The notes beneath the pieces were generated by a model. It was not told the DNA's origin. It ran no database searches and saw nothing but the letters and a program-made list of their open reading frames with translations. The position numbers and the translations under genes are program-made. Source: a virus. From it: 56,485 nucleotides of DNA. This document shows positions 1 to 56,485 of the stretch, piece after piece. The stretch is taken from IMG/VR virus record IMGVR_UViG_3300011443_000003, positions 1-56,485 of that record. One strand, 5' to 3'. Numbering within the stretch: the stretch's first letter is position 1; each line of letters starts with the position of its first letter.

Positions 1-123
1 GAAACCCATTCCTCGACGATCACATTCTTACCAAGCCCGAGAGCAATAGCTAAAGCACTACTTTGATTACCTATAAAGACACTGCTTCCATTGATTACTT
101 TAGCCAGCTCTAGGAAATTAGAA
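1..123. repeat. Terminal direct repeat, copy 1 (identical to 56363-56485)
   Basis: Read directly: both copies run gaaacccattcctcgacgatcac...ctctaggaaattagaa. The implied unit length is 56362 bp. The repeat lies inside a CDS, so an assembly overlap of a circular or permuted genome is the simplest reading. Confidence 0.9.
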
Positions 124-1322
124 GTCCGATGCCACGGAATCCTGATCGCTGGTTGGAGCTTGCAAAATTCTACGTACTCAGTCTCAAGCCCAACAAACTC
201 CATTTGATGTCCGTGCTGTGCTATGAGTCCGGACCATTGAAATCTTTCATTATGGAATCGTGCAGTTCTGTTTACGATTATCTTCTTACCGGGTGTTATT
301 ATTGACCCATCAATAGTAAGCCACGTATCGGATTCAGGGTAATCGACACCGCACGCTAAAAGTTGCAATCGGAACAAGGAAAAGAAATTCTCCGGCCTGT
401 GCTGTCGGTAGAAATCCCTGAAAGCGTTAAAATCGACATCTGTTGACGCCGGCATTGACTGCGTAAACCGGCAATCCCAAACATATTCCTGCTGCCTGAG
501 CAGTGGAACTAGCGGATCTACATTCCCGTTTCCCATTGACTGACACATATTTGGCTGTCTGGGATAGGGAAATCGGCAATCGGGACTTATAAACATCACC
601 CCGCCGCCCATTGCTTTCATTGCCGCTAGTGCATAGATTATGTCTCCCGCATCGCCACTATGATGAAAAACCAGAGGACGATTACGCAGGGTGCTAAGGG
701 GAGTCAAATAGGAATGAAAACCAAACTGACCGTTCCACCCACGCCCGTCACTCGTCCAAGTGTTCTCTTTGAGCGCATAGCTCGCCGCTTCGATGGAAAA
801 CTGACGTGCAAGGTCTGCGGGTGCGAACTTTATCCCGTCACGTTCCAACTCCATCCGATGCTTCCGGCAAATAAAGTTATCCTCGGGGTGCGCGGGATCT
901 GTAAAACGTGCGGTTGCCTTCAGGAGTTTTCGGCTTCGCAGTGAGAAGCCTCCGTTGCCTACTATGTTTCCGTGCCAGGGTGCTCCGATGTAATCAAAGT
1001 CCAAGAATTGTGGGAGCCATGAGTTAGGGTTAAGCACGTACCCATCCCATTGGACAAGTAGACAGTGGGAAGTTTCCACATAGGAATGTAGTTGTTTAAT
1101 GACAAATTCACTGTAACCCCCAAGACCGTCGAATTTGGGCACAGCGACGGCGTGTTTAAGGCTCGTGTCGTTGGTAAGGAATTTAATTGCATCATACGTC
1201 GCCACTTTCTCGCATTCGATAATCGCATGTTCGGTCAACTTCGCCTTTGGCCCTGTGTCAATCGCTATCAACGTCACGGGGATATGTGGGCGCATCTCGG
1301 GTAATACGGAGTCGTCGAGCAT
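1..1322 (-). CDS. Two-domain glycosyltransferase-like protein (DUF5672-like N-half, GT9/heptosyltransferase-like C-half). The CDS runs off the window start and finishes at 56281 after wrap-around, about 467 aa in total.
   Basis: Not in the ORF track because it has no in-window stop. I checked every minus-strand codon from the ATG at 1322 to base 1 and found no stop. The N-half has FLDFDYIGAPW...GNGGFSLRSRK. The C-half has GDIIYALAAMKA...NFLELAKVINGSSVFIGNQSSALAIALGLGKNVI. Confidence 0.7.
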   Translation of the reverse strand, partial: MLDDSVLPEMRPHIPVTLIAIDTGPKAKLTEHAIIECEKVATYDAIKFLTNDTSLKHAVAVPKFDGLGGYSEFVIKQLHSYVETSHCLLVQWDGYVLNPNSWLPQFLDFDYIGAPWHGNIVGNGGFSLRSRKLLKATARFTDPAHPEDNFICRKHRMELERDGIKFAPADLARQFSIEAASYALKENTWTSDGRGWNGQFGFHSYLTPLSTLRNRPLVFHHSGDAGDIIYALAAMKAMGGGVMFISPDCRFPYPRQPNMCQSMGNGNVDPLVPLLRQQEYVWDCRFTQSMPASTDVDFNAFRDFYRQHRPENFFSLFRLQLLACGVDYPESDTWLTIDGSIITPGKKIIVNRTARFHNERFQWSGLIAQHGHQMEFVGLETEYVEFCKLQPAIRIPWHRTSNFLELAKVINGSSVFIGNQSSALAIALGLGKNVIVEEWV

Positions 1323-1335
1323 CCAACATGTTTGT

Positions 1336-1677
1336 TTAGCCGTTTGCACCAGATTTATCTATCCCCAACGCTTTGCATAATTCTTTGAAACTTTTAGGCC
1401 CAAACATTCGATGGGAATTTGGGAAAAGCTTTCCAGATAGTATTTTGCTTCGCGCTTGTTCAGGTGTTTGTATCCCGTGATTTGATAGGCATGTAACAAT
1501 CGCATTTCTGAGTGTGTCGAATTCGTTTCTGCGAAGATGATCCCTCCTCCAAATGGAATCCCAAATAATATGTCTAGTTCTGGATTCGCTTCGTTTTATT
1601 CGTTTTGATATTTGCTTATAGCGCATTCCGCTATCGTGCAGCTTAAGCACTAGTAGGTGTCTTTTATTCAATCGCAT
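1336..1677 (-). CDS. DNA-binding protein, sigma-70 region-4/LuxR-like HTH plus helix-hairpin-helix-like C-terminus
   Basis: 113-aa ORF. It has LLVLKLHDSGMRYKQISKRIKRSESRTRHII (HTH-like) and FGPKSFKELCKALG (RpoA-CTD-like HhH). Confidence 0.5.
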   Translation of the reverse strand: MRLNKRHLLVLKLHDSGMRYKQISKRIKRSESRTRHIIWDSIWRRDHLRRNEFDTLRNAIVTCLSNHGIQTPEQARSKILSGKLFPNSHRMFGPKSFKELCKALGIDKSGANG

Positions 1678-1710
1678 ATCGGTCCATCATCCAGCATTGT
1701 TGAGTGGGGG

Positions 1711-2250
1711 TCATTCTGAAAATAAAGGAATGCACTTAATCCACGTATCCCAAGCGCGTGAAACAATTCCAGAACCGGGAAACAAATCGACCAATTCATC
1801 TCCCCTTCTTAATCCCATCAATTCAAATAGCCAGAGACAGAATTGCATTGGTTTAGCTCCATGAGTTCCTTTTTGAAGCGTTATATTCGCAGACACCCAA
1901 TCAGGAACGGTCATGTCAGTTCTCTCTCTCTTTCTGGCACCCCTGAAAATGATTGGTTCCCAAGCGTAGGCCGGATTCACATTCGGCTTGAACGACGCAA
2001 ACGGTTTTACCCAAGCGGCTATACGAACATCATCCGGACAAAATGGAAGGATTTGCTTCAAACCGGGACTATGAGTTGATAATGCCCAACAGTCGTAAGT
2101 GTTTAGTTGCTTGATCAATTCTGAATGATCTATTTCCTTCGGTTCTATTCCGCTAGGATCTTTGGAATAATGAGTTTTTGCACAACCAATATAGGGAGGA
2201 TCTGCGTAACAGAATCTCACTTCCCACCCCCCGTTTTCATCCAGCACCAC
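1711..2250 (-). CDS. DNA N6-adenine/N4-cytosine methyltransferase (DPPY type)
   Basis: 179-aa ORF with FCYADPPYIGC (motif IV) followed by C-terminal DLFPGSG (AdoMet motif I). This is the permuted beta-class order. Confidence 0.75.
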   Translation of the reverse strand: MVLDENGGWEVRFCYADPPYIGCAKTHYSKDPSGIEPKEIDHSELIKQLNTYDCWALSTHSPGLKQILPFCPDDVRIAAWVKPFASFKPNVNPAYAWEPIIFRGARKRERTDMTVPDWVSANITLQKGTHGAKPMQFCLWLFELMGLRRGDELVDLFPGSGIVSRAWDTWIKCIPLFSE

Positions 2251-2891
2251 TCAGGCAGCTTCTCTTTCGTTTCCTTGCTCATCTTGCGAAGCGCGTATTC
2301 AAGCGGTGCCCAAACCTTCAACTGCAACGGACACGCGCACGCTTCGCAGACTCCCAAGTTGGCGTCATACTTGGTTTGCAACTGCATCGAGTTCTTGGCG
2401 GCCAACTGGTTCTTGATCAGTTCCGCTGCTGGCTCCGTAAACAAGGTTTTCCAATCGCCCGTTCCGTTCATGGGGCAACGGGTGTTACCTGGAGCACCTG
2501 CCGTGCAGATTAGTGCGCGAGCGTCGGCTACTTCTCGGGGGACTACTTTTCCATTCTCCGACCAAGCCAATAGATTCTGTGCTCCAACTCCTAATCGGTT
2601 AATGCCCGCAACAACGGCCCCTGCGCGGCGCATTACTCCCCGCAGAGGCGAAATTTTTGGGCTTTCTACCATTCCCAATCTTCGCATGGTGAACTTTTCG
2701 AGTTCTACAGCAACCTCGTCGAAGGAGGTTGAGAGCTTGTGTTGTTTGGTGATCGCCGGGTTTTTCAACCTGTGACGAATTATTTCCTCCACCGTCCTGT
2801 CGAACGTGAAGCCAAGCGGCATAGGATTTCTCCAACCTGTTTGCGGTTGGAAAAAAGTCCAGCCGTTAGGGGGGAAGGTATGTCTATCCAT
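2217..2891 (-). CDS. Hypothetical protein (Cys-containing C-terminus)
   Basis: 224-aa ORF directly downstream of terL and overlapping both neighbours by a few codons. No family recognised. Confidence 0.55.
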   Translation of the reverse strand: MDRHTFPPNGWTFFQPQTGWRNPMPLGFTFDRTVEEIIRHRLKNPAITKQHKLSTSFDEVAVELEKFTMRRLGMVESPKISPLRGVMRRAGAVVAGINRLGVGAQNLLAWSENGKVVPREVADARALICTAGAPGNTRCPMNGTGDWKTLFTEPAAELIKNQLAAKNSMQLQTKYDANLGVCEACACPLQLKVWAPLEYALRKMSKETKEKLPEWCWMKTGGGK

Positions 2892-5574
2892 AGGTTAGTG
2901 TATATTTACTGCGCTTATCTCGTTCTTCTTTAATTGCTTTGTCAAGCCATCCCTGATCTTGGACGGCGGAATTGTCGTCTACTTTCATGCGTTCTATGAT
3001 GAAGCCTAAACGCTGCGCCCCTTCTAGTGCAACCGCCGCCGCGTCGGCCTTGTTCGGGGACTGACCCATCCTCTCCTTGCATTCAGCCTTTGTTTCAAGC
3101 TCGTAACGATTTCCGTTGGTGAATCGCCATTCACGCATTGACAGTTCGGACACGACATCTTCAGGCATCTCTCGCACTTGATATGATTCTACTGCTTGGC
3201 GAATGCTGAACCACGCTTGCGTCACATATTTTGAATAATGCTCCGATGCTTTCTTTAATCGTCGCGTCTGAGTCTTTTCGTCAAATGTGAAAGTGTCGTT
3301 GCTTACAGGTCGATCCGTTGCAGAGCCACCAAAGTTCACGGCGTTGACTTCGTTACCGACTATCCTAGCCATGCTGATTGCCAGCGATGCACGCATACCA
3401 GCTTCAAAGAAAACATTCGTTGGCGGCACATTCAGTTGCGGGAGCAATCCTTTCACGAAAATAGCAATCTGATCCTCGACACTATCCTTGGAACTCATCA
3501 GGAGAGGAATAGTGACGGTCTGGTTAAACTTGATTACTGTCTGTCCCGTAACTTCCTCTCCGTATTCCAACAGGATCGCTTCGCACGGGTCGCCGCCGTA
3601 ACCCGCGTCGATTCCAAGCACGCGAGTAGTTTCCTTTCCGCTCCAGATACAGGTCTTGTAAGCCTCATACCGTAAGCACATGGCGCGAGTCAGGACACGG
3701 TATGTATCCACTCCCAACTTTCGCACACCCATAATCTGTGACCAAAACTCGCCTGAGTCTTTACCGCTTCGTTTCAACACGCGGTCAACGTCTGCTTGAT
3801 CAATTAGGTATGGATAATCCTTTGGGCGATCAACGTCGAAGTTTGGTGAGTCTATGCCTACGAGATTGACCGTTATTCCATCTAGTCGATTCTTCCAAGT
3901 GCAGGTCTTGGTAATTTCTCCAAGGGAATCCCAACCCGCCACAGGTTCGGCCATCTTGTCGAGAGCCTTGCCGTTGCCTCCGATTGGATTGCCAACAAAA
4001 CAGCCGGTGAATGTGCCCTTGTCAAGGTTGGATAGGGTGTTGATATAGTTGATGTGCATAAACTGGCAATTATGCACACAAAAACCATTCACGCTGTAGC
4101 TTGGGTGATTGTTAATTTGGAGATTGTAAACTCGATGCCCGCCAGTACTACCACTGCCGTCGACGCATTCATTATCTCCCGGTTCTTGAACCGTAACACT
4201 GTCCACCCACGCTCCTGTAAGAAATTGGTTTTCCTTTCGTCCGATGCTCTCCTTGTTGGGCTGTTGTGCGTCATCCCGTCGACTTCGATTGCCAGCTTCA
4301 GATGTGGAATTGCAGCATCTATCTTGTAATGTGTCGGAATTCCATTCCCCGGTTTTATTTTCGTCTTTACGCAGAAATTGTAAACCGCGCTCGGCACCAT
4401 GCAGAGCAAGCGTTTTTCTGGTTCTGTCGGGCCATGCCCATTCCCGCCGCGAACTGGTGGACCCCAACCCATCTCTATTAGCTTCTTCCGAGTTTTTGCG
4501 GCTGCGGCCATTTTCACATCCATCGGCCTGTTCCTTGTCAATTCCGCAAGTTTCTTTGCCCATTGAGGATTTTCCGCGTGTTTCTGTAACAAAATCTTCC
4601 TGTATTTCTCCGCATGCTCCGGTCCAGTCTTGTACTTCGTGAAGCAGGCATTGCTGCAAAATCTTGTGTGCCTCGGATCCAGTTTTATTCCGCAGGAGTA
4701 ACAATGTGTTCTTGGTTCCATAAACGTAGTGGTTTTTTGTTAGGTTTTCTGCCATCACCCATCCCTGTTGGGTGAATAGCTCATGGTTTTTCGTGCAGGT
4801 TACTTTTCTTCCATCACTAAACGAAATCGTTAAAAGCTTCTGTGCTAGGCTAGATTTTGCAGCGATAACAGTTCCAACTCCGATTGCGTTGTAAACTAAA
4901 TCTCCAACTTGGATCGATTCTATCGGATACGATCCGCTTGGGGTATCAACCGTCGTTCCGGCAGGAAAACACTCATCGCCAAGCAATCTCCTTCGCTTTT
5001 GCTTAATACCAACAAATTTTTCTAGACCTCCAGACCACTGCCCATCGCTCCCGATGCATGGAATGCAGAGAATCCCACGGCGCATGTCGCGCACATCTGC
5101 ATCCTCTCCCAATGTGTCAGTGAATACACCGTGTTTGGCATCGACTACATTTCCCGGCAGGTAATTCCACCGTTCTCTCGCTCTATCGAAAAGATCCTTG
5201 ACATCCCCCCATACCCGCAACTCCAAACCGCGTATATCCGTAGACGACATAAGCGTAAGGGTTTCGTTCGGAAAGCAAAAATAATCCGCTAATGCGAATT
5301 TTGACATTGTGCGAGTCTTTCCGCTATCGCGTGAGCCTTGGACAACAGTGATTCTGTTTTCCAAAATGGTTTTTAGTATCAGATCACTCCATCGATTATG
5401 GTCGTCATCTGGCCATAGGCATGTTTGGAGTTTTCTAAAATGTTCAAACAACCCAAGTCCATACTCCTTCCCATCCCCCATCTTCCACTTGCCGCCCTTG
5501 CGCACGCAGCTCATTTCGATCTGTAGATCGTCCATGTCCTCCCAGACTAAATTGTAGCGGCGGGTAACAGTCAT
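2884..5574 (-). CDS. terL: Terminase large subunit precursor containing an intein
   Basis: 896-aa ORF. Walker A is VVQGSRDSGKTRT and Walker B is RRLLGDE. The RNaseH-like nuclease motif VLGIDAGYGGDP lies in the C-extein. A 301-aa insert is bounded by CFPAGTT... and ...FCVHN/C. Confidence 0.85.
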   Translation of the reverse strand: MTVTRRYNLVWEDMDDLQIEMSCVRKGGKWKMGDGKEYGLGLFEHFRKLQTCLWPDDDHNRWSDLILKTILENRITVVQGSRDSGKTRTMSKFALADYFCFPNETLTLMSSTDIRGLELRVWGDVKDLFDRARERWNYLPGNVVDAKHGVFTDTLGEDADVRDMRRGILCIPCIGSDGQWSGGLEKFVGIKQKRRRLLGDECFPAGTTVDTPSGSYPIESIQVGDLVYNAIGVGTVIAAKSSLAQKLLTISFSDGRKVTCTKNHELFTQQGWVMAENLTKNHYVYGTKNTLLLLRNKTGSEAHKILQQCLLHEVQDWTGACGEIQEDFVTETRGKSSMGKETCGIDKEQADGCENGRSRKNSEEANRDGLGSTSSRREWAWPDRTRKTLALHGAERGLQFLRKDENKTGEWNSDTLQDRCCNSTSEAGNRSRRDDAQQPNKESIGRKENQFLTGAWVDSVTVQEPGDNECVDGSGSTGGHRVYNLQINNHPSYSVNGFCVHNCQFMHINYINTLSNLDKGTFTGCFVGNPIGGNGKALDKMAEPVAGWDSLGEITKTCTWKNRLDGITVNLVGIDSPNFDVDRPKDYPYLIDQADVDRVLKRSGKDSGEFWSQIMGVRKLGVDTYRVLTRAMCLRYEAYKTCIWSGKETTRVLGIDAGYGGDPCEAILLEYGEEVTGQTVIKFNQTVTIPLLMSSKDSVEDQIAIFVKGLLPQLNVPPTNVFFEAGMRASLAISMARIVGNEVNAVNFGGSATDRPVSNDTFTFDEKTQTRRLKKASEHYSKYVTQAWFSIRQAVESYQVREMPEDVVSELSMREWRFTNGNRYELETKAECKERMGQSPNKADAAAVALEGAQRLGFIIERMKVDDNSAVQDQGWLDKAIKEERDKRSKYTLTYG
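4069..4971 (-). mobile_element. Intein (301 codons) inserted immediately after the terminase Walker B DE
   Basis: Cys1 codon is at 4971-4969 (GDE|CFPAGTTVD). Block B is VTCTKNHELFT. Blocks F/G are HRVYNLQINNHPSYSVNGFCVHN, followed by the +1 Cys codon at 4068-4066. I verified the coordinates on the nucleotide sequence. Confidence 0.8.
4089..4721 (-). CDS. Vsr/DUF559-like PD-(D/E)XK endonuclease ORF nested inside the intein in a different reading frame
   Basis: 210-aa ORF on the same strand as terL but in another frame (start 4721 mod 3 = 2; terL 5574 mod 3 = 0). The N-terminus is Cys-rich (CYSCG...FCSNAC). The C-terminal block is YKIDAAIPHLKLAIEVDGMTHNSPTRRASDERKTNFLQERGWTVLRFKNREI. Confidence 0.6.
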   Translation of the reverse strand: MEPRTHCYSCGIKLDPRHTRFCSNACFTKYKTGPEHAEKYRKILLQKHAENPQWAKKLAELTRNRPMDVKMAAAAKTRKKLIEMGWGPPVRGGNGHGPTEPEKRLLCMVPSAVYNFCVKTKIKPGNGIPTHYKIDAAIPHLKLAIEVDGMTHNSPTRRASDERKTNFLQERGWTVLRFKNREIMNASTAVVVLAGIEFTISKLTITQATA

Positions 5575-5777
5575 AGCCCATCTTCACACTGACAATAATC
5601 AGTTCGTTCGTCACAAAACCAGCATCGAATGGGTTCATCGCCCGTCATGGTTTTAACATACTCGAAAGTTTTCTCACCCAAATAGAACGCCTTGTTCGTA
5701 TCGGACTCCTTCTGCCACTCACGCACCGGCGCAAGCAGTCGGTCGCTGAAGTATTGTTCTAGGGATGGAGTGGTCAT
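5571..5777 (-). CDS. Hypothetical small protein with C-terminal Cys cluster
   Basis: The ATG at 5777 forms an ATGA overlap with the upstream stop, and the gene overlaps the terL start. The C-terminus is CWFCDERTDYCQCE. A 68-aa form is preferred over the 86-aa track ORF. Confidence 0.5.
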   Translation of the reverse strand: MTTPSLEQYFSDRLLAPVREWQKESDTNKAFYLGEKTFEYVKTMTGDEPIRCWFCDERTDYCQCEDGL

Positions 5778-6007
5778 CTGCACTCTTTCTTGGCGTGCTC
5801 CACAACGTACTGATTCTGCTCTAGCATCCATTGGCTGACTTGGCCGTGTTGCGCGAAAAGATTTCCCCCGCCGCGAGTATAGCTTGCGGTGTCGGATTCA
5901 CCATCTAGCGTTGGAAAGCTTACAAAGATTCTCACGCTATCTACATGCTCTGCCAGCTTCTCGGTGAAGTCGTCAACCATCGCCACGATTCGCTCTTTGT
6001 CGGTCAT
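5774..6007 (-). CDS. Hypothetical protein
   Basis: The first ATG is at 6007 (MTDKERIVAMVDDF...). The track ORF extends to 6088 through a non-ATG start. Confidence 0.45.
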   Translation of the reverse strand: MTDKERIVAMVDDFTEKLAEHVDSVRIFVSFPTLDGESDTASYTRGGGNLFAQHGQVSQWMLEQNQYVVEHAKKECR

Positions 6008-6117
6008 AACAGAAACCCAGTGGTGTTCAATGAATGCGAATACAACTAAGCATGTCGGCGGCTCTCCCGCTAAAGGTGGCGTCCCCACCCGCTCTATTCC
6101 ACCGGGAAATTGGTTTG

Positions 6118-6549
6118 TTAATCTTCAAGTTTGATTATTGGGATTATACCCTTCTTCTTGCCATCGCGTCCCAACCAGAAAAGGTTAGTTAATGACCACT
6201 GAATTGGCTTGTTGGTTGGCGTGACTATAATCGGATTGGTAGTCCAGAAAACATTGGTGCTGAACCAATTTGTAACGTATTCAATCAGCACCGCCTTTCT
6301 CTCCGCGAGTATCGACCCCGGCACTGACTTCAGAACGAAGCGATTGGTGGTTTCAAACCGCCTATTCATTATTCGGTTGTTTACAACTTCGGCTGGAATC
6401 TCATCCAAAAGCACGTCAACCACCGTATTCGTGACTATCTGCCCCTCCTGCACAGAGAAGAAGCGATTGGACCTGTCCTTAAACTCCCCGATTTCCGTCC
6501 AGTTGGTGACGACGATGGTTAGAATGATTGCGAGTGTGGTTGTATTCAT
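6118..6549 (-). CDS. Membrane-anchored hypothetical protein
   Basis: The ATG at 6549 forms an ATGA overlap with the upstream stop. The N-terminus has a hydrophobic helix, TTLAIILTIVVTNW. Confidence 0.55.
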   Translation of the reverse strand: MNTTTLAIILTIVVTNWTEIGEFKDRSNRFFSVQEGQIVTNTVVDVLLDEIPAEVVNNRIMNRRFETTNRFVLKSVPGSILAERKAVLIEYVTNWFSTNVFWTTNPIIVTPTNKPIQWSLTNLFWLGRDGKKKGIIPIIKLED

Positions 6550-6713
6550 CGGCACTCCTTCACTTTTATCAGTTCACCCTTCACCTCGTATTTCTCCTCA
6601 ACATGCTTCAGGAACGCCAAAGCACGATCCTTCGCGCCAGCACGCCACCATGTTCTATTATGATAATAGGCGAGCGGAAACTTGGTGAGGTAGAATGTGC
6701 GCGGGCGTTTCAT
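6546..6713 (-). CDS. Hypothetical small protein
   Basis: ATG at 6713 (MKRPRTFYLTKF...). The longer track form to 6812 has an odd N-terminal composition. Confidence 0.4.
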   Translation of the reverse strand: MKRPRTFYLTKFPLAYYHNRTWWRAGAKDRALAFLKHVEEKYEVKGELIKVKECR

Positions 6714-6888
6714 TCCTCCACCCCCCTGCAAATAACCGCGCGACTCCCTATGCAGATCAGTCCGGTTTTTGGATCGTTGTGGGAAATTACAAATCTCTCC
6801 CATTGTGTCCATCTATAATAGGAGTACACAAGCCTAAGACACGCCGGGCAAACTGTTCGTTTTCCGGTTTGCATCCAATGTTTTTGTT

Positions 6889-7254
6889 TCATTCCTCACT
6901 CCAAATTCCCATCACGCGCAGGAAAGTTTCGCAGTGCTGTTCGGCACTAGCGTTGGCCTTGCTCCATGCCCACGCCGTATACTTAGCTTGTCGGCCACAA
7001 ATTGCACTCAACGTAAGCGCGTATTCCATTCGCTTCCCCTCCGGCACGCACTTGCGCATCTCAGCGCAGGCGTTTAGGTCGTTGATGTAGTCGGGTGATG
7101 TTCTCCAGGTGCACATTCCGCCGCAGGCTTGATGTGTTTCGTGAAACGTGACCATCTCAGGACTAACTTGCTGTTCACATATAGGGCAAAACCAGTGCGG
7201 ATCACCCGTGCCACACACCTCCACAATCGCCACGTTGATCTCTTGCGGGGTCAC
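6889..7254 (-). CDS. Hypothetical protein, phage ABA-sandwich-domain-like
   Basis: 121-aa ORF with a GTG start in a GTGA overlap with the upstream stop. The motif SPDYINDLNACAEM resembles the second such protein at 18371-18754. Confidence 0.45.
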   Translation of the reverse strand: MTPQEINVAIVEVCGTGDPHWFCPICEQQVSPEMVTFHETHQACGGMCTWRTSPDYINDLNACAEMRKCVPEGKRMEYALTLSAICGRQAKYTAWAWSKANASAEQHCETFLRVMGIWSEE

Positions 7255-8159
7255 TTCGCGTCCTCCGTTTCGGCCAGGGCTTGCTCAGCTTGTGGTAGAA
7301 ACACATCCTGCACATGATCCAGAATCACCCATCCGTCATCGTAACTAATCGCTCGTGGACGAATCGGAACCAGCGCACGCAGATTTTTTATCAACTCCCT
7401 CAACCTCCCCGCCTTCTCTGGACTGAGCCAGCTGGCGCCGCATTGGGTGGAGAGGGCGTGTGTAACACTGCATCTGTCCACATTGTTTAATTGATAATGC
7501 GAAGCTCCATTGTATTCGGACCATTCGTGCCAAACAGCATGTTCAAGAATAGAACGCATCTCCGCCCCCGCAGCCTCCGCACGCTCCAGCTTGTTGTGGA
7601 GTATTAGAAATGCGTGCTTAATCGAGTTAATTACTTCAGCCCTGCCTTCACTTGCAACTTCGTTACCTTCAGCTAGGCTTATTTCGGATCCCCAGTTGAT
7701 CTCTTGAATTGCGCTTAGCCAATCTTCGTCAACTTGGTTTTCAACCTCATCTAGCTTGGCTGCGAGTTCGTCGCGGTCCATCTTATAAGCCCCAAGCAAT
7801 GCAAGTGCGTCGTCGCGCTCTTTTAGAATGGCTTGTAAGTCGATCCCGTGAATCAAAACAGGACAAGCGAAACTGAGGCTTTCAAGGTGGTTTTCATCCT
7901 GATCCTTTACCCACGCCCAGTAGTTTCCTTTTGCCTTCTCGCGGTGCGACACCAGCTCTCGCCACATGGGATCAAGCTTGGCGGCGAGGTCGTTTTCTCT
8001 AATCGACGCCTTACTAAGCAATTGGGTAACTTCAATGTTGCTTAAAAATGCGTCTTCGTATTTGACTTTTAGTTCGTCGCGCTCCTTTGTGAGTTGGTCG
8101 ATGTGGATATTCAGATTACCGATGTCGTTATCCATCGAACGAAGTTCTTGTTCACTCAT
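7251..8159 (-). CDS. Coiled-coil hypothetical protein
   Basis: 302-aa ORF with an ATG at 8159 and long heptad-like acidic and Leu-rich stretches. Confidence 0.6.
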   Translation of the reverse strand: MSEQELRSMDNDIGNLNIHIDQLTKERDELKVKYEDAFLSNIEVTQLLSKASIRENDLAAKLDPMWRELVSHREKAKGNYWAWVKDQDENHLESLSFACPVLIHGIDLQAILKERDDALALLGAYKMDRDELAAKLDEVENQVDEDWLSAIQEINWGSEISLAEGNEVASEGRAEVINSIKHAFLILHNKLERAEAAGAEMRSILEHAVWHEWSEYNGASHYQLNNVDRCSVTHALSTQCGASWLSPEKAGRLRELIKNLRALVPIRPRAISYDDGWVILDHVQDVFLPQAEQALAETEDAK

Positions 8160-8186
8160 CGTCGTATTGGTTTCATGGGTGGTGGG

Positions 8187-8474
8187 TTATTGTTGGTAGT
8201 GCTCCTTGAAACACTCTTGGCACATGCGGACGCGGCACGATTTACGAATGTAATCTGTTTCACCCTCGTCGTATTGCAGATATGGATCGACCCGTCTGGT
8301 GATGAGCTTCATTTCCTTTACGCGCATTTCCTTGTCGCACCCGAAACACCACGACCGTTGGCTGGACTTCTGTTCTTCTGCTGCCATGCGTAACTCATCG
8401 GCACTTGTTTCAGGCATTGGAACAATCCCATGCTTCAACTTCCACTCTTCCAACTTGGTGTCGTAGTCGCTCAT
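8187..8474 (-). CDS. Zinc-ribbon hypothetical protein
   Basis: 95-aa ORF with paired Cys motifs CFGCD...CQEC. Confidence 0.55.
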   Translation of the reverse strand: MSDYDTKLEEWKLKHGIVPMPETSADELRMAAEEQKSSQRSWCFGCDKEMRVKEMKLITRRVDPYLQYDEGETDYIRKSCRVRMCQECFKEHYQQ

Positions 8475-8480
8475 GGTTCA

Positions 8481-8705
8481 TTATACCAATGGCCATTTGG
8501 TTTCGAGTTTGTCGGCTTCGGCGTTAATGACATTAGCCCAAGCTGATCTGATTGACTGCGGAGTTCTCTCGGACCTGCCGTTGTTTAGGATTTCCGCCGC
8601 GTGGCGCAGGGCGTCGGCTTGCACCATCTTAATCCGATCCTCGAATGCGACCTCCTTGTAGTCCCCGCGCATTCCTTCTTTCATCCATTCCTGCGCAGTT
8701 TTCAT
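8481..8705 (-). CDS. Hypothetical protein, paralog of 21954-22268 (MKTxxEWxK...QADAL family)
   Basis: 74-aa ORF. MKTAQEWMKEG...VQADALRHAAEILN aligns with MKTTDEWIKDL...IQADALSRAVDAVN. Confidence 0.55.
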   Translation of the reverse strand: MKTAQEWMKEGMRGDYKEVAFEDRIKMVQADALRHAAEILNNGRSERTPQSIRSAWANVINAEADKLETKWPLV

Positions 8706-8867
8706 TTAATCAGGTATCTCCTTGTCTAGCTTTTCAGCCTCCCACGCCCTTCTCTCTGCCACTAAATAATCAATCGCCCTGTCAATGTGGAGGTTTGTAA
8801 TCCAGAACAACGCCAAATTGGCAATCGTGCTGAGAAACAATAGGACTGATAGAAACATGATGCTCAT
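8706..8867 (-). CDS. Small single-pass membrane protein (53 aa, below the track cut-off)
   Basis: I translated it manually as MSIMFLSVLLFLSTIANLALFWITNLHIDRAIDYLVAERRAWEAEKLDKEIPD. It has an ATGA overlap with the upstream stop, and its stop abuts the next ATG. Confidence 0.5.
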   Translation of the reverse strand: MSIMFLSVLLFLSTIANLALFWITNLHIDRAIDYLVAERRAWEAEKLDKEIPD

Positions 8868-9079
8868 TTCTTAAACGTGGAATCGGCGTTGTCGGCGAGG
8901 TCGCTGATTCGCTGCGGTCCGGAAGTCTGAAAGGTCGCGTTGATGCCGCGAGTAATCAGGGTTTCGACATACGCCGGGAAGCTCACTTTGAATTCGCACT
9001 TGTCGCGCAAGGCGGTAATCCGCTTGGCCAGTTGCGGGCTTATCCGCACCTGCGTTATCTTGTCGGGTTTTTTGCTCAT
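8864..9079 (-). CDS. Ribbon-helix-helix-like small DNA-binding protein
   Basis: 71-aa ORF. ITQVRISPQLAKRITALRDK fits an RHH strand-helix pattern. The paralog-like 71-aa ORF is at 22265-22480. Confidence 0.4.
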   Translation of the reverse strand: MSKKPDKITQVRISPQLAKRITALRDKCEFKVSFPAYVETLITRGINATFQTSGPQRISDLADNADSTFKK

Positions 9080-9405
9080 GCTTCAATCAGCTTGTTAAGT
9101 TGCTGCTCCGCTTTCTTTCTTTTCTCATCAAATTGCTTGTAGAAGCTCTCACTCTCGACGCGCAACAAAACAATAGTTCGATAGGCCGTCCAAATTGGAT
9201 TTGGTTTGGTCTGCAACTTTTCGTCGCACGGTTTGCAGTAATGCCCGTCTTTCCCGCTAAAGTAAACTCCTTGCGGATACTGAACCCCATCAGATTTAAA
9301 GCAGTCGTAGCAGAATGCCTTTCCGCATTCCTGACATTTATACCAAGACTCCAATTTCTTGCAGAAATCGCATATTTCGACCTCTTTTTTAATGGTTTTT
9401 TTCAT
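9076..9405 (-). CDS. Zinc-finger protein (four CxxC pairs), first gene of the leftward operon
   Basis: ATG at 9405 (MKKTIKKEVEICDFCKK...CQECGKAFCYDCF...YCKPCDEKL). The track ORF extends to 9456. Confidence 0.55.
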   Translation of the reverse strand: MKKTIKKEVEICDFCKKLESWYKCQECGKAFCYDCFKSDGVQYPQGVYFSGKDGHYCKPCDEKLQTKPNPIWTAYRTIVLLRVESESFYKQFDEKRKKAEQQLNKLIEA

Positions 9406-9729
9406 GGTGGTTTCTATCTTTTGCCCCATAGTGCCCCAATGCGCCCCACGTTGCAAGCACTATTTTGGATTATTTTTCATCCTACCTGAAAACTTTTCTA
9501 TTGACGGATTCCTTTACACATGCGAAAAGGAGTCAGATATGCGTTGGAGCGCCAGGACAGATTGCGGTTTCAAAAAAATTTCGGCGAGATGCCGGAAACT
9601 GGGTCTGTCCTCAGTAATTCCTCCCTCGTTGCTCCAACAGCGAGGGATTTCTTTTGGATGCAGCGCAGATCGAGCAGAGCGGGCGACTATTACTCGCAGC
9701 GCAGCCGTATCAAAGCGGGCATCTGTTCG

Positions 9730-9764
9730 CCCCTCGGTGCCAGCACACCGGGGGGATTTTTTTT
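9730..9764 (+). terminator. Rho-independent terminator
   Basis: A 10-bp GC-rich stem pairs 9730-9739 (cccctcggtg) with 9746-9755 (caccgggggg), including one G-U pair. The loop is 6 nt and is followed by A plus T8 (9757-9764). Confidence 0.7.
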
Positions 9765-9806
9765 GTGCCCTTAGCTCAACGGCAGTGCCCCTGCCTTCCA
9801 AGCAGG
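9765..9806 (+). other. tRNA-Gly(UCC)-like 5' half (acceptor 5' strand, D-arm, anticodon arm) with no T-arm or 3' acceptor strand
   Basis: The sequence is gtgccct-ta-gctc-aacggca-gtgc-c-cctgc-cttccaa-gcagg. The D-loop has GG, the anticodon stem is a perfect 5 bp, and the 7-nt loop carries UCC. Downstream sequence cannot form a T-arm or pair with the 5' strand. Confidence 0.5.
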
Positions 9807-9823
9807 CCAATCCCCCAAATACC

Positions 9824-10228
9824 ATGAAAATACTTGAACAGGTATTCGGGAAGACAAAAACCAAGGTTAAACACCTGCCCAAAGAACAGGAAAAGCCAGA
9901 CTCCTACCCGTCCCGCGAGATGAGCCTTATCGGGCCTTGCGGCGCATATCGCCTGACCTGGAAACTAAAATATGACCGCTGGTTTCTCTGCGAAGGTTCC
10001 CGTGGGTGGCATCGCGTATTCAATGACTGTTACACCGAACCCGCCTTCCGCCAATGGCTCAGACACCATCCCAATCACCACTACACCACCACACCCGACA
10101 GTCACCCACCATTCAAGCTTCTAGTCACCACTTCTTCGGAAACCACCACCGATAGTGATAGTCTCTCCCCGCGTAAACATGGAGAGCGAGTTAGATCCGA
10201 ACACGCGCACAGTAGCCCCGTTGATTGA
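9824..10228 (+). CDS. Possible hypothetical protein (134 aa)
   Basis: This is the C-terminal third of track ORF 9359-10228, starting at the ATG at 9824 (MKILEQVFGKTK...). No family or RBS was seen, and the C-terminus is low-complexity T/S/H/P. Confidence 0.3.
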   Translation: MKILEQVFGKTKTKVKHLPKEQEKPDSYPSREMSLIGPCGAYRLTWKLKYDRWFLCEGSRGWHRVFNDCYTEPAFRQWLRHHPNHHYTTTPDSHPPFKLLVTTSSETTTDSDSLSPRKHGERVRSEHAHSSPVD

Positions 10229-10791
10229 GGGCAACGCCGTTCGATACCGCTTACCCGAGCAGGGTGCGGGGGAACTCGTAAAACAACACAGCGATGTGAA
10301 CGACCGTCAATGCACTCGCGCTTCCCTTAGCGTAGAGAACCGCACGTCACGTTTTCCATGGGTTACAGTTTGACCGCAACCCGCCAAAGCAGGCAAGAAA
10401 CGTGAGCGACCTAATATTTTAGGGGATCTTTTGCGTCTACGCCCAAAACGGGCATTGTCAGAACTGTCCACCAACCACTCGGGTCCATAGCTCAGTTCCC
10501 GTCATTCCCATCCGATAGCCAGCCCACCAAACAACCCAAATTTTCCCAAAATAGCCGTGCGTTAAAAGCGCATATATACGCACCACCCGCCGTCGCATCG
10601 CGGGGTCCCCGGCACCACCCGTCCCCACCCTAGCCAGCGAAAAAGAGATTCCTTAGTCAGCCACCAGGATTGCATCTCAACCAGCCAGAAACCCAAAACT
10701 TCGCACAACAAAGATTATATTCAATTGATAGCGTTGCAACAATAACGGCTTACGAAGAATCGTAATACTTGACGCTGAATTGTGGCCTCGA

Positions 10792-11193
10792 TTAGGCAGG
10801 CGAGCTACCACCTGTAGTGTCCAGCTTCGGCTCGGATGGCTGCTTCACTTGCTGGCGCGATGACTGGCGCTCTGGTTTGATCGTGCCCGGTTTTGGTGCG
10901 CCGGTTTCCATGTGCCATGACTCCTTAAGATTCTTCAAAGCCTGCGACAATGCGGCCTTGTCTTTGGCTTGAGGTGTGGCTCGCAGTTCAGCGAGTAACT
11001 CAGCTTGTGCGCGTACGAGTTCGAGAGCATATGCGCTCTGTAACTGTTCAACGGGTGCTTCTGGCACTTTGTTGGCCTCCTGAAGTTTTAGCATCATAGC
11101 GGCTTGTTTCCGCTCAGCAGCATAGCGCCTGCGTGCTTCGACTGACTTTTGAGCTGCTAACTTGGCTGTTTCCGTGTTCAACACATAAGGCAT
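10792..11193 (-). CDS. Hypothetical protein (coiled-coil, basic C-terminus)
   Basis: The first ATG is at 11193 (MPYVLNTETAKLAAQKSVEARRRYAAE...). The track start at 11283 is TTG. Confidence 0.5.
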   Translation of the reverse strand: MPYVLNTETAKLAAQKSVEARRRYAAERKQAAMMLKLQEANKVPEAPVEQLQSAYALELVRAQAELLAELRATPQAKDKAALSQALKNLKESWHMETGAPKPGTIKPERQSSRQQVKQPSEPKLDTTGGSSPA

Positions 11194-11300
11194 AGCGATG
11201 GAAACTTCGCTGAACGGGTCGGTGAACGCAAGAACTGTCGGAAAAGCGAAAGTGTAAGATTTTTCTGTCAAGAATTCCGACAAGCGCGAGTGTCCAGAAT

Positions 11301-11340
11301 ACAGTCAGCGGATTTGGCGTGTTGCTCGAGTACTGACTGT
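11301..11340. repeat. 8-bp perfect inverted repeat (acagtcag N24 ctgactgt) in the divergent intergenic region
   Basis: Read directly at 11301-11308 and 11333-11340. It lies between the divergent genes at 11193 (-) and 11474 (+) and is a possible operator. Confidence 0.4.
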
Positions 11341-11422
11341 CCTGTTTTATGTGAATACAATGGGGTCAAACAATCGCGTCGGAAATGGATACACTTTACC
11401 CGAAATGTCGCCAACAGACTAT

Positions 11423-11451
11423 TTGATTATCAATGACTTGCGTTGATTATT
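11423..11451 (+). promoter_or_regulatory. Candidate sigma70-like promoter for the plus-strand operon
   Basis: The motif is TTGATT (11423-11428), N17, then ATTATT (11446-11451), about 23 nt upstream of the ATG at 11474. This is a motif match only. Confidence 0.3.
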
Positions 11452-11473
11452 GTTGGCATTGTGTGTGCTATGA

Positions 11474-11740
11474 ATGGGTGGTATGAATTACATACACCAA
11501 CTTAAAGCAGATTTGGCGGGACATATCGCGGCACAAGAATCAATGCGCAATTCGATTCATCACATGCGCTGTTTTCTCCACTCCCCAAAGTTTATTGGCG
11601 TCGATTCTGACGGCGAGCGTAAAGACTGGATCTCCACTTCGGACGTATTGGCAATGTTGCAGGCTGCGGAAAGTGCGGCCCTTGATGCCGGTGATAATGC
11701 CAAAGCAGCATGGAAGCCGATTAATACTTTAGACAATTAG
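11474..11740 (+). CDS. Hypothetical protein
   Basis: 88-aa ORF, the first gene of the plus-strand block. Confidence 0.55.
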   Translation: MGGMNYIHQLKADLAGHIAAQESMRNSIHHMRCFLHSPKFIGVDSDGERKDWISTSDVLAMLQAAESAALDAGDNAKAAWKPINTLDN

Positions 11741-11832
11741 TAAACCTCACAAAAAAACAAGAGTATGGCAACATTATACAAACACGGTGAACTGGGGCAA
11801 ATCCGGTGATTACCGGGGAAAGAATTGAGATT

Positions 11833-12111
11833 ATGAGACAACAATTAAAACTGTCTGAAGTTTGGAAGGATGATCGGATGCTAAAGCGTGTGTTCTCTTG
11901 GTTGTCGCGCATTGGAGCAGGCCCGAGGTTTGGATCACGTCCGATTAGCTGGTATCAGATTCATCAATGCATGTGCATTGACATCCTTAAAGAGGCCGGA
12001 ATTGAAACTCCAATCGTGCGGAATGGTGTTGTTAAGGATGCGACAATCAAAGGTCCGTTCATCCTTGTTGGCGAGCTTTACAACCAAGCAGACAAACGAT
12101 CAAGGCACTAA
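11833..12111 (+). CDS. Hypothetical protein
   Basis: ATG at 11833 (MRQQLKLSEVW...). The track start at 11806 is GTG. Confidence 0.45.
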   Translation: MRQQLKLSEVWKDDRMLKRVFSWLSRIGAGPRFGSRPISWYQIHQCMCIDILKEAGIETPIVRNGVVKDATIKGPFILVGELYNQADKRSRH

Positions 12112-12112
12112 A

Positions 12113-12313
12113 ATGAAACCCATAAAAATCCAAATCACCCCCGAGGTGCGGGAATTCAACGAGCAGGTAGAGCATTGCGACTTCCTGACGGATTACCAGT
12201 TTGACCAGGGGTCGGCGGAGACTCTGCTTGATCGGTTGAATCAAGCACGGTGTTATCCGGCTTCGGCGCAGGCTTTGCGGCAGGCAATGGCGAATCTGGC
12301 AATCAAACAGTAA
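12113..12313 (+). CDS. Hypothetical protein (66 aa)
   Basis: The ATG at 12113 lies 1 nt after the upstream TAA (MKPIKIQITPEV...). This is the C-terminal part of track ORF 11888-12313. Confidence 0.5.
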   Translation: MKPIKIQITPEVREFNEQVEHCDFLTDYQFDQGSAETLLDRLNQARCYPASAQALRQAMANLAIKQ

Positions 12314-12341
12314 ACAAACCACCAAAAGAGAAGGAAATACG

Positions 12342-12737
12342 ATGAAAAGAGTAGACAGAGCTTTATTAGACGGAATATGTGCCACGATCAATCGAGAGGC
12401 CAAGCCGCAAGATGGCCTTGCCTATATGATTGAATACGCTTACGGGCAACCTGTGCTCGCCTTGAACGACATCAAAACCCTGTGCGGGCGCAGTGTTTCC
12501 CCGCGATGCTCAAAGTCAGAGTTGGCGACTTGGATGTGGGCTTTCCTAGAAGGCATTCGGGAGCGCGATTTTAATACTCGCAATTCCAACCAAGTCACGA
12601 TCACTTTTCAGGATGCTGATGATCGCAAGTGGTTTGAGAAATACGCGAAAATGGCGAAATCCCAAGACGGCACTGTAACAGGACTTTACTCCGGCTTGAT
12701 GTGCTCGTCGATCAAGCGGTCGGCTATTGAGGCTTAA
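12342..12737 (+). CDS. Hypothetical protein
   Basis: 131-aa ORF with an ATG preceded by the purine-rich sequence gagaaggaaa. Confidence 0.6.
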   Translation: MKRVDRALLDGICATINREAKPQDGLAYMIEYAYGQPVLALNDIKTLCGRSVSPRCSKSELATWMWAFLEGIRERDFNTRNSNQVTITFQDADDRKWFEKYAKMAKSQDGTVTGLYSGLMCSSIKRSAIEA

Positions 12738-12807
12738 CCCCAGCACAACACCGGCTCTAGTTCAGCCGGTGAATGCTGCGGCTAATCCGCACAACGAAAG
12801 ACTGATT

Positions 12808-13050
12808 ATGAAAACAACACAAAACTTAAGTGACATGCTGGCTGAGATTCAGACTCAAAACCAGATGATCGATGGGGCGCGGAAGGCTGCGAGTCGGTTA
12901 ATGATCAAAAACTCGGATCTGATTGAAGCTATCAAACGCATCAATCGGACTTCGGTTAGGGAAACATTTCACGGCGATGTTGATCGTTATCAGGAATGGA
13001 TTGACGGCTTCACCGCCGAAATAATCTCCAAAGCGGAAGGCAACGCATGA
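12808..13050 (+). CDS. Hypothetical protein
   Basis: ATG at 12808 (MKTTQNLSDMLAEIQ...), internal to track ORF 12727-13050. Confidence 0.5.
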   Translation: MKTTQNLSDMLAEIQTQNQMIDGARKAASRLMIKNSDLIEAIKRINRTSVRETFHGDVDRYQEWIDGFTAEIISKAEGNA

Positions 13051-13123
13051 ACCTTGATCGCTTCTACGAAATAGGCAGTTGCGTCTTGTTCTTCGCAATC
13101 CTGATACTGATCTACTGCTTAAT

Positions 13124-13339
13124 ATGAATGCTCAACACTACTTCAATCAAAAGACACCTAAAAGCCCATTCAGGAGCAGGTTTGCCATCACTGACAACCA
13201 TGGCGCTATTGTGCTTGAAACTGGAAGCAGTGTAAAAATACTGCGAGAAATCAACCGGCTTGGATTTTATGTCCCTGAAATCATGACAGGTCCGGCTTGT
13301 TGGACGTCACAGTGGAATATAGAACTTGAGGCAATATGA
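13124..13339 (+). CDS. Hypothetical protein
   Basis: ATG at 13124 (MNAQHYFNQK...). The track start at 13079 is TTG. Confidence 0.45.
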   Translation: MNAQHYFNQKTPKSPFRSRFAITDNHGAIVLETGSSVKILREINRLGFYVPEIMTGPACWTSQWNIELEAI

Positions 13340-13599
13340 ACACTCCCATTTCCGCCGCCTTACTCGCCGCTTGCCAGTGGCTTAAACGACATCCTGGATT
13401 GAGGGCAGACCCGGAGATTCTCCTGGAGTTTGTTTCAGCTTGGGTCGTGGTCGCTGGTCCGGTGACTGAACGCGAGGCCCGTCAATGCGGTATCCATGCG
13501 GTTAAGGAAGTGGCCGGATGCGTGAAGGAATTGCCGCAACATGAGTTTGAAGTGATTGAACCGGAGGATCTGAAAACCACCAAAAAAACGAAAGGATAG
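13336..13599 (+). CDS. Hypothetical protein
   Basis: 87-aa ORF with an ATGA overlap with the upstream gene. Confidence 0.55.
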   Translation: MNTPISAALLAACQWLKRHPGLRADPEILLEFVSAWVVVAGPVTEREARQCGIHAVKEVAGCVKELPQHEFEVIEPEDLKTTKKTKG

Positions 13600-13605
13600 A
13601 AAGTT

Positions 13606-13995
13606 ATGGGAGACAGAGGAAACATAGTAATTCGGCAGGAAAAAGACACAAACAGGGGCGATGTCTGGTTCTATGGACATTGGAGCGGATCAACCATGGG
13701 TGACACCGTTCGCAGTGCATTGGCTAAACGGTGGCGATGGACAGACTACAGCTACCTTGCGCGGATTGTGTTCGATTGCTTCACGGCAGGCGATCAAGGT
13801 GCGGAAACTGGATTTGGAATATCAACCACTATTGGCGACAATGAACACCCGATCTTGGTAGTAGATTGTCCCACTCAGACGGTTTACACAATCGAGGAGA
13901 AGGAACTTGTAGATCATCGGCTACCGGACAGACCAAAAGGAAAGAATGTCCAAAGCTTCGACAAGTTCATAGCAATGGGGGTATCCATCAAGTAA
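13606..13995 (+). CDS. Conserved-looking hypothetical protein
   Basis: 129-aa ORF (MGDRGNIVIRQEKD...WFYGHWSG...RWRWTDYSYLARIVFD). It is the last gene of the plus-strand block. Confidence 0.6.
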   Translation: MGDRGNIVIRQEKDTNRGDVWFYGHWSGSTMGDTVRSALAKRWRWTDYSYLARIVFDCFTAGDQGAETGFGISTTIGDNEHPILVVDCPTQTVYTIEEKELVDHRLPDRPKGKNVQSFDKFIAMGVSIK

Positions 13996-14021
13996 CCAAC
14001 CTGTAAACTTTCCCGACACCC

Positions 14022-14046
14022 AACCCGTCGAAAGGCGGGTTTTTGG
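14022..14046 (+). terminator. Rho-independent terminator at the convergence point of the plus and minus operons
   Basis: The stem pairs aacccgtc with ggcgggtt (8 bp, one G-U) around a GAAA tetraloop, and is followed by a T-run (14041-14044). Confidence 0.6.
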
Positions 14047-14164
14047 TTGTCTAGGAGTGATTGTCAAGTATTCAGAGCCACTTTATACCGTCCGATCGAT
14101 CAAAATGTCTCCCGTGCCACGGCAGAGCGTGAAAAACGGACAAGGAAACGATTCTGGCGAGCTA

Positions 14165-14380
14165 TCACTTCCCTTGAAAGTCGCTTATCGCCTGCATTGC
14201 GATGGTTCGGCACGCTTCCAAGTCCTCGGAGCACTCGATACGCTTTAAGGCTTGCACCATTTCTAGACTCCTGCCCAAGGCAAGATCCCGCGAGTCCGTC
14301 ATGTCTAGAAGCTTATGGTTCAATTCGGCTATCGCGTCCTCCTGCTCGTTGATTATCTGGTTTGCGCTATCAATGCTCAT
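14165..14380 (-). CDS. Hypothetical coiled-coil protein (71 aa)
   Basis: The ATG at 14380 forms an ATGA overlap with the upstream stop at 14377 (MSIDSANQIINEQEDAIAELN...). Confidence 0.5.
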   Translation of the reverse strand: MSIDSANQIINEQEDAIAELNHKLLDMTDSRDLALGRSLEMVQALKRIECSEDLEACRTIAMQAISDFQGK

Positions 14381-14670
14381 TTTCGATTCCTTTTCTGCCA
14401 ATCCCTCTTTTGTTGGGCTAGGCGTTCGCGTTTTTGTTCGTCGGTCCAACCGTCCAAGTTTTGTCTCAAGTGTTGGCGTGGTTTGCCTTTGGATGTCAGC
14501 CCAGCGGCCAACCATGCCGCCCGCCGTCTGCGTTGGTTCTCGATTTTAACGTGGTCCGTAATTTTACGGATCTGTTTGTCGGTTAAAGGCCCGGCGATGA
14601 TCTTGGCTATCCCGTGCTCAATCGCGGATTGGGCGCACTGTCTGAATTCCGTCATTTGTTCCGTTGTCAT
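14377..14670 (-). CDS. Hypothetical basic protein
   Basis: 97-aa ORF with an Arg/Lys-rich C-terminus. Confidence 0.5.
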   Translation of the reverse strand: MTTEQMTEFRQCAQSAIEHGIAKIIAGPLTDKQIRKITDHVKIENQRRRRAAWLAAGLTSKGKPRQHLRQNLDGWTDEQKRERLAQQKRDWQKRNRK

Positions 14671-15046
14671 GGTGGTTTACTTGGTTTGCTACGTTAAGGA
14701 ATTCTTCGTAAGACCTGACCGTATGGACTTGGTGACCGAGCTTCGCGGCCCACGCGGCGACTCCTAACTGTTCGGTGGACAACTTTCCGGTTCGGGTCTT
14801 GCACTCGACCATTAAGAGACTTCTCTCATGGCAGAGGATTACATAGTCGGGTTCTCCAGGTGTCCGATATGCCCGATGTGCCATTGATCCGTGGAATGCC
14901 ATCCAACCACGGCGCAAACATTCTTGGCGGATATGTTCGTGGAGTTCTTTCTCCTTCTCGCAGCCTTCCAGCACTTCAAGGCGTTCAGAATTAACCTTGC
15001 GTCTGGCCTCATAAGCATTCTGATCGGCTGTTGTCCATGAAACCAT
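14618..15046 (-). CDS. VRR-NUC domain nuclease
   Basis: 142-aa ORF with GEPDYVILCHERSLLMVECKTRTGKLSTEQ, the PD...E-x-K core typical of VRR-NUC. Confidence 0.7.
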   Translation of the reverse strand: MVSWTTADQNAYEARRKVNSERLEVLEGCEKEKELHEHIRQECLRRGWMAFHGSMAHRAYRTPGEPDYVILCHERSLLMVECKTRTGKLSTEQLGVAAWAAKLGHQVHTVRSYEEFLNVANQVNHHDNGTNDGIQTVRPIRD

Positions 15047-15049
15047 AGG

Positions 15050-15601
15050 TCATCCCCATTGCTCAGCCATCGCCTTAGCTATCCCCGAAAAGGTTCTGCT
15101 TCTGTCTTTCCATCTAGTTTCGCTTGGTGCCATTTTCCATACCCTACCCTCCCTACCTTCGACAATATTTGTAGGTTTTAATGGTGGAAGATTCTTAAGC
15201 CAAAGGCACGTTGCTTTGGTTTCTCCATGCCCAAACTGCCAAGGCTGAATGATTTGATCTGGCTTCCCGATCCGGCTGCTGATTATAGAAATCGGATTCT
15301 CGATGCAGATTCGCTCTATTGGAGCGGCCATCAAAGCCCGAACGAAATCTAAAGCATCATCAACCAAATACCCCTTAGCCTTCATCCAACGCGCTCCAGA
15401 GACAGCTAGGTGCGTGCATGGAGGGTGAGCAATCATCAAATCCCATTTAGGACCAAACCAGATCACCTTCTTTATGTCTTCTTGGAAATGCAATCCAGGA
15501 GTTTCGCTAGGAATAAGATCGCAACTTGCCGCGTAGTGCCCTTTGGCCTTGAACGCATCCCGCACAATCCCGCTAAATTCGCACGCAATTAAAACTCTCA
15601 T
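15050..15601 (-). CDS. Short phage-type DNA (cytosine-5) methyltransferase
   Basis: ATG at 15601 (MRVLIACEFSGIVRDAF). It has motif IV AHPPCTHLAVSG, ENP in ICIENPIS, and a C-terminal RSRTFSGIAKAMAEQW. Confidence 0.7.
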   Translation of the reverse strand: MRVLIACEFSGIVRDAFKAKGHYAASCDLIPSETPGLHFQEDIKKVIWFGPKWDLMIAHPPCTHLAVSGARWMKAKGYLVDDALDFVRALMAAPIERICIENPISIISSRIGKPDQIIQPWQFGHGETKATCLWLKNLPPLKPTNIVEGREGRVWKMAPSETRWKDRSRTFSGIAKAMAEQWG

Positions 15602-15684
15602 AAAATCAATACCCACTCACCCCGGCAACCCGGTGCGATGTCCAGCCCGCGAGCGTCTTATCGCTAGTGAGTGGGAAAGTCATA

Positions 15685-15927
15685 TCAATCGTTGTGTGGT
15701 TGCTTGTAATGCCGCCACTTCGACGGCTTATCTGGCTGACTCAATTCCTTCTCAATCTGCCGGTCGTATTTCTCGCGGTTCGCTTTCTCAATGCGCTCAC
15801 GGGCGTCGTAGCAGCGATCACAGCAAGCCATTGATACAAGGAATTCATCAGAGCACAAATCCTGCTCCTCAACTTCGATCTGCATGGCTATCCCGCAGTT
15901 GCGACAGTTGCAGGAGAGGGTTTTCAT
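15685..15927 (-). CDS. Zinc-ribbon hypothetical protein
   Basis: The ATG at 15927 forms an ATGA overlap with the upstream stop. Cys motifs are CNCRNC...CCDRC. Confidence 0.5.
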   Translation of the reverse strand: MKTLSCNCRNCGIAMQIEVEEQDLCSDEFLVSMACCDRCYDARERIEKANREKYDRQIEKELSQPDKPSKWRHYKQPHND

Positions 15928-16799
15928 AGCAGGCAACCGAGTTGACTATTAATCTCCGCAAGCCTTGGCTTCAATTTACCAACCTCCGTTTTGTCTTTCT
16001 CGCTCCACGATTGGTGGCCGTCATATTGGCTTCTGATGGTGGAAATCCGAGCAACAATCAAATCCTTTTCCTTCTGGAGAATCGCTTTATCGATTCCGCT
16101 TAATGTTCCTTGGGTGGCATGTTTAGAGTGTCCGTTCTTGGGTGGCTCAAAAAGACCCTGCCAATCATTACGAATGGACTGATTCAAAATCTCGATAGCG
16201 GTTGGTACTTCAAATCCATTAATCCACTCCAATTGCTTTCCGAAAAGCTTTGCCCAATTCTTGCACGCCTTCTTTGACTTCCTGAAATCCATCCATTCAT
16301 TCCAAGCATTCAGGAAGTCGGCATTCTGGCTGAACTTCTCAGGAACAACCAACTCATCCTTGTTTTCTTTATCTGCTTTTGCTTCTGCCTTTGCTTCTGC
16401 TATCGGTTTACTTTGTTTACGCGGTTTACATTTGTTTACACGCGCCCGATGCTCAGCAACTTTCTGCCGTATATAGTCGCGCCTTTCTTGCCCGCGAAGC
16501 ATGTCCCTGTACTTCTGACCATTAAGTATTAGCCAGCCGCCTTCAACTTGCTCAATCCTCTTTCCTTCATACTCTTGCGAGCGAGAAAATTCATCCGGTG
16601 ACTGGAAGTCATTGAGGTATTTCTGGCAGTCCTCAATTGTTATATCGCACAATTTAGCCAGAGCTGGAACTGTTGCTCTGCAAATGTTGGTTTCATCCTT
16701 TAGAGCTAACATCGTTACCCAAAGAACACGACATCCTAAAGGTGTCTGCCAGATTGTGGAGGTGACTATATCGGTGAAAAGTTTACAATAGCCGTTCAT
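15924..16799 (-). CDS. Replication-organizer-like winged-helix protein
   Basis: ATG at 16799 (MNGYCKLFTDIVTSTIWQ...RVLWVTMLALKDETNICRATVPALAKLC...GGWLILNGQKYRD). This N-terminal pattern recurs in phage replication and organizer proteins. The assignment is from memory. Confidence 0.5.
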   Translation of the reverse strand: MNGYCKLFTDIVTSTIWQTPLGCRVLWVTMLALKDETNICRATVPALAKLCDITIEDCQKYLNDFQSPDEFSRSQEYEGKRIEQVEGGWLILNGQKYRDMLRGQERRDYIRQKVAEHRARVNKCKPRKQSKPIAEAKAEAKADKENKDELVVPEKFSQNADFLNAWNEWMDFRKSKKACKNWAKLFGKQLEWINGFEVPTAIEILNQSIRNDWQGLFEPPKNGHSKHATQGTLSGIDKAILQKEKDLIVARISTIRSQYDGHQSWSEKDKTEVGKLKPRLAEINSQLGCLL

Positions 16800-16871
16800 T
16801 TGGTTTACTGTAAACAAATGGTGTTTACAAGGCAAGGAATTCCCTCACAAATCGGTCACGGGGTCAAGGGA

Positions 16872-17021
16872 TTATTCCTTTGAAACTATCTGCGTGGTTG
16901 AGTAGATGGGGATGAATAAGAACCAGAATGTCGCTCGATACATCAGCCAGTTCTGGCGTTTATCTAAGCCTTTATTGACTACATGAAGTTCGTACCAGTA
17001 TTTCTCAGTTCTTCTAAACAT
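16872..17021 (-). CDS. Possible small membrane protein (49 aa)
   Basis: ATG at 17021 (MFRRTEKYWYEL...ATFWFLFIPIYSTT), just downstream of the exonuclease stop. Confidence 0.35.
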   Translation of the reverse strand: MFRRTEKYWYELHVVNKGLDKRQNWLMYRATFWFLFIPIYSTTQIVSKE

Positions 17022-17031
17022 ATTCGTCCTT

Positions 17032-17961
17032 TCATTGCACCATCCACGGGAATTCATCCGGTTCAACTGACTGCCAGCCGTCGAACTCGCGCTTGCATTC
17101 GTACCCCGGCCAGGTGTTAGTTTTAAGGCACTGACAGTATTTTTGTAGTGCAGTCTTATAGCGATTCCTTCCAATTTCTAAAAACTCAGCGGAGAGTAAT
17201 CGCCTTTCGGTTTGGTACGGCGCAAACGACTCCTGCACAACATGCCGGAATTCAACCCGATCCTCTCCGGTGTTGGCCGTCCATACGTCCAGATAGAATG
17301 CTGCCTGCATGTCGTATCCAAAATCGAACACATGCTTTGTCCACGGACGCATGGCGGCGCAATTCGTTGTTTTTAAATCAGCCAAAGACTTGCCGAACTT
17401 GGAATCCACGTCCGGTAGCAGGTCGATCAGGATCCTCAACGGCACCGAAATACCCGTTTCCTCATCCTGGTAGCTCGCTGTAGCCATTACCTGAGTCTGG
17501 GAGCAATCTCGCAAGGCTTTAATCTCTGGGTCGGTATTCAGCACCTTTACGGCATCGCAGGCGGGGCCAAAGAGCTTGTGCTTGATGACTTCTTTGCCTG
17601 CCTGCTGCGCGATCCATTCCTTGCACCAATTGCTATTCAGATTCCAAGCTTTCGGTTCGCCTGTCTTGGCGTCTGGATAGGTTTCTGGCGCAATAGCGTA
17701 ACGGTCCTTGAATGCTCCCGGTGTGAGGAATAGGCAATCAACCAAACTTCCCCATTCCGTAGCCTTGGAATCCTCGGACTCGTAGCCGTTCAGCCAACGA
17801 TTCGGGCATCGCGCAAACTCCATGAGCGATGATCGGCCCATGACATGGTGGGGATCTCCGCGCTTATCAGCTTCAACGCGATAAACGTCTGGATTGCTGA
17901 TTGGACCAACAACTTTACCCGCCGTTAGCAGGTTTTTGGATTCACCTACGAGTGGGTTCAT
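17032..17961 (-). CDS. PD-(D/E)XK exonuclease (RecE/DUF3799-like)
   Basis: 309-aa ORF. RILIDLLPDVDSKFGKSLADLKTT matches the D...D-L-K-T-T nuclease core. It is adjacent to an ATPase, as in phage recombination modules. Confidence 0.65.
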   Translation of the reverse strand: MNPLVGESKNLLTAGKVVGPISNPDVYRVEADKRGDPHHVMGRSSLMEFARCPNRWLNGYESEDSKATEWGSLVDCLFLTPGAFKDRYAIAPETYPDAKTGEPKAWNLNSNWCKEWIAQQAGKEVIKHKLFGPACDAVKVLNTDPEIKALRDCSQTQVMATASYQDEETGISVPLRILIDLLPDVDSKFGKSLADLKTTNCAAMRPWTKHVFDFGYDMQAAFYLDVWTANTGEDRVEFRHVVQESFAPYQTERRLLSAEFLEIGRNRYKTALQKYCQCLKTNTWPGYECKREFDGWQSVEPDEFPWMVQ

Positions 17962-18374
17962 TTGGCGGCCTTCTTAAGTTTCGGTTTCCAATCAAGGATC
18001 ACGTCTTTAGAATCAAACGGAACGGTTATTTTCCAAGAGTTTCGATTGACCAAAACTTTCTTGTATCCATTGTTCTGCATGTTGGATATCAGGATGCTAT
18101 TTTTAGGATCGTTCTGAGCCTTCACTTGCGCCAACGTCAGCACTTCGCCTCCAAGGAAATAGTTTATGCCCCTTTCAACCTCTCGGCTGTCTAATTCTTG
18201 ATCCGAACGAGAACGAGTAGTGAAGTAGAATGCGAACGGGGTTGCGCCGTGTCGCTCAGTAATTCCATGCGCCATTTGCTGTGCCTTTTCAACATCCCAT
18301 GAATCAATGGGCAGTTCGGATTCTTCATTAACGAATGTTCCAGGACTTAAGAAAGTGACGAAGTGTTTTCTCAT
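17958..18374 (-). CDS. Hypothetical protein
   Basis: 138-aa ORF with ATGA coupling on both sides. Confidence 0.6.
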   Translation of the reverse strand: MRKHFVTFLSPGTFVNEESELPIDSWDVEKAQQMAHGITERHGATPFAFYFTTRSRSDQELDSREVERGINYFLGGEVLTLAQVKAQNDPKNSILISNMQNNGYKKVLVNRNSWKITVPFDSKDVILDWKPKLKKAAK

Positions 18375-18754
18375 TTTGTGGTTGGTTTACTGAATAGTTG
18401 TTTGGCGAAAAGGCAGATGGCGAGTTCAAGTGATGAGGCATAGGTTGCACCGTTTAATTCTCCAGCCCACACGCGCCAGTCAGTTGGTCCAGCCGTTCCA
18501 ATGGCTATGTCGTGCTGATGCTTCTCCGCGCACTTCTTGAGCACGTCCATGGCGTCGGCTGAATCGGTGTAATACGGAACTTCAGACGTAAACGCGGCTG
18601 TTGTGCTGACTCCGTCTCCGGTTGCCGTCCTGACCTTTCTGGGTTCGCATGGGGCGTATCCAACAAGTCCAGATTGGCGCATGTGAACGTCCGCCCACCC
18701 CATGACATGCTCAGCAATCCAAGCATCCAACTCGCGCAGTTCTTGTGTGGTCAT
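18371..18754 (-). CDS. Phage ABA-sandwich-domain-like protein
   Basis: ATG at 18754 (MTTQELRELDAWIAEHVMGW...VPYYTDSADAMDVLKK). Confidence 0.55.
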   Translation of the reverse strand: MTTQELRELDAWIAEHVMGWADVHMRQSGLVGYAPCEPRKVRTATGDGVSTTAAFTSEVPYYTDSADAMDVLKKCAEKHQHDIAIGTAGPTDWRVWAGELNGATYASSLELAICLFAKQLFSKPTTK

Positions 18755-18755
18755 A

Positions 18756-19757
18756 TTAAGCTCCGTGCCCTTGGCTGATCCAGTCACCCACCTTGCCAAT
18801 CGTCACACTCAACTGATCGGCGGTTAAGCCCTCGACTCGCTGATCGTCTGCTATGAAATTTTCATCAATTAACCACTGGTTAAGCTTCTCCTTAGACCCA
18901 ACGTGATACGCGCCCGTCATTTCCCATAGCTTGCGCTTAAGTGCAGCGGTATTCGATGTGGGGGATTCCTGCTTTAATGCTGGTTGAACAATAGTTTTAG
19001 CCGTTGGGGTTCCGGCGCACCATGCGGCTAGGGCGGCTCCGTGCTCAATCCCTACTTGTTGATTAGGCTTTGGAAGTAGACCAGCCAATGACGGATGGGT
19101 AATCTTACGAGGGATTACAAATCCGCCTTGCCCGTCTTTTGAGTAGGTTTCCAGATTCAACAGGAGCTCGTAGATAAACTTGCTGTCGAAGATAGGCGTT
19201 GAGAATTGGTCAGTAACAACCTTATTTTTTCCGTTCTCATCTTTAACCATGTGAGTCTTTGGCTCTGCTCTGAGGCAGCATACCAGAGGAACCTTAGATC
19301 GAAGAATCCGACCAATGAACCGTTTTATCTGCATTTTTGCTGGTATCCACGAGGCAAGCTTGCATTGCTCCCTTTTGGTGTAGTTAGTTTCTCCTGCCAT
19401 CCTAGTAAGTTCAGCCTCTTGGATGTCTAAGACACCCCCTTCTCCATTATGAGCATGTGTAAGTGAGTCTATAACTATGCCGTCGCTTTGCTTCTCGGCC
19501 ACATCAAAGGCTTCAAAGTATCTATCTGGCGAGAACGGAGAGTCTAAATCGAGTATCTGATAGCCCCCCGGTATGATGTCAGCGAATAGGCTTCCGCGCC
19601 CCGATTCACTGTCGATTAGGGTAATGCGCCCCTTTGGGCCGACGATACCCCGCATGAAAAGCAGTGCGCTCATCGTTTTCCCTGACCCACTTGGACCGAA
19701 CGCGCCCACAAGCGGGATAACGCCTGCCCGTGTCGCCTGGTGAATCGTGAAGCTCAT
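18756..19757 (-). CDS. AAA/RecA-like ATPase (Sak4-like recombination ATPase)
   Basis: The ATG at 19757 forms an ATGA overlap with the upstream stop. Walker A is GAFGPSGSGKT and a Walker B-like motif is GIVIDSLTH. Confidence 0.65.
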   Translation of the reverse strand: MSFTIHQATRAGVIPLVGAFGPSGSGKTMSALLFMRGIVGPKGRITLIDSESGRGSLFADIIPGGYQILDLDSPFSPDRYFEAFDVAEKQSDGIVIDSLTHAHNGEGGVLDIQEAELTRMAGETNYTKREQCKLASWIPAKMQIKRFIGRILRSKVPLVCCLRAEPKTHMVKDENGKNKVVTDQFSTPIFDSKFIYELLLNLETYSKDGQGGFVIPRKITHPSLAGLLPKPNQQVGIEHGAALAAWCAGTPTAKTIVQPALKQESPTSNTAALKRKLWEMTGAYHVGSKEKLNQWLIDENFIADDQRVEGLTADQLSVTIGKVGDWISQGHGA

Positions 19758-20161
19758 TTCCCCTCCGTTCCACAGCAAATACGTGTCCTCCTAACAACCG
19801 TTTTCTCCCCAGTCTGGATGACTTGCTCTTTGGGGATCACCTCGTCGTAGGTTTCGATGCGGCACGTGGGCGGAAGTCCATCGCAGTAAATGTTGCATCT
19901 CACTCCATCGGTCATGTCCCCTTGCATGGAGTGCCAAATGCGATCCCTTTCGTTGTAGTTGCTCTTTTCCATCTCCTTTATTCCAAGCAGCCTCATTACC
20001 TCCAAGCCAACCACGTGATTGGCCATTGTGTGGATCTGAATTGTGGCGTCCGTGCGACTAAGCTCTATGCTAAAGTGACATGTTGATGGAAGATTATCGT
20101 TTTGAAATTTCTGGCACGCCTGAACGAGTTCAAGCAATCTCTCTTGTATTTCGTTTTTCAT
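19754..20161 (-). CDS. Hypothetical protein
   Basis: 135-aa ORF. Confidence 0.55.
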   Translation of the reverse strand: MKNEIQERLLELVQACQKFQNDNLPSTCHFSIELSRTDATIQIHTMANHVVGLEVMRLLGIKEMEKSNYNERDRIWHSMQGDMTDGVRCNIYCDGLPPTCRIETYDEVIPKEQVIQTGEKTVVRRTRICCGTEGK

Positions 20162-20186
20162 TTTGGTGGTTTGTTGTTTTAGCGGC

Positions 20187-20519
20187 TCAATCCATCACTT
20201 GCCGTGACATCTGCTGGAAATAGTCGAATTCCTTAACGCGCCCAATCTCCCAAATGCCAGGAGATAGCCGCACTGGCTTATGTTCCTCGTGTTGTATGGT
20301 TGCGGCCTTGGTGAGCTTGAGCAGCATGCGCTCGCCAATCTCAATTAGTTCTGCTTCGTCGTCCTCAATGACATGAGAATGACCGGATTCTCCGTGAGCT
20401 AGAACCAGCCGTTTGTGCGTTATTTTTGCTCCGTCAAGAGTTGGAAGTGAATCAAGCTTTCGCCCAATCACGTCGCCTTGCTGGAATGTGTTTTTTGCGA
20501 TTTTGAGTTTATTTTTCAT
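20187..20519 (-). CDS. Conserved-looking hypothetical protein
   Basis: The ATG at 20519 forms an ATGA overlap. It has QQGDVIGRKLDSLP...LAHGESGHSHVI...HEEH. Confidence 0.55.
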   Translation of the reverse strand: MKNKLKIAKNTFQQGDVIGRKLDSLPTLDGAKITHKRLVLAHGESGHSHVIEDDEAELIEIGERMLLKLTKAATIQHEEHKPVRLSPGIWEIGRVKEFDYFQQMSRQVMD

Positions 20520-21571
20520 GTGAGTATCTCTGCTGTTTCGTGCCAATTGCTGTTTCTCCAATTTAAAGATTCGGTGACCGTTTTGCAGGATGGATCAACG
20601 CCCTCTAGGTGAAATACACCAACGCTAGGATTGATCATGCGCAGATAGCGAGCGTCTGGAACTTCCTCAGAGAGCCGTATAGATAGGAGTTCGTACGTGC
20701 CGCGCTTATCCAATGAATTGTGCGGTAGCTTAGAAAGCATTCGTTCAATTCCGACCTTGCGGATCAGTTCTCGGCGTCGATCTGCGTTATTCTCCCGCAA
20801 TACGCTCTCGGGTAAAATCTTTTCGGCTGGAGTTAGGACTTGTTCTGGATCCATCAGAATACCGTTGAGCGCAAAAACCTTCCAGCCATCCGAATATTCA
20901 ACTGCCGCACCTTCATCTTTATGCAGCCGTCCGTTGACCATGTGAATTTTAGATGGGCGTGAACCAACAATTAGAATGTTTTTGAGTGGATAAAATAGAC
21001 CAAGTTCAGAGGATGATTCCAACAATCCGAAAGAATTGGGAATACCTATTACACCAATAAATTCCATTGCGCGAACCCAAGCAAAATATTGCGCCCAAAA
21101 ATGGCCGGAAAAGTAAGGCCAAATAAAATCACTGACCTGTGACCTGACCTGTGACCTGACCTGTGACTCGACCTGTGACCAGACCTGTGACCTGACCTGT
21201 GACTCGACCTGTGACTCGACCTGTGACCTGACGTGTGACTCGACCTGTGACCTGACCTGTGACCAGACCTGTGACCTGACCTGTGACCTGACCTGTGACT
21301 CGACCTGTGACCAGACCTGTGACCAGACCTGTGACCTGACCTGTGACTCGACCTGTCTATTAGCGAAAAAAGACACAGCGAGCCAGCAGCCAAGCGGACT
21401 CGATAGGTGCAATACTGGTCGCTCTGCCCCCATAAAGTGTTTATCCCATGCACGGGCTAGAGTGTACGCCCTGCTGGTTGGCAGTTGTGTTGTATCCAAT
21501 CCGCGAGCAATCCATTCCTGCGCAATGCGATCAAGTCCGAGTTCTTGCTCTTTTGTAAGTTTGGTGATCAT
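20516..21571 (-). CDS. Hypothetical protein with (S-Q-V-R/W/E)n tetrapeptide repeat tract, possibly DUF6745-like
   Basis: 351-aa ORF with about 19 SQVx units encoded by 12-bp tandem repeats. The C-terminal part has NGRLHKDEGAAVEYSDGWKVFALNGILM. The family name is from memory only. Confidence 0.6.
   Translation of the reverse strand: MITKLTKEQELGLDRIAQEWIARGLDTTQLPTSRAYTLARAWDKHFMGAERPVLHLSSPLGCWLAVSFFANRQVESQVRSQVWSQVWSQVESQVRSQVRSQVWSQVRSQVESHVRSQVESQVESQVRSQVWSQVESQVRSQVRSQVSDFIWPYFSGHFWAQYFAWVRAMEFIGVIGIPNSFGLLESSSELGLFYPLKNILIVGSRPSKIHMVNGRLHKDEGAAVEYSDGWKVFALNGILMDPEQVLTPAEKILPESVLRENNADRRRELIRKVGIERMLSKLPHNSLDKRGTYELLSIRLSEEVPDARYLRMINPSVGVFHLEGVDPSCKTVTESLNWRNSNWHETAEILT
21132..21357. 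repeat. 12-bp tandem repeat, about 19 copies, in frame within CDS 20516-21571
   Basis: The plus strand reads (ctgacctgtgac / tcgacctgtgac / cagacctgtgac)n. In the sense direction this is TCACAGGTC plus AGG, TGG or GAG. One unit differs by a single substitution (cacgtc, giving SHV). Confidence 0.9.
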
Positions 21572-21953
21572 TTTGGTGGTTTTTGGTTTAACTGAAAGTC
21601 AATGCGGGTTGTCGAGTCCCGCGCTCGGCCACTTGGCTATTATTCTATCAACTGTATCATTCTCAAGTTGTTGGCCTACTGAACCGGACCAATGCGGAAA
21701 TTCACATATCTCCCCACAGCAGCCAGTAGATATACATACCCACTGCACCAAGGATTAAGCCGATGATTAGGCCGGTGAAGAATCCGGTCATTTGTTCCTT
21801 TCCGCGATCATCGCGTCGGCAGAGGCATAAGCTTCCCGCGCCAAAACAGCATCCACGTTTTTATCTGTCACTTGATCCATAGCCGGAGATGTTTTCACTT
21901 GCCCTCCTGTCCTGCGATATGTTTCATGATCGCAAACTCGGTGAAGAAGTTGA

Positions 21954-22268
21954 TCATTCAATCCCCCGTTCCGAGAGTTTCAAATTCAGTTCTCGATTCT
22001 CCATCTCAAGAAACGCTATTCGTTCTTCAAGTGAATTTTTCAATGGGGTACGCCCATTCAATCTGTCAATTATACCTTTGATATATTTAATGGATGCTGG
22101 AATTGAGCTTTCGTGATCACCTAAATTCCATGCTAAATTAACGGCATCTACGGCACGACTTAAAGCGTCTGCTTGTATCGCCTCAATATCTTTGCTGAGT
22201 CGCGCAAGTGGCACTTTATGAAAGTGGTGATAGTTCAGGTCTTTAATCCATTCGTCGGTGGTTTTCAT
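21954..22268 (-). CDS. Hypothetical protein, paralog of 8481-8705 plus a coiled-coil tail
   Basis: 104-aa ORF (MKTTDEWIKDL...IEAIQADALSRAVDAVN). Confidence 0.55.
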   Translation of the reverse strand: MKTTDEWIKDLNYHHFHKVPLARLSKDIEAIQADALSRAVDAVNLAWNLGDHESSIPASIKYIKGIIDRLNGRTPLKNSLEERIAFLEMENRELNLKLSERGIE

Positions 22269-22480
22269 TTCAAATCCTCAGGAGTAAATCGGATCGGAGA
22301 TTTGGAATATTTATACTGCACACCTTGATCTGCGATGTATTTCGCAATCAGAATCCCGATCACAAAGTTCATGGTCTGACCGTTGGCTTTGACCTTGGCC
22401 CTGAAATCAGCGTGAAGGCTGGTGGGGATCTGAACCGTCCGGTTGTAGCCTCGCTTAGAAGTTTTCTTGCTCACGAACAC
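22265..22480 (-). CDS. Ribbon-helix-helix-like small DNA-binding protein
   Basis: 71-aa ORF. RTVQIPTSLHADFRAKVKANGQTMNFVIGILIAKYI fits a strand-helix-helix pattern. Confidence 0.4.
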   Translation of the reverse strand: MFVSKKTSKRGYNRTVQIPTSLHADFRAKVKANGQTMNFVIGILIAKYIADQGVQYKYSKSPIRFTPEDLK

Positions 22481-22533
22481 AGCAAATCACATTTCGCTGT
22501 GACCGTCAACGGAAATCTACAGAAATCTTCCGC

Positions 22534-22677
22534 CTAGTAAAACCGCCGCTTCCTAGTGTCTTTCTTCTTGTGCTCTGGTAGTCGCTTTGGCGTGCCGTAT
22601 TTATCAGCCCATTTCTTGGCGAGTTCTGGATGCTGTGACCGAAGGAATCGCCGTTGAGCTTTGGATTTGAAGGGCAT
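22534..22677 (-). CDS. Very basic 47-aa peptide (below the track cut-off)
   Basis: I translated it manually as MPFKSKAQRRFLRSQHPELAKKWADKYGTPKRLPEHKKKDTRKRRFY. Its ATG lies 1 nt after the stop of the 1489-aa gene. Confidence 0.45.
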   Translation of the reverse strand: MPFKSKAQRRFLRSQHPELAKKWADKYGTPKRLPEHKKKDTRKRRFY

Positions 22678-22678
22678 A

Positions 22679-25600
22679 TCACCAGTTGGGTTGAGAAGTT
22701 TTCTGCTTCTTGTTGTCGTAGGTATTTACCCCAACACCAAACACCCCAAGCGTTGCCATCGCAGTTGCTTCAGGAATTCCATGCTCTCCATACAGCTTAA
22801 TAATGTCCCGATAGGTCATCGGGTAAAATGTGGTCTTGAGTGCGTCACCAATGTCAAATTGCTGTCCAGTTGGATCTTCTCCAGACAGCACGCTAACGGC
22901 AGAACCAACGGACGGAGAAAGTTTCCCCCTTCCAAAGTTTGCAATCACATCCCAAGCGTTGTCACCGCCATACGGCACCTTGCCACGAATCGGAACTTCC
23001 CTTCCACCCGCCGTAGTTTTCTTTCCAGTTCCAAGCCTGCTGAATAGGACCAACGGCTGAAGAATGCCCATCCAAGGGTCGATGCGTGTTTTGCCAACGA
23101 CCATCTTCCCGAAGTCCGATGAGTTGGAATCGGTGTTCACCTTGCCGCCCATCAAAGCCCCAAGCGCATACAAAGCCGCTGGACCACGCAGCATCTTCAA
23201 ATACTGCCAAGCAATCATCTTGCGGGTGTGCAGGTTGCCGCGCCACATCGGTTGCAGGGCAAGCATCTGAATGCGGCTGATAGCGTACTTGGGCGCAAAG
23301 GCTATCGTGTTGGCGAATTGGCCGCTGCCAAGGAACTTGCCTACGCCTTTTGAGCCTCGACCGCTGAACACGTTAATTGCATTCGCTATCTGATCAAGCG
23401 TTGCAGGATCTTTCCCCCAAGTGTCAGCCATTGCGTCAAACACATCCGCCCGCATCCGATTCAGGAAAACCGTGTAGGCTCGCTGGAACTTGTTCACCGT
23501 TCCGACAAGTTGTTTCAATCCAGGTTGCTTCTGCATGTTCTCCGAAAGCCTGAACATGAAATGCTCCTCCATGCTGGAGAGTCGCGTGCCTGCCTCAGTG
23601 AATTCCAAGCCGTATTTCTCGTAGAGTGGTGCATTATCCCGCGTCAGAATCTCCTCCATGATGCGGAATTGATTCTGCTCACTCTTGAATGCTTCCATCA
23701 TCGGCTTGAGATTCCTCAGAGCAATCGTCGGATTCTGATAGGACAACGCACCGCCTTGACGTAACACGCCCGAAAACTCGCCCGTTGTCATCATGGCACG
23801 CTGAAACCAAACGGTATTCGCTACCGCATCGAATGCTTTAGCGGCAGCATTGCGCTTGGACATCTGATCGTTGTAACGCAAGTCCAGCAATGCACGGTGG
23901 ACCTTGTGTAGCTCAAACCGAAGGCGTTGCGCCTCTTTATCCATCTTTACCGGATCTGGCTTCTTACGAGGCTGAAACTGCCTGTTCTTAACCTTCTCAG
24001 TTAGTTCCTCGATGCGATCCCGTGTGCGCTCTTTCCAAATCTCAAGGCGTTGCGCATCGGTCAACTCAGGCTTCTTGAACACCGTGTCATAGACAGCCCG
24101 CATTTCATCACGGATAGCGGTTAGCCGTTCAAGTTCCGCGTCGGGTTTCAGCCTCTTTGATTCCCTGACGATCTTTGTGCGCGTCTGGATCTGGTGCTCT
24201 AAATCGGTGATCTGATTGGTGATGCGCGTCTTTGCTGCTTGCAACGCTGTTTTAAGCTGTCCTTCGACATCGGTAGGAGTGACTTCAGGATGCAACCGTT
24301 TCTGTTCCTCGTATTGCTTCCTGAGCCACCGCTGCTTATCTGTCATGGTTGCGCGTTCCTGTAACTTCGGCGGGAAGATTCCGCGCTGAATCATGTCGAT
24401 CTTGGAAATCTCCTGCCATTGCCCGTGCATGTCGCGCTTGATGACGGATACCGTGTCTTTCGCTAACGGCTTCAGTGGCGTGCCGTATCCTGCAAGAATC
24501 TCACGTGTCTCGCGTCGGGTAAGGTCGGGAATGACTTTTATCGCATCGGCATGAATGGCATCCAGCAATGGACCTTCCTCTTTCAGTCCACGGCGAACAT
24601 GGAAGTCTAACAGCTTATCGAAGTAGTATTTCAGGTCAGGCAATACACCTTTGGATTCCTCAACCTTTCGCTGAATCTTTTTCAGGATGGTCTGAGTGCC
24701 TAAGTCTGCCTTGAGTGCGCCCTTGACCTTCTGCACAGTCGCCGCACCCTGTTTCTTGAATGCCGCTGCGACATCGGAGTTAAAGGCTTTTTGAGAGGCT
24801 TCCCAAACGGCTTTCGCGTGGTCTTTGAAACCTGGCCCCAAATCCCGAATCATGGTGTCCGACCACTTGGCAAAATCGACTGCCCCGCGCACGATCTTGG
24901 AAGTGCCGTAGATAATCGCCTTGTCCAACATCTCAGGCGAGATTGGCGCACCTGCGAACATAGGCTTTTCACCGCCGCCAAACAACGCCTTCAGATCCGC
25001 CAACGCTTGCGCCCCGCGTTCATCCCATTTCTTGGCGTATCCTTCAGCCAAATCCAATATGCGTGGGTGATACGGCAACTCGCGCTTAATCCGTGCTTCG
25101 GCCTCAGCAATGATGCGCTTGGCGTCTATGGCATCGCGTTCGGCTTGTAGCTTCTCAACTCGCGCTTGAAGCTCTGCATTCGCCTTGGTGTTGGCATCGG
25201 AGATTGCTTGAAGCTGAGCGCGTTCTAGATCTGTCAACTTGCGCCCAAGAAAGGCTTCCCGATTGGGCACCAGCTCCGCCATCGTGAAATCTTCATTCAT
25301 AACCAACTGCCTTGCCCTGAATGCGCGCCCTGCCATAGTGCCCATTGCGGTATCGCCTTTGCCCATCACTTGCTCTAGTTCAAGCAACTTTTCACCCATT
25401 GAATCACGAACAGCCTTTGCAGCCTCAGCGGCATCTCCGCGCCCTTCTTGTTCCGCGAGTGCGGCTTCACGGTTCGCCTTGTTGAACTCGTTCTTAAGGT
25501 CAACGCGACGATGAAGCAGGACCATCGTTTCAACGTCTGACGGAATGAACGGATTAGCCTTGTGACGGGCAATCAGCTTGTCAGCCGCCGCCCAATCCTG

Positions 25601-27148
25601 ATCAATGACGTTCATTGCTTGCGACCACAACTCAGGATCTCCCTTCTTCAAAGCGTCCATCATGGGCGGTTCTCCACGATCAACGCGATCACGGTCAACG
25701 GCGGCATTCTTGATAGCGGATTGCATTGGTGTAGTTGGCGCGTTGGCACCAAGCACATCACCCCCCATTGGAACAATCTCCCCCTTCGGAGCGGTCGGCG
25801 GGGTGGGTTCCGCCGCAACCGGACTCTCAGTCTTCGGCTCAGCGGGTTTCAGGTCTGGATAGTCGGCTAGGACTTCGGGAGGTACGTATTTTCCATCTTT
25901 CAGTGCTTGTTCCACTTCGGCCTTATGGAATTTGCGCATTCCTTCAGACGTTGAATAAGGGCTTTGATTAAGCGCGCTCCTTTTCTCTCCTCCTGCCAAA
26001 TACTGATACGCTCTTAATCTTTCAGCATCAGCAATGGTGACTTCGTGAAATGCCCTATCGCCCATTCTTTGAACAAATTCGGATTCAGTCTCTCCGTATG
26101 GACGTTCAGGATATTTACCAGAAAGTGCTTTTTGACGTTCTGCCGCCGTTGTTGTCATCTCCCAAGGCTCCCTAGCAGCCGGTGCGCTGACTGTCGGGGT
26201 GGTGGGAGGGGTCGCAGGCTCTACAACCGCCTTCTCCCCCGCTTGCACGTCCAGCTTTTCGGGGGCAACATCGGCAGGTTTTAAATCCAACGGGGTGGCT
26301 TCCTCGAATTTGGGAGTGTCCTCAAACCCCTTGCTCATCCGTTCGGTGGCTAGTGCAGCTTGCTCAGGGGTTACTCGTTCGATGGCCGCAACGGGTTCGC
26401 CTCGCGGTGGGATAGCTCCCGGTCTGGTTTCACGGAGTCTTAATGGGGCACTCGTTGAGACTTCCAACGGCACTTTGCCTACCGCCGCTTTTCCTAAAGC
26501 GATAGGGAAGGCGACATTTGCCGCTACGCCTACGCCGCCTTTAACCGCTTCTTCCAAGTTCTGAGCCTGCATTGCTTGGTCAACGGTGGAAGGCAATCCG
26601 CCCGTCATCTGAAGCTGAAATAGCCTCGCGCCTTCTTGTGGAAGTTTCTTGGCTAATCCCAAGCCTGAAATCATGCCGGGGTCTGAGAATCCAATCGCCA
26701 TCTCTTTGCCCGCCTCAGATAGCCCGCGAGTCACTTCACCTAGTTTTCCTTCGGCGGGTGCAGTCTCAGGGATACGCAATCCCTTTTTGAGCACTTCGGT
26801 AACGGTATCAATATCCTCGGGTGCCAGAATCGGAGGGGTTCGCTGCACGCCTTGACGTGCAAGAATGTTTGCGGATAGTCCGGTCGGATCAACCTTGGCT
26901 AGTGCGTCAGCAACCCAATATGCGGCATTTCCGCCTGCTGTTGCCAGCGCGGTTCCAAGTTTAGCGCGTTCGCCCTCAATCCGTGCCTCAAACGTCTGCT
27001 TGGCTAGTTCGTCACGGCGGAAGTCAGACTCTAGTGGCTTGGTGTCCTCCCAAGATGGAGCGTCAACCGTATCTTCCCACGTTGGCGCATCAGTCGGCAT
27101 ATCGGATGAACTTCTTGGTATCAGCGTCGAATATTGCCCGTTTTCCAT
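22679..27148 (-). CDS. Giant virion-associated protein (internal/ejection or tape-measure-like), 1489 aa
   Basis: This is the largest ORF. It has long coiled-coil regions, P/A/E-rich linkers and a hydrophobic Gly-rich C-terminus, and it sits at the end of the structural block. Confidence 0.6.
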   Translation of the reverse strand: MENGQYSTLIPRSSSDMPTDAPTWEDTVDAPSWEDTKPLESDFRRDELAKQTFEARIEGERAKLGTALATAGGNAAYWVADALAKVDPTGLSANILARQGVQRTPPILAPEDIDTVTEVLKKGLRIPETAPAEGKLGEVTRGLSEAGKEMAIGFSDPGMISGLGLAKKLPQEGARLFQLQMTGGLPSTVDQAMQAQNLEEAVKGGVGVAANVAFPIALGKAAVGKVPLEVSTSAPLRLRETRPGAIPPRGEPVAAIERVTPEQAALATERMSKGFEDTPKFEEATPLDLKPADVAPEKLDVQAGEKAVVEPATPPTTPTVSAPAAREPWEMTTTAAERQKALSGKYPERPYGETESEFVQRMGDRAFHEVTIADAERLRAYQYLAGGEKRSALNQSPYSTSEGMRKFHKAEVEQALKDGKYVPPEVLADYPDLKPAEPKTESPVAAEPTPPTAPKGEIVPMGGDVLGANAPTTPMQSAIKNAAVDRDRVDRGEPPMMDALKKGDPELWSQAMNVIDQDWAAADKLIARHKANPFIPSDVETMVLLHRRVDLKNEFNKANREAALAEQEGRGDAAEAAKAVRDSMGEKLLELEQVMGKGDTAMGTMAGRAFRARQLVMNEDFTMAELVPNREAFLGRKLTDLERAQLQAISDANTKANAELQARVEKLQAERDAIDAKRIIAEAEARIKRELPYHPRILDLAEGYAKKWDERGAQALADLKALFGGGEKPMFAGAPISPEMLDKAIIYGTSKIVRGAVDFAKWSDTMIRDLGPGFKDHAKAVWEASQKAFNSDVAAAFKKQGAATVQKVKGALKADLGTQTILKKIQRKVEESKGVLPDLKYYFDKLLDFHVRRGLKEEGPLLDAIHADAIKVIPDLTRRETREILAGYGTPLKPLAKDTVSVIKRDMHGQWQEISKIDMIQRGIFPPKLQERATMTDKQRWLRKQYEEQKRLHPEVTPTDVEGQLKTALQAAKTRITNQITDLEHQIQTRTKIVRESKRLKPDAELERLTAIRDEMRAVYDTVFKKPELTDAQRLEIWKERTRDRIEELTEKVKNRQFQPRKKPDPVKMDKEAQRLRFELHKVHRALLDLRYNDQMSKRNAAAKAFDAVANTVWFQRAMMTTGEFSGVLRQGGALSYQNPTIALRNLKPMMEAFKSEQNQFRIMEEILTRDNAPLYEKYGLEFTEAGTRLSSMEEHFMFRLSENMQKQPGLKQLVGTVNKFQRAYTVFLNRMRADVFDAMADTWGKDPATLDQIANAINVFSGRGSKGVGKFLGSGQFANTIAFAPKYAISRIQMLALQPMWRGNLHTRKMIAWQYLKMLRGPAALYALGALMGGKVNTDSNSSDFGKMVVGKTRIDPWMGILQPLVLFSRLGTGKKTTAGGREVPIRGKVPYGGDNAWDVIANFGRGKLSPSVGSAVSVLSGEDPTGQQFDIGDALKTTFYPMTYRDIIKLYGEHGIPEATAMATLGVFGVGVNTYDNKKQKTSQPNW

Positions 27149-27980
27149 CTTTGGTTAGCCTGACAATTTCGTTCGCTGAAGGCAACGGAGAAGCGGCTTC
27201 GCCTAGTGGCTGAATCGGAGGCTTTGGTGCCGTAATCTGAGGGAGTCCATTCCGCTTAGCTATCGTGTTGCGTTGATTTCTTGCCCAATTGACCATTCCT
27301 AAAGCGGCTTGCTGATCTTCTGGCGTGGTAGCCTTCTTGAGATTGCGTATGCCTTCACCCTCTGCTCTGGCCGCTTCCTGAAGTGCCGCTTGGTCTATCG
27401 GATTTAGCTTTGGAGCCGATTCTGGTCTGAGTTGCTGAATCCTTCCACCGCCTTCGTAGTGCGCCGGTTCGCCTGTTAGCGGGTTAGCTTGAATGAAGCG
27501 CGGTGTCTCCGGTGTTCTTGGCGGGACTGTTACGCGGCCTGTGAACGCTCCCGGTTGTCCGGTTGCTGCATTAGCAGGTATCCATGCGGGTTGAGGAGCA
27601 GGCGTCAAAGCCTTCATCGCAGGCCCAAAGCTAGTATCCTGAACCAGCATCGGACCCCACTTGGCAAACGCATCGGCGGCTGACTTACCTTCTTTCAGGT
27701 CTTGCTGGTAACCACGAAACGCGATGAATTTGTAAGCCGCCGCCGTCGCTGCCTTCGCTTGTGCTATCGGGTCGGGCTGCCGCTGTTGTGGGTAATACGC
27801 CCTTGGGTCCTCCCAATACGGTGTTGGACCTTGCGGTTGCTGTGGCGGTGGTCCCTGCTGCGAGCGTTCAAACGCTTGGCGCATCATGTCCTCTTGAGGA
27901 TCGACGGGAGTGTAGCTGAACTGCGTTTCGCGGCGTTCTCCTGTTTCACGATCTAAAGTTCCTGTAGTGCCGATAGCCAT
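27090..27980 (-). CDS. Pro/Gln-rich virion-block protein
   Basis: 296-aa ORF with low-complexity P/Q/A composition. Confidence 0.55.
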   Translation of the reverse strand: MAIGTTGTLDRETGERRETQFSYTPVDPQEDMMRQAFERSQQGPPPQQPQGPTPYWEDPRAYYPQQRQPDPIAQAKAATAAAYKFIAFRGYQQDLKEGKSAADAFAKWGPMLVQDTSFGPAMKALTPAPQPAWIPANAATGQPGAFTGRVTVPPRTPETPRFIQANPLTGEPAHYEGGGRIQQLRPESAPKLNPIDQAALQEAARAEGEGIRNLKKATTPEDQQAALGMVNWARNQRNTIAKRNGLPQITAPKPPIQPLGEAASPLPSANEIVRLTKDGKRAIFDADTKKFIRYAD

Positions 27981-27983
27981 AGT

Positions 27984-29003
27984 TTAGCCTCCTACGTTGT
28001 AAAGCCAGTCGAGTTCCTCGTCACTCATGCCACCTTGGTCAATTCCGCCGCCTATATTCACACCGTAAGGATCCCCAAACGGAAGATAATCCGATGTGTT
28101 TGTATTCGGATTGTAATAGGTTCCAGCGGGAGGGGTGTATGGATCGTAATTATATCCAGGTTGGTCAAACTGGCCTCCAAAATCCATTCCCGGTTGAACC
28201 GTATCGAGTCCCCCGCCTTGATCCAAGCTATACGGAAGATGCCAAGGAGTTGTTATAGGAGTAGTCCCGCCTCCTGCCCAATTCGTCGCTGGTGCAAAAC
28301 TTGCACCTCCTCCACCACTTGGCCTTCCGCCTCCACCGTAGCCATAGCCAGCTCTGCTTCTGTTATTTGCCGCGTTTATCGCCGCCATTCTCGCCAGATA
28401 GTCTAGTTCCATGTTCTGGCGTTGGAGAGCCAAGGCTTCAGCTTGTGCGGGAGTTGTGACAAGGGCTTGCGTATTGGCGATGGTAGCACCTGGATTACGC
28501 CCCAAAGCGTTTGTCAGCCAAGATTGCCCCTGATTCTGCAAGTCCAATGAAGTCAGACCCAAGGCGCGCATGATGTCAGCCGTGCTGTTTGCGCCCATTG
28601 GGTTTCCGGTAGACACGCCACGCTCTGCTGACCTTGTCGCCATCTGCTGATAAACGTCATTGGGAATCTGGCCGCTCAATGCTGACTGGATGTTCTGCGA
28701 GCTTTTCTGCTCTAATCCAGTAGCATTGGGTATCCGTGCGGCATTCGCCTTCTGCTGCGCGTCGATGTTGATCTGACTAATCATTTCACTCATCGACTTG
28801 ATCCAATCTGGGTTGGACAAGTTGTTGAGATTTTGATTTCCAAGACCCGTGCCGGTGCCAGCACCCGCCGCCGTAACTGCTGCCGGACTTCCAACCGCTG
28901 GCGTTGGCGCATTCGCTGCCTGATACATTGCCAGAAGGCTTGTCGGGCTTTGCTTAATCTGAGCCAACTGTTGTTGCGTTGGAATGACGGTTGTAATGGG
29001 CAT
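27984..29003 (-). CDS. Gln/Asn/Gly-rich virion-block protein
   Basis: 339-aa ORF with GYGYGGGGRPSGGGGASF and Y/N/P/G-rich tail. Confidence 0.55.
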   Translation of the reverse strand: MPITTVIPTQQQLAQIKQSPTSLLAMYQAANAPTPAVGSPAAVTAAGAGTGTGLGNQNLNNLSNPDWIKSMSEMISQINIDAQQKANAARIPNATGLEQKSSQNIQSALSGQIPNDVYQQMATRSAERGVSTGNPMGANSTADIMRALGLTSLDLQNQGQSWLTNALGRNPGATIANTQALVTTPAQAEALALQRQNMELDYLARMAAINAANNRSRAGYGYGGGGRPSGGGGASFAPATNWAGGGTTPITTPWHLPYSLDQGGGLDTVQPGMDFGGQFDQPGYNYDPYTPPAGTYYNPNTNTSDYLPFGDPYGVNIGGGIDQGGMSDEELDWLYNVGG

Positions 29004-29005
29004 AA

Positions 29006-29398
29006 TTACCTCTGGTAACGGTTGTGGGCGAGCGATAGAAAGTCAGACCAATTGACGCTTGGGTTCCAGCCAAAATCAATAGCTGGCGTGCCTGCATCTG
29101 GCATCTTTAGCGTGTTTGGTGGCACCGTAGACGGCCCTGCCCGCTGAGGTTCGTAGATTTCCGGCAATGTGATGCTCGGTGATGTCATCTGTTGGGCTAT
29201 ATTCTCGGGATTCTGGACTGCTGGATTTTGAGGAGCTTGAAAGCCTTGTGGGATAGCTATACCTGTCTGTGGTTGAGTTGCTGGCGAATTTGGCTGAATC
29301 GGTTGCCAGCCTGAGCGATTTCTAATCGACTCTGGCAGTTGATAAACGGGAGTCCCGCTTACATTCCATTGACCACGAACTGGACGTCCTATTGGCAT
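29006..29398 (-). CDS. Pro/Gln-rich small protein
   Basis: 130-aa ORF. Confidence 0.5.
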   Translation of the reverse strand: MPIGRPVRGQWNVSGTPVYQLPESIRNRSGWQPIQPNSPATQPQTGIAIPQGFQAPQNPAVQNPENIAQQMTSPSITLPEIYEPQRAGPSTVPPNTLKMPDAGTPAIDFGWNPSVNWSDFLSLAHNRYQR

Positions 29399-29401
29399 AT
29401 T

Positions 29402-30430
29402 CTATTGAAATTGAGGTTTAAGCCTGTCTGATCCGAATATCGGAACAGTAATAGCCGTTTGAAACTTGCCAAGGAAATGATCTAATTGCCCGAATAACAG
29501 TTGCAATGCCCGTGCGTGCTTGGCTTGAGCCATCTGCTGTGAACCTGGAGTGTCCATTCTCGAGTACCGCACCGCCATACATTCTTCTATCAGGGCGGGC
29601 ACGCTTTGAATCAGCAAATAATCCTGATCTGACTGCGCGGGAATGAAGTCGAGTTTGCACAAGGCTAGCACTTGTTGCGTCGATGCACCGCAACAACGAT
29701 TCTGCAAGCCGTTCAGGAAGTAACGGCGATAGTCGCCCGTCATTTCGGTCGCTTCCATCGCGTGCAACGGTGTTTCATTTCCGTTGGTGTCCACCTGATA
29801 GAAAACCACGTCGCCTTGCGTTGGCTCTTTTTGGATAGCGGTAACCGTGTTGAAACTATTTACCGTGTCAGTGAACGGAATATCTAGGACGATGGTTTCA
29901 CCAAGGATAGGCTTGCCCGTAAGGACGCTCGTACCATAGATGGTTTTGCCATTCGTATCGGTGCCTTGAATGAGCACTCTTTTGCCCACGTCACTCGCAT
30001 TGAGCGGGTAAGCACGTACTGTATTTCCCGCAACAAAATCGTTGATTGTCGGCACACTGTCGCGCTCATAGGTTTGTTGTTGCTGACCACACCTGTCTTG
30101 CGGGCATCCCGCAGGGTTGTATCCACGCCCGAAGTCCAAGAACTCATAGAACTGATTTCGGATCTTCATGGGTTTCTTGCAAACGTCCATGAGAATGATT
30201 CGCGCAACCTCTCTGGGTGTGGTGATATAACTGAATGGTGGGGCAACCGTGAAAGCGTATTGCGCCCAACCGCCGAACCAGCCTTCATCTGGTGCCATTG
30301 GGTCGGTGAGTAACCGTTGCTGTGCCTCGTTGACAACAGCCGCGATCCTTGGAATGTCAGTCTCACATACGCCAAAGCTGCTTGGCGCACCGCTTATCCT
30401 AACATCGTATAATCTTACGCGTGCAGGCAT
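29402..30430 (-). CDS. Virion structural protein (unassigned)
   Basis: ATG at 30430 (MPARVRLYDVRISGAPSSFGV...), directly after the upstream stop. Confidence 0.55.
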   Translation of the reverse strand: MPARVRLYDVRISGAPSSFGVCETDIPRIAAVVNEAQQRLLTDPMAPDEGWFGGWAQYAFTVAPPFSYITTPREVARIILMDVCKKPMKIRNQFYEFLDFGRGYNPAGCPQDRCGQQQQTYERDSVPTINDFVAGNTVRAYPLNASDVGKRVLIQGTDTNGKTIYGTSVLTGKPILGETIVLDIPFTDTVNSFNTVTAIQKEPTQGDVVFYQVDTNGNETPLHAMEATEMTGDYRRYFLNGLQNRCCGASTQQVLALCKLDFIPAQSDQDYLLIQSVPALIEECMAVRYSRMDTPGSQQMAQAKHARALQLLFGQLDHFLGKFQTAITVPIFGSDRLKPQFQ

Positions 30431-30431
30431 A

Positions 30432-30620
30432 TCAAATCTCTTTCTTCTGCTTTTCTCTCTCCAAAGCAAGCCTTGCTTGATACTTTTGCTCCAGCCGTTC
30501 GGGTATCTCCTGCTTTAGCTCGGCTTGAAGTTCAGCCATTGCGTCAGACCGAAACCTGTGCTCCAACACTGGATCGCCTTTGTAATCCGATGGAATTGGA
30601 TCGTGTATGCTCATAATCAT
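30432..30620 (-). CDS. Hypothetical small protein
   Basis: The ATG at 30620 forms an ATGA overlap with the upstream stop (MIMSIHDPIPSDY...). Confidence 0.45.
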   Translation of the reverse strand: MIMSIHDPIPSDYKGDPVLEHRFRSDAMAELQAELKQEIPERLEQKYQARLALEREKQKKEI

Positions 30621-31648
30621 GCAGTTAGGCAAAGCCTTCTCCATCCGTTTACTCCCGCAGGCTTGGTGTTAGCAACAGCAAAAAAGCTGCCTTCGTCCAG
30701 ATTCACCAATCCATCATACAGGTAATCGGCTTTTACCATAGTTCCGGTATATGGGGCTTCAGTCATATACCTGCCAACAACCTTATCCCCGATACTGTCA
30801 TACCCAATGGCAAAAAGTCGCTTCATTGAAGAGATATACCACGGGAACCAGCGGAGACTTTCAAGGCTGGCATCCACCAAAGTCGATCTTACTATGGAGG
30901 CCAAAATAACATCGACTTCTCTTATTGCTTGCCCAAGGCAAATGAGCAATTCGCGGTCTGTATCCCAAACGCAAAAAAACTGCGCCCACGCAGGGACTCC
31001 GGTGAAGAAGTGAACTCCATTGTTTATTTGAAGATCGAATTCAAATAACCCTTTTGAAATACCAGTCTGCCAGCATCCATACAGACAATCTGCAAGCGGA
31101 GAATAGGCGAAGTTGTAAACGAATGGATCGGCAGGCCCAACCGATGGGCAAACACCAAGCTGAACAACTGTAAGAAGATCAAGGTCGATATACCCAACGT
31201 ATCTCTGTCCTAGACCGTCCTCTCCCATGTGCCCATAGATTTTATTATAGCCATATTCCACATAGGTCAGGGCAAAGATTGTTCCCGTGACTCCAGAAGC
31301 AAAATCGGTAATCGTTTCTGATACCGGATCGAAAATTACAACGGTAGCGCCAAGGGGAAGAACAAATTTTTGGTGTGCTGCATCATAAACCATTTGGGAG
31401 TTAGCCGCTGCCCCGGCATGGCTACCCTTCAAGGTCATCGTGTTGCTACCCGGCTCGTACTTGAAAAAGTATGTAGTTGTCGTGCCCGCATCCCATCCAC
31501 AAACCAAGCAATAGCAAAGGTCAGGCGCAAAGGCCGTTAGGAACTCAGGGGCTAGCGTCGGTGTGCCAGAAATTGGAACTTGTGTCGCTTCTGAACAGTT
31601 TTCCAAAACGCAACCACCAGACATATTTAATGCTTTTACGCAGCTCAT
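30617..31648 (-). CDS. Virion/tail-associated hypothetical protein
   Basis: 343-aa ORF, beta-rich and Cys-containing, with ATGA coupling. Confidence 0.55.
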   Translation of the reverse strand: MSCVKALNMSGGCVLENCSEATQVPISGTPTLAPEFLTAFAPDLCYCLVCGWDAGTTTTYFFKYEPGSNTMTLKGSHAGAAANSQMVYDAAHQKFVLPLGATVVIFDPVSETITDFASGVTGTIFALTYVEYGYNKIYGHMGEDGLGQRYVGYIDLDLLTVVQLGVCPSVGPADPFVYNFAYSPLADCLYGCWQTGISKGLFEFDLQINNGVHFFTGVPAWAQFFCVWDTDRELLICLGQAIREVDVILASIVRSTLVDASLESLRWFPWYISSMKRLFAIGYDSIGDKVVGRYMTEAPYTGTMVKADYLYDGLVNLDEGSFFAVANTKPAGVNGWRRLCLTA

Positions 31649-33573
31649 GCGAATCTCACGGTTGGTTTCTGGATTTTGATAGAATGTCCCGCTGCCGGAG
31701 TCGGTAGCGTTCCGGTTATTTGATGAGTGGTTCCGGTCGCAAGGAAGGTTTCATTTACTATAACCTCTGTTGACCCATCTTTCAGAGTATAGCCTGCAAC
31801 GTAAAATTGGCCCTCTACCAGATTGGAGAAGTTCAACGCGAAATCGACAGTTGTAAATCGACTGTAGATAAACCGAAGAAACTTCTGTCCCGCTGCTGAA
31901 AGATAGTCTGGAAGATTCTCAGCTACCGCCAACTTGGATGTAAATGTCTGCTGTGTGGCTTCAGCTTCAGCGTCGGTGTATGGATTGCTCAGGATTACGC
32001 TATAATCGCCAGTGGCGTAAATATCCACAAACAGGCTTATAGCTCCCGACTGGAACGGGAATGCGGCCACGTCAGCAATAGCAAATCGACCACTGGCTGA
32101 ACTTTGATAGACCCTGCTCAGTGCTGTAGTTGTGTAACCGTCAGGATTAACCAGCATCGTTGCTGGACCGTCTGTTTGGCTGTCAATCGCCAGATTTCCA
32201 AAGAATGCCCACGATGCTTCGTCGGTATTGCAAACCTGACAACTGCCGCCATCTGGAGTCCAACAATAACCCAAAAGATTTCTAATGCGAGATACGCTGT
32301 TAGGGAACAAGCCTGGAGCTAAAACTTCAATCTCGGCTCCAGCGCCTTCGGCAACTGGCGGGTAAAGCCCAACGCTCGGTCTTAGGCATTCAACGTACAA
32401 ATCCTTTCTATGATGCGAAGTGAAATTACCATTCGCATCGATATGACTGCTTTCGCTAAAAAGATACTTGGCACCCGCGCATTGCACTGGAGTGGTCGGA
32501 TCGTATCCCGGTGGCGCAAGGGGCGGTATATAGTTACCGACTGTAAATGCTGTTTGGGTAACGTAACCCGTCCAAGTGGCGGTTTTGTACAGTGTGGTGT
32601 CTGGATTGGTAAACTTCGGATACCCGCGCTTGGTTCTTAAGACCGTTGTAGCACTCGTAACCATTGAAACTACTGGCGGGAAGAATGTTCTAGTTACGGC
32701 TTCGCAGGTTGTATCCGATACGGCAAAGACAATACTTCCGCCGCCTGCTCCGGTAGGGGTTCCGCTAATCAGACCGGAAAGGCTTAAGGATAGTCCCGGT
32801 GGAAGTGTTCCGCTTAAAATTGTCCACGCATAATTTCCACTACCTCCAGCGGCTTGCAACTGGAAGCTGTAGGGAGTCCCGATGGTGAAACCCGACAATG
32901 CCGCCGTGGTTATTTCAATCACCTGAATCGTGAACGTCTTTACCGCGTAATTGCCATTCGCATCGGTAGCAATAATCTGAAAAGCGTAGGTTCCGTTTAC
33001 TGTCGGAACTCCGGTTATTACGGCGGAATTCTCAGTGGCAATAAAATCCAATCCCGGTGGTAGAAATCCCACTAGAGAGAAAACAAGATCCGGTTCTGGA
33101 AGCGTAATAGACGCGGAATATACCTGCCCATTGCAAGCGCAACGCGGCAATTCACCAAGGCAAATCCTCTGCTGGTTCGCTTGTTGGCACGCATACGCCT
33201 GAGCCTGAGACAATGCTTCAGCGTAGGTTTTGGCGATGAACATGCCCGCCGCAACGGTATAGACAAACTCAGATCCATCGGGACAGGTTGCCGTGCAGGA
33301 TGCGGGTGCCGAATACCAGATTTCTTCGGGGTTTTCGCAAAGGATAGACTGCCGCAGGGCACATAAATTGGCATCCTCTTGGCTGATAAAAGAACGGCAG
33401 AGATAGAGACATCCTGGCATTGACCATTCCTCATCAATGGGAGGAGGATTCAACGGCGGGTAGACAACCGCCCAATACGGCGGATACGGCTCTGCCCCTT
33501 CCGATGAATAGTTCGATAGAAGCGATTCACCGCAATCAATCTTGTTGCAATCAATTGTGGGAACTTGTGGCAT
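31645..33573 (-). CDS. Tail fibre/spike-like protein with two putative-Ig (He_PIG-like) domains and DUF5977-like N-terminal motifs
   Basis: 642-aa ORF. The Ig-like segments are LPPGLDFIATENSAVITGVPTVNGTYAFQIIATD and GTLPPGLSLSLSGLISGTPTGAGGGSIVFAVSD. The N-terminal motifs are CPDGSEFVYTVAAGMFIAKTYAEALSQAQAYACQQANQQ. Confidence 0.6.
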   Translation of the reverse strand: MPQVPTIDCNKIDCGESLLSNYSSEGAEPYPPYWAVVYPPLNPPPIDEEWSMPGCLYLCRSFISQEDANLCALRQSILCENPEEIWYSAPASCTATCPDGSEFVYTVAAGMFIAKTYAEALSQAQAYACQQANQQRICLGELPRCACNGQVYSASITLPEPDLVFSLVGFLPPGLDFIATENSAVITGVPTVNGTYAFQIIATDANGNYAVKTFTIQVIEITTAALSGFTIGTPYSFQLQAAGGSGNYAWTILSGTLPPGLSLSLSGLISGTPTGAGGGSIVFAVSDTTCEAVTRTFFPPVVSMVTSATTVLRTKRGYPKFTNPDTTLYKTATWTGYVTQTAFTVGNYIPPLAPPGYDPTTPVQCAGAKYLFSESSHIDANGNFTSHHRKDLYVECLRPSVGLYPPVAEGAGAEIEVLAPGLFPNSVSRIRNLLGYCWTPDGGSCQVCNTDEASWAFFGNLAIDSQTDGPATMLVNPDGYTTTALSRVYQSSASGRFAIADVAAFPFQSGAISLFVDIYATGDYSVILSNPYTDAEAEATQQTFTSKLAVAENLPDYLSAAGQKFLRFIYSRFTTVDFALNFSNLVEGQFYVAGYTLKDGSTEVIVNETFLATGTTHQITGTLPTPAAGHSIKIQKPTVRFA

Positions 33574-35393
33574 TAGAACGCGATCCCCCCAGTGGTTGAC
33601 TGCTGCATCTCGGTAAACGGCCCCGGTGGAGTTACTAATCCCTCAAACGGTTGCTTCACATAAGGCGTAGCGTAAACAATGATGCCACGAATACGGCAAA
33701 AGCCCTTGATCTCAATCTTCACCTGAAATTGATGTCCGAGGCTCATAGGGCGATGGTTCATGTCGTTGCAAGGCGGGTGCGGAGGGGTCGGTAGGGTTAT
33801 CGGGAACTTGTCTCCTTCGCTGAACTCGGTAGTCGGGTAGCAAACAGGATCTTCCAACTGTTCACAGGAGTCCCGCACTATGCATTCCCTGAAGGAATGC
33901 CACCATTGCCAGCAAGGATTGCCGTCTGTTCTATACCATACCGTGCCGTCTACGGTGCCATAGATGCGATCAATCCATATTTCCCCACCATCCAGCCATT
34001 TCAGGTCGAATTCCCGTTGCCACGTCCAAGCAGGCGTCTCGATGTGCCACAACACCCGTTCATCACCGTTCTCGAAGCGGTTGGAATCGGTTAACTCCCA
34101 AAGCTGAATAGAACTGTCGATTTTGCTTACAGTCACGGCAAAGGCGCGTTCCCGACCTCCAAAGTCGCCATTGAACAGTTGCAGGATGTCCAATCCCTCG
34201 TAAATACCTTCCCATACAGGGGGCAACTGGTTACCAAGTGTTCCAATCGGGTCGAAGTCCAACGGCGCAATAGCTTGATGAACCACACCTTGTGGAAGTT
34301 GCTTGGGAAGAATTCCGTTCAAAAGGCGGTTATCGAACTCAATTGCCGTGGAGTAAACCATCAATCCGCGATCATTCAGCCTCAACGCACGATCGATATT
34401 GGAGCTGATTGGACGGTTACCCCACTGGTTTTGATACCGTAAGACGGTGAAAAGGGAGTTGATCGACGGGGTAAGCGACTGATAAAACAAGTCAGCGTTG
34501 ACGGCAACTACGGATCTGTCACTACAACCACCGTTATTGCGCTGCACTACCCTCTGGACTGGCTGATTGTCGTTGTCAGCGGCTATCCAGTCGATTCGGC
34601 TGATTGGCACGTCTAGGGCATAAATCTGCTTCCGCGTGAACACGTATAGCGTACCTTCACCAAGAGCCTTATCGATATTCGCCGCATACTGCAATGCTCT
34701 GATATTCCCCGCTTGTGTAGGCACCGCGAATCCATCCCCGCCGATAGCCAATGGATTCTCTGTCACCTTCAAGATGGAATCGCGCAAGAAGTAGGGCGCC
34801 GTGCCGCTTGGGCCTTTAACAATGTCGCCTGCTGTGTAGCTACGGAAATAGGCGTACCAGATGCGCCCTTGGTAGTAAACCATCGGACCAGCGGCAGGAA
34901 GTTCCTTTGGGGCACCCGCAAGTCCGTTGCTATGCCGCATGGTGGCCCCATCCCAAAAGGCAGGAAGGGTTGTATAGTCCCCCGCCTGAACCACCATGAA
35001 TTCCTCGCCCTGAACGAAGTGGTAAAGAGGGGCAGTTGGCGGAAAGACGAGCGGACCCGTTATATCGTCAATGCTGTTATCCGTATCGAGCCTGATGCGA
35101 TAGAACCTCCCCGAAATCGCAAGGACAAGGTAGGGTAATCCATTACTCTGATCATACATCCAGCCCCCTTGATAAAGCCCCGTGGAATCGTGAACTGTGA
35201 GGACGGGTTGCCACCCGTAGCGCTGAAGGATGCCGCCGCCGCGTGTGGTCGCGTTATTCGCCCACGCCACGGCATTGCGCGGCAATCCGTTCGGGTTGTT
35301 GTCTGAGATGATGGTTGCAGGACGGTTGCTGTCTACTCCCAACGAGAAATCCAGCGTGCCGTCTGCCCATCGGACATTTTCATTAGCGGCCAT
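33573..35393 (-). CDS. Large tail-associated protein (nozzle/tubular-B-like position)
   Basis: 606-aa beta-rich ORF with TAATG coupling at both ends. The function is inferred from size and position only. Confidence 0.45.
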   Translation of the reverse strand: MAANENVRWADGTLDFSLGVDSNRPATIISDNNPNGLPRNAVAWANNATTRGGGILQRYGWQPVLTVHDSTGLYQGGWMYDQSNGLPYLVLAISGRFYRIRLDTDNSIDDITGPLVFPPTAPLYHFVQGEEFMVVQAGDYTTLPAFWDGATMRHSNGLAGAPKELPAAGPMVYYQGRIWYAYFRSYTAGDIVKGPSGTAPYFLRDSILKVTENPLAIGGDGFAVPTQAGNIRALQYAANIDKALGEGTLYVFTRKQIYALDVPISRIDWIAADNDNQPVQRVVQRNNGGCSDRSVVAVNADLFYQSLTPSINSLFTVLRYQNQWGNRPISSNIDRALRLNDRGLMVYSTAIEFDNRLLNGILPKQLPQGVVHQAIAPLDFDPIGTLGNQLPPVWEGIYEGLDILQLFNGDFGGRERAFAVTVSKIDSSIQLWELTDSNRFENGDERVLWHIETPAWTWQREFDLKWLDGGEIWIDRIYGTVDGTVWYRTDGNPCWQWWHSFRECIVRDSCEQLEDPVCYPTTEFSEGDKFPITLPTPPHPPCNDMNHRPMSLGHQFQVKIEIKGFCRIRGIIVYATPYVKQPFEGLVTPPGPFTEMQQSTTGGIAF

Positions 35394-35626
35394 TAAGCCT
35401 TGCTTGCGAGCTTAATGAACAGTTGGCCCTGCTCGCTTGCGGGGTCGATGCCGTTATCCAAGAGCATCTTTACCATGCGGTCTTTGGCGGTCTGACCCGC
35501 CATTTGATTCAGCTCATCCCAATCGGCTTGTGTCGGGTCTTTACCCGATGCCCACTTCTGCCAGATAGCTTCCGCAAGTTTTAGGCTGCCGTTGGCGATT
35601 ATTGGTAGATAAAATTCCCATCCCAT
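35393..35626 (-). CDS. Hypothetical small protein
   Basis: 77-aa ORF. Confidence 0.5.
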   Translation of the reverse strand: MGWEFYLPIIANGSLKLAEAIWQKWASGKDPTQADWDELNQMAGQTAKDRMVKMLLDNGIDPASEQGQLFIKLASKA

Positions 35627-35629
35627 AAG

Positions 35630-35962
35630 TTATCTCGCTTTCGCTTCCAGAATTGAGTGAACAACTACCTCGGCTAGATGAATAACATCGTGAGGAGCTA
35701 GGTTCGTCATGTTATACTGTGCGGCTACTATTGCCACCCGCATACCGATTTGAAATCGGTCGTAGTTTTGGGACACCACAGGCACGTCATTGGTTTTGAA
35801 GTTTCCCCTGATAACGCCATAAAGGTATGTGTCGTATGCAGCCGTGGTGCTGCTTTCCACGCTGTAGAGCGTGTTGTGGACCGTTCGCTTGGTCGTGGTG
35901 CAAGCCCCTAGAAAGAGCGCAATTCCGACCAGCAACGGCATGGAATATTTAAGCATCTTCAT
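35630..35962 (-). CDS. Lipoprotein
   Basis: The N-terminus MKMLKYSMPLLVGIALFLGAC carries a lipobox, L-G-A-C. Confidence 0.6.
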   Translation of the reverse strand: MKMLKYSMPLLVGIALFLGACTTTKRTVHNTLYSVESSTTAAYDTYLYGVIRGNFKTNDVPVVSQNYDRFQIGMRVAIVAAQYNMTNLAPHDVIHLAEVVVHSILEAKAR

Positions 35963-36001
35963 AATGGAAAGTTGGCCCCTGATACCGCAGGGGCGACGGA
36001 T

Positions 36002-36382
36002 TTAGGGCGTAGGGGGAGGAGTCGGGTCATCAGGAATGACGTCATCAAAAGCCTGCATGGTGGTTTTAACGCCATCCATAGCCTCGGCAACTTCCGTGGT
36101 TACTTCTCCACCAGCTTCTAGAAGGGCCAACAGCCTCTTGATTTCAGTGTCAGCCGCGTCAAATCGACGAGCTTGTTCCGAGGCCACCTTTGTGGCTTGT
36201 GTTTGGATGGCCCTTAGACCAGCCGCTAATTCTGCTTGGTTCATAATGATCCTGTCTAACGTTTTGTTGTTGTCTTCTTCTTCTTTCCACTCCACCAGGA
36301 AGCGGAAAATTCTTTGCAGCCATCCAATCGTATGCTTCGGCTGGTCAGCTTCGTCTTTCGGACTTCTTAAAGGCTTGGCCAT
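36002..36382 (-). CDS. Hypothetical coiled-coil protein
   Basis: 126-aa ORF. Confidence 0.55.
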   Translation of the reverse strand: MAKPLRSPKDEADQPKHTIGWLQRIFRFLVEWKEEEDNNKTLDRIIMNQAELAAGLRAIQTQATKVASEQARRFDAADTEIKRLLALLEAGGEVTTEVAEAMDGVKTTMQAFDDVIPDDPTPPPTP

Positions 36383-36388
36383 AAAATT

Positions 36389-39040
36389 TTACTTAAATCG
36401 AATGCTGGCGACGTTTGAGTAATCCGAAAAGTTGGTTCCCGCCGCGCATCGGACACGGAATTGATAGTTCCAGTTCTTTACACCCCCGCCTTGAGGATAA
36501 CCGTGAGAACTTGGAGGTAGTGTTGCAACCTTACTGAATGGCGGGAATGGGCCTGTTTTCTTTCCACTCATCTCTACCTCATATCGATCTTCTCCGGTGG
36601 CATTGTCAATCCAATTCAGGTTCATGCTTGCACCCGCTTTGGTGACAGTCAATGATGTTGGGGCACTCAATACTGGAATCGGTTGAATCGGCGGAGAATT
36701 GGTCGGGGCTGTGACTGACACCTTCCATTCTCTAACATCCCACGCGCTGCCATGCTCCAAATCTTCAACCATGATAGCAAGGGAGTGGATACCCGGTTCT
36801 GGAAACGTAAGCGAGCCGTTAAAGTAAGAACCTGACCCGTTCGCATAATTACAGTTCACACACACTCCTGCGCTTCCCATGACCCAGAAGTTATTGTTTG
36901 TTTTCAAATTGGCCAGATTGGTCACAGCGAAGTGAAGCGTAAAGGGAGTAGTGCCGCACAGCTTGTTAAACTTGACGTTCAGCACCGGGAATGGAGTTGT
37001 GTTGGTGGCATCGGTTCCGGTGCGAAGGATTATCCTGTCGCTGTCAGCGTGTGGCGAAAATTGATCATTGTAGGTGTACGCCTTCACCATGTATGAAGCA
37101 TTGGTGTTGAGATACCCGCGATAGTTCACGTTGAACCCATTTCCGATTGGAAGCCAGTTGGAGTTCCAGGCGTTCAATCCGGCACTGGTGACGTAGGGTT
37201 TGAAATACACCTCCTTCGACGGAATGCTGTTAGTTATCAGCCAAACACGCACAAACAAATCGGAAGTGCCCACCGGATTTGTAGCTGTGATTCCAATCTT
37301 GTAATCATGTATTTTGAAAGTGTCCGGGTCGCTGTAGACATTCAAGAACAGGTTGCTTCCGTCCGCACCGCCGTTCTTGTCCGATGCGCCCACGAAGAAC
37401 GGAAAGCTTACATCCAAGAATCTGTTATCGGGCGTGAACGGAAACACATTGGTCAACGACGCAATCCTGTTCCATCCGTTTACGGTTATGACCCGAAGCG
37501 CATCCCCGTTGGGATCGCTTGCATTGAAAGATACCACCGTTGGATTTCCACCAACCGTATCGTATGCCTTAATGTCCGAAACGATAGGTGGAGAATTGGT
37601 CTTTGGGCTGAAAACGAGTGGATTGGATAGTGTCTTTTGAGCGTTAATCTTTGCCCCCGTTGTGCTAAGCAATCCCATCTCAGTCATCTCATCCGTGCTC
37701 TGGCTGTTAAGCAGAATGTCCTTTAGTTCGTAGACCGAGAGATTTGGATTAAGAGCAACCACCAATGCCGATAAACCGGAAACGTGCGGGGTGGACATTG
37801 AGGTTCCTGAAGCGGTCTTATAACCGTTAGCACTACCCATGATGAAGGTGGTATTGGTTGGAACAGTGCTAAGAGTGGAAACTCCCGGTGCAGATACATC
37901 CGTCAGAACCAGGTTGTAATTCGAAAACTGAGCCAGCTTGTTTGCTGAATCCGATGCCAAAACGGTGACGCTCCCCCTGTTTCCGAGTCCCGCTGGCTGG
38001 AACGGATTAATGCCTATGTCCTGACCCGAATTACCCGCCGCGATAACGGACAGGATGCCAGCTTGCTCTACACTTTGAAATGCATCCCGCAAAACCTGTT
38101 CACTGCCGGGCCCACCCCACGAATGGTTGCCAACCCGTATATCCACCCCTTGCGCTTTCAGCTCAATGGATTTGTCCAAAAGCTCAATAACGTCTGCGAT
38201 GGTGCCGTCACCGTTTTTGTTCAGGAACTTCATAGCCATCAGCTTGACGTTCCAATTCATGCCCGAGATACCAATGCCATTATTCGCTACCGCTCCGACG
38301 GTTCCAGATACATGCGTGCCGTGGCCGTGATTATCCATGCCGTCAGAGACCAAGTTACCATTTATACACGTCCACCCATGATTTCCGTTTTGACCGGTAT
38401 ATAAATGAGTCGCAAGGTCTGGATGCGTAAAATCAATTCCAGTATCGAAGACAGCAACCACTATGTCGGAATCACCTTGGGACTTGTCCCACGCCTGTGG
38501 CATGAAAATGTTAGTCATATCCCATTGCTGAGGCCACATTGGATCAGTTGGTGAAACGGCTATGCTAACCGGAGAATCAGGTTCAATGTACTCGACATCT
38601 TCACGCAACGCTTCAAGCAACTCAGGGTTATCAATCTCAAGCCGAACAAGGTTAAGGTGAACAAGATGCTTGCTCTTGTTCTTAGGGCCATGGTCTTTGA
38701 CCTTCTTCTCGATGTTCGGTTTTCGATCCTTCTTTGGCTTTGCCAACCAAACAGTATTCGTAGACGCCACAATAGGCTCAGCAACTCCAAATTCGGACAC
38801 TTTTAAGGAAGGTGAAATGCGCTGCGCCGTCGCCGTGAACGAAAGCGCAACGCAAAAGAGTGTGGATAGTAGTTTAACCATGAATTGCTGGTCCAAATAC
38901 TTTCCAGCCCAAAATAGGGCCAGAAGAATCCAGAGGACAAGATTGCTTCCGGCCCACGCCAACGGGTTTGCGCGGTTGGTGTAGAATCCGAAGATCAATC
39001 CAATTGTCATTATCACCCAGAATAGTAGACCTATGCTCAA
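36389..39040 (-). CDS. Exported subtilisin-like serine protease (peptidase S8) with C-terminal beta-rich/Fn3-like domains
   Basis: The catalytic triad contexts are VVAVFDTGID, HGHGTHVSGTVGA and SGTSMSTPHVSGL. The track start at 39040 is TTG. In-frame ATGs lie at 39010 (adds two TM helices) and at 38881 (MVKLLSTLFCVALSFTATAQ, a Sec signal). Confidence 0.8.
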   Translation of the reverse strand: MSIGLLFWVIMTIGLIFGFYTNRANPLAWAGSNLVLWILLALFWAGKYLDQQFMVKLLSTLFCVALSFTATAQRISPSLKVSEFGVAEPIVASTNTVWLAKPKKDRKPNIEKKVKDHGPKNKSKHLVHLNLVRLEIDNPELLEALREDVEYIEPDSPVSIAVSPTDPMWPQQWDMTNIFMPQAWDKSQGDSDIVVAVFDTGIDFTHPDLATHLYTGQNGNHGWTCINGNLVSDGMDNHGHGTHVSGTVGAVANNGIGISGMNWNVKLMAMKFLNKNGDGTIADVIELLDKSIELKAQGVDIRVGNHSWGGPGSEQVLRDAFQSVEQAGILSVIAAGNSGQDIGINPFQPAGLGNRGSVTVLASDSANKLAQFSNYNLVLTDVSAPGVSTLSTVPTNTTFIMGSANGYKTASGTSMSTPHVSGLSALVVALNPNLSVYELKDILLNSQSTDEMTEMGLLSTTGAKINAQKTLSNPLVFSPKTNSPPIVSDIKAYDTVGGNPTVVSFNASDPNGDALRVITVNGWNRIASLTNVFPFTPDNRFLDVSFPFFVGASDKNGGADGSNLFLNVYSDPDTFKIHDYKIGITATNPVGTSDLFVRVWLITNSIPSKEVYFKPYVTSAGLNAWNSNWLPIGNGFNVNYRGYLNTNASYMVKAYTYNDQFSPHADSDRIILRTGTDATNTTPFPVLNVKFNKLCGTTPFTLHFAVTNLANLKTNNNFWVMGSAGVCVNCNYANGSGSYFNGSLTFPEPGIHSLAIMVEDLEHGSAWDVREWKVSVTAPTNSPPIQPIPVLSAPTSLTVTKAGASMNLNWIDNATGEDRYEVEMSGKKTGPFPPFSKVATLPPSSHGYPQGGGVKNWNYQFRVRCAAGTNFSDYSNVASIRFK

Positions 39041-39056
39041 ACTTACCTCGCTTTCT

Positions 39057-39365
39057 TTATGTGGTTAGCTTTGTTTCAAGTGCAGCTTTAGCGTCTGCGA
39101 TCTGAACCGTGTTGACATTGGTTTGCTGTGCAATGGCATTAGATTGCTCAACTACTTCCTTTAAAGCTGAAGCGTCGGCGGCAAATAACGAAGTCAGGAA
39201 CTTTCCGATGATGTTAATGACGTATCCAGAAAGAGCCAGATACCACAATGTAGCCTTGTAATCTGGACTTAGATCGACGCTAAACTGCGGAAGCACGCCA
39301 ATTCCGATTAGGCTAGATCCCAAAGTGCTAATAGCACCGCCGATGGTTGTTTTGTAGTTTGCCAT
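39057..39365 (-). CDS. Two-TM holin-like membrane protein
   Basis: 102-aa ORF with two hydrophobic helices (TIGGAISTLGSSLIGIGVL and LWYLALSGYVINIIGKFLTSLF) and a hydrophilic C-terminal tail. The call rests on topology only. Confidence 0.4.
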   Translation of the reverse strand: MANYKTTIGGAISTLGSSLIGIGVLPQFSVDLSPDYKATLWYLALSGYVINIIGKFLTSLFAADASALKEVVEQSNAIAQQTNVNTVQIADAKAALETKLTT

Positions 39366-39381
39366 AGTTATCTAGGGATGC

Positions 39382-39798
39382 TCATGGAGGTTTCTGTGTT
39401 CGAGCTGGTTGTTGTGGTCGATTTGCTGTTGTTGCTTTATGCAGTCTCAAATCTTCTCCAATCTTAATAATATCCTTTTCCATTGCCTCGACACGCCTTG
39501 CCATTGCAGTAGAACCAACGGTATCAATTTGCCTTTGCCAAAGTTCCAAGGCGGTTATCCTGCTTGCATTTGCCGTAGTCATTGCTGACTGTTCGGCACC
39601 CTGTTTCACCAACACATCCATTTTGGTACTGATGCTCGATGCCCACCATATGCTGGTTCCGAAACCACCAGCACATAGCCCCGCAACAACAACAAACATG
39701 CCTATTGCAACAGGAAGAGGAACCGATATTTTGTCTGTGCTTGTTTGATCACCTTCTGAGTCCCTATATTTCATTGGAATTGGCTCTTCTGAGTTCAC
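39382..39798 (-). CDS. Single-pass membrane protein with coiled-coil ectodomain
   Basis: 138-aa ORF. The track start is GTG, with an ATG at 39774. The TM helix is PLPVAIGMFVVVAGLCAGGF. Confidence 0.5.
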   Translation of the reverse strand: MNSEEPIPMKYRDSEGDQTSTDKISVPLPVAIGMFVVVAGLCAGGFGTSIWWASSISTKMDVLVKQGAEQSAMTTANASRITALELWQRQIDTVGSTAMARRVEAMEKDIIKIGEDLRLHKATTANRPQQPARTQKPP

Positions 39799-39807
39799 TT
39801 TCTTAAA

Positions 39808-41274
39808 TCATTTGGCGTACTTGGCCGAAAAAGTGTTGTATACACCAGACCCGGCACTGATTACGGTTCCGCCAAAATTTACAGTGCCGTAGAAATAACC
39901 TCCCACTGCCACATTTCCAAACGCATCAAAATCTACACTCTGACCGTGACTCTCGCCTCCTATTGACCCATCCTTTCCCCATTTGTAAACGGGTGCGCTG
40001 GCACCGCTAGAAGTGAATACTGCAACGAAGAAGCAAGCACTTGGATTTCCGTGAAGTATATTTCCATCGAAACCAATTACCCCGAACACCTGTCCAGCTA
40101 ACCCAATGTTTCCAGAATCGTCCATATCCACGGCAAATGCTGTTGCTGCACTAAACCCATCGTTTCCCTTATAAACCTTGTCCCAAATGTATGTGCCGCT
40201 TGTGTTATATCCGGCCAAGAATATTCCAGTGACGGCTGACGAAACGCTACCTCCTCCAAAATTAGCCGTTCCGTTGAATGCTCCGGTAATGAGCACGTTC
40301 TTAGTCACCGGATCGCATGTGATAGAATTCCCCGTGCTTCCAGATCCTCCTCCAAACACACCATGCCAAAGGTAGCTTCCATTTGAACCGAGATATTTGG
40401 CTACGCATATCCCGTTTGTGGTTGTGGGCCCATTGCCAAAGTCAACATCGGCAGCTAAAGAGACCTGCCCCGTGATTACCACGTTGCCATCTGTATCAAC
40501 CGCAATACCGTTTGAATTGTCAGCGGCACTTCCACCATACATCTTGCCCCATGCGGTCACTCCCGCTGCGGCACCGAACTTTCCAATCGTAAGGTCGAAG
40601 CTGCCATGACCCGTAGCAGTTACTCCATTTCCGAAGTTGACCAACCCGCCAGAACGGGATGCAGCGAACACATTACCCGAGCTGTCAACCGCTATGGCGT
40701 TTCCATTGTCGGTTGCACTGCTTCCATAGCCCTTGGCCCAAGAAAGGGTTCCAGCCGATGAGTATTTAGCCAAGAACACATCCGTGTCCAACGATCCGCC
40801 CGTTGCGGTTAGCGTGGTTCCGCTGATGTTGGCGCTGCCCTGAAAGTTTCCGACCATGATGATATTGTCTGAACTGTCCACGGTTACACCTGTTCCATTG
40901 TCCGTAGCTGTTCCGCCCATTCCCTTAGCCCATATCAAAACTCCCGATGGGCTGTACTTCACCAAAAAGGCATCCAACCCACCAAAGCTGGTTATCTGAC
41001 CGGAACCGAAGTCCACGAAGTTAATGAACTGACCGACTACGATCAGGTTTCCAGCACTGTCGTTTTTAACTCCGTTGACTCTGGCTTGATACTGAGGAAA
41101 TGAAGTCTTTACCCATTGCAAAGCACTCGGAGCCACGTTCGTGTTAATGACTCCCGGGGTAGCAATCAGCCTTACGCTTCCCGTTATCTGAGATGTTCCA
41201 GAAACCTGAATCCCCGGCTGTGCGCCAAGCAATCCAGCTATCAGGCAGAGAAGCAATGTTAGCGGAGTTTTCAT
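39808..41274 (-). CDS. Secreted SBBP-type beta-propeller repeat protein
   Basis: The signal peptide is MKTPLTLLLCLIAGLLGAQ. Units such as GGTATDNGTGVTVDSSDNIIMVGNF and GSSATDNGNAIAVDSSGNVF recur. Confidence 0.65.
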   Translation of the reverse strand: MKTPLTLLLCLIAGLLGAQPGIQVSGTSQITGSVRLIATPGVINTNVAPSALQWVKTSFPQYQARVNGVKNDSAGNLIVVGQFINFVDFGSGQITSFGGLDAFLVKYSPSGVLIWAKGMGGTATDNGTGVTVDSSDNIIMVGNFQGSANISGTTLTATGGSLDTDVFLAKYSSAGTLSWAKGYGSSATDNGNAIAVDSSGNVFAASRSGGLVNFGNGVTATGHGSFDLTIGKFGAAAGVTAWGKMYGGSAADNSNGIAVDTDGNVVITGQVSLAADVDFGNGPTTTNGICVAKYLGSNGSYLWHGVFGGGSGSTGNSITCDPVTKNVLITGAFNGTANFGGGSVSSAVTGIFLAGYNTSGTYIWDKVYKGNDGFSAATAFAVDMDDSGNIGLAGQVFGVIGFDGNILHGNPSACFFVAVFTSSGASAPVYKWGKDGSIGGESHGQSVDFDAFGNVAVGGYFYGTVNFGGTVISAGSGVYNTFSAKYAK

Positions 41275-41299
41275 CGGCCCGGTATCGGCGGAAATAGTG

Positions 41300-41722
41300 C
41301 TACCTTGTTAACCCTACGATTACTCCCGCTGACGTTAGTAGCCACGGAGCGGGTTCCGAAAAATCCGACACGGTTTGGTTTAGGTGATTCGTTACCTTCA
41401 TTGCGAAAAAGGATGAAAAAGTCAAATCCCTCATGATGTTAAATTGCCATAGATTTGAAACAGGAGTTATTGATGTAGCGGGTATAACGATTTGCACTGG
41501 CCACGTTGCTACAGGGGTAAGCAATGCTGGCGATTGAACAAGTATAAATGACATGTTAGTTGAAGCATCCCGAATTGACATGCCTCCAAGACTGTTTGTG
41601 CCATCTATTGGCCATCTCCAACTAAGTTTCAATAGTTCAGGAGTTCCAGCCCGAGCCGCGAGTGTGAGCATGGCGAGGATGAAGCATACTGCCGCGAATA
41701 TATACCATCGGTTTGATTTCAT
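41300..41722 (-). CDS. Secreted hypothetical protein
   Basis: The signal peptide is MKSNRWYIFAAVCFILAMLTLAARAG. It has ATGA coupling. Confidence 0.55.
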   Translation of the reverse strand: MKSNRWYIFAAVCFILAMLTLAARAGTPELLKLSWRWPIDGTNSLGGMSIRDASTNMSFILVQSPALLTPVATWPVQIVIPATSITPVSNLWQFNIMRDLTFSSFFAMKVTNHLNQTVSDFSEPAPWLLTSAGVIVGLTR

Positions 41723-41904
41723 TTTAGTAGGGTTTCTTCACCGTTAAACGGTTTGCAACCGTAATCTGTTTGGGTCATAGCGTCTTGCCAACCTTGCCAG
41801 TATCCAAGGCTGTGCTCTCCGTCTTGAACTCCTGAGTCATACGCAATTTTCCACATTGATATTACTACAACAAAAGCAACCAACCATTTTGCTGCAATTT
41901 TCAT
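41719..41904 (-). CDS. Small membrane protein
   Basis: The ATG at 41904 forms an ATGA overlap (MKIAAKWLVAFVVVISMWKIAY...). Confidence 0.45.
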   Translation of the reverse strand: MKIAAKWLVAFVVVISMWKIAYDSGVQDGEHSLGYWQGWQDAMTQTDYGCKPFNGEETLLK

Positions 41905-42674
41905 GGTATTCCAAAATCTATTTTGCATTGTGCAACAGCACTGCTTTCTTCAGCGGTTGTAAGAATATTGGTCCATGCCCACACACGACAAATGTTTCCT
42001 TTGTAAAGTTGCCACTGAGCTAGATATGCTGCACCAAACGATGTGCTTCCAGCATTTCCACTTGCGGCTGTTACACCATTAGTGTCGATTCTACTAGACG
42101 CGCCATTAAACACCGCAGTTATTACATAATAATCATTCGTAATAGTTGCTGGCGTAGATAAAAGCGTGCCAGCCGAAATCTCAAGAGAACTGTTGCGATA
42201 CCGAAGATAAGGCGGGATGCCTGAACCATTAACGAAAATAAATTGTTCAGCCGCGGGAGTGCTACTATTCGCTACAACAATAAAAGTGGCAGTGGGCTTT
42301 CCGAAATCTTGTGATTCCATTCTGGTCGATGAACTCGATGTAAAATCGACTCTAGGAGATGTCCCATTTCCGCCTCCTCCACTTGTATAGTTAGTAGGAA
42401 ACGCCCCATCGGCATTAAAAAGACTACCACTAACAAGATTCGTCCAATGGTTAATACCAACACCGTCCCCTGTAGTGAAATCCTTTCCAGCACTGAGTAT
42501 TGGGGTTAGCTCTAACCATATAAACATTTGATTAGCTGTATTAGTAGGCCACCATCTACCTGATGCAGAAACCCTGTCCTTAGCAAAGTACGGCTGGTCG
42601 TGCGAGAACGACCCAAACCCCTGAGCAAACAGGTAGATAGGAATGCAGAAAGCTAGGAATAGGAGTAGGCGTTT
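41901..42674 (-). CDS. Secreted LamG/concanavalin-like protein
   Basis: ATG at 42674 with signal peptide MKRLLLFLAFCIPIYLFAQ. The pattern HWTNLVSG...ATFIVVAN...YYVITAVFNGASSRIDTNG resembles the Laminin_G_3 layout. Confidence 0.45.
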   Translation of the reverse strand, partial: KRLLLFLAFCIPIYLFAQGFGSFSHDQPYFAKDRVSASGRWWPTNTANQMFIWLELTPILSAGKDFTTGDGVGINHWTNLVSGSLFNADGAFPTNYTSGGGGNGTSPRVDFTSSSSTRMESQDFGKPTATFIVVANSSTPAAEQFIFVNGSGIPPYLRYRNSSLEISAGTLLSTPATITNDYYVITAVFNGASSRIDTNGVTAASGNAGSTSFGAAYLAQWQLYKGNICRVWAWTNILTTAEESSAVAQCKIDFGIP

Positions 42675-42679
42675 CATAC

Positions 42680-44116
42680 TCAGAATTGGCGATACACCGC
42701 ATTGGTTCCAAAGGCTGGATGGTAGCGTATCGAAAGCATTCCCTGAGAGGCATTGCTGATAGCCACTTGATTCGTTCTCTCTGGAATCCATCCTGAAGGA
42801 ATCGTTAGCAGCCAATTCGTTGAAGATTTGTTCGTAAGCGTTAGCATCACGGATTGAACTACTGTGTTTGATCTGTTAAGCAATCCCGTGATGGAGCAAG
42901 CAGTAAACGAGGCATATCCCTGATCTTCCACGTTCAGATCTATGGCGTTGGTTGGGCCAAGCCATGCGTTTGTCCTAAAGAACACAGTATTGGCCGTCAT
43001 TGAGGAATTTGAAGCCACTAACGACACAGCCTCCACGCCTCCAAGCAAAAGGCTTATCCTTCCTGGCACGGTTCCGCTAACAGGCGAGAACGTGGTTGTA
43101 CCGTAGAGTGTGGCATTCGTCAGTGGCCAAGCCACGTTGTACGTGAAGTTACTGCTTATGGTGTAGGTCGGAAATATGTTCGTGACGAAATAATTGCTTA
43201 CGTAACTGTTGTTGACAAAAATATTGGTGTTGAAAAAGTTAGATACGTATTCGTCTGTCTGGTAGAAATTCGTGACCGTTATGTACGAGGTTGGGAAATT
43301 GGTCACATACACGTTAGTATTAAAGAAATTGCTCACATACGAGTTGTTAAAAACATTAGTAGTGAAGTAGTTACTGACAGTGGTATCTGACGTATAGATG
43401 TTCGTGTTGAACACAAAATAGTTCGACGTTAAATAAGTCGCAAAAAGGTTGGTTATGTAGGCGTTCGATACCGTCATGAACTGCACGTTCGTATAGGTAT
43501 TGTACGTAAACTGGTTGACTGTAACATCCACGTTTGAAACGGTCGTGAACAGATTCGTGACGTAGTAGTTGCTGACAAAATTGTTGTTGTAAACGTTCGT
43601 GTTGAAATAATTGCTCAGGAACGTATTTCCCTGATAGTAGTTCGTGACCGTCAGGTTCGTCTGGTAGTTTTGAGTTATGTAATAGTTCGTAAAGAAGGCA
43701 TTCGACACCGGAGCGTTATTGATTACGTTAGTGAAAAAGTAGTTCGATACGTAGGTGTTGTTATTGTAGATGTTCGTATTGAACAGGTAAAAATTGGTGT
43801 TTGCGTTAACCAAGTACAGGTTTGTGATGAAAGATGTCTTGCCGTGGAATTCGTTCAACACTGTCAGGTTGGTAAAGAACGCATTCGACACGTAGAGATT
43901 GTTCAGGATCGTCACCGTCGCCGGATTCGTCCCAATGGCATCCTTAAGCTGATTCCAAGTGATGTTCTTGTTTGTCGCTCCGCTTGCCAATAGGAACAAG
44001 TCTCCTCCAGCCGGTGCCGTTGTGTTCGGAAACTGGCTGATCTTGACGACGATGGTTGCGCCGATGGACGAAAACACCATTGAGAGAATCAGGAATGGGA
44101 GAAGTAGTTTTTTCAT
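42680..44116 (-). CDS. Secreted N/Y/F/T/V-rich repeat protein (beta-solenoid-like)
   Basis: The signal peptide is MKKLLLPFLILSMVFSSIGA. About a dozen degenerate VSNYFxTNvYNN units span about 265 residues that are almost devoid of charged residues. Confidence 0.65.
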   Translation of the reverse strand: MKKLLLPFLILSMVFSSIGATIVVKISQFPNTTAPAGGDLFLLASGATNKNITWNQLKDAIGTNPATVTILNNLYVSNAFFTNLTVLNEFHGKTSFITNLYLVNANTNFYLFNTNIYNNNTYVSNYFFTNVINNAPVSNAFFTNYYITQNYQTNLTVTNYYQGNTFLSNYFNTNVYNNNFVSNYYVTNLFTTVSNVDVTVNQFTYNTYTNVQFMTVSNAYITNLFATYLTSNYFVFNTNIYTSDTTVSNYFTTNVFNNSYVSNFFNTNVYVTNFPTSYITVTNFYQTDEYVSNFFNTNIFVNNSYVSNYFVTNIFPTYTISSNFTYNVAWPLTNATLYGTTTFSPVSGTVPGRISLLLGGVEAVSLVASNSSMTANTVFFRTNAWLGPTNAIDLNVEDQGYASFTACSITGLLNRSNTVVQSVMLTLTNKSSTNWLLTIPSGWIPERTNQVAISNASQGMLSIRYHPAFGTNAVYRQF

Positions 44117-44154
44117 TTTGCGGTCACTTGCTTGATGATAAGATTCTCATAGGT

Positions 44155-45030
44155 TTAGTTTGTTGTTACAGTTACTCCTCTGGCTACCATTGTGTTTTTA
44201 TCTGTGACACCTTGTCCGGTGGGGCCTGCATTCGTTCCGCCTTCTACTTTTATAAATCCCCCTCCGGTGAAAAGCGGGCTTGCAACAGCGCGAGCGAACA
44301 CTTGATTTACAGTAGTGTTCAGAAGCGCGTTATCGCTGAAATCCACGGTGCATGGGCCTCCAAATACGACATTTGGAATGCTTATATTTGTCAGACCTGT
44401 GTTGAATTCTATTACTATCGATGCGTTCGTATCGACTGATGTCAAACTTGATAAATCCAGGGATGTGATCGGCAGGCTGTAAATTGTAAGGTAAGACCCA
44501 TTACCCATCGTTGAGAAACTCGGAAGCGATAAAGCGGTCTGTGCTGGCAAATCTCCAACATCTAGCCCTGCGTTGTCGCTGAGGGTTTGAAAAGAATCTA
44601 AGTTGATCGATGAAAGCAACGGGCAGCCCGACGCAATTGGAATGTATCCACTGTCTCCGATTGTAACCAACGAAGAAAGGTCAAGAGTCGTCAGGGCCGC
44701 ATTGTTGTCTATGTCAATGCGGCCAAGGCAGTTTACCAAATTAGGGAAGGACAGTAGTGTCGCATCTTGAAAATCTCCACAGTCAAGATGCGCCCCGACC
44801 GCAACCGTTGTTAGTCCTGATAAAATGAAGTTTGTTATGCCGCCAGGACCAGGAGTCGGAAGACCCGCCATCGGATACCAGTCTCCTGTTAGCGTGCCTG
44901 AAGCGAATGTAATTTGATTTGCCACAACCTCCAACGTCCAATCTCCTGCCGTGAGACTGTTCGCACGCCAGAGATTGCCAGTCGCGGTGTCTTTGTAGAT
45001 TTGGCCGATGAAATCAGGTGTTACACTCAT
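44155..45030 (-). CDS. Leucine-rich-repeat (BspA-like) fibre/receptor-binding candidate
   Basis: The ATG at 45030 forms an ATGA overlap. LRR units include LTTLDLSSLVTIG, LLSSINLDSFQTL and ITSLDLSSLTSV. There is no signal peptide. Confidence 0.55.
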   Translation of the reverse strand: MSVTPDFIGQIYKDTATGNLWRANSLTAGDWTLEVVANQITFASGTLTGDWYPMAGLPTPGPGGITNFILSGLTTVAVGAHLDCGDFQDATLLSFPNLVNCLGRIDIDNNAALTTLDLSSLVTIGDSGYIPIASGCPLLSSINLDSFQTLSDNAGLDVGDLPAQTALSLPSFSTMGNGSYLTIYSLPITSLDLSSLTSVDTNASIVIEFNTGLTNISIPNVVFGGPCTVDFSDNALLNTTVNQVFARAVASPLFTGGGFIKVEGGTNAGPTGQGVTDKNTMVARGVTVTTN

Positions 45031-45332
45031 GTTGGATCTCCTGCTCCTTCTACGTTCACACAATCACCACCAGGAGCTGGAGGAACTACCCCGCCGCTGA
45101 TAATGCACATCAAGTACGGCTCAAGTAACTGCAATTGCCTTGGTGTAAGGCATTGGAAGCAGGCGGCGTCAGCCATCAGTGTTGCTGGATCAAGGCTTCC
45201 ACCGGCTATCACGGCCAACAGATAGGTTTTTACCACATCCCGCTGCGCCTTGGTTAGGCATGAGAAGCATGCGCTTAGTTCCGCTACGGTGCTTGTGTCG
45301 CAAACAAATTCAGGCATATCATTCGACTCCAA
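45027..45332 (-). CDS. Small Cys-motif repeat protein (two CFxCLTxxQ...LL...GG modules)
   Basis: 101-aa ORF with modules LSACFSCLTKAQRDVVKTYLLAVIAGG and ADAACFQCLTPRQLQLLEPYLMCIISGG. Confidence 0.55.
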   Translation of the reverse strand: MESNDMPEFVCDTSTVAELSACFSCLTKAQRDVVKTYLLAVIAGGSLDPATLMADAACFQCLTPRQLQLLEPYLMCIISGGVVPPAPGGDCVNVEGAGDPT

Positions 45333-45528
45333 TCATACCGCCATCTTCGCCACCGATAATCCCGCTTCCGCCTTCTTCCCCAATAACAATGATGTCCTCC
45401 TCTGGGGCTATTCCTCCAGCCGCCACGCATAGCAATTGGGTCAACGCGGCATCAGATTGCTGCGCGGTCAGGCAGTTATTGAAGCAAGCTGCCGCGCTTA
45501 CTATGTCCTGAACAGAACACGATGCCAT
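45319..45528 (-). CDS. Small Cys-motif repeat protein (one module plus acidic Gly-rich tail)
   Basis: 69-aa ORF with module SAAACFNNCLTAQQSDAALTQLLCVAAGG. Confidence 0.5.
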   Translation of the reverse strand: MASCSVQDIVSAAACFNNCLTAQQSDAALTQLLCVAAGGIAPEEDIIVIGEEGGSGIIGGEDGGMIGVE

Positions 45529-45579
45529 AGTGGTTTAGAGAAGGGCGACGGCGTTACCCGCCGCCCGTTGAATTGTTTC

Positions 45580-45912
45580 TTACGTTGTCAGGGCGAGCGT
45601 CAGCAAATGTGTGTGCAACGCCTTGATCGTCTGAGGATCGGCGCATAGCAGGCATTTGATCTTCGCCATCAGTTCAGCAGACGTTTCACCGTTGTCCTGC
45701 TGCGTCCATAGGAATGAAGCGATGCTTTGTTTTAGCTGCGTTTCACTCCAGCACTTAAGGCACACGGTATCGTCTACCAAGGTGCTCAAGTCATCCGGCA
45801 GGGTATATCCGGCTTTCTCAGCCAGAAGCAGGACCAGTAAAGCGTCCAGTTCCTTGCCAAAGAAGCATTGCACGCACGGGTTGGTTTCGATGTAGTTTAC
45901 GGCTGTAGCCAT
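45580..45912 (-). CDS. Small Cys-motif repeat protein (three divergent CxxC modules)
   Basis: 110-aa ORF with modules CVQCFFGKELDALLVLLLAEKAG, CLKCWSETQLKQSIASFLW and CLLCADPQTIKALHTHLLTLAL. Confidence 0.5.
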   Translation of the reverse strand: MATAVNYIETNPCVQCFFGKELDALLVLLLAEKAGYTLPDDLSTLVDDTVCLKCWSETQLKQSIASFLWTQQDNGETSAELMAKIKCLLCADPQTIKALHTHLLTLALTT

Positions 45913-45914
45913 AT

Positions 45915-46220
45915 TTATCCTTTGTCCATAGCGTCGATTTCCTCGTCGCTAGTCATTTCCATTGGTTTCTTTTTGTCGGAAATTGAATATTCCAACTCCA
46001 CTTCATCGCCGTGGTCGGCCACAACGCGCATCATGCACTTGTCTCCAACCTTCGTCATGTCGCCCAAAGCCGTTTTTGGTGCCAGGATGGTTTTACTGGA
46101 ATTCTCGGCATTTTCTTCGTCAACGGTTTCAGGTGAGGATTCGTCGGTGGATTCCTGTGCGGTGGATTCAGACGGGTACATGGCATCCATGCCGTCATCG
46201 CCTTCGGGTTGGCTAATCAT
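45915..46220 (-). CDS. Acidic small protein directly downstream of the capsid gene
   Basis: 101-aa ORF with a D/E/S-rich N-half and a C-half containing KVGDKCMMRVVADHGDEVELEY. Confidence 0.5.
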   Translation of the reverse strand: MISQPEGDDGMDAMYPSESTAQESTDESSPETVDEENAENSSKTILAPKTALGDMTKVGDKCMMRVVADHGDEVELEYSISDKKKPMEMTSDEEIDAMDKG

Positions 46221-46295
46221 AGTGTTTATCGGTTAAAGAATCCCTCCAGCCTGAAACCACCACGAAACAGGCCGGAGGGACCAGTCACCAAACGA

Positions 46296-47846
46296 TTAGT
46301 CCACCGTGAACGGAATCGCTATTGAGCTGCAAGCCGTGCCAGTAAGCGTGATGTCCGCACCAGCAACCGCCCATGTGCCCAAAGCAGCGGCCTTGCTGTT
46401 CAACTGAGCCACCAAAGTAGCCAAGCTGACTGCGCCGGTAATCGCGTCATGAACCACGACCATGCCATTGCATTGAATCGAGTTCATCGGAATCTCGTAG
46501 GTCGAGGTGGCAGGACTGATTTCAGGAGTGACGGTAATCGTCTCATCCACCGTAGCGCATTCCGTGTTAGCCGAACTGTAATCCTGCACATAACACACAG
46601 GATCAGCCGCGCACCGGGGAATATCCACAACGCAGGCGGGTTCACGCAGGGTCAAGAACGCTTCCGCAAACTCGGGATACTGCGCTTGGGTAGCGAAACT
46701 GAAGTCAGCCAAGAACTTACCCTTGTTGCCGCGAGAGTTATCAACCGCAATCGGGTTGCCGTTGACATCCACGCCGCAGGTAAGGTTATTCATGGCGAAC
46801 TGCCACTTGCCACCGAAATCCCTAGCCGCAAACGGCATTTCAGGGTTAATCGCCGTGGTATCACGCACCAGGCTCATCATGGCCATGCGGTGCCAAATGA
46901 AGTTCATCTGGATCGGGGCATTGGTGAACTGGTCGTTAACCTGTTCCTTAATGCCTTCAGTTGCCGCAACGTTGTTATACGGGAATATTACCCCGAGTTG
47001 CCATGTGCCATCGGAATTCTGCGTGTTCTTGTCGCAGAACCGGAGCGGCATGGAATCAGCACGCATACCGAAATTGCCGATCTTGCCCATCCAACCGTAC
47101 TTGTAGAACTTGCCTGCATCATCGAAACTCTGGAATTTCCAGTGGTCGGACAGCTCGGGATTGCCTTCAACCATGTCCCATACCGTAGTCATATCCAACA
47201 CGGTTTCCAGCATCGGCTGAGTACCGCGGTTGATGTCCTCGCCCAAGGCACCTTCCAAAATCTGAGGTTCAACGCGCCGTTGCAAATGGCGAGCCGTCAT
47301 CTTGGAAGTCGGCTTGGTAGCCACATTGAGAACCGTGCAATCCGTATTCCAATACCAGCTATTAGCAGTCAAACCGCTGGCCGTCGCCCATTTATACTTG
47401 GCGATGCGTGCCGCCTCAGTCCGCATTCGATGCGAAACAATCAGGCTGGATGCCCGACGCAGCGTGCGGATAATGTGCGCGAACTGTTTCTTGGCACGAT
47501 CCGCGCTCAAAATCTGGTCGAAGCAGAACAAGTCAGTTGCGTAGCTCTTGCGCTGAAGCTTGTAGCTGTCCCGAGTGAAGCCCAAGCCGATCCTGGTTTC
47601 AGTCGGATCGCAGGGTTTGCCAACGCAGGAAGTGGCTGTAACGTCTTCCCAACAGCCGCTTAGGTCTGGAAATACGTTCTCGAAACGGTCGAAGGTGTGC
47701 TCAACGCCATCCTCGGCAGCGAAGCGGCCTGTGGAGACGTGGCCAATCCAAGTATCTGTCGGATGGAGACTTTTGATGATATTGTCGTCGAGGTGCTCAG
47801 ACTTTCGGGAGAGAAAATCAGTAAAACTACTGCAAGGGATTGCCAT
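46296..47846 (-). CDS. Major capsid protein candidate
   Basis: 516-aa ORF downstream of the portal and scaffold, with its own roughly 250-nt upstream non-coding region. The assignment rests on size and position. I recall no diagnostic motif. Confidence 0.55.
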   Translation of the reverse strand: MAIPCSSFTDFLSRKSEHLDDNIIKSLHPTDTWIGHVSTGRFAAEDGVEHTFDRFENVFPDLSGCWEDVTATSCVGKPCDPTETRIGLGFTRDSYKLQRKSYATDLFCFDQILSADRAKKQFAHIIRTLRRASSLIVSHRMRTEAARIAKYKWATASGLTANSWYWNTDCTVLNVATKPTSKMTARHLQRRVEPQILEGALGEDINRGTQPMLETVLDMTTVWDMVEGNPELSDHWKFQSFDDAGKFYKYGWMGKIGNFGMRADSMPLRFCDKNTQNSDGTWQLGVIFPYNNVAATEGIKEQVNDQFTNAPIQMNFIWHRMAMMSLVRDTTAINPEMPFAARDFGGKWQFAMNNLTCGVDVNGNPIAVDNSRGNKGKFLADFSFATQAQYPEFAEAFLTLREPACVVDIPRCAADPVCYVQDYSSANTECATVDETITVTPEISPATSTYEIPMNSIQCNGMVVVHDAITGAVSLATLVAQLNSKAAALGTWAVAGADITLTGTACSSIAIPFTVD

Positions 47847-48097
47847 AAATTCTTCAAAAACTATTGTTATGTCGGTTGCATCATGCCTGCGTAGCTACAC
47901 ACGTAGCGCGTAGACAATCTGCGGGGTGTTTTTGAAGTGGATGGGGCTTCTGGGGCACCTGCCCATCAACTAACCATCCTGTCGCTCGGTCCTAACACGA
48001 CGACTGAAGAACCGATTGGCAACTGCGTTACCTGCTCGCTGGCTCGACGGCGACGTTTACGAACCTGAAGTGGTTTTAACCCTAACCCGTTAAAGTG

Positions 48098-48592
48098 TCA
48101 ACTGATATTCTCTGACCTGTTGGTTCTATACTCCCCAAAGTACTTAACTTCCGCCGCCAATCTTACACTTTTGGCTTTTTCAAGAGTTGGGAAATATCCC
48201 AGATGAATGTTTTTCTGATTCACCATGATCCTAGCCGCATAATATCTACCGGATTTGTGCAAACTGACTCCTTTAGCCCCAGATGTATTGGCTCTAGAAA
48301 GTGCCTGATTTCTTAAATTCTCAGCATGTGTGCAAACCCTCAAATTTCCCTTCTGATTGTTCAGCCCATTCCCGTCTATATGGTCGCACTCCTCGTTGTA
48401 CGAATAGTTCATTATCTGTTGGTGCATCGTAACAGTTATCTTCTTTTTCGATGCGTAATAATGAGCACGAACAGCATATCCGACTCCATGACCTCTTATC
48501 TTTACAAAGTGCCACTTGAAGCTGTTCAACTCTTCATAATCCTCATCATCAACAATCGCAACCCTACCTTGAGTCAGTGGAATTTCTTTCAT
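48098..48592 (-). CDS. HNH-AP2 homing endonuclease
   Basis: The ATG at 48592 forms an ATGA overlap. The HNH core is CDHIDGNGLNNQKGNLRVCTHAENLRN. The AP2-like domain is GVSLHKSGRYYAARIMVNQKNIHLGYFPTLEKA. Confidence 0.75.
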   Translation of the reverse strand: MKEIPLTQGRVAIVDDEDYEELNSFKWHFVKIRGHGVGYAVRAHYYASKKKITVTMHQQIMNYSYNEECDHIDGNGLNNQKGNLRVCTHAENLRNQALSRANTSGAKGVSLHKSGRYYAARIMVNQKNIHLGYFPTLEKAKSVRLAAEVKYFGEYRTNRSENIS

Positions 48593-48969
48593 AGATCGCC
48601 CCCACAGTGAGGGCAAAATTTCTTTGGCTTTTCAATCCAGTCAGCTCCAGACCATTTGCATACTTCTTCATGGGTCTTTTTTCCATAGCATCGTATTCCA
48701 GCCGGATTTGCCGGAGATAATATGCCTCTCTCTATAGCCAATTTAGCCGTTGGTTTGTCGTATATTCTATGCTCAATCAATACGTTTCTTGCTCGCGTTG
48801 ATAGCCCTGCATGCTGACCCTTTAATACGCATCCAAGCTTGATTAATTCAGAAATTGAAACCGGACCAATGCCTCTGTACAGGCTGGCTTGTCTTTCAGA
48901 CATTGGAAGTTTTCCTTTAGCGTCTAGCAAGAATCGGTCTATGATTTTTTGAAGTAATTTCGGATTCAT
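48589..48969 (-). CDS. Helix-hairpin-helix (RpoA-CTD-like) protein with C-terminal CxxC
   Basis: ATG at 48969 (MNPKLLQKI...), directly after the terminator T-run. It has LSTRARNVLIEH and a C-terminal CPHCGG. The track start at 48990 is a GTG inside the terminator. Confidence 0.5.
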   Translation of the reverse strand: MNPKLLQKIIDRFLLDAKGKLPMSERQASLYRGIGPVSISELIKLGCVLKGQHAGLSTRARNVLIEHRIYDKPTAKLAIERGILSPANPAGIRCYGKKTHEEVCKWSGADWIEKPKKFCPHCGGDL

Positions 48970-49011
48970 AAAAACAAAAACGCCCCGCACGATCTTGCGT
49001 GCCTATCGGGG
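48970..49011 (-). terminator. Rho-independent terminator (minus strand) after the PAPS-reductase-like gene
   Basis: The minus-strand sense reads ccccgataggcacgcaagatcgtgcgggg, followed by cgtttttgttttt. The core stem is gcacg/cgtgc, flanked by cccc/gggg. Confidence 0.5.
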
Positions 49012-49120
49012 AATAGCCGAATCGGCATCGTGCAGGGCAAATTGTTGAAGGCTTTAATGGACGCAAGACCATTGCTTCAAAACTCCATCATATTGGCACG
49101 GGAGTCAAGGGGGGAGTTGG

Positions 49121-49900
49121 TTAAAGAAAGCACTCTCCAGACGGGCAACTGGATGAGAATAGATCGTCTGGAATTGACAAGTCAGCATCTCGCAATGGTT
49201 TAATCGTGCTGTGCAGGAAAGCGTTAGGATCTCTTTCCCTGATCGACTCGTCTAGTTGAATCGCTTTCTCGAACAACTCTGGATAATCGGATTGGACTTC
49301 ATTCCACTCGTAGTCCGATTGATTTGGACACATCCAGCATCTTGACCTTGGCGGTTTAGGCCAACCCATTCTTTCCACTATTCGGATCGCTTCGTGCCTT
49401 TTTGTTGGCACTCCATGCACCAATGGAAAATAAATGAGTCCTCTCTTGTATTCTTCTCCGTCCATCATTCGGAGCACTCGGTTTGTCTCATCCATTGAAA
49501 AGCCGATCCATTTCCGATATTCAGAACGATCTAATCCGTGGACTTTTTTCAGGTATCTATTGCACACTCGGACTTTCCATTTATCAGAGCAGAATGACGA
49601 CAGCTTTGATGCCTCTCCGGTCTGATTTGAAAATGCTGGAATTAACAGAGATCCGCTTTGGTGGAACTCTCCTTTATCCGCATCACTGCAATATTCTTGG
49701 CTGATGCGATGGACTTCACAGCCGATTGATTTCAGCGCGGGTATAGTTACGGCCTCAAGATATTGCCAAGTGGTAGGCATTTCCCTGCCAGTGTCAGCGA
49801 TTATGGTGAAATCCGGCTTAGGAAGTTTCCCTTGGACAATAAGGGCAGCGATAGCTGTGCTTTGGGTTCCGCCACCGCTGGAAAAAACTTGCTTAAGCAT
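49121..49900 (-). CDS. PP-loop / phosphoadenosine phosphosulfate (PAPS) reductase family protein
   Basis: 259-aa ORF with an N-terminal PP-loop-like FSSGGGTQSTAI and a C-terminal Cys pair, CWMCPNQ. Confidence 0.6.
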   Translation of the reverse strand: MLKQVFSSGGGTQSTAIAALIVQGKLPKPDFTIIADTGREMPTTWQYLEAVTIPALKSIGCEVHRISQEYCSDADKGEFHQSGSLLIPAFSNQTGEASKLSSFCSDKWKVRVCNRYLKKVHGLDRSEYRKWIGFSMDETNRVLRMMDGEEYKRGLIYFPLVHGVPTKRHEAIRIVERMGWPKPPRSRCWMCPNQSDYEWNEVQSDYPELFEKAIQLDESIRERDPNAFLHSTIKPLRDADLSIPDDLFSSSCPSGECFL

Positions 49901-50216
49901 ACGAGTCTTTTTTTAGCAGTTCCCATGCTCGCGTTCTCATGTTGTGATCATCTGCATTATTTGATACCCAAAGCAGTTCATCTCTGATGGTTTCAACTCT
50001 TTTAAGCAACGCATCTCGTTCTTTGATAGAAGCGTTATAGAGTGAATTTAATCCAGCCACATCGTGCATTTCAAAGTCTAAACCACGTTTAAGGCAATCA
50101 CGTTCTTTGGTTAGTTTGGCGTTCTCGGCGGTGAGTTGAACTATCATAGACTCCCTGTAGTCCACATTGCCAACAATGTGCTTCAGTTGCTCTAGCGTGG
50201 TTTTTGGTTCGTTCAT
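49893..50216 (-). CDS. Coiled-coil hypothetical protein
   Basis: 107-aa ORF. Confidence 0.55.
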   Translation of the reverse strand: MNEPKTTLEQLKHIVGNVDYRESMIVQLTAENAKLTKERDCLKRGLDFEMHDVAGLNSLYNASIKERDALLKRVETIRDELLWVSNNADDHNMRTRAWELLKKDSYA

Positions 50217-50225
50217 AATCTAAAA

Positions 50226-50278
50226 TCCCCCTTCCAGCCTAGTACGCCAGCAAGAGATTGCCAGCACCGGAAGGGGGA
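50226..50278 (-). other. Long hairpin (10-bp G/C-rich stem) between the GroES-like gene and the next gene
   Basis: tcccccttcc (50226-50235) pairs perfectly with ggaaggggga (50269-50278). On the minus strand a TTTT run follows. It is a possible terminator or attenuator. Confidence 0.45.
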
Positions 50279-50377
50279 AATTGTTGATTGTTTTCACGGG
50301 TACTAGTCCGTTGATTTGCCTGAGTATGCAACAGGTGATTTGGCGAGTCAACAAAAAACCCCTGATGAATTGGTTTG

Positions 50378-50662
50378 CTAGACGTAAACTCCAAGAACCT
50401 GCGTACCTTTCAGCAGCTTCAAACACCGCGCACCCTCGTTGACCACCGTCCCCGTCCGTTGCCCGACGATTACGCGGTCGCCCAAGACGAACTCAAAGGG
50501 CCGTTTATGGTCCACGCTGCCCATCCTACGCACGATTGCGTCAACGGGGTAGTCTTGAGCCTGTTCAGGGATATGCAGCCCGCCATTGGTCTTGGTGGTT
50601 AGCTGAAGCTCAACTAGGACGTGACCCCGCTTGGGTCGCACGTTGGTGATTTTGTAGTTCAT
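50378..50662 (-). CDS. GroES/Cpn10-like co-chaperonin
   Basis: 94-aa ORF. VRPKRGHVLVEL...TNGGLHIPEQAQ...VLGDRVIV...LKGTQVLGV aligns by eye with the GroES pattern I(R/K)PLxDRVLV...GGI.IP...VGDxVxf. Confidence 0.55.
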   Translation of the reverse strand: MNYKITNVRPKRGHVLVELQLTTKTNGGLHIPEQAQDYPVDAIVRRMGSVDHKRPFEFVLGDRVIVGQRTGTVVNEGARCLKLLKGTQVLGVYV

Positions 50663-50757
50663 TTAGCTCTGAGGTTTTGCGAGATAGTGTATAGAACGAT
50701 GGTGAGTAAAATGATTACTCCGGGTATGACTCTGTAAATAAGTATTTCTTCGCTCAT
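50659..50757 (-). CDS. Possible 32-aa membrane peptide
   Basis: I translated it manually as MSEEILIYRVIPGVIILLTIVLYTISQNLRAK. It forms an ATGA overlap with the GroES-like start. Confidence 0.3.
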   Translation of the reverse strand: MSEEILIYRVIPGVIILLTIVLYTISQNLRAK

Positions 50758-50905
50758 AATCAAATTCAGCGTTTTTTGTTAACCGGATGCGGCGAATCCC
50801 CGGTGGTTACATTAGAGGCTGTCCGGGGCAAACACTAGATGTGTGGTAATCACCACATTTTCCGCACTGCATTGCACATCACCTCCTTTGTTTGTATTTT
50901 ATGAT

Positions 50906-52174
50906 TTACCGCTTATCCAAAGCCTCAATCTCCGCATTCGCATCATCCACCCAATTACCCGTCTTGGCGGTGGACGCTTCGCCTGCTTTGCCCGTGGGCG
51001 GTTCAGACTTCTCGTAGGCTTCCAGACTCGCCTTGAGTTCGGCTATCTGGCTATTGGCATTCTTCAGGTGCAACGCCAGTCGATCATGGTTCGCTGCCTT
51101 GTTGCGGATAACCGCCATGCGGGAAATCCTGGTTTCCTCTGGGATCGACGGATCACCAGAGAACACCTTATCCACGTAGTCCATGCCCTTGTCGAATACC
51201 GCATTGCCTTCGGGGTCGGTTGGCTCTTTTCCGAACCACTTGGGATACTTGGAGGCTAAGTCTGCGTTCGTCTTTTGCAGGATGCTTGCAACGCGGGCAT
51301 TGCGCTGATCCTGCTGAACTTTCAGGTTTTTCTCGCGCTCACTGCCGACTGTCTTGGCGTCGGCAATGGCCTTTTCTTGGGCTTCGGCCAAGTCTCTAAT
51401 GCGCTCAACGTGTCGAATAACTCTCGCCGCCGATCTTCCGAACATTGCTTCCGCTCGTTCGTCAAGAGTCGCCAATGGCGAGTTTGCAAGAGCAAGTACG
51501 TCTCCAGGAGTTGCCTGGCGAGTCGAACCATCTTCCTGAGTGACCGCAAGCTGCTCAATCTCCCGTACAGCTTTCGCCCACGCTTCGTTGTACGGCTTTT
51601 GGTACTTTTCGGTGAACTCTGGGTGTTTGACATAATTGGTGAACTTCAGTTCTTCCTCGTATTCCGCCGTCTTTTTCTCCAAGGCAGCGAGTTTTTCGAG
51701 GAGAGGCTTATTGTCCTCCGGTGGTTTTGACTCGTATTCCTTCAGCTTGGCTTCCAGAGCAGGAATCTTGCTCTCGTATTCCTTGATTTTCTGCTTGGCA
51801 CCGTCATAGGCAGCACGCAAGTCAGCGGCTTTGACGGGTTTAGCTGCACTCTCGGTAGCAGGGGAGGCAGATCCAGCATCCTTCTCCAACTCTGTAGAAG
51901 AATCCTTCGTATCCTTTTTGGCATCGGGTGCAGGTGCCGCTGGTGTACGCTCCTGCCGATTCTGCGAGGTTTTGGTTATCGCATCTTTCGCCGTTGACCC
52001 CTTGTCTATTGCGTCGAGTTCGGAGAAGGTGTCCCCGAGCGCCCCTTCGTCCGAGGAGGGAGACTCGGGCGGTGCGACGGGAGCGTTCGGGGACTTGGGG
52101 GTGGGCGTGGGAGAAGTTGGTTTTGGTGCTTGGGGTGCGCTTGTGGGCGCGGGGGCTGCGATTGTAGCTGGCAT
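50906..52174 (-). CDS. Scaffolding-protein candidate
   Basis: 422-aa ORF with a P/A/S/T-rich N-terminus followed by long coiled-coil segments. It lies between the portal and the capsid gene. Confidence 0.5.
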   Translation of the reverse strand: MPATIAAPAPTSAPQAPKPTSPTPTPKSPNAPVAPPESPSSDEGALGDTFSELDAIDKGSTAKDAITKTSQNRQERTPAAPAPDAKKDTKDSSTELEKDAGSASPATESAAKPVKAADLRAAYDGAKQKIKEYESKIPALEAKLKEYESKPPEDNKPLLEKLAALEKKTAEYEEELKFTNYVKHPEFTEKYQKPYNEAWAKAVREIEQLAVTQEDGSTRQATPGDVLALANSPLATLDERAEAMFGRSAARVIRHVERIRDLAEAQEKAIADAKTVGSEREKNLKVQQDQRNARVASILQKTNADLASKYPKWFGKEPTDPEGNAVFDKGMDYVDKVFSGDPSIPEETRISRMAVIRNKAANHDRLALHLKNANSQIAELKASLEAYEKSEPPTGKAGEASTAKTGNWVDDANAEIEALDKR

Positions 52175-52179
52175 GGTGG

Positions 52180-52455
52180 TTAGACTCCTGCTTGGTAGTT
52201 AAGACCTTGACGGGTCTCTTTCTTTGGTTCTTGGGTGGTTTCATGGAGGGTTTTGAGTGTTCTAAGAAAATCCTGCGCTCCAACCATCTTCATGTGCGAC
52301 TCGAACGCTTCTTCCTTGATTGGCGGCAGATTGTGCTGCATCTGGAGCAATGCGACATCACAAGCCTCGTCAAATATATGGTTGGATACGATCTGCTCCC
52401 ATTGCCCCGTTCGTATCTGCGACGATTGGAATTTCTCTTTGGGTGATTTGATCAT
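52180..52455 (-). CDS. Hypothetical protein
   Basis: 91-aa ORF with an ATGA overlap with the portal stop. Confidence 0.5.
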   Translation of the reverse strand: MIKSPKEKFQSSQIRTGQWEQIVSNHIFDEACDVALLQMQHNLPPIKEEAFESHMKMVGAQDFLRTLKTLHETTQEPKKETRQGLNYQAGV

Positions 52456-54854
52456 TCTTCGGTGGTGGTTTCTGGTTCTTCTGCTTGTGTGGCGGCTGTT
52501 GCTGCCATTTCCTGCATGGTTCGCAGCGTTTCAGAACGTAGCTCTTGTGCAGTTCTTGCACCTTCATGAGCGAGTTCCTGAGCGGTTCGAGTATCTTCCC
52601 GACGAATGTTGGCTTTGAGTTCCTGATCCTTGCGCTGCTGGTCGAGTTCAAACTGCGCCTGCTTCTGAGCGGTCTTTAGGGCGTGAGATTCTCGGGTATT
52701 CGCCGCCTTCGCCGCTGCGGTAATCTGCATCGCCTGCACCTTGCCTGCGGTCAACGCGGCTTCCCCGTTGCCATTCTCGCCCTGCTGCTGTCCTTGGGCT
52801 TCCTGCAAGCGTTGCGCCATGCCTTTTACGTGGTTCATCATTTGGCCAAGCATGTCTCCATATTGTTTAAGACGCGGCTGATCCTCATCCCCGCCGCCGA
52901 TTGCCATGATGAACTTCTGGATATGCTGCGCAAGGTTTCCAAGTCCGATCACGTCTTGCATCGTTGGACCAGTTTGCTGAAGTAACTGAATCGTCGCTGC
53001 CATGTCCTGAAGCCATACCTGCACGTAATCCTCAAACACCATCCATGGCATCGGGTCGAACTGCAATCCACGCAAGATTCTATCCGTGCTCAACTGCGCG
53101 TCATGCTGCGATTTGCTGATTGGCTTGTTGGATTCGGTTGGGGCCAAATCTTCGGCTAAAGCGGGATCGTCGGTGAATACTTCAACTGCAATGTGATCGA
53201 CCCGTCGCTGTGCGTCAGGACCGAGAAATTGCCGCATCTGTAAGAGTTGGTTGGCCTGAGCAATTTCAAGTGTTTTATTCCCGCCTCCAAGAGTTCGCTC
53301 CGGGTCAATGTCCCAACGCTCGGAGTCGAGATAATCGGCGGGGACTCCTGCTCTAAGACAGGCTTTTTGGAACTCTTTGACTTCGGTGTAGGGTGAGTTT
53401 TTGATGCAGAATCTTCGTGCGATTTCACGGTATTGAGAGGTTTGATAGGTATACGCAAGATTGAGCATCCCGCTTACCATTGTGTTGACATTGTTTACCT
53501 TGGCCATGACTTCGGTAGCGGTTTGCTCCTTACCGCTTCCGCCTTTCTCGAAATCCTGAACGTAACTCGCCGCATTCTCGCTCAGAATTTGACGCATCAT
53601 GCCCAAGCCCATGTTAATCTGCCCAGAATCCGGCTTAAATCGCTCGTTAGACGGCACAAACGACACCCCTTGAGGTATTACGCCCATGTTGCTGAATACC
53701 GCTTTCTTTACGCGGTCAAAATCCTGTTGCCCTGCCGTGCGGAAGAACCAAAGCATCTGCTCGAACGTACTTTCGGTGAATTTACATTGCAGGCGGTTGA
53801 GTAAATCGACTACGCCCCACATCATCCAGCCAAGGGAGCGCACGGAATGATATTTGAAGGGTGCAACTGCGGAACAATCACCAAATTGGCAGTGCAGCAT
53901 CTCCGAAAGCTTGTTGGAATAGCAACGCTTCTTGGACGTGTATAGAAAGTCCTCCTGCTTATCCATTTTGGGCATACCGCCGCTATTTCGGTAGCTGGAA
54001 ACTTCATCTTTTCCCAAATCCCAATCCAGAAATATGCGCCTATACCATCCCTTGCCGTCTTCTGCCTCACGAAAGTAGCAATCCCATACGTCAATCGTCG
54101 GAACGGCGTCAGATCCCCAGAATCCAGAATCTTGTTTTATGAGTTCTTCCACTTTTTCTGGCATGTATTGGAAGGCGGTCATGTTCGGCTGTTTCCGCAA
54201 TTCTTCCGCGACGTATTTGAGCTGACTTTTGACCAACGGCATGTTCCAACCAGGATCAACCTTTGGACCGGAAGTCATTTCTACCAACTGCGTAGGTGTC
54301 CATTGGCGGAAAACACTGTACCATTCAAGATTCGAGAAATCCAAGTCGGTTTCTGAGGGGATTAGCAGGGAAGCGATTGGAATAGGAATAGGAATCGGGT
54401 CACGTCTATCTCGCCACACTGTCGGGCCTATGCCGTGAAGCATCACTTGCGCTCCGGTAGCCCTAATTTGCTCCATCATGGGCTGTGAACGCTTCAGACG
54501 ACGGTTGATCTGCGTGGTTATAATGTGGCTCCACTCCATGCGCTTGTGCGCGGGGCCGTCATCGAGGCCAACGGTGAAATAGTTACCGGGTTTGAGTAGG
54601 GCGGACGCCCATTGCCTGCGTGCATCTGTAAGAAGTCGGGTGCCTTGAAGGAAATTGCGGTTAACCTCAACACTGTTTTCCTCGGCTTTGCTCTCATCAA
54701 ATGGCGGCTCCCCATTATACGTTCTATTAAGGACTGCCCTGTTTTCACCACGCGGCATGTCGGCTAGACGGGCATTCCACACTACCTCACTTAGCCTTTG
54801 AGCATTGTCGAATCGCATAGAATTAAGAAGCCATCGATTGTTTATACGCCGCAC
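52452..54854 (-). CDS. Portal protein candidate
   Basis: About 790-800 aa. The track start at 54854 is GTG and the first ATG is at 54818. The C-terminus is a long helical Q/E/A-rich tail. The assignment rests on size and its position upstream of the scaffold and capsid genes. Confidence 0.55.
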   Translation of the reverse strand: MRRINNRWLLNSMRFDNAQRLSEVVWNARLADMPRGENRAVLNRTYNGEPPFDESKAEENSVEVNRNFLQGTRLLTDARRQWASALLKPGNYFTVGLDDGPAHKRMEWSHIITTQINRRLKRSQPMMEQIRATGAQVMLHGIGPTVWRDRRDPIPIPIPIASLLIPSETDLDFSNLEWYSVFRQWTPTQLVEMTSGPKVDPGWNMPLVKSQLKYVAEELRKQPNMTAFQYMPEKVEELIKQDSGFWGSDAVPTIDVWDCYFREAEDGKGWYRRIFLDWDLGKDEVSSYRNSGGMPKMDKQEDFLYTSKKRCYSNKLSEMLHCQFGDCSAVAPFKYHSVRSLGWMMWGVVDLLNRLQCKFTESTFEQMLWFFRTAGQQDFDRVKKAVFSNMGVIPQGVSFVPSNERFKPDSGQINMGLGMMRQILSENAASYVQDFEKGGSGKEQTATEVMAKVNNVNTMVSGMLNLAYTYQTSQYREIARRFCIKNSPYTEVKEFQKACLRAGVPADYLDSERWDIDPERTLGGGNKTLEIAQANQLLQMRQFLGPDAQRRVDHIAVEVFTDDPALAEDLAPTESNKPISKSQHDAQLSTDRILRGLQFDPMPWMVFEDYVQVWLQDMAATIQLLQQTGPTMQDVIGLGNLAQHIQKFIMAIGGGDEDQPRLKQYGDMLGQMMNHVKGMAQRLQEAQGQQQGENGNGEAALTAGKVQAMQITAAAKAANTRESHALKTAQKQAQFELDQQRKDQELKANIRREDTRTAQELAHEGARTAQELRSETLRTMQEMAATAATQAEEPETTTEE

Positions 54855-54884
54855 CAGTCAAGTTGTCATTAAGATTTTTCATGG

Positions 54885-55655
54885 CTAGTGCGATGCCAAT
54901 TCAATCTCCTGCCTGCTTCTAATCTGTTCAGGCTTATCGTTCTCAAGCCCGTCAGCCAATCGAGATAGCCTTTGACGTTCCTGAACGCTTGCCTCATCGT
55001 AGGTATCCGAATGCCGGAAATACGTCAGACAATTGCTTTGGTCGCCACGCCAAAGACAGTTTGCAGGCTTACGCCAATCCTTGGGTGCATACTCGCCATC
55101 CCACGTCACAAGCATCGCTGGCATTTTCCATGAAACAACCTTTCGCCAAAGCGCATTCCAGCCCCATTCAAAGCTGTAGCGTTCTTTGCGTGTTATCACA
55201 GGCTTTCCCCACTTGCGTATAAACTCGGGAGAGGTCAGAAAGCCGGTTGTCTGCAAATGTGGCCGCTGAAGGAATGATGCCATAGATCCATACATCCCCG
55301 GCCCGTGTTTTTCCCACGCCCCAACTATGCGCCTTAGCCAGCCTGCACGTTTAAAGTGAGCGGGTCCACCCAAGTAAAAGCAGGCATCGTAATCAAGAAA
55401 CATGGATGCCCATTGGTATCCGCCTATGTCCTGCCCCGTGTTGTCGGTGCGTTCGATGTAATGAAGATTTGGAATCGTACCGACGCACTCAATCTGATTC
55501 TTCATCTTCTGAGTGAGTCTACCGCCATTGCAGATAACAACCGTGTCATGTTCGCATCCCGGTGGAAATGCGCCGTAACTTAAAACGAATCGTAAGGCAA
55601 AATCGTCGTGCTCTCCTTGTAGAGCGGGATAGTTGTAGACGATTGCGAGTTTCAT
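54885..55655 (-). CDS. Hypothetical protein, possibly GT-A-like glycosyltransferase
   Basis: 256-aa ORF with an N-terminal MKLAIVYNY strand, then NTGQDIGGY and a DYD motif (LDYDACFYLG). The evidence is weak and motif-level only. Confidence 0.35.
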   Translation of the reverse strand: MKLAIVYNYPALQGEHDDFALRFVLSYGAFPPGCEHDTVVICNGGRLTQKMKNQIECVGTIPNLHYIERTDNTGQDIGGYQWASMFLDYDACFYLGGPAHFKRAGWLRRIVGAWEKHGPGMYGSMASFLQRPHLQTTGFLTSPEFIRKWGKPVITRKERYSFEWGWNALWRKVVSWKMPAMLVTWDGEYAPKDWRKPANCLWRGDQSNCLTYFRHSDTYDEASVQERQRLSRLADGLENDKPEQIRSRQEIELASH

Positions 55656-56290
55656 TTATGCGCCTTTTTCAGCGGCCTGAGAAACACGTCGGATATTTCC
55701 CACCCGTAGCTAAGTCTTTCAAATAAAGTTCTGATATCCATTCCGTAAATAGACGCCCATTCAGCCATTGTTTTTCGCTCCCCGTTGTATTCAATAATCC
55801 TATTGCTTCTTCTATTTCTTGCTTGTTGCGTAGCGGTAGCCCATCGACAGTTTTCTTTTGAATAGCCGAGATTGTTGTTGATCCGATCAATAGACAATCC
55901 CGGCTTCCACGTAGGACTCATGTCATCGTAAAACGCCTGAAAATCACTCCACTTATCGCAGACGGTTATTCCCCTATCAAAATAGCTTCCAGATCTGCGT
56001 GGATCTCTGCTTTTACATCGTCCTTTTAGCGAATTCCAACAGTTCCAAATAGGATGCTTCCACAATCCGTGAGTTGTTTTAGTTCTACTTGTTATTTCCG
56101 ATTTTAGACACCCACACGACTTGGATCTTCCGCTTGTAATGCTCCATTTAGACACCTCTCTTATTTGGCCGCAGTCGCATTTGCATACGAAATACTTTTT
56201 GTTTTGAGATCCAACTTTTTGAGACAATCGGATTACGGTATACCTTCCGAACGTCATTCCTGGCTCTACACTAAGTTTTCTCATAACCAT
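55652..56290 (-). CDS. HNH-family (SIDRIxN-type) homing-endonuclease-like DNA-binding protein
   Basis: 212-aa ORF with CKCDCG...CGC, LSIDRINNNLGYSKENCRWATATQQARN, and a C-terminal TMAEWASIYGMDIRTLFERLSYGW HTH-like segment. Confidence 0.6.
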   Translation of the reverse strand: MVMRKLSVEPGMTFGRYTVIRLSQKVGSQNKKYFVCKCDCGQIREVSKWSITSGRSKSCGCLKSEITSRTKTTHGLWKHPIWNCWNSLKGRCKSRDPRRSGSYFDRGITVCDKWSDFQAFYDDMSPTWKPGLSIDRINNNLGYSKENCRWATATQQARNRRSNRIIEYNGERKTMAEWASIYGMDIRTLFERLSYGWEISDVFLRPLKKAHK

Positions 56291-56485
56291 TCCCTAGGTA
56301 TTGAAAATGTTCCGTTTTTAACGTAGATCGCGTTTTTCCTTTTTAGTCTACAATTTGGATTAGAAACCCATTCCTCGACGATCACATTCTTACCAAGCCC
56401 GAGAGCAATAGCTAAAGCACTACTTTGATTACCTATAAAGACACTGCTTCCATTGATTACTTTAGCCAGCTCTAGGAAATTAGAA
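56281..56485 (-). CDS. C-terminal end of the wrap-around glycosyltransferase-like CDS (continuation of 1-1322)
   Basis: Reading the minus strand across the junction gives ...VEEWVSNPNCRLKRKNAIYVKNGTFSIPREWL, with the stop at 56283-56281. This overlaps the next ATG at 56290. Confidence 0.65.
   Translation of the reverse strand, partial: SNFLELAKVINGSSVFIGNQSSALAIALGLGKNVIVEEWVSNPNCRLKRKNAIYVKNGTFSIPREWL
56363..56485. repeat. Terminal direct repeat, copy 2 (identical to 1-123)
   Basis: Base-by-base comparison with the window start. Confidence 0.9.

Follow-up and report, generated by a model that had tools for sequence, protein, structure and literature searches.

The association of inteins with homing endonucleases has long been explained by the invasion of mini-inteins by free-standing endonuclease genes, but few intermediates are known and these are called rare. 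In the so-called fractured genes, a free-standing Vsr-like homing endonuclease gene lies between the two halves of a split intein (Dassa et al., 2009; PMC2677866). Inteins with a homing endonuclease in another frame or on the other strand go back to Gorbalenya (1998), as cited in an actinophage survey (10.1101/2025.01.02.630785) and in a study of a cyanobacterial dnaX intein (10.64898/2026.09.14.751524), both of which deal with non-canonical inteins. I-Bth0305I, the prototype EDxHD homing endonuclease, is encoded in a group I intron of the recA gene of phage 0305phi8-36, and the composite E-D-x-H-D catalytic motif was defined from the same work (PMC3239194; PDB 3r3p). The ShiLan insertion in a phage DNA methylase hides an HNH endonuclease that lies out of frame, according to its abstract (PMC11855218).

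The window analysed here, i.e. the whole 56,485-nucleotide virus record IMGVR_UViG_3300011443_000003 of IMG/VR, carries a large terminase gene (terL) that is very probably interrupted, after the 'DE' of its Walker B motif, by a contiguous class-1 intein with a separate, overprinted homing endonuclease gene (Table 1). The locus resembles the fractured genes (PMC2677866) in its predicted endonuclease of the Vsr-like/EDxHD family, encoded on the same strand and with its 3' end overlapping the C-intein coding region, in the phage DNA-metabolism and packaging hosts, terminase included, and in a splicing domain most similar to gp41-1. The overlap between endonuclease and C-intein amounts to 124 nt here (4089-4212) vs 6-69 bp in Dassa et al. 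(2009; PMC2677866) and, unlike the fractured genes, the window has no stop after the N-intein, no spacer of 27-51 nt and no separate start for the C-half. Because the host frame continues uninterrupted through the endonuclease gene, the intein is contiguous and cis-splicing would be expected; this contiguous overprinted state is missing from the evolutionary model of Dassa et al. (2009; PMC2677866).

The non-canonical inteins (10.1101/2025.01.02.630785; 10.64898/2026.09.14.751524) are likewise contiguous, with an unstructured in-frame middle and the real endonuclease in another reading, and they share with the window a frame-dependent dN/dS and a proposed origin from a free-standing endonuclease gene invading a mini-intein. 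The window intein is a contiguous ORF whose endonuclease is recognisable only in another reading, and that reading is under purifying selection. The cases of the two preprints and of Gorbalenya involve an anti-sense LAGLIDADG, an anti-sense VSR-like, an EndoVII-like 'frame 3' or a LAGLIDADG +2 ORF and are called rare, whereas the window endonuclease is a same-strand +1 EDxHD protein with a conserved dual-coding overlap on blocks F/G, and its layout is the rule in about 67 loci from several host families. The ShiLan insertion (PMC11855218) is also stop-free in the host frame with its endonuclease in another frame, but that nuclease is HNH and, according to the abstract, the insertion could not be identified as an intein. 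A reading of this locus made beforehand from the sequence alone (hereafter the sequence-only reading) had set the arrangement apart from the usual in-frame fusion, which stands. The arrangement is not unprecedented, the general idea having been published (Gorbalenya, 1998, as cited, and the two preprints). The literature searched yielded no same-strand Vsr-like endonuclease within a contiguous intein.

Table 1. Positions in the window of the terminase precursor, its intein and the overprinted endonuclease gene.
Feature	Position	Strand	Remarks
TerL (large terminase) precursor ORF, intein-containing	2884..5574	-	896 aa, no internal stop
N-extein, residues 1-201	4972..5574	-	LLGDE (Walker B) at its end; from translation
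Intein, 301 aa	4069..4971	-	C202...VHN502; Hint and Intein_splicing Pfam matches just under the cut-off
Intein N-terminal splicing domain, residues 202-285	4720..4971	-	Block A CFPAGTTVD, block B TKNHELF
Intein linker, residues 286-454	4213..4719	-	Endonuclease gene read through in the terminase frame; hydrophilic, free of stops, predicted disordered
Intein C-terminal splicing domain, residues 455-502	4069..4212	-	AWVDSVTVQ ... HRVYNLQINNHPSYSVNGFCVHN
C-extein and stop codon	2884..4068	-	+1 Cys first (C503, CQFMHINY...); from translation
Nested homing endonuclease gene (predicted), 210 aa and stop	4089..4721	-	Starts with ATG; offset 853 nt, hence +1 to terL
Endonuclease start region	4719..4735	-	ATG 4721-4719 from host codons TAT-G; AAACCAC 4735-4729 upstream
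Endonuclease N-terminal CxxC...CxxxC zinc ribbon (predicted)	4644..4703	-	C7, C10, C22, C26; alignment A2
Endonuclease catalytic core (predicted), DUF559/EDxHD	4149..4334	-	E146, D148, H152, D161, K164; GWTVLRFKN
Dual-coding zone, endonuclease C-terminus over intein blocks F/G	4089..4212	-	GWTVLRF and final helix 186-207; in the other frame

Spliced in silico, the 595-aa TerL product matched PHROG 2 'terminase large subunit' (E = 9e-7), and its homologues number in the hundreds, some of them intein-free alleles of about 595 aa. The junction in one such allele (P0039) reads ...LLGDELQFMH.... When the terL region was compared with GenBank phages by blastn in its 'distant' setting, no match was obtained. 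The splicing blocks that the sequence-only reading had placed at the two ends of the intein are borne out by motifs, by sub-threshold Pfam matches and a PDB match, and by the related loci. The nucleophile C202 is present in the context ...LLGDE/CFPAGTTVD, and related loci share the C-F-P-A-G-T start; the TxxH of block B is T261-K-N-H264, with T(P/x)xH conserved in related loci; and block G reads ...GFCVHN502/C503QF, with VHN followed by C or S in all of them. The Pfam model PF14890 matched the intein with 33.5 bits, which is significant by E-value (4.6e-8) but just under its curated cut-off of 35.8; several further Hint families also matched below their own cut-offs, and the NCBIfam matches, again significant by E-value, narrowly missed theirs too. 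Once the linker had been taken out, phmmer gave the gp41-1 intein 6qaz as the best PDB match (E = 6e-8). AlphaFold predicted beta strands in the N-terminal splicing domain (pLDDT about 70-84) and, in the C-terminal one, at residues 455-463 and 480-500. Every related locus conserves this C-terminal domain in its host frame, and mini-inteins keep it as well. We considered whether AWVDSV might be a mere by-product of the endonuclease GWTVLRF, as a free-standing endonuclease locus (L003) reads NWVDCVEV too, and rejected this, because AWVDSV is also kept in mini-inteins and forms a confident beta strand, as befits a real intein element. Given the intact catalytic residues, and because the insertion interrupts the Walker B motif of an ATPase that is essential, the TerL precursor is presumably spliced.

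Between the two splicing domains the sequence-only reading had seen no LAGLIDADG or HNH motif in the terminase frame, and it had taken the linker of this mini-intein to be the alternate-frame read-through of an endonuclease gene. The first point was upheld, as the in-frame linker gave no Pfam match at E <= 0.01, is unconserved and is predicted to be disordered; the second gained support from purifying selection, disorder and the open frame. The AlphaFold model of linker residues 315-446 has a pLDDT of about 25 and is devoid of secondary structure. Moderate-confidence helices modelled at 287-315 were not taken as real; conservation there is only apparent, because it reflects the zinc finger that the endonuclease encodes in its own reading. 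The linker is cleanly missing from three mini-intein alleles (P0059, P0096 and P0155) which, together with the low pLDDT and the lack of a Pfam match, points to a dispensable, probably disordered segment.

The nested ORF encodes a DUF559/EDxHD (Vsr-like) endonuclease with an N-terminal zinc ribbon, whose activity is predicted. The type, position and strand of this nuclease had been called correctly beforehand: Pfam DUF559 (PF04480) matched residues 130-191 with a significant 45.7 bits (cut-off 20.6; E = 6e-12), the family profile matched PDB 3hrl (E = 1.5e-11) and I-Bth0305I (3r3p; E = 0.006), and 3r3p was also the best Foldseek match. The AlphaFold model has a mean pLDDT of 89.7 over the whole protein, and the family alignment (A2) shows no variation at E146, D148, H152 or D161. 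The N-terminus, earlier described as Cys-rich, indeed carries four cysteines conserved in the family (C7, C10, C22 and C26, invariant or nearly so in the same alignment) and gave weak matches to the DUF2116 treble clef and to L24e. The predicted protein shares with I-Bth0305I a layout in which the N-terminal DNA-binding region precedes a Vsr-like nuclease domain with E-D-x-H-D at the C-terminus. Its N-terminus differs, however, in being a CxxC...CxxxC zinc ribbon and a helical RGGNG region rather than NUMOD/HTH repeats (no NUMOD match was obtained, the Cys4 ribbon being followed by helices instead), and its gene sits in an intein, not an intron.

The endonuclease lies between blocks B and F, the usual site of an intein endonuclease, as it would if this were a conventional intein with an in-frame endonuclease that two compensating sequencing or assembly indels had shifted out of register. 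The sequence-only reading had asked for this to be checked, and no sign of indels was found. An independent metagenome contig (L112) aligned to window positions 2936-7282 without gaps and with a single mismatch over 4347 nt (99.98%), and cluster mates from other samples keep a precursor of 896-897 aa. A linker polymorphism among these mates (R433W) corresponds, when read as endonuclease, to a synonymous GAC/GAT difference. Furthermore, a stop closes the endonuclease frame 7 codons upstream of the ATG and the ORF terminates within block G, 67 diverged loci share the +1 register, and the total avoidance of wobble T before AA, AG or GA (see below) would be pointless if the host frame went unread. 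Such indels are thus exceedingly improbable.

The contiguous class-1 intein with an overprinted endonuclease is a conserved architecture and not a one-off, since 67 of the 69 distinct related loci lack any stop in the host frame and share the +1 register. By comparison, 14 cellular DUF559 genes used as a control carry 1-6 stops each in the corresponding frame. In all related loci the host-frame intein begins with C-F-P-A-G-T... and ends with ...VYNLEVE...VHN before C or S, and the insertion point coincides with the Walker B motif, or directly follows it, in TerL, ResIII/DEAD helicases, SNF2 ATPases and one clamp-loader AAA+ protein. Within the TerL family, empty (P0039, exteins 77% identical), full and mini alleles coexist, distributed sporadically among close relatives, which lends indirect support to homing. 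The sequence-only reading had called the locus a snapshot of how inteins and endonuclease genes associate; its architecture stands, but with about 67 diverged loci spread over several families of host genes the layout is stable and conserved, not transient. The expectation that related genomes keep the terL frame open also holds in these 67 loci. In the closest relative (L001), two stops interrupt the host frame at the 5' edge of its contig of 662 nt, so that at least one relative may be split or decayed. A search for a longer contig of this kind returned only the window's twin and one distant match in the metagenome scan, and nothing in an exact-pattern scan of viral contigs.

The stops in L001 would suit a 'fractured' split gene (Dassa et al., 2009), in which the TerL halves are made separately and trans-spliced and the open frame is incidental, as would the gp41-1 split intein from fractured genes being the nearest solved relative of the splicing domain, and an endonuclease family and 3' overlap with the C-intein like those of fractured genes (PMC2677866). 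We regard this as very unlikely for the window, where the N-intein is followed by neither a stop nor a non-coding spacer and the host frame offers no start codon for a C-intein fragment; moreover, the 67 of 69 loci with 0 host-frame stops, against about 9.5 expected, indicate selection for read-through.

That selection acts at sites silent for the endonuclease. Synonymous shuffles of the nested ORF contained on average 7.5 host-frame stops and none of 2000 was stop-free, in agreement with the rough estimate of 1e-4 on which the sequence-only reading had based its claim of an open frame beyond chance. Among NNY codons that precede AA, AG or GA, the window uses C 16 times and T 0 times (elsewhere T 34 and C 28); pooled over the nested loci the counts are C 1132 and T 0 (elsewhere 2816 T and 2069 C). 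The terminase frame is therefore kept open by selection on endonuclease wobble positions, and 1132 C vs 0 T provides a clean natural case of purely synonymous-site selection maintaining a second frame. The +1 register is stable because a silent T-to-C change at a wobble position of the endonuclease suffices to remove every possible host-frame stop (T followed by AA, AG or GA), and the host frame can hence stay open at no cost to the endonuclease.

Selection was compared with the 78%-identical relative L001. Over the ORF body dN/dS was 0.07 in the endonuclease frame and 2.4 in the terminase frame, values that are qualitative only as overlapping frames are not independent; in the C-extein the pattern is reversed (host frame 0.08). 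Substitutions fell at endonuclease codon positions 3, 1 and 2 in numbers of 67, 23 and 16 respectively. The dual-coding zone is conserved in all loci, includes a run of ~45 nt invariant between the two sequences, and yields two products that are both confidently structured in AlphaFold models, so this short stretch would encode two folded protein elements at once. These data bear on whether the nested ORF is an unexpressed, decaying relic in what is now a large, vertically inherited mini-intein. Mini-intein alleles do occur in the family, and gene finders never called the exact ORF product, but the low dN/dS in the endonuclease frame, the intact catalytic and zinc-binding residues, the confidently predicted fold and the scatter of empty, full and mini alleles among close TerL relatives render decay very improbable.

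The preferred reading, an active overprinted gene, requires its own start. Of 54 distinct loci examined, most have an ATG 2-10 codons ahead of the CxxC; a Shine-Dalgarno (SD)-like sequence often accompanies it, and in several related loci the SD motif is clear. The window's endonuclease start has none, only an A/C-rich AAACCAC leader; AAACCA[AC] is found directly 5' of many gene starts in the window. RNA folding around the start showed no significant hairpin (z = -1.1) like those in Dassa et al. (2009; PMC2677866), scans around the insert for promoters and terminators gave nothing beyond shuffled expectation, and a tRNA scan of the window found none. The missing SD motif, along with an A-rich ACA AAA AAC just 5' of the ORF, would be compatible with a programmed +1 frameshift from terL that produces the endonuclease as a fusion to N-extein and N-intein. 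This, too, is highly unlikely. We rejected ACA AAA AAC as a frameshift site because the phase of the heptamer fits -1 and not +1, the -1 frame stops after about 18 codons, and the run is not conserved in relatives; the endonuclease frame is in any case closed 7 codons before the ATG, which is itself conserved here across loci, several with the SD motifs mentioned.

Under the proposed mechanism, ribosomes on terL would traverse the whole insert, i.e. the N-splicing domain, ~170 hydrophilic and unstructured residues and the C-splicing domain; the splicing halves would fold together across this loop, cut out the intein and leave an active terminase of about 595 aa. Separate initiation at the internal +1-frame ATG would yield a free 23-kDa EDxHD endonuclease with its zinc ribbon. 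By analogy with I-Bth0305I, this enzyme would be expected to act as a dimer and to cleave terL alleles that lack the intein, close to the Walker B codons, in phages infecting the same cell, and repair from the occupied allele would then copy intein and endonuclease together. Splicing, internal initiation, cleavage specificity and homing are inferred, and the data show the architecture, the selection on each frame, the avoidance of stops at wobble positions and the recurrence over many loci.

Taken across the loci, we think it somewhat probable that these elements form a large, undescribed class of phage inteins, in which an EDxHD gene is always overprinted in +1, its last helix shares bases with blocks F/G, the insertion targets the Walker B region of many P-loop ATPases and the register is fixed by silent T-to-C removal of stops, the class splicing in cis and having the gp41-1-type split inteins of fractured genes as its sister group or descendants. 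If so, overprinted inteins would be common, not 'extremely rare', and gene callers and intein surveys would miss them systematically. Gene callers annotate only one of the two products, the 896-aa precursor or the endonuclease, and such endonucleases are therefore undercounted and such inteins mislabelled as decaying. The family also provides a conserved intermediate with many members, for which empty, full and mini alleles can be matched and a split relative (gp41-1) exists, so that the steps from invasion to fusion or fracture become testable in one family. The loop of ~170 residues tolerated in a gp41-1-like intein is, in addition, of relevance to intein engineering.

In the window, an intact endonuclease gene shares its DNA, in the +1 frame, with a contiguous intein, and the two are constrained in different ways. 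The intein interrupts the terminase large subunit (TerL) gene, whose in-silico spliced product of 595 aa hit the ‘terminase large subunit’ family PHROG 2 (E=9e-7) and has hundreds of homologues of about this length. The spliced protein gave no Pfam match at E<=1e-5 and the terL region no DNA match to GenBank phages; the phage lineage therefore appears to be uncultivated and known from metagenomes only. The window represents the entire 56,485-bp contig, and no tRNA genes were detected in positions 1–56485.

Coordinates of the TerL precursor, its intein and the endonuclease genes
Feature	Coordinates	Strand	Basis or position
TerL precursor ORF, 896 codons	5574-2884	minus	ORF/translation
Intein, 301 residues	4971-4069	minus	directly after Walker B ...KQKRRRLLGDE
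Nested endonuclease ORF, 210 codons, ATG start	4721-4089	minus	+1 frame inside intein
Free-standing endonuclease copy, locus L003	L003:2914-3570		directly upstream of another gene (terL)
Free-standing endonuclease copy, locus L019	L019:2995-3648		directly upstream of another gene

The intein starts with CFPAGTTVD, contains an internal TKNHELF and ends with HRVYNLQINNHPSYSVNGFCVHN, followed by a +1 Cys (CQFMH...). Several Pfam families of the Hint and intein type matched the insert (best E=4.6e-8), slightly below their curated cut-offs, and the closest solved structure to the intein minus its middle was the gp41-1 intein (6qaz, E=6e-8). The TerL protein P0039, with exteins 77% identical to those of the window, is an empty allele with L, not C, at the +1 position; the empty junction modelled on it is ...CTGCTGGGTGATGAA/CTGCAGTTTATGCAC-like.

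The ORF nested in the intein, read earlier from sequence alone as an overprinted Vsr/DUF559 endonuclease gene, matched DUF559 with 45.7 bits (threshold 20.6; E=6e-12) and has 37 database homologues of approximately 200–250 aa. Zinc-ribbon cysteines C7, C10, C22 and C26, an RGGNG motif and residues E146, D148, H152, D161 and K164 are invariant or near-invariant in an alignment of 21 homologues, the catalytic residues making up the ‘EDxHD’ motif known from I-Bth0305I (PMC3239194). The family profile matched PDB entries 3hrl (E=1.5e-11) and 3r3p (I-Bth0305I), and the AlphaFold model (mean pLDDT 89.7 over all 210 residues) retrieved the I-Bth0305I catalytic domain at first rank in Foldseek. The nearest diverged relative, L001 (ENA contig k141_68471, sample ERZ27228493, 662 nt; 78% nucleotide identity to window positions 4000–4590), gave a Nei-Gojobori dN/dS in the ORF body of 0.07 when read as endonuclease codons and of 2.4 when read as terminase codons. 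Of the substitutions, 67 fall at the third, 23 at the first and 16 at the second position of endonuclease codons. This pattern was inverted in the C-extein (terminase-frame dN/dS 0.08). That the nested ORF is a dead relic is contradicted by the dN/dS of 0.07 and the intact motifs; homology and modelling indicate a genuine endonuclease gene with predicted activity.

Translated in the terminase frame, the same DNA gives a 169-residue linker that had no Pfam match at E<=0.01 and is rich in G/E/R/T/S/K (22% hydrophobic residues vs 40% in the N-terminal splicing domain). Residues 315–446 of the precursor AlphaFold model have a pLDDT of about 25 and lack secondary structure, in a model where the exteins as well as the N- and C-terminal splicing halves do fold; this reading is thus predicted to form no domain. 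The final ~40 endonuclease codons encode a GWTVLRFKN strand and a C-terminal helix that aligns with a 3hrl helix and is modelled with pLDDT >90, and in the host frame the same codons encode the C-terminal splicing strands (AWVDSVTVQ, blocks F/G); the precursor model shows these strands as folded, and mini-inteins keep them. The endonuclease tail ‘...TISKL...’, characteristic of the family, results when the codons for ‘VY(N/D)L(E/Q)’ are read in +1. The endonuclease 3′ end and the C-intein form a true dual-coding segment, with an overlap of 124 nt in the window compared with 6–69 bp in fractured genes (Dassa et al., 2009; PMC2677866).

Synonymous-codon permutations of the nested ORF created a mean of 7.5 terminase-frame stops, and none of 2000 was stop-free. 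A host-frame stop arises solely where an endonuclease codon ending in T precedes one starting with AA, AG or GA. At these at-risk wobble positions the window has 16 C and no T (34 T and 28 C in other NNY codons), and the pooled nested loci 1132 C and no T (2816 T and 2069 C elsewhere). NNT and NNC are always synonymous, so any host-frame stop can be removed without altering the endonuclease; such silent removal gives the fixed +1 register a simple genetic-code rationale. The possibility that compensating indel errors produced this arrangement is excluded by the wobble signature, the stop-free host frames of other loci and an independent JGI contig, L112, which matched window positions 2936–7282 with one mismatch and no gaps in 4347 nt, as well as by cluster mates in other samples, which retain a precursor of 896–897 aa. 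The linker is polymorphic at a single residue, R433W; in the endonuclease frame this falls in codon D148, where the GAC/GAT change is silent (codon mapped by inspection). These comparisons indicate that the open terminase frame is selected, rather than a product of chance or error. Both the observation and the overprinting mechanism of the sequence-only reading are upheld by the DUF559 match, frame-specific dN/dS, stop avoidance and gap-free L112.

Genomic contexts of the homologues and an IMG/VR scan with the endonuclease alignment yielded 69 distinct loci, in 67 of which the reading frame set one base upstream from that of the endonuclease lacks stops across the whole ORF (~9.5 expected). 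Beyond the ORF, too, this host frame is open for hundreds of codons in either direction; the third frame has 4–34 stops. At each such locus it encodes an intein N-terminus (C-F-P-A-G-T-x-V-D..., T-x-x-H) located 0–5 residues past the Walker B ‘DE’, and a C-terminus R-V-D/E-S-V-E-V ... V-Y-N-L-E-V-E ... V-H-N/C or S. Hosts spliced in silico regained contiguous Pfam domains (Terminase_6N; ResIII/DEAD/Helicase_C; SNF2-related; DNA polymerase III clamp-loader AAA+). As a control, 14 cellular DUF559 genes from bacterial genomes contained 1–6 stops in the equivalent frame over just 120–200 codons; intein-nested copies in MAGs contained none. Viral hits number at least 389 in all. In this large endonuclease family, distributed among several ATPase host genes, the overprinted layout is the norm.

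The two exceptions, L003 and L019, carry free-standing endonuclease genes with 4 and 7 stops, respectively, in the equivalent frame. Their −1 frame still reads ‘NWVDCVEV’ and T is still under-used at stop-risk wobbles (12/46), which suggests a recent escape from the nested state. L001 has two terminase-frame stops within the endonuclease N-terminal coding part (L001:1-39), followed by ~150 codons free of violations. This contig, at 662 nt too short to decide, may represent a variant that is split (‘fractured’) or has decayed, and neither a metagenome scan nor a viral-contig pattern scan found a longer L001-like contig. In the helicase hosts L028 and L035/L045 a second, conventional-looking intein with a LAGLIDADG-like body and ending ...VTHN/T lies upstream of the Walker-B one; one gene can therefore hold a canonical and an overprinted intein.

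We propose that terL is read straight through and that the splicing halves pair across a disordered loop of ~170 residues, cis-splicing then rebuilding ...GDE-CQF... at the ATPase centre. A functionally split intein, as known for the same endonuclease family (stop, 27–51 nt spacer and 3′ overlap between the halves; Dassa et al., 2009, PMC2677866), is unlikely here, as no stop, spacer or second start is present and host-frame read-through is under selection. Within this cis-splicing scheme the endonuclease would be produced by internal initiation at ATG 4721, which consists of the host Tyr codon TAT plus G. Programmed frameshifting is an improbable source of the enzyme, since relatives do not conserve the A-rich run, which is in the −1 phase, and a stop closes the endonuclease frame shortly upstream. 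An ATG occurs 2–10 codons ahead of the first CxxC in most of 54 distinct loci, with clear SD motifs in several. No SD was found at the endonuclease start of the window, and SD-like motifs of as little as 4 nt are present at just 13 of the window's 50 long ORFs. A copy of AAACCA[AC] lies 7 nt ahead of ATG 4721, and many other starts in the window also have this motif upstream; it appears to be an SD-independent signal for translation starts in the phage or its host. The window has 40 copies on the gene (minus) strand vs 12 on the other, ~16 of them 0–12 nt upstream of an ORF-opening ATG (e.g. 21582, 20172, 18388, 14678, 9413, 36066 and 4735). I-Bth0305I dimerises via its nuclease domain (PMC3239194), and the free endonuclease could by likeness do the same, cutting intein-less alleles whose repair would copy the entire module.

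The principle is already known, and the arrangement is not categorically new. An actinophage survey described contiguous inteins whose endonuclease is LAGLIDADG or VSR-like and anti-sense, or EndoVII-like and out of frame; it called them rare and stated that VSR-like enzymes were otherwise known solely from split inteins (bioRxiv 10.1101/2025.01.02.630785). A dnaX study reported a LAGLIDADG gene in a +2 ORF with frame-dependent dN/dS and attributed the out-of-frame idea to Gorbalenya 1998 (bioRxiv 10.64898/2026.09.14.751524). The overprinted state is absent from the Dassa model (PMC2677866), and in the literature searched, which covered few subscription journals, no contiguous intein was found with a Vsr-like endonuclease out of frame on the same strand. 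New here are the same-strand, +1 register, the EDxHD enzyme and the dual-coded C-terminus.

Empty, full and mini alleles occur side by side in the TerL family. At the site of the window intein, P0059, P0096 and P0155 have a mini-intein whose N-domain is fused directly to ‘...GAWVES...’; the linker is therefore not needed for the function of the intein, whatever that may be. Two cluster mates of the window TerL, P0159 and P0038, are strongly diverged at intein residues ~208–247 (window ~4831–4953) and identical over the remaining protein; this 40-residue stretch of the P0159 intein N-domain has the appearance of a tract exchanged by recombination or gene conversion. The coexisting alleles and the P0159 mosaic fit ongoing homing and recombination. 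TerL-family inteins occupy at least four sites (Walker B DE/C; ...GxxC/IPC...; ...F/C...HN/CGIKQKRRR; Walker A RDC/V...HN/SSKT), as seen in P0044, P0051, P0060, P0061, P0085, P0091, P0113 and P0114, and some family members are double-intein proteins of 1233–1263 aa. Several of the other-site inteins have long low-complexity middles, in which further out-of-frame genes may be hidden.

Follow-up and report, generated by a model that had tools for sequence, protein, structure and literature searches.

A block of genes for exported proteins in a tailed phage genome contains a conserved, mobile fibre-lectin module

The window analysed here, the 56,485 nt of IMG/VR record IMGVR_UViG_3300011443_000003, carries a block at positions 35630-44116 that holds genuine export signals at a concentration far from chance. 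Part of this block is a conserved, mobile gene set common to unrelated viruses. We tentatively read the block as encoding exported, non-virion proteins directed at the host envelope or the phage receptor, beside genes of lysis type, and give this reading a probability of about 0.4. The source is apparently a complete, virulent, 56.4-kb tailed phage. Its host is probably a soil bacterium, and the export signals described below point to the phylum Bacteroidota.

Results

Signals were scored with a home-made heuristic based on n/h/c-region, -3/-1 and lipobox criteria. The first-pass annotation had reported six ORFs with Sec or lipoprotein signals in the block. All six had canonical n/h/c regions with -3/-1 sites or a lipobox, and every ORF it listed was recovered in place on the minus strand, with three corrections given below (the lectin start, the S8 fusion and the hydrophobicity of m102). 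The heuristic flagged seven N-terminal signal or anchor sequences, every one within the block. Outside, its only flag fell on a doubtful overlapping ORF (9514-9882), and none of the remaining ~60 genes had a credible signal peptide. The probability that seven flagged genes fall by chance inside 13 consecutive genes of 70 is ~8e-5. The features of the block and its flanks are listed in Table 1.

Table 1. Features of the block and its flanks; arrows mark cleavage sites predicted by the heuristic.
Feature	Coordinates	Strand	Description
p606	33573..35393	-	Downstream flank, 606 aa, conserved putative virion structural protein
p77	35393..35626	-	Small and soluble; encoded between lipo110 and p606
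lipo110	35630..35962	-	Lipoprotein, lipobox LGA↓C21
cc126	36002..36382	-	Soluble polar protein without signal; conserved N-terminal PLRSPKDE motif, Pro-rich C-terminus
S8_830	36389..38881	-	Exported subtilase, ATA↓Q20; Pfam Peptidase_S8 6e-49, PHROG 3677 1.6e-51
Two-TM ORF	38882..39040	-	53 codons; in-frame fusion to S8 here, own gene in L002-L006
m102	39057..39365	-	Two weakly hydrophobic Gly-rich segments, polar C-terminus
tm138	39382..39798	-	Acidic cytoplasmic N-terminus, one strong TM (~26-42), ~90-aa polar periplasmic tail
SBBP488	39808..41274	-	Exported SBBP beta-propeller, signal 1-18, LGA↓Q19; Pfam SBBP 4.2e-8
sp140	41300..41722	-	Small exported protein, signal 1-25, ARA↓G26
m61	41719..41904	-	61 aa, N-terminal signal anchor (heuristic, hydrophobicity)
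LamG258	41901..42677	-	Exported concanavalin-A/LamG-like lectin, LFA↓Q19 (AF2, Foldseek, family alignment)
rep478	42680..44116	-	Exported fibre-like protein, IGA↓T21 (ORF, signal heuristic, 54 homologs, AF2, Foldseek)
Upstream flank	44155..45912	-	LRR-like 291-aa protein and three small CxxC proteins (96, 69, 110 aa)
Putative major capsid protein	46296..47846	-	516 aa; most conserved gene of the family

Every full-length protein among the 54 of the rep478 family kept the signal, as did the 18-protein lectin family, and in both families the signal sequence drifts. Orthologues in the closest relative (L007) also carried signals, and the starts of the signal-bearing ORFs agreed with those of independent gene callers. 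Tat-type RRxF[IL]K signals were found on module proteins of relatives. Gln stood at +1 in three of the five signal peptidase I sites of the window, in most members of the lectin family, including all with the QGFGSF motif, and in 7 of 21 flagged proteins of relatives. Exposure of Gln by signal peptidase I (the Q-rule) is specific to Bacteroidetes (PMC5837995) and has already been noted in P. gingivalis phages, on genes whose products carry signal peptides (PMC10367356). The best genome matches of the S8 protease, 26-30% identical, were all from Bacteroidota, and Shine-Dalgarno motifs were sparse ahead of genes, which we counted towards a Bacteroidota-type export reading. Profile searches with Pfam and NCBIfam found no T9SS sorting domain (CTD) among the block proteins, so the periplasm would be the default destination. 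Neither Cys nor the O-glycosylation motif of Bacteroidota was enriched in these proteins. The ORFs scanned included neither an integrase nor a repressor, and 185,579 species genomes contained no prophage copy.

The largest block member without a known family, rep478, looks like a phage fibre in its predicted model. Its signal (1-20) is followed by a small N-terminal domain, an N-rich shaft (~63-349) with 5/15-residue periodicity and a [ST]N[YF] motif, and a C-terminal beta-sandwich (350-478) finishing ..GTNAVYRQF. In the AF2 model the C-terminal domain reached a pLDDT of ~90 and the shaft was unmodelled. Fold matches were weak because the model is poor (mean pLDDT 49). The top 13 Foldseek matches in the PDB (E 1.6e-3 to 0.6) were nearly all phage fibre, spike or baseplate parts; BFVD gave 47 matches at E<=1e-3, and such parts made up most of the matches overall. 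The structural neighbours were fibre and tailspike parts such as T4 gp10-type domains, the N-terminus of CBA120 TSP4, YadA-like and Stf-repeat proteins. Searches of Pfam, PHROG and NCBIfam gave no match, nor did any phage record match at the sequence level. GC was lowest in this gene, and its GC skew was reversed; a content of 17% Asn accounts for the low GC.

The lectin gene starts at 42677, not at 42674, and encodes 258 aa, equal to the public gene call. Behind the signal (1-18) lies a conserved mature N-terminal peptide, QGFGSFSHDQPYFA, which is disordered in the model (pLDDT 81); Foldseek matched the protein to lectin-like jelly rolls (E ~3e-6). In the family alignment the N-terminus was conserved, PF13385 was present in some members, and the mature motif started exactly at the predicted cleavage site. 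Among genomes 95-98% identical, 41872-42573, the lectin domain, was the sole segment swapped. With gene content also varying between relatives, the proposal that the block behaves as a swappable cassette was borne out.

Among the other exported proteins, sp140 only looks FN3-like by eye; the module as found in other phage lineages includes homologs of it (L039, E 2.7e-9; L040, E 2e-6). SBBP488 matched an NCBIfam family of LipL53-type SBBP lipoproteins at 6.8e-21, which is below the family cut-off, and its L007 orthologue (32% identity) has its own signal. S8_830 is predicted to be an active subtilase, with intact catalytic triad motifs. It comprises a signal (1-19), a pro-region, a catalytic domain (D146/H187/S361) and ~430 aa of Ig-like C-terminal domains, and it is lineage-specific, being absent from L007 and other relatives. 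Five near-identical contigs (L002-L006) have a separate ~55-aa two-TM ORF whose TAA overlaps the S8 ATG, and a 2-nt insertion in the window and L001 brings this ORF into frame with S8; the 883-aa ORF is thus a fusion and the true protease is the 830-aa form starting MVKLL. A lipoprotein gene stood just upstream of the p77 and p606 orthologues in most family members reaching that position. Its sequence is hypervariable, and homologs of lipo110 were found in L012 and L025 only.

Small membrane proteins were indeed present, and the two-TM ORF is a fourth beyond the three first named; m102, one of those three, is weakly hydrophobic (peaks of mean KD 1.56 and 1.38). It is holin-like by architecture only: its 12 homologs are unannotated, and an hhalign comparison with the Pfam-recognised holin of L040 was negative. 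The architecture of tm138 is i-spanin-like, with a tail that is probably helical, and it had no family match in Pfam, PHROG or NCBIfam. The m61 gene overlaps its neighbours at both ends, its start with the stop of the lectin gene and its stop with the start of the following gene; an orthologue in L007 is 56% identical. The cc126 motif recurs in L007, L037 and L029, and the position of p77 is filled by a ~70-77-aa protein in most relatives. Since no endolysin was recognised in the whole genome, we call the membrane and lipoprotein genes lysis-type by their architecture.

The block had been described as flanked by tail-like genes on both sides. The sequence evidence does not show this. The upstream flank is head-side: besides an LRR-like protein it encodes three small CxxC proteins, one acidic protein and the putative major capsid protein. 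The putative capsid protein, so assigned by position and conservation, occurs in 23 IMG/VR relatives and in 199 cluster representatives among 1.8 billion proteins; it matched no known capsid family. Downstream, p606 gave weak matches to one PHROG "virion structural protein" family (3 of 12 orthologues, best E 1e-4). A further protein of the phage, p642, has Ig-like domains and evolves fast. Relatives fill the slot of the block with signal-less 260-830-aa proteins carrying an N-terminally fused CxxC domain. As for co-transcription with the structural genes, the genes are tightly packed, partly overlapping and on the same strand as the capsid side, and no promoter or terminator signal above chance was found around the block genes; this packing and the lack of such signals make co-expression plausible, which is less than had been claimed.

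The fibre and lectin pair recurs in at least three tailed-phage lineages and in one PM2-like corticovirus element, where it takes up ~1.9 kb of 13 kb. In seven of the eight contexts examined, the fibre gene and a lectin gene of the Q-(G)FG..QP[FYM][FL] type were adjoining or one gene apart, often accompanied by a small exported partner of the sp140 type. TM proteins came after the module in all contexts examined, a lipoprotein did so in the window family, L040 and L043, and in L040 a Pfam holin gene abuts the module. The S8 protease and the SBBP propeller are lineage-specific additions. Large exported proteins were missing from L008, L014, L018, L019 and L031, and close relatives in which every other structural gene is retained lacked the block. 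Exported proteins of relatives bore beta-helix and YadA-head domains, which are typical of tailspikes and fibres. In L037 a LamG_3 domain was found with either N-terminal module (signal or CxxC), and no BLAST-level homology was detected between exported and CxxC-fused domains.

Discussion

Several known systems resemble the block in part. The lambda-type morons (lom, bor; HK97 gp15) are dispensable, variable genes for exported or membrane proteins among head and tail genes, and the block is like them in its embedding, its dispensability and its variability between relatives. Expression of morons is from the prophage, under a promoter and terminator of their own, whereas the block showed neither such signals nor a sign of lysogeny. 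PblA and PblB of S. mitis phage SM1 are fibre-like proteins that act on the bacterial surface and not only in the virion; they have no signal peptide and probably arrive at the surface of their Gram-positive host after phage-induced lysis. The block likewise has a fibre-like protein, but its proteins carry signals. Like fibres and tailspikes, rep478 has an N-domain, a repeat shaft that does not fold in a monomer model and a C-terminal beta-sandwich; unlike them, it has a canonical cleavable signal peptide family-wide and no match to phage records or PHROG. The block resembles holin/spanin cassettes of the Rz/Rz1 type in clustering, on one strand, genes for small TM proteins, for a type-II membrane protein whose periplasmic tail is long, and for a lipoprotein of the outer-membrane type. 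However, it has no adjoining endolysin, its candidate i- and o-spanin genes lie 3.4 kb apart, and its lipoprotein (90 aa when mature) is not Pro-rich and has no family match.

The closest parallels are proteins directed at the receptor or the envelope. T5 Llp is a periplasmic lipoprotein that blocks the receptor from inside, and its gene lies beside the receptor-binding gene (PMC9586334). Like the block, Llp and the Cor proteins of T1 and phi80 are exported phage products, encoded in the structural region next to the genes for receptor recognition. From the periplasm they target the receptor of their own phage, a pattern that the conserved position of the block's lipoprotein and the receptor-like variability fit. 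Each is a single lipoprotein of ~60 aa, whereas the block encodes six proteins for export, the largest of 830 aa, whose domains are of fibre, lectin, propeller and protease types. In P. gingivalis phages, Sec-signal proteins exposing Gln have been read as envelope modifiers (Matrishin et al. 2023, PMC10367356); these too are Q-rule proteins of no assigned function in Bacteroidota phages. Their genes are scattered and the phages temperate, in contrast to a multi-gene module conserved across virus lineages, and the accessible part of that report makes no mention of a conserved fibre-lectin module common to virus lineages.

Other readings must be weighed. The fibre-lectin pair, perhaps with the propeller, might be the real receptor-binding apparatus, exported to the periplasm, where it would fold and have its N-termini processed (pyroglutamate), and joining finished particles only after lysis or once holin lesions mix the compartments. 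The fibre-like architecture and Foldseek neighbours of rep478, its small folded domain just behind the cleavage site, the conserved N-terminus and swappable C-terminus of the lectin (a classic receptor-binding-protein pattern), the slot shared with CxxC-anchored fibre-like proteins, LamG_3 on either module in L037, the tailspike-type domains of relatives and retention of the pair in a 13-kb PM2-like genome all speak for it. Much of this (the resemblance of rep478 to virion fibres, the tailspike-type domains and the CxxC-protein slot) also counts against our own reading, as does the size of the pair in the corticovirus-like element, which is much for an accessory function. We nevertheless think this apparatus unlikely: close relatives with all other structural genes lack the block, p642 is an ordinary receptor-binding candidate, exported and CxxC-fused domains share no BLAST-level link, no Cys or O-glycosylation-motif enrichment explains a need for periplasmic maturation, and the rep478 model is poor and its fold matches weak. 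To our knowledge, no tailed phage is known to assemble parts from the periplasm. The converse idea, that these are ordinary tail fibres with mis-called starts and hydrophobic N-termini that are not signals, is very improbable. It would suit the fibre-like features of rep478, yet six proteins have n/h/c regions and -3/-1 sites, the signal persists as a feature over 54 and 18 homologs despite sequence drift, +1 Gln recurs, the mature lectin motif begins at the predicted cleavage site, the module also has a lipobox and Tat motifs, and independent callers picked identical starts. Also on its side, signal peptides predicted on capsid proteins of other Bacteroidota phages were read as non-Sec, with prohead-protease cleavage suggested (PMC10367356).

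The protease, lectin, propeller and fibre could instead be accessory lysis factors that help to break outer-membrane tethers or a glycan coat at lysis, together with the lipoprotein and with the membrane proteins that resemble holins and spanins. Endolysins of the Sec- and SAR-exported kinds are known, and exported enzymes could matter where no cytoplasmic endolysin is recognised. The TM proteins that follow the module (with a lipoprotein in several lineages and a Pfam holin in L040), the topology of tm138 and the lipobox of lipo110 agree with such a role. It is doubtful all the same: many relatives without large exported proteins must still lyse their hosts, Pfam and NCBIfam found no muralytic domain in any block protein, strain-level swapping of the lectin domain is unexpected for a lysis factor, and the spanin and holin assignments lack sequence support. 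Improbable to a greater degree is a role as host-benefit or lysogenic-conversion morons, with adhesins and a protease displayed on carrier cells, altering biofilm or surface and expressed independently of the late operon. Lambda lom and bor exemplify the classic moron pattern of exported proteins encoded within late operons, and the low GC and reversed skew of the rep478 gene and the variable gene content are in keeping with it. Against it stand the lack of integrase or repressor among the scanned ORFs, of prophage copies in species genomes, of flanking promoter or terminator signals and of an outer-membrane route (T9SS CTD), the overlapping start and stop codons, and an Asn content that accounts for the low GC.

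We therefore return to exported, non-virion proteins acting on the envelope or receptor. The roles first suggested, namely remodelling at lysis, exclusion and surface modification, remain the right candidates; nothing specific pointed to S-layer remodelling. The core of the module is conserved and horizontally mobile; it consists of a fibre-like protein, a lectin whose mature N-terminal peptide is conserved, and an exported partner of small size. The genes of the block would be expressed along with the late genes and the proteins translocated by host Sec and cleaved by signal peptidase I, often exposing Gln in the Bacteroidota manner, or by signal peptidase II. Lacking a T9SS sorting domain, they would go no further than the periplasm or the outer membrane and so skip cytoplasmic particle assembly. 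Late expression in a lytic cycle would leave little time for exclusion to pay off, which weighs against this reading. Dispensability and lectin-domain swapping are as expected for host-interaction cargo. The lectin, and probably the fibre to which it would dock, may recognise from inside those envelope glycans or receptors that vary between strains, and the S8 protease may cut envelope proteins, alongside the action of the lysis-type membrane and lipoprotein genes. The likeliest pay-off would be masking or destruction of the receptor, leading to lytic conversion or superinfection exclusion, and to protection of the progeny from debris.

Genomic setting of the block

The window begins and ends with an identical 123-bp direct repeat, indicating that it is a circularly assembled complete genome of ~56.36 kb. 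Nearly all of its genes lie on the minus strand; the sole plus-strand island holds ~8 small ORFs, none of which has a family match. The profile search gave no Pfam terminase, portal or capsid match in the window. The candidate for a Caudoviricetes-type large terminase (Walker A/B ATPase with C-terminal nuclease) is an 896-aa terminase-like ATPase-nuclease. It carries Walker A (GSRDSGKT) and Walker B (LLGDE) motifs, the latter followed directly by an intein of ~300 aa (LLGDE↓C...HN↓C), and its C-terminal motif aligns with the P22 gp2 large-terminase nuclease (E 0.03). Pfam matches only the intein, and the spliced extein is still without a terminase profile match. Few further functions can be recognised: there is a co-chaperonin (Cpn10), a nuclease of the PD-(D/E)XK type, an HNH protein and an AAA_24 protein. 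The Cpn10/GroES gene lies between the portal-sized and capsid-like genes, and the unrelated phage contig L042 has such a gene at the equivalent position.

The most conserved gene of the family encodes a protein of 516 aa. Because it follows a portal-sized and a scaffold-like gene, we regard its product as the putative major capsid protein. This identity was not confirmed by PHROG or Pfam, by a PDB profile search, by tblastn against 50,697 phages, or by a 1.8-billion-protein search with a subsequent PHROG scan of distant relatives. The genes flanking the block are likewise putatively structural, as judged from synteny and weak matches. The putative virion proteins are unusually Cys-rich, with 14 Cys in the capsid-like protein (many invariant across 17 relatives), 18 in p642 and 12 in p343.

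The family is known from metagenomes only. The window genome or near-identical pieces of it were found in ENA and JGI soil-type metagenomes, and IMG/VR holds 23 related contigs of ~50-57 kb. No integrase was present among the ORFs scanned in the window. Neither the capsid-like protein nor rep478, the fibre-like protein of the block, has a relative in 185,579 species genomes, and no prophage copies were found. The phage looks virulent. An origin of the block as host DNA or an assembly chimera was ruled out by the 123-bp terminal overlap and by the same block on independent ENA, JGI and NCBI contigs. A membrane-containing double-jelly-roll virus, which would explain hydrophobic N-termini, was raised by a rep478 homolog in a PM2-like element; it was rejected for the window in view of the terminase-type ATPase-nuclease and the nature of the N-termini, which are short cleavable signals and not anchors.

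Export signals

All block ORFs proposed in the first-pass annotation are present, with three adjustments. The lectin gene starts at 42677 and not where it had been placed; the subtilase ORF exists, and its 883-aa extent is the product of a 2-nt insertion; and the product of m102, proposed as a small membrane protein, is only weakly hydrophobic.

We scored ~70 genes with a home-made test of n-region charge, h-region hydrophobicity, -3/-1 residues and lipobox. An N-terminal signal or signal anchor was found in seven genes, all within 35630-44116 (P ~8e-5 for such clustering by chance), and the only flag outside the block fell on a doubtful ORF overlapping a plus-strand ORF. Five block proteins have, by this test, the features of signal peptidase I substrates: a positive n-region, a hydrophobic h-region of 7-15 residues and small -3/-1 residues. 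The sixth, lipo110, carries a lipobox ([LVI][ASTVI][GAS]C) behind its h-region (L18-G19-A20-C21), and most relatives have a lipoprotein at the same position. The six Sec or lipoprotein signals claimed earlier were borne out by this heuristic scoring.

Coordinates of the features in the window, with cleavage sites predicted by the heuristic test
Feature	Coordinates (strand)	Description	Predicted cleavage
Direct repeat	1-123 and 56363-56485	123 bp, identical	
ATPase-nuclease	2884-5574 (-)	terminase-like, 896 aa	
Plus-strand island	11300-14800 (+)	~8 small ORFs	
p343	30617-31648 (-)	Cys-rich	
p642	31645-33573 (-)	gene after p606, Cys-rich	
p606	33573-35393 (-)	downstream flank	
lipo110	35630-35962 (-)	110-aa lipoprotein	LGA↓C21
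cc126	36002-36382 (-)	soluble protein with PLRSPKDE N-terminus	
S8_830	36389-38881 (-)	subtilase	ATA↓Q20
53-codon ORF	38882-39040 (-)	two TM segments	
m102	39057-39365 (-)	small protein, weakly hydrophobic	
tm138	39382-39798 (-)	i-spanin-like type-II membrane protein	
SBBP488	39808-41274 (-)	beta-propeller	LGA↓Q19
sp140	41300-41722 (-)	small exported protein	ARA↓G26
m61	41719-41904 (-)	signal-anchored, 61 aa	
Swapped segment	41872-42573	lectin mature domain	
LamG258	41901-42677 (-)	lectin	LFA↓Q19
rep478	42680-44116 (-)	fibre-like protein	IGA↓T21
Lowest-GC region	41000-45000	GC 0.44-0.46	
CxxC domains	45027-45912 (-)	proteins of 110, 69 and 96 aa	
Capsid-like protein	46296-47846 (-)	516 aa	
Cpn10/GroES	50378-50662 (-)	co-chaperonin	

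The signal feature is conserved in the 54-member rep478 family, the 18-member lectin family and the orthologues of L007, the closest relative. Each full-length rep478 member has a signal of its own, different yet canonical, and behind it the mature protein has a conserved beginning (ATIVVKISQFPN.. or ATIQWYSQQP..). Such a pattern is typical of the evolution of signal peptides and not of anchoring domains. Similarly, the conserved mature motif of the lectin family, QGFGSFSHDQPY[FL]A, starts precisely at the predicted cleavage site, and the divergent starts QFGSFNGDQPFLA, QFGVEQPMFA, QFGVEQPFFL and QFVAQQPFLKA have this same starting point in other viruses. Although predicted heuristically, the export signals are as strong as sequence data can make them. 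Four independent lines support them: the rep478 family, the lectin family, Gln at +1, and the lipobox and twin-arginine proteins of relatives.

Gln occupies the +1 position at three of the five signal peptidase I sites (protease, propeller and lectin; not rep478 or sp140), in most lectin-family members, including all with the QGFGSF motif, and in 7/21 flagged proteins of relatives. Gln at +1 of signal peptidase I substrates is Bacteroidetes-specific (PMC5837995), and this Q-rule has already been noted on signal-peptide genes of Porphyromonas phages (PMC10367356). In addition, Shine-Dalgarno motifs are scarce ahead of window genes, and all matches of the S8 protease in genomes are from Bacteroidota, although at only 26-30% identity. 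Taken together, these three lines make Bacteroidota the probable host phylum. None of the block proteins bears a T9SS C-terminal sorting domain (TIGR04183, TIGR04131 or PF18962), so that in such a host they would by default end up in the periplasm or on the inner side of the outer membrane.

In relatives, this module also encodes a protein with a lipobox and two whose signals are of the twin-arginine type (MMKRRTFIKTG.., motif RRTFIK, L037 6183-7106; ..NRRKFLNKVG.., motif RRKFLN, L040 11343-12212). This suggests Tat-exported module members in relatives; there is none in the window. Neither Cys nor O-glycosylation motifs, which periplasmic maturation might call for, are enriched in block proteins.

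Proteins of the block

A protein was called a subtilase if it had the Pfam domain above the gathering score and the triad in the order D, H, S. S8_830 scores 167 bits against PF00082 (cut-off 21.8; 6e-49) and has an intact D146/H187/S361 triad within the motifs DTG146, HGTH187 and GTSM359-362. In five near-identical contigs, L002-L006, a separate two-TM ORF of 53 codons has a stop overlapping the S8 ATG. In the window and L001, a 2-nt indel (TTTT vs TT) fuses the corresponding 159 upstream bases to the gene, giving 883 aa; the indel either truly differs between strains or arose in assembly. SBBP488 is an SBBP beta-propeller (PF06739, 33.5 bits vs a cut-off of 20.5). It is not a LipL53 member, since its NCBIfam score of 74.5 bits lies far under the 400-bit equivalog cut-off.

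The lectin itself has no Pfam match; PF13385 was found on its family members P0016 and P0017. Its AlphaFold model, built from 18 homologs (pLDDT 81), is a concanavalin-A-like jelly roll. Foldseek matches with probability 1.0 are Hc-N of a neurotoxin, the lectin domain of trans-sialidase and domain 4 of AbnA. The model resembles lectin-type domains of clostridial neurotoxins, trans-sialidase and a GH43 arabinanase, and it also matches a cyanophage tailspike. A conserved N-terminal peptide (residues 19-34) falls in a disordered stretch of the model (pLDDT <50, residues 22-39) and may be a docking peptide.

No sequence-level relative of rep478 was found beyond its own family by profile, genome and phage-record searches, and tblastn of its N-terminal region against phage records, in which a tail-fibre motif was sought, gave nothing. 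The model (mean pLDDT 49) is good in two parts only, a small domain at the N-terminus and a beta-sandwich at the C-terminus; between them, a 290-residue Asn-rich shaft with 5/15-residue periodicity was unmodelled as a monomer. Foldseek neighbours in PDB, with weak E-values, include the capsid spike of a phage, the tailspike of an Acinetobacter phage, the N-terminus of CBA120 TSP4, the baseplate of a Klebsiella phage and T4 gp10. BFVD gave 47 matches at E<=1e-3, the named ones being tail fibres and YadA-domain, collagen-repeat, Stf-repeat and beta-helix proteins. These neighbours are weak yet one-sided, and we read rep478 as fibre-like and probably trimeric. An outer-membrane beta-barrel or autotransporter, considered for the terminal YRQF, was rejected: no barrel is among the Foldseek neighbours and other members end otherwise. 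The period-5 [ST]N[YF] pattern resembles A(D/N)LXX and might point to a pentapeptide-repeat protein; Pfam gave no match, and AF2 built no beta-helix. The GC content is the lowest of the genome around this gene, over which the GC skew is reversed; the 17% Asn of rep478 at least partly explains the low GC.

The small proteins of the block have no family support in Pfam, PHROG, NCBIfam or homolog searches and were described by architecture only: a signal-anchored 61-aa protein, an i-spanin-like type-II membrane protein with a long polar tail, two holin-like small two-TM proteins, a soluble protein whose N-terminus carries PLRSPKDE, and a lipoprotein of 110 aa. The motif P(L/V)LRSPKD(E) occurs near the N-terminus of otherwise differing proteins at the same module position in the window (cc126), L007 (8712-9344), L037 (13078-13434) and L029 (20292-20825).

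Variation within the family

The gene order shared by the 23 relatives starts with the capsid protein, runs through an acidic protein of ~100 aa and small CxxC proteins to a variable region, and continues with TM proteins, a lipoprotein, a ~75-aa protein, p606 and p642. The position of the lipoprotein and TM proteins is kept, their sequence is not. The variable region holds signal-less proteins of 260-834 aa in L008, L014, L018, L019, L031, L013/L026, L017, L027 and L028, with N-termini made of 1-4 copies of the CxxC domain. This domain (~70 aa, C[FY]xC[LI]..Q...YLL) stands alone in the window and is fused to such proteins in relatives (L008 5882-8362; L037 3367-4401), including a LamG_3 protein; it is possibly a virion-anchoring domain.

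Signal-bearing versions of the region vary as well. In L007, rep478, SBBP488, m61 and the lectin all have orthologues, accompanied by a small exported protein, and the protease is absent. The version of L037 spans 12.6 kb, that of L029 encodes six unrelated signal proteins, including a right-handed beta-helix (3.8e-15), and that of L012 a YadA-head protein (1.3e-9). LamG_3 domains stand behind both CxxC-type and signal-type N-termini in L037. This Pfam class is the shared feature, in L037 only; direct homology of exported and CxxC-fused domains was rejected, as BLAST gave no link.

In contigs 95-98% identical to the window, the lectin mature domain is the only segment replaced. The block therefore behaves like a cassette site under diversifying pressure, as the first-pass annotation had guessed.

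The fibre-lectin pair in other viruses

We inspected eight contexts of the pair, reached by pattern-based searches. The two genes are adjacent or one gene apart in seven. On contigs carrying distant rep478 homologs, a signal-bearing fibre-like protein followed directly by a lectin of the Q-(G)FG..QP.. type was found in L043, a distant member of the window family (capsid 34% identical), in L039 and L040, which are two other ~45-49-kb phage lineages, and in L044. The last (logan SRR20958213_1226; 13,352 bp) is a corticovirus-like element with a double-jelly-roll coat protein of the PM2 P2 type, matching both P2 domains (1.3e-13 and 1.4e-6); there the pair comes after small membrane-protein genes. 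Homologs of sp140 accompany the pair in L039 and L040. TM proteins follow it in each of these contexts; L040 and L043 also have a lipoprotein after it, and the next gene in L040 encodes a holin recognised by Pfam. The pair and its partners form one functional set of genes, transferred together, and not a group of unrelated morons.

Possible roles of the exported proteins

With good export signals and no route back, the exported proteins cannot join particles during cytoplasmic assembly. We tentatively favour, with a probability of about 0.4, that they are directed at receptors or glycans and work from within on the envelope of the infected cell itself. This reading would reconcile export with the receptor-binding traits listed below. 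Built of fibre and lectin modules, the proteins would bind a receptor or glycan in the envelope; the propeller and protease would have been added in particular lineages, and lysis or exclusion would be served by the membrane and lipoprotein genes nearby. We infer these functions, along with the periplasmic location, host phylum, timing of expression and fibre-lectin docking. T5 Llp, to which the block can be likened, is a periplasmic protein encoded beside the receptor-binding gene and inactivates the receptor (PMC9586334); the block proteins differ in being built from fibre and lectin modules.

The same genes might instead supply accessory lysis factors. Two-component spanins comprise an i-spanin with an N-terminal TM and periplasmic coiled coil and an o-spanin lipoprotein, with embedded, overlapped or adjacent genes beside a holin and endolysin. 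The topologies of tm138 and lipo110 fit this pair; their genes are 3.4 kb apart, and neither a family match nor an endolysin was found. Indeed, no endolysin was recognised anywhere in the window genome. Holins were sought as small proteins with at least one TM and a charged C-terminus beside an endolysin, or by family match. The small TM proteins m102, the 53-codon ORF and m61 gave no family match, and hhalign of m102 against the Phage_holin_10 protein of L040 was negative, which leaves m102 a doubtful holin. A lysis role is weakened in that relatives can do without the large proteins and that lectins are exchanged between strains, and we consider it unlikely. Host-benefit morons are improbable. 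The marks of a moron, its own promoter and terminator and prophage expression, were not found for the block: with crude promoter models, promoter- and terminator-like sites around it are at or under shuffle expectation, the Bacteroidota -7 motif is not enriched, and the block was rejected as a separate transcription unit. There is also no sign of lysogeny.

Several traits are those expected of a receptor-binding protein: a fold resembling fibres, domains of the beta-helix, YadA-head and lectin kinds, a swappable C-terminus behind a conserved N-terminus, the genomic slot, and retention in a tiny corticovirus-like genome. A fibre would, by the usual definition, be a cytoplasmic protein without an export signal, and rep478 has a canonical signal peptide conserved in its family. 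The pair could be a receptor-binding apparatus that is Sec-exported, trimmed by signal peptidase I to a pyroglutamate N-terminus and folded in the periplasm. It would then be added to particles that are finished in all other respects, and only once the compartments have been mixed by holin lesions or lysis. To our knowledge, periplasm-matured virion fibres have no precedent, and we consider this reading as unlikely as a lysis role. That the signals stem from mis-called starts is very improbable.

Late operons of phages are known to encode exported proteins, among them Llp/Cor, lom/bor, spanins and endolysins exported by Sec or SAR signals. Most exported phage proteins known so far are small factors of exclusion or lysis that act singly. 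The Bacteroidota outer membrane is dominated by glycans and TonB-dependent transporters. Bacteroidota phage genes with Q-rule signal peptides have been reported (PMC10367356). A non-exhaustive literature search gave no account of an exported multi-protein module that is conserved and mobile and has a fibre-like protein and a swappable lectin at its core. Such a set is conserved and exchanged here among unrelated viruses of probable soil Bacteroidota, at the genomic position where relatives encode fibre-like proteins that have no signal. The module offers a compact handle, with six signals, one lectin cassette and one protease, and the Q-rule provides a host-phylum marker for uncultured phages. 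If the proteins work on the envelope from inside, they would represent a receptor- or glycan-directed strategy unstudied in Bacteroidota. If they reach virions, the rule of cytoplasmic tailed-phage assembly would need an exception and the finding would be categorically new; if they also mature in the periplasm, a tailed phage would be assembled by way of two compartments, a route common to a corticovirus-like virus of the same hosts.
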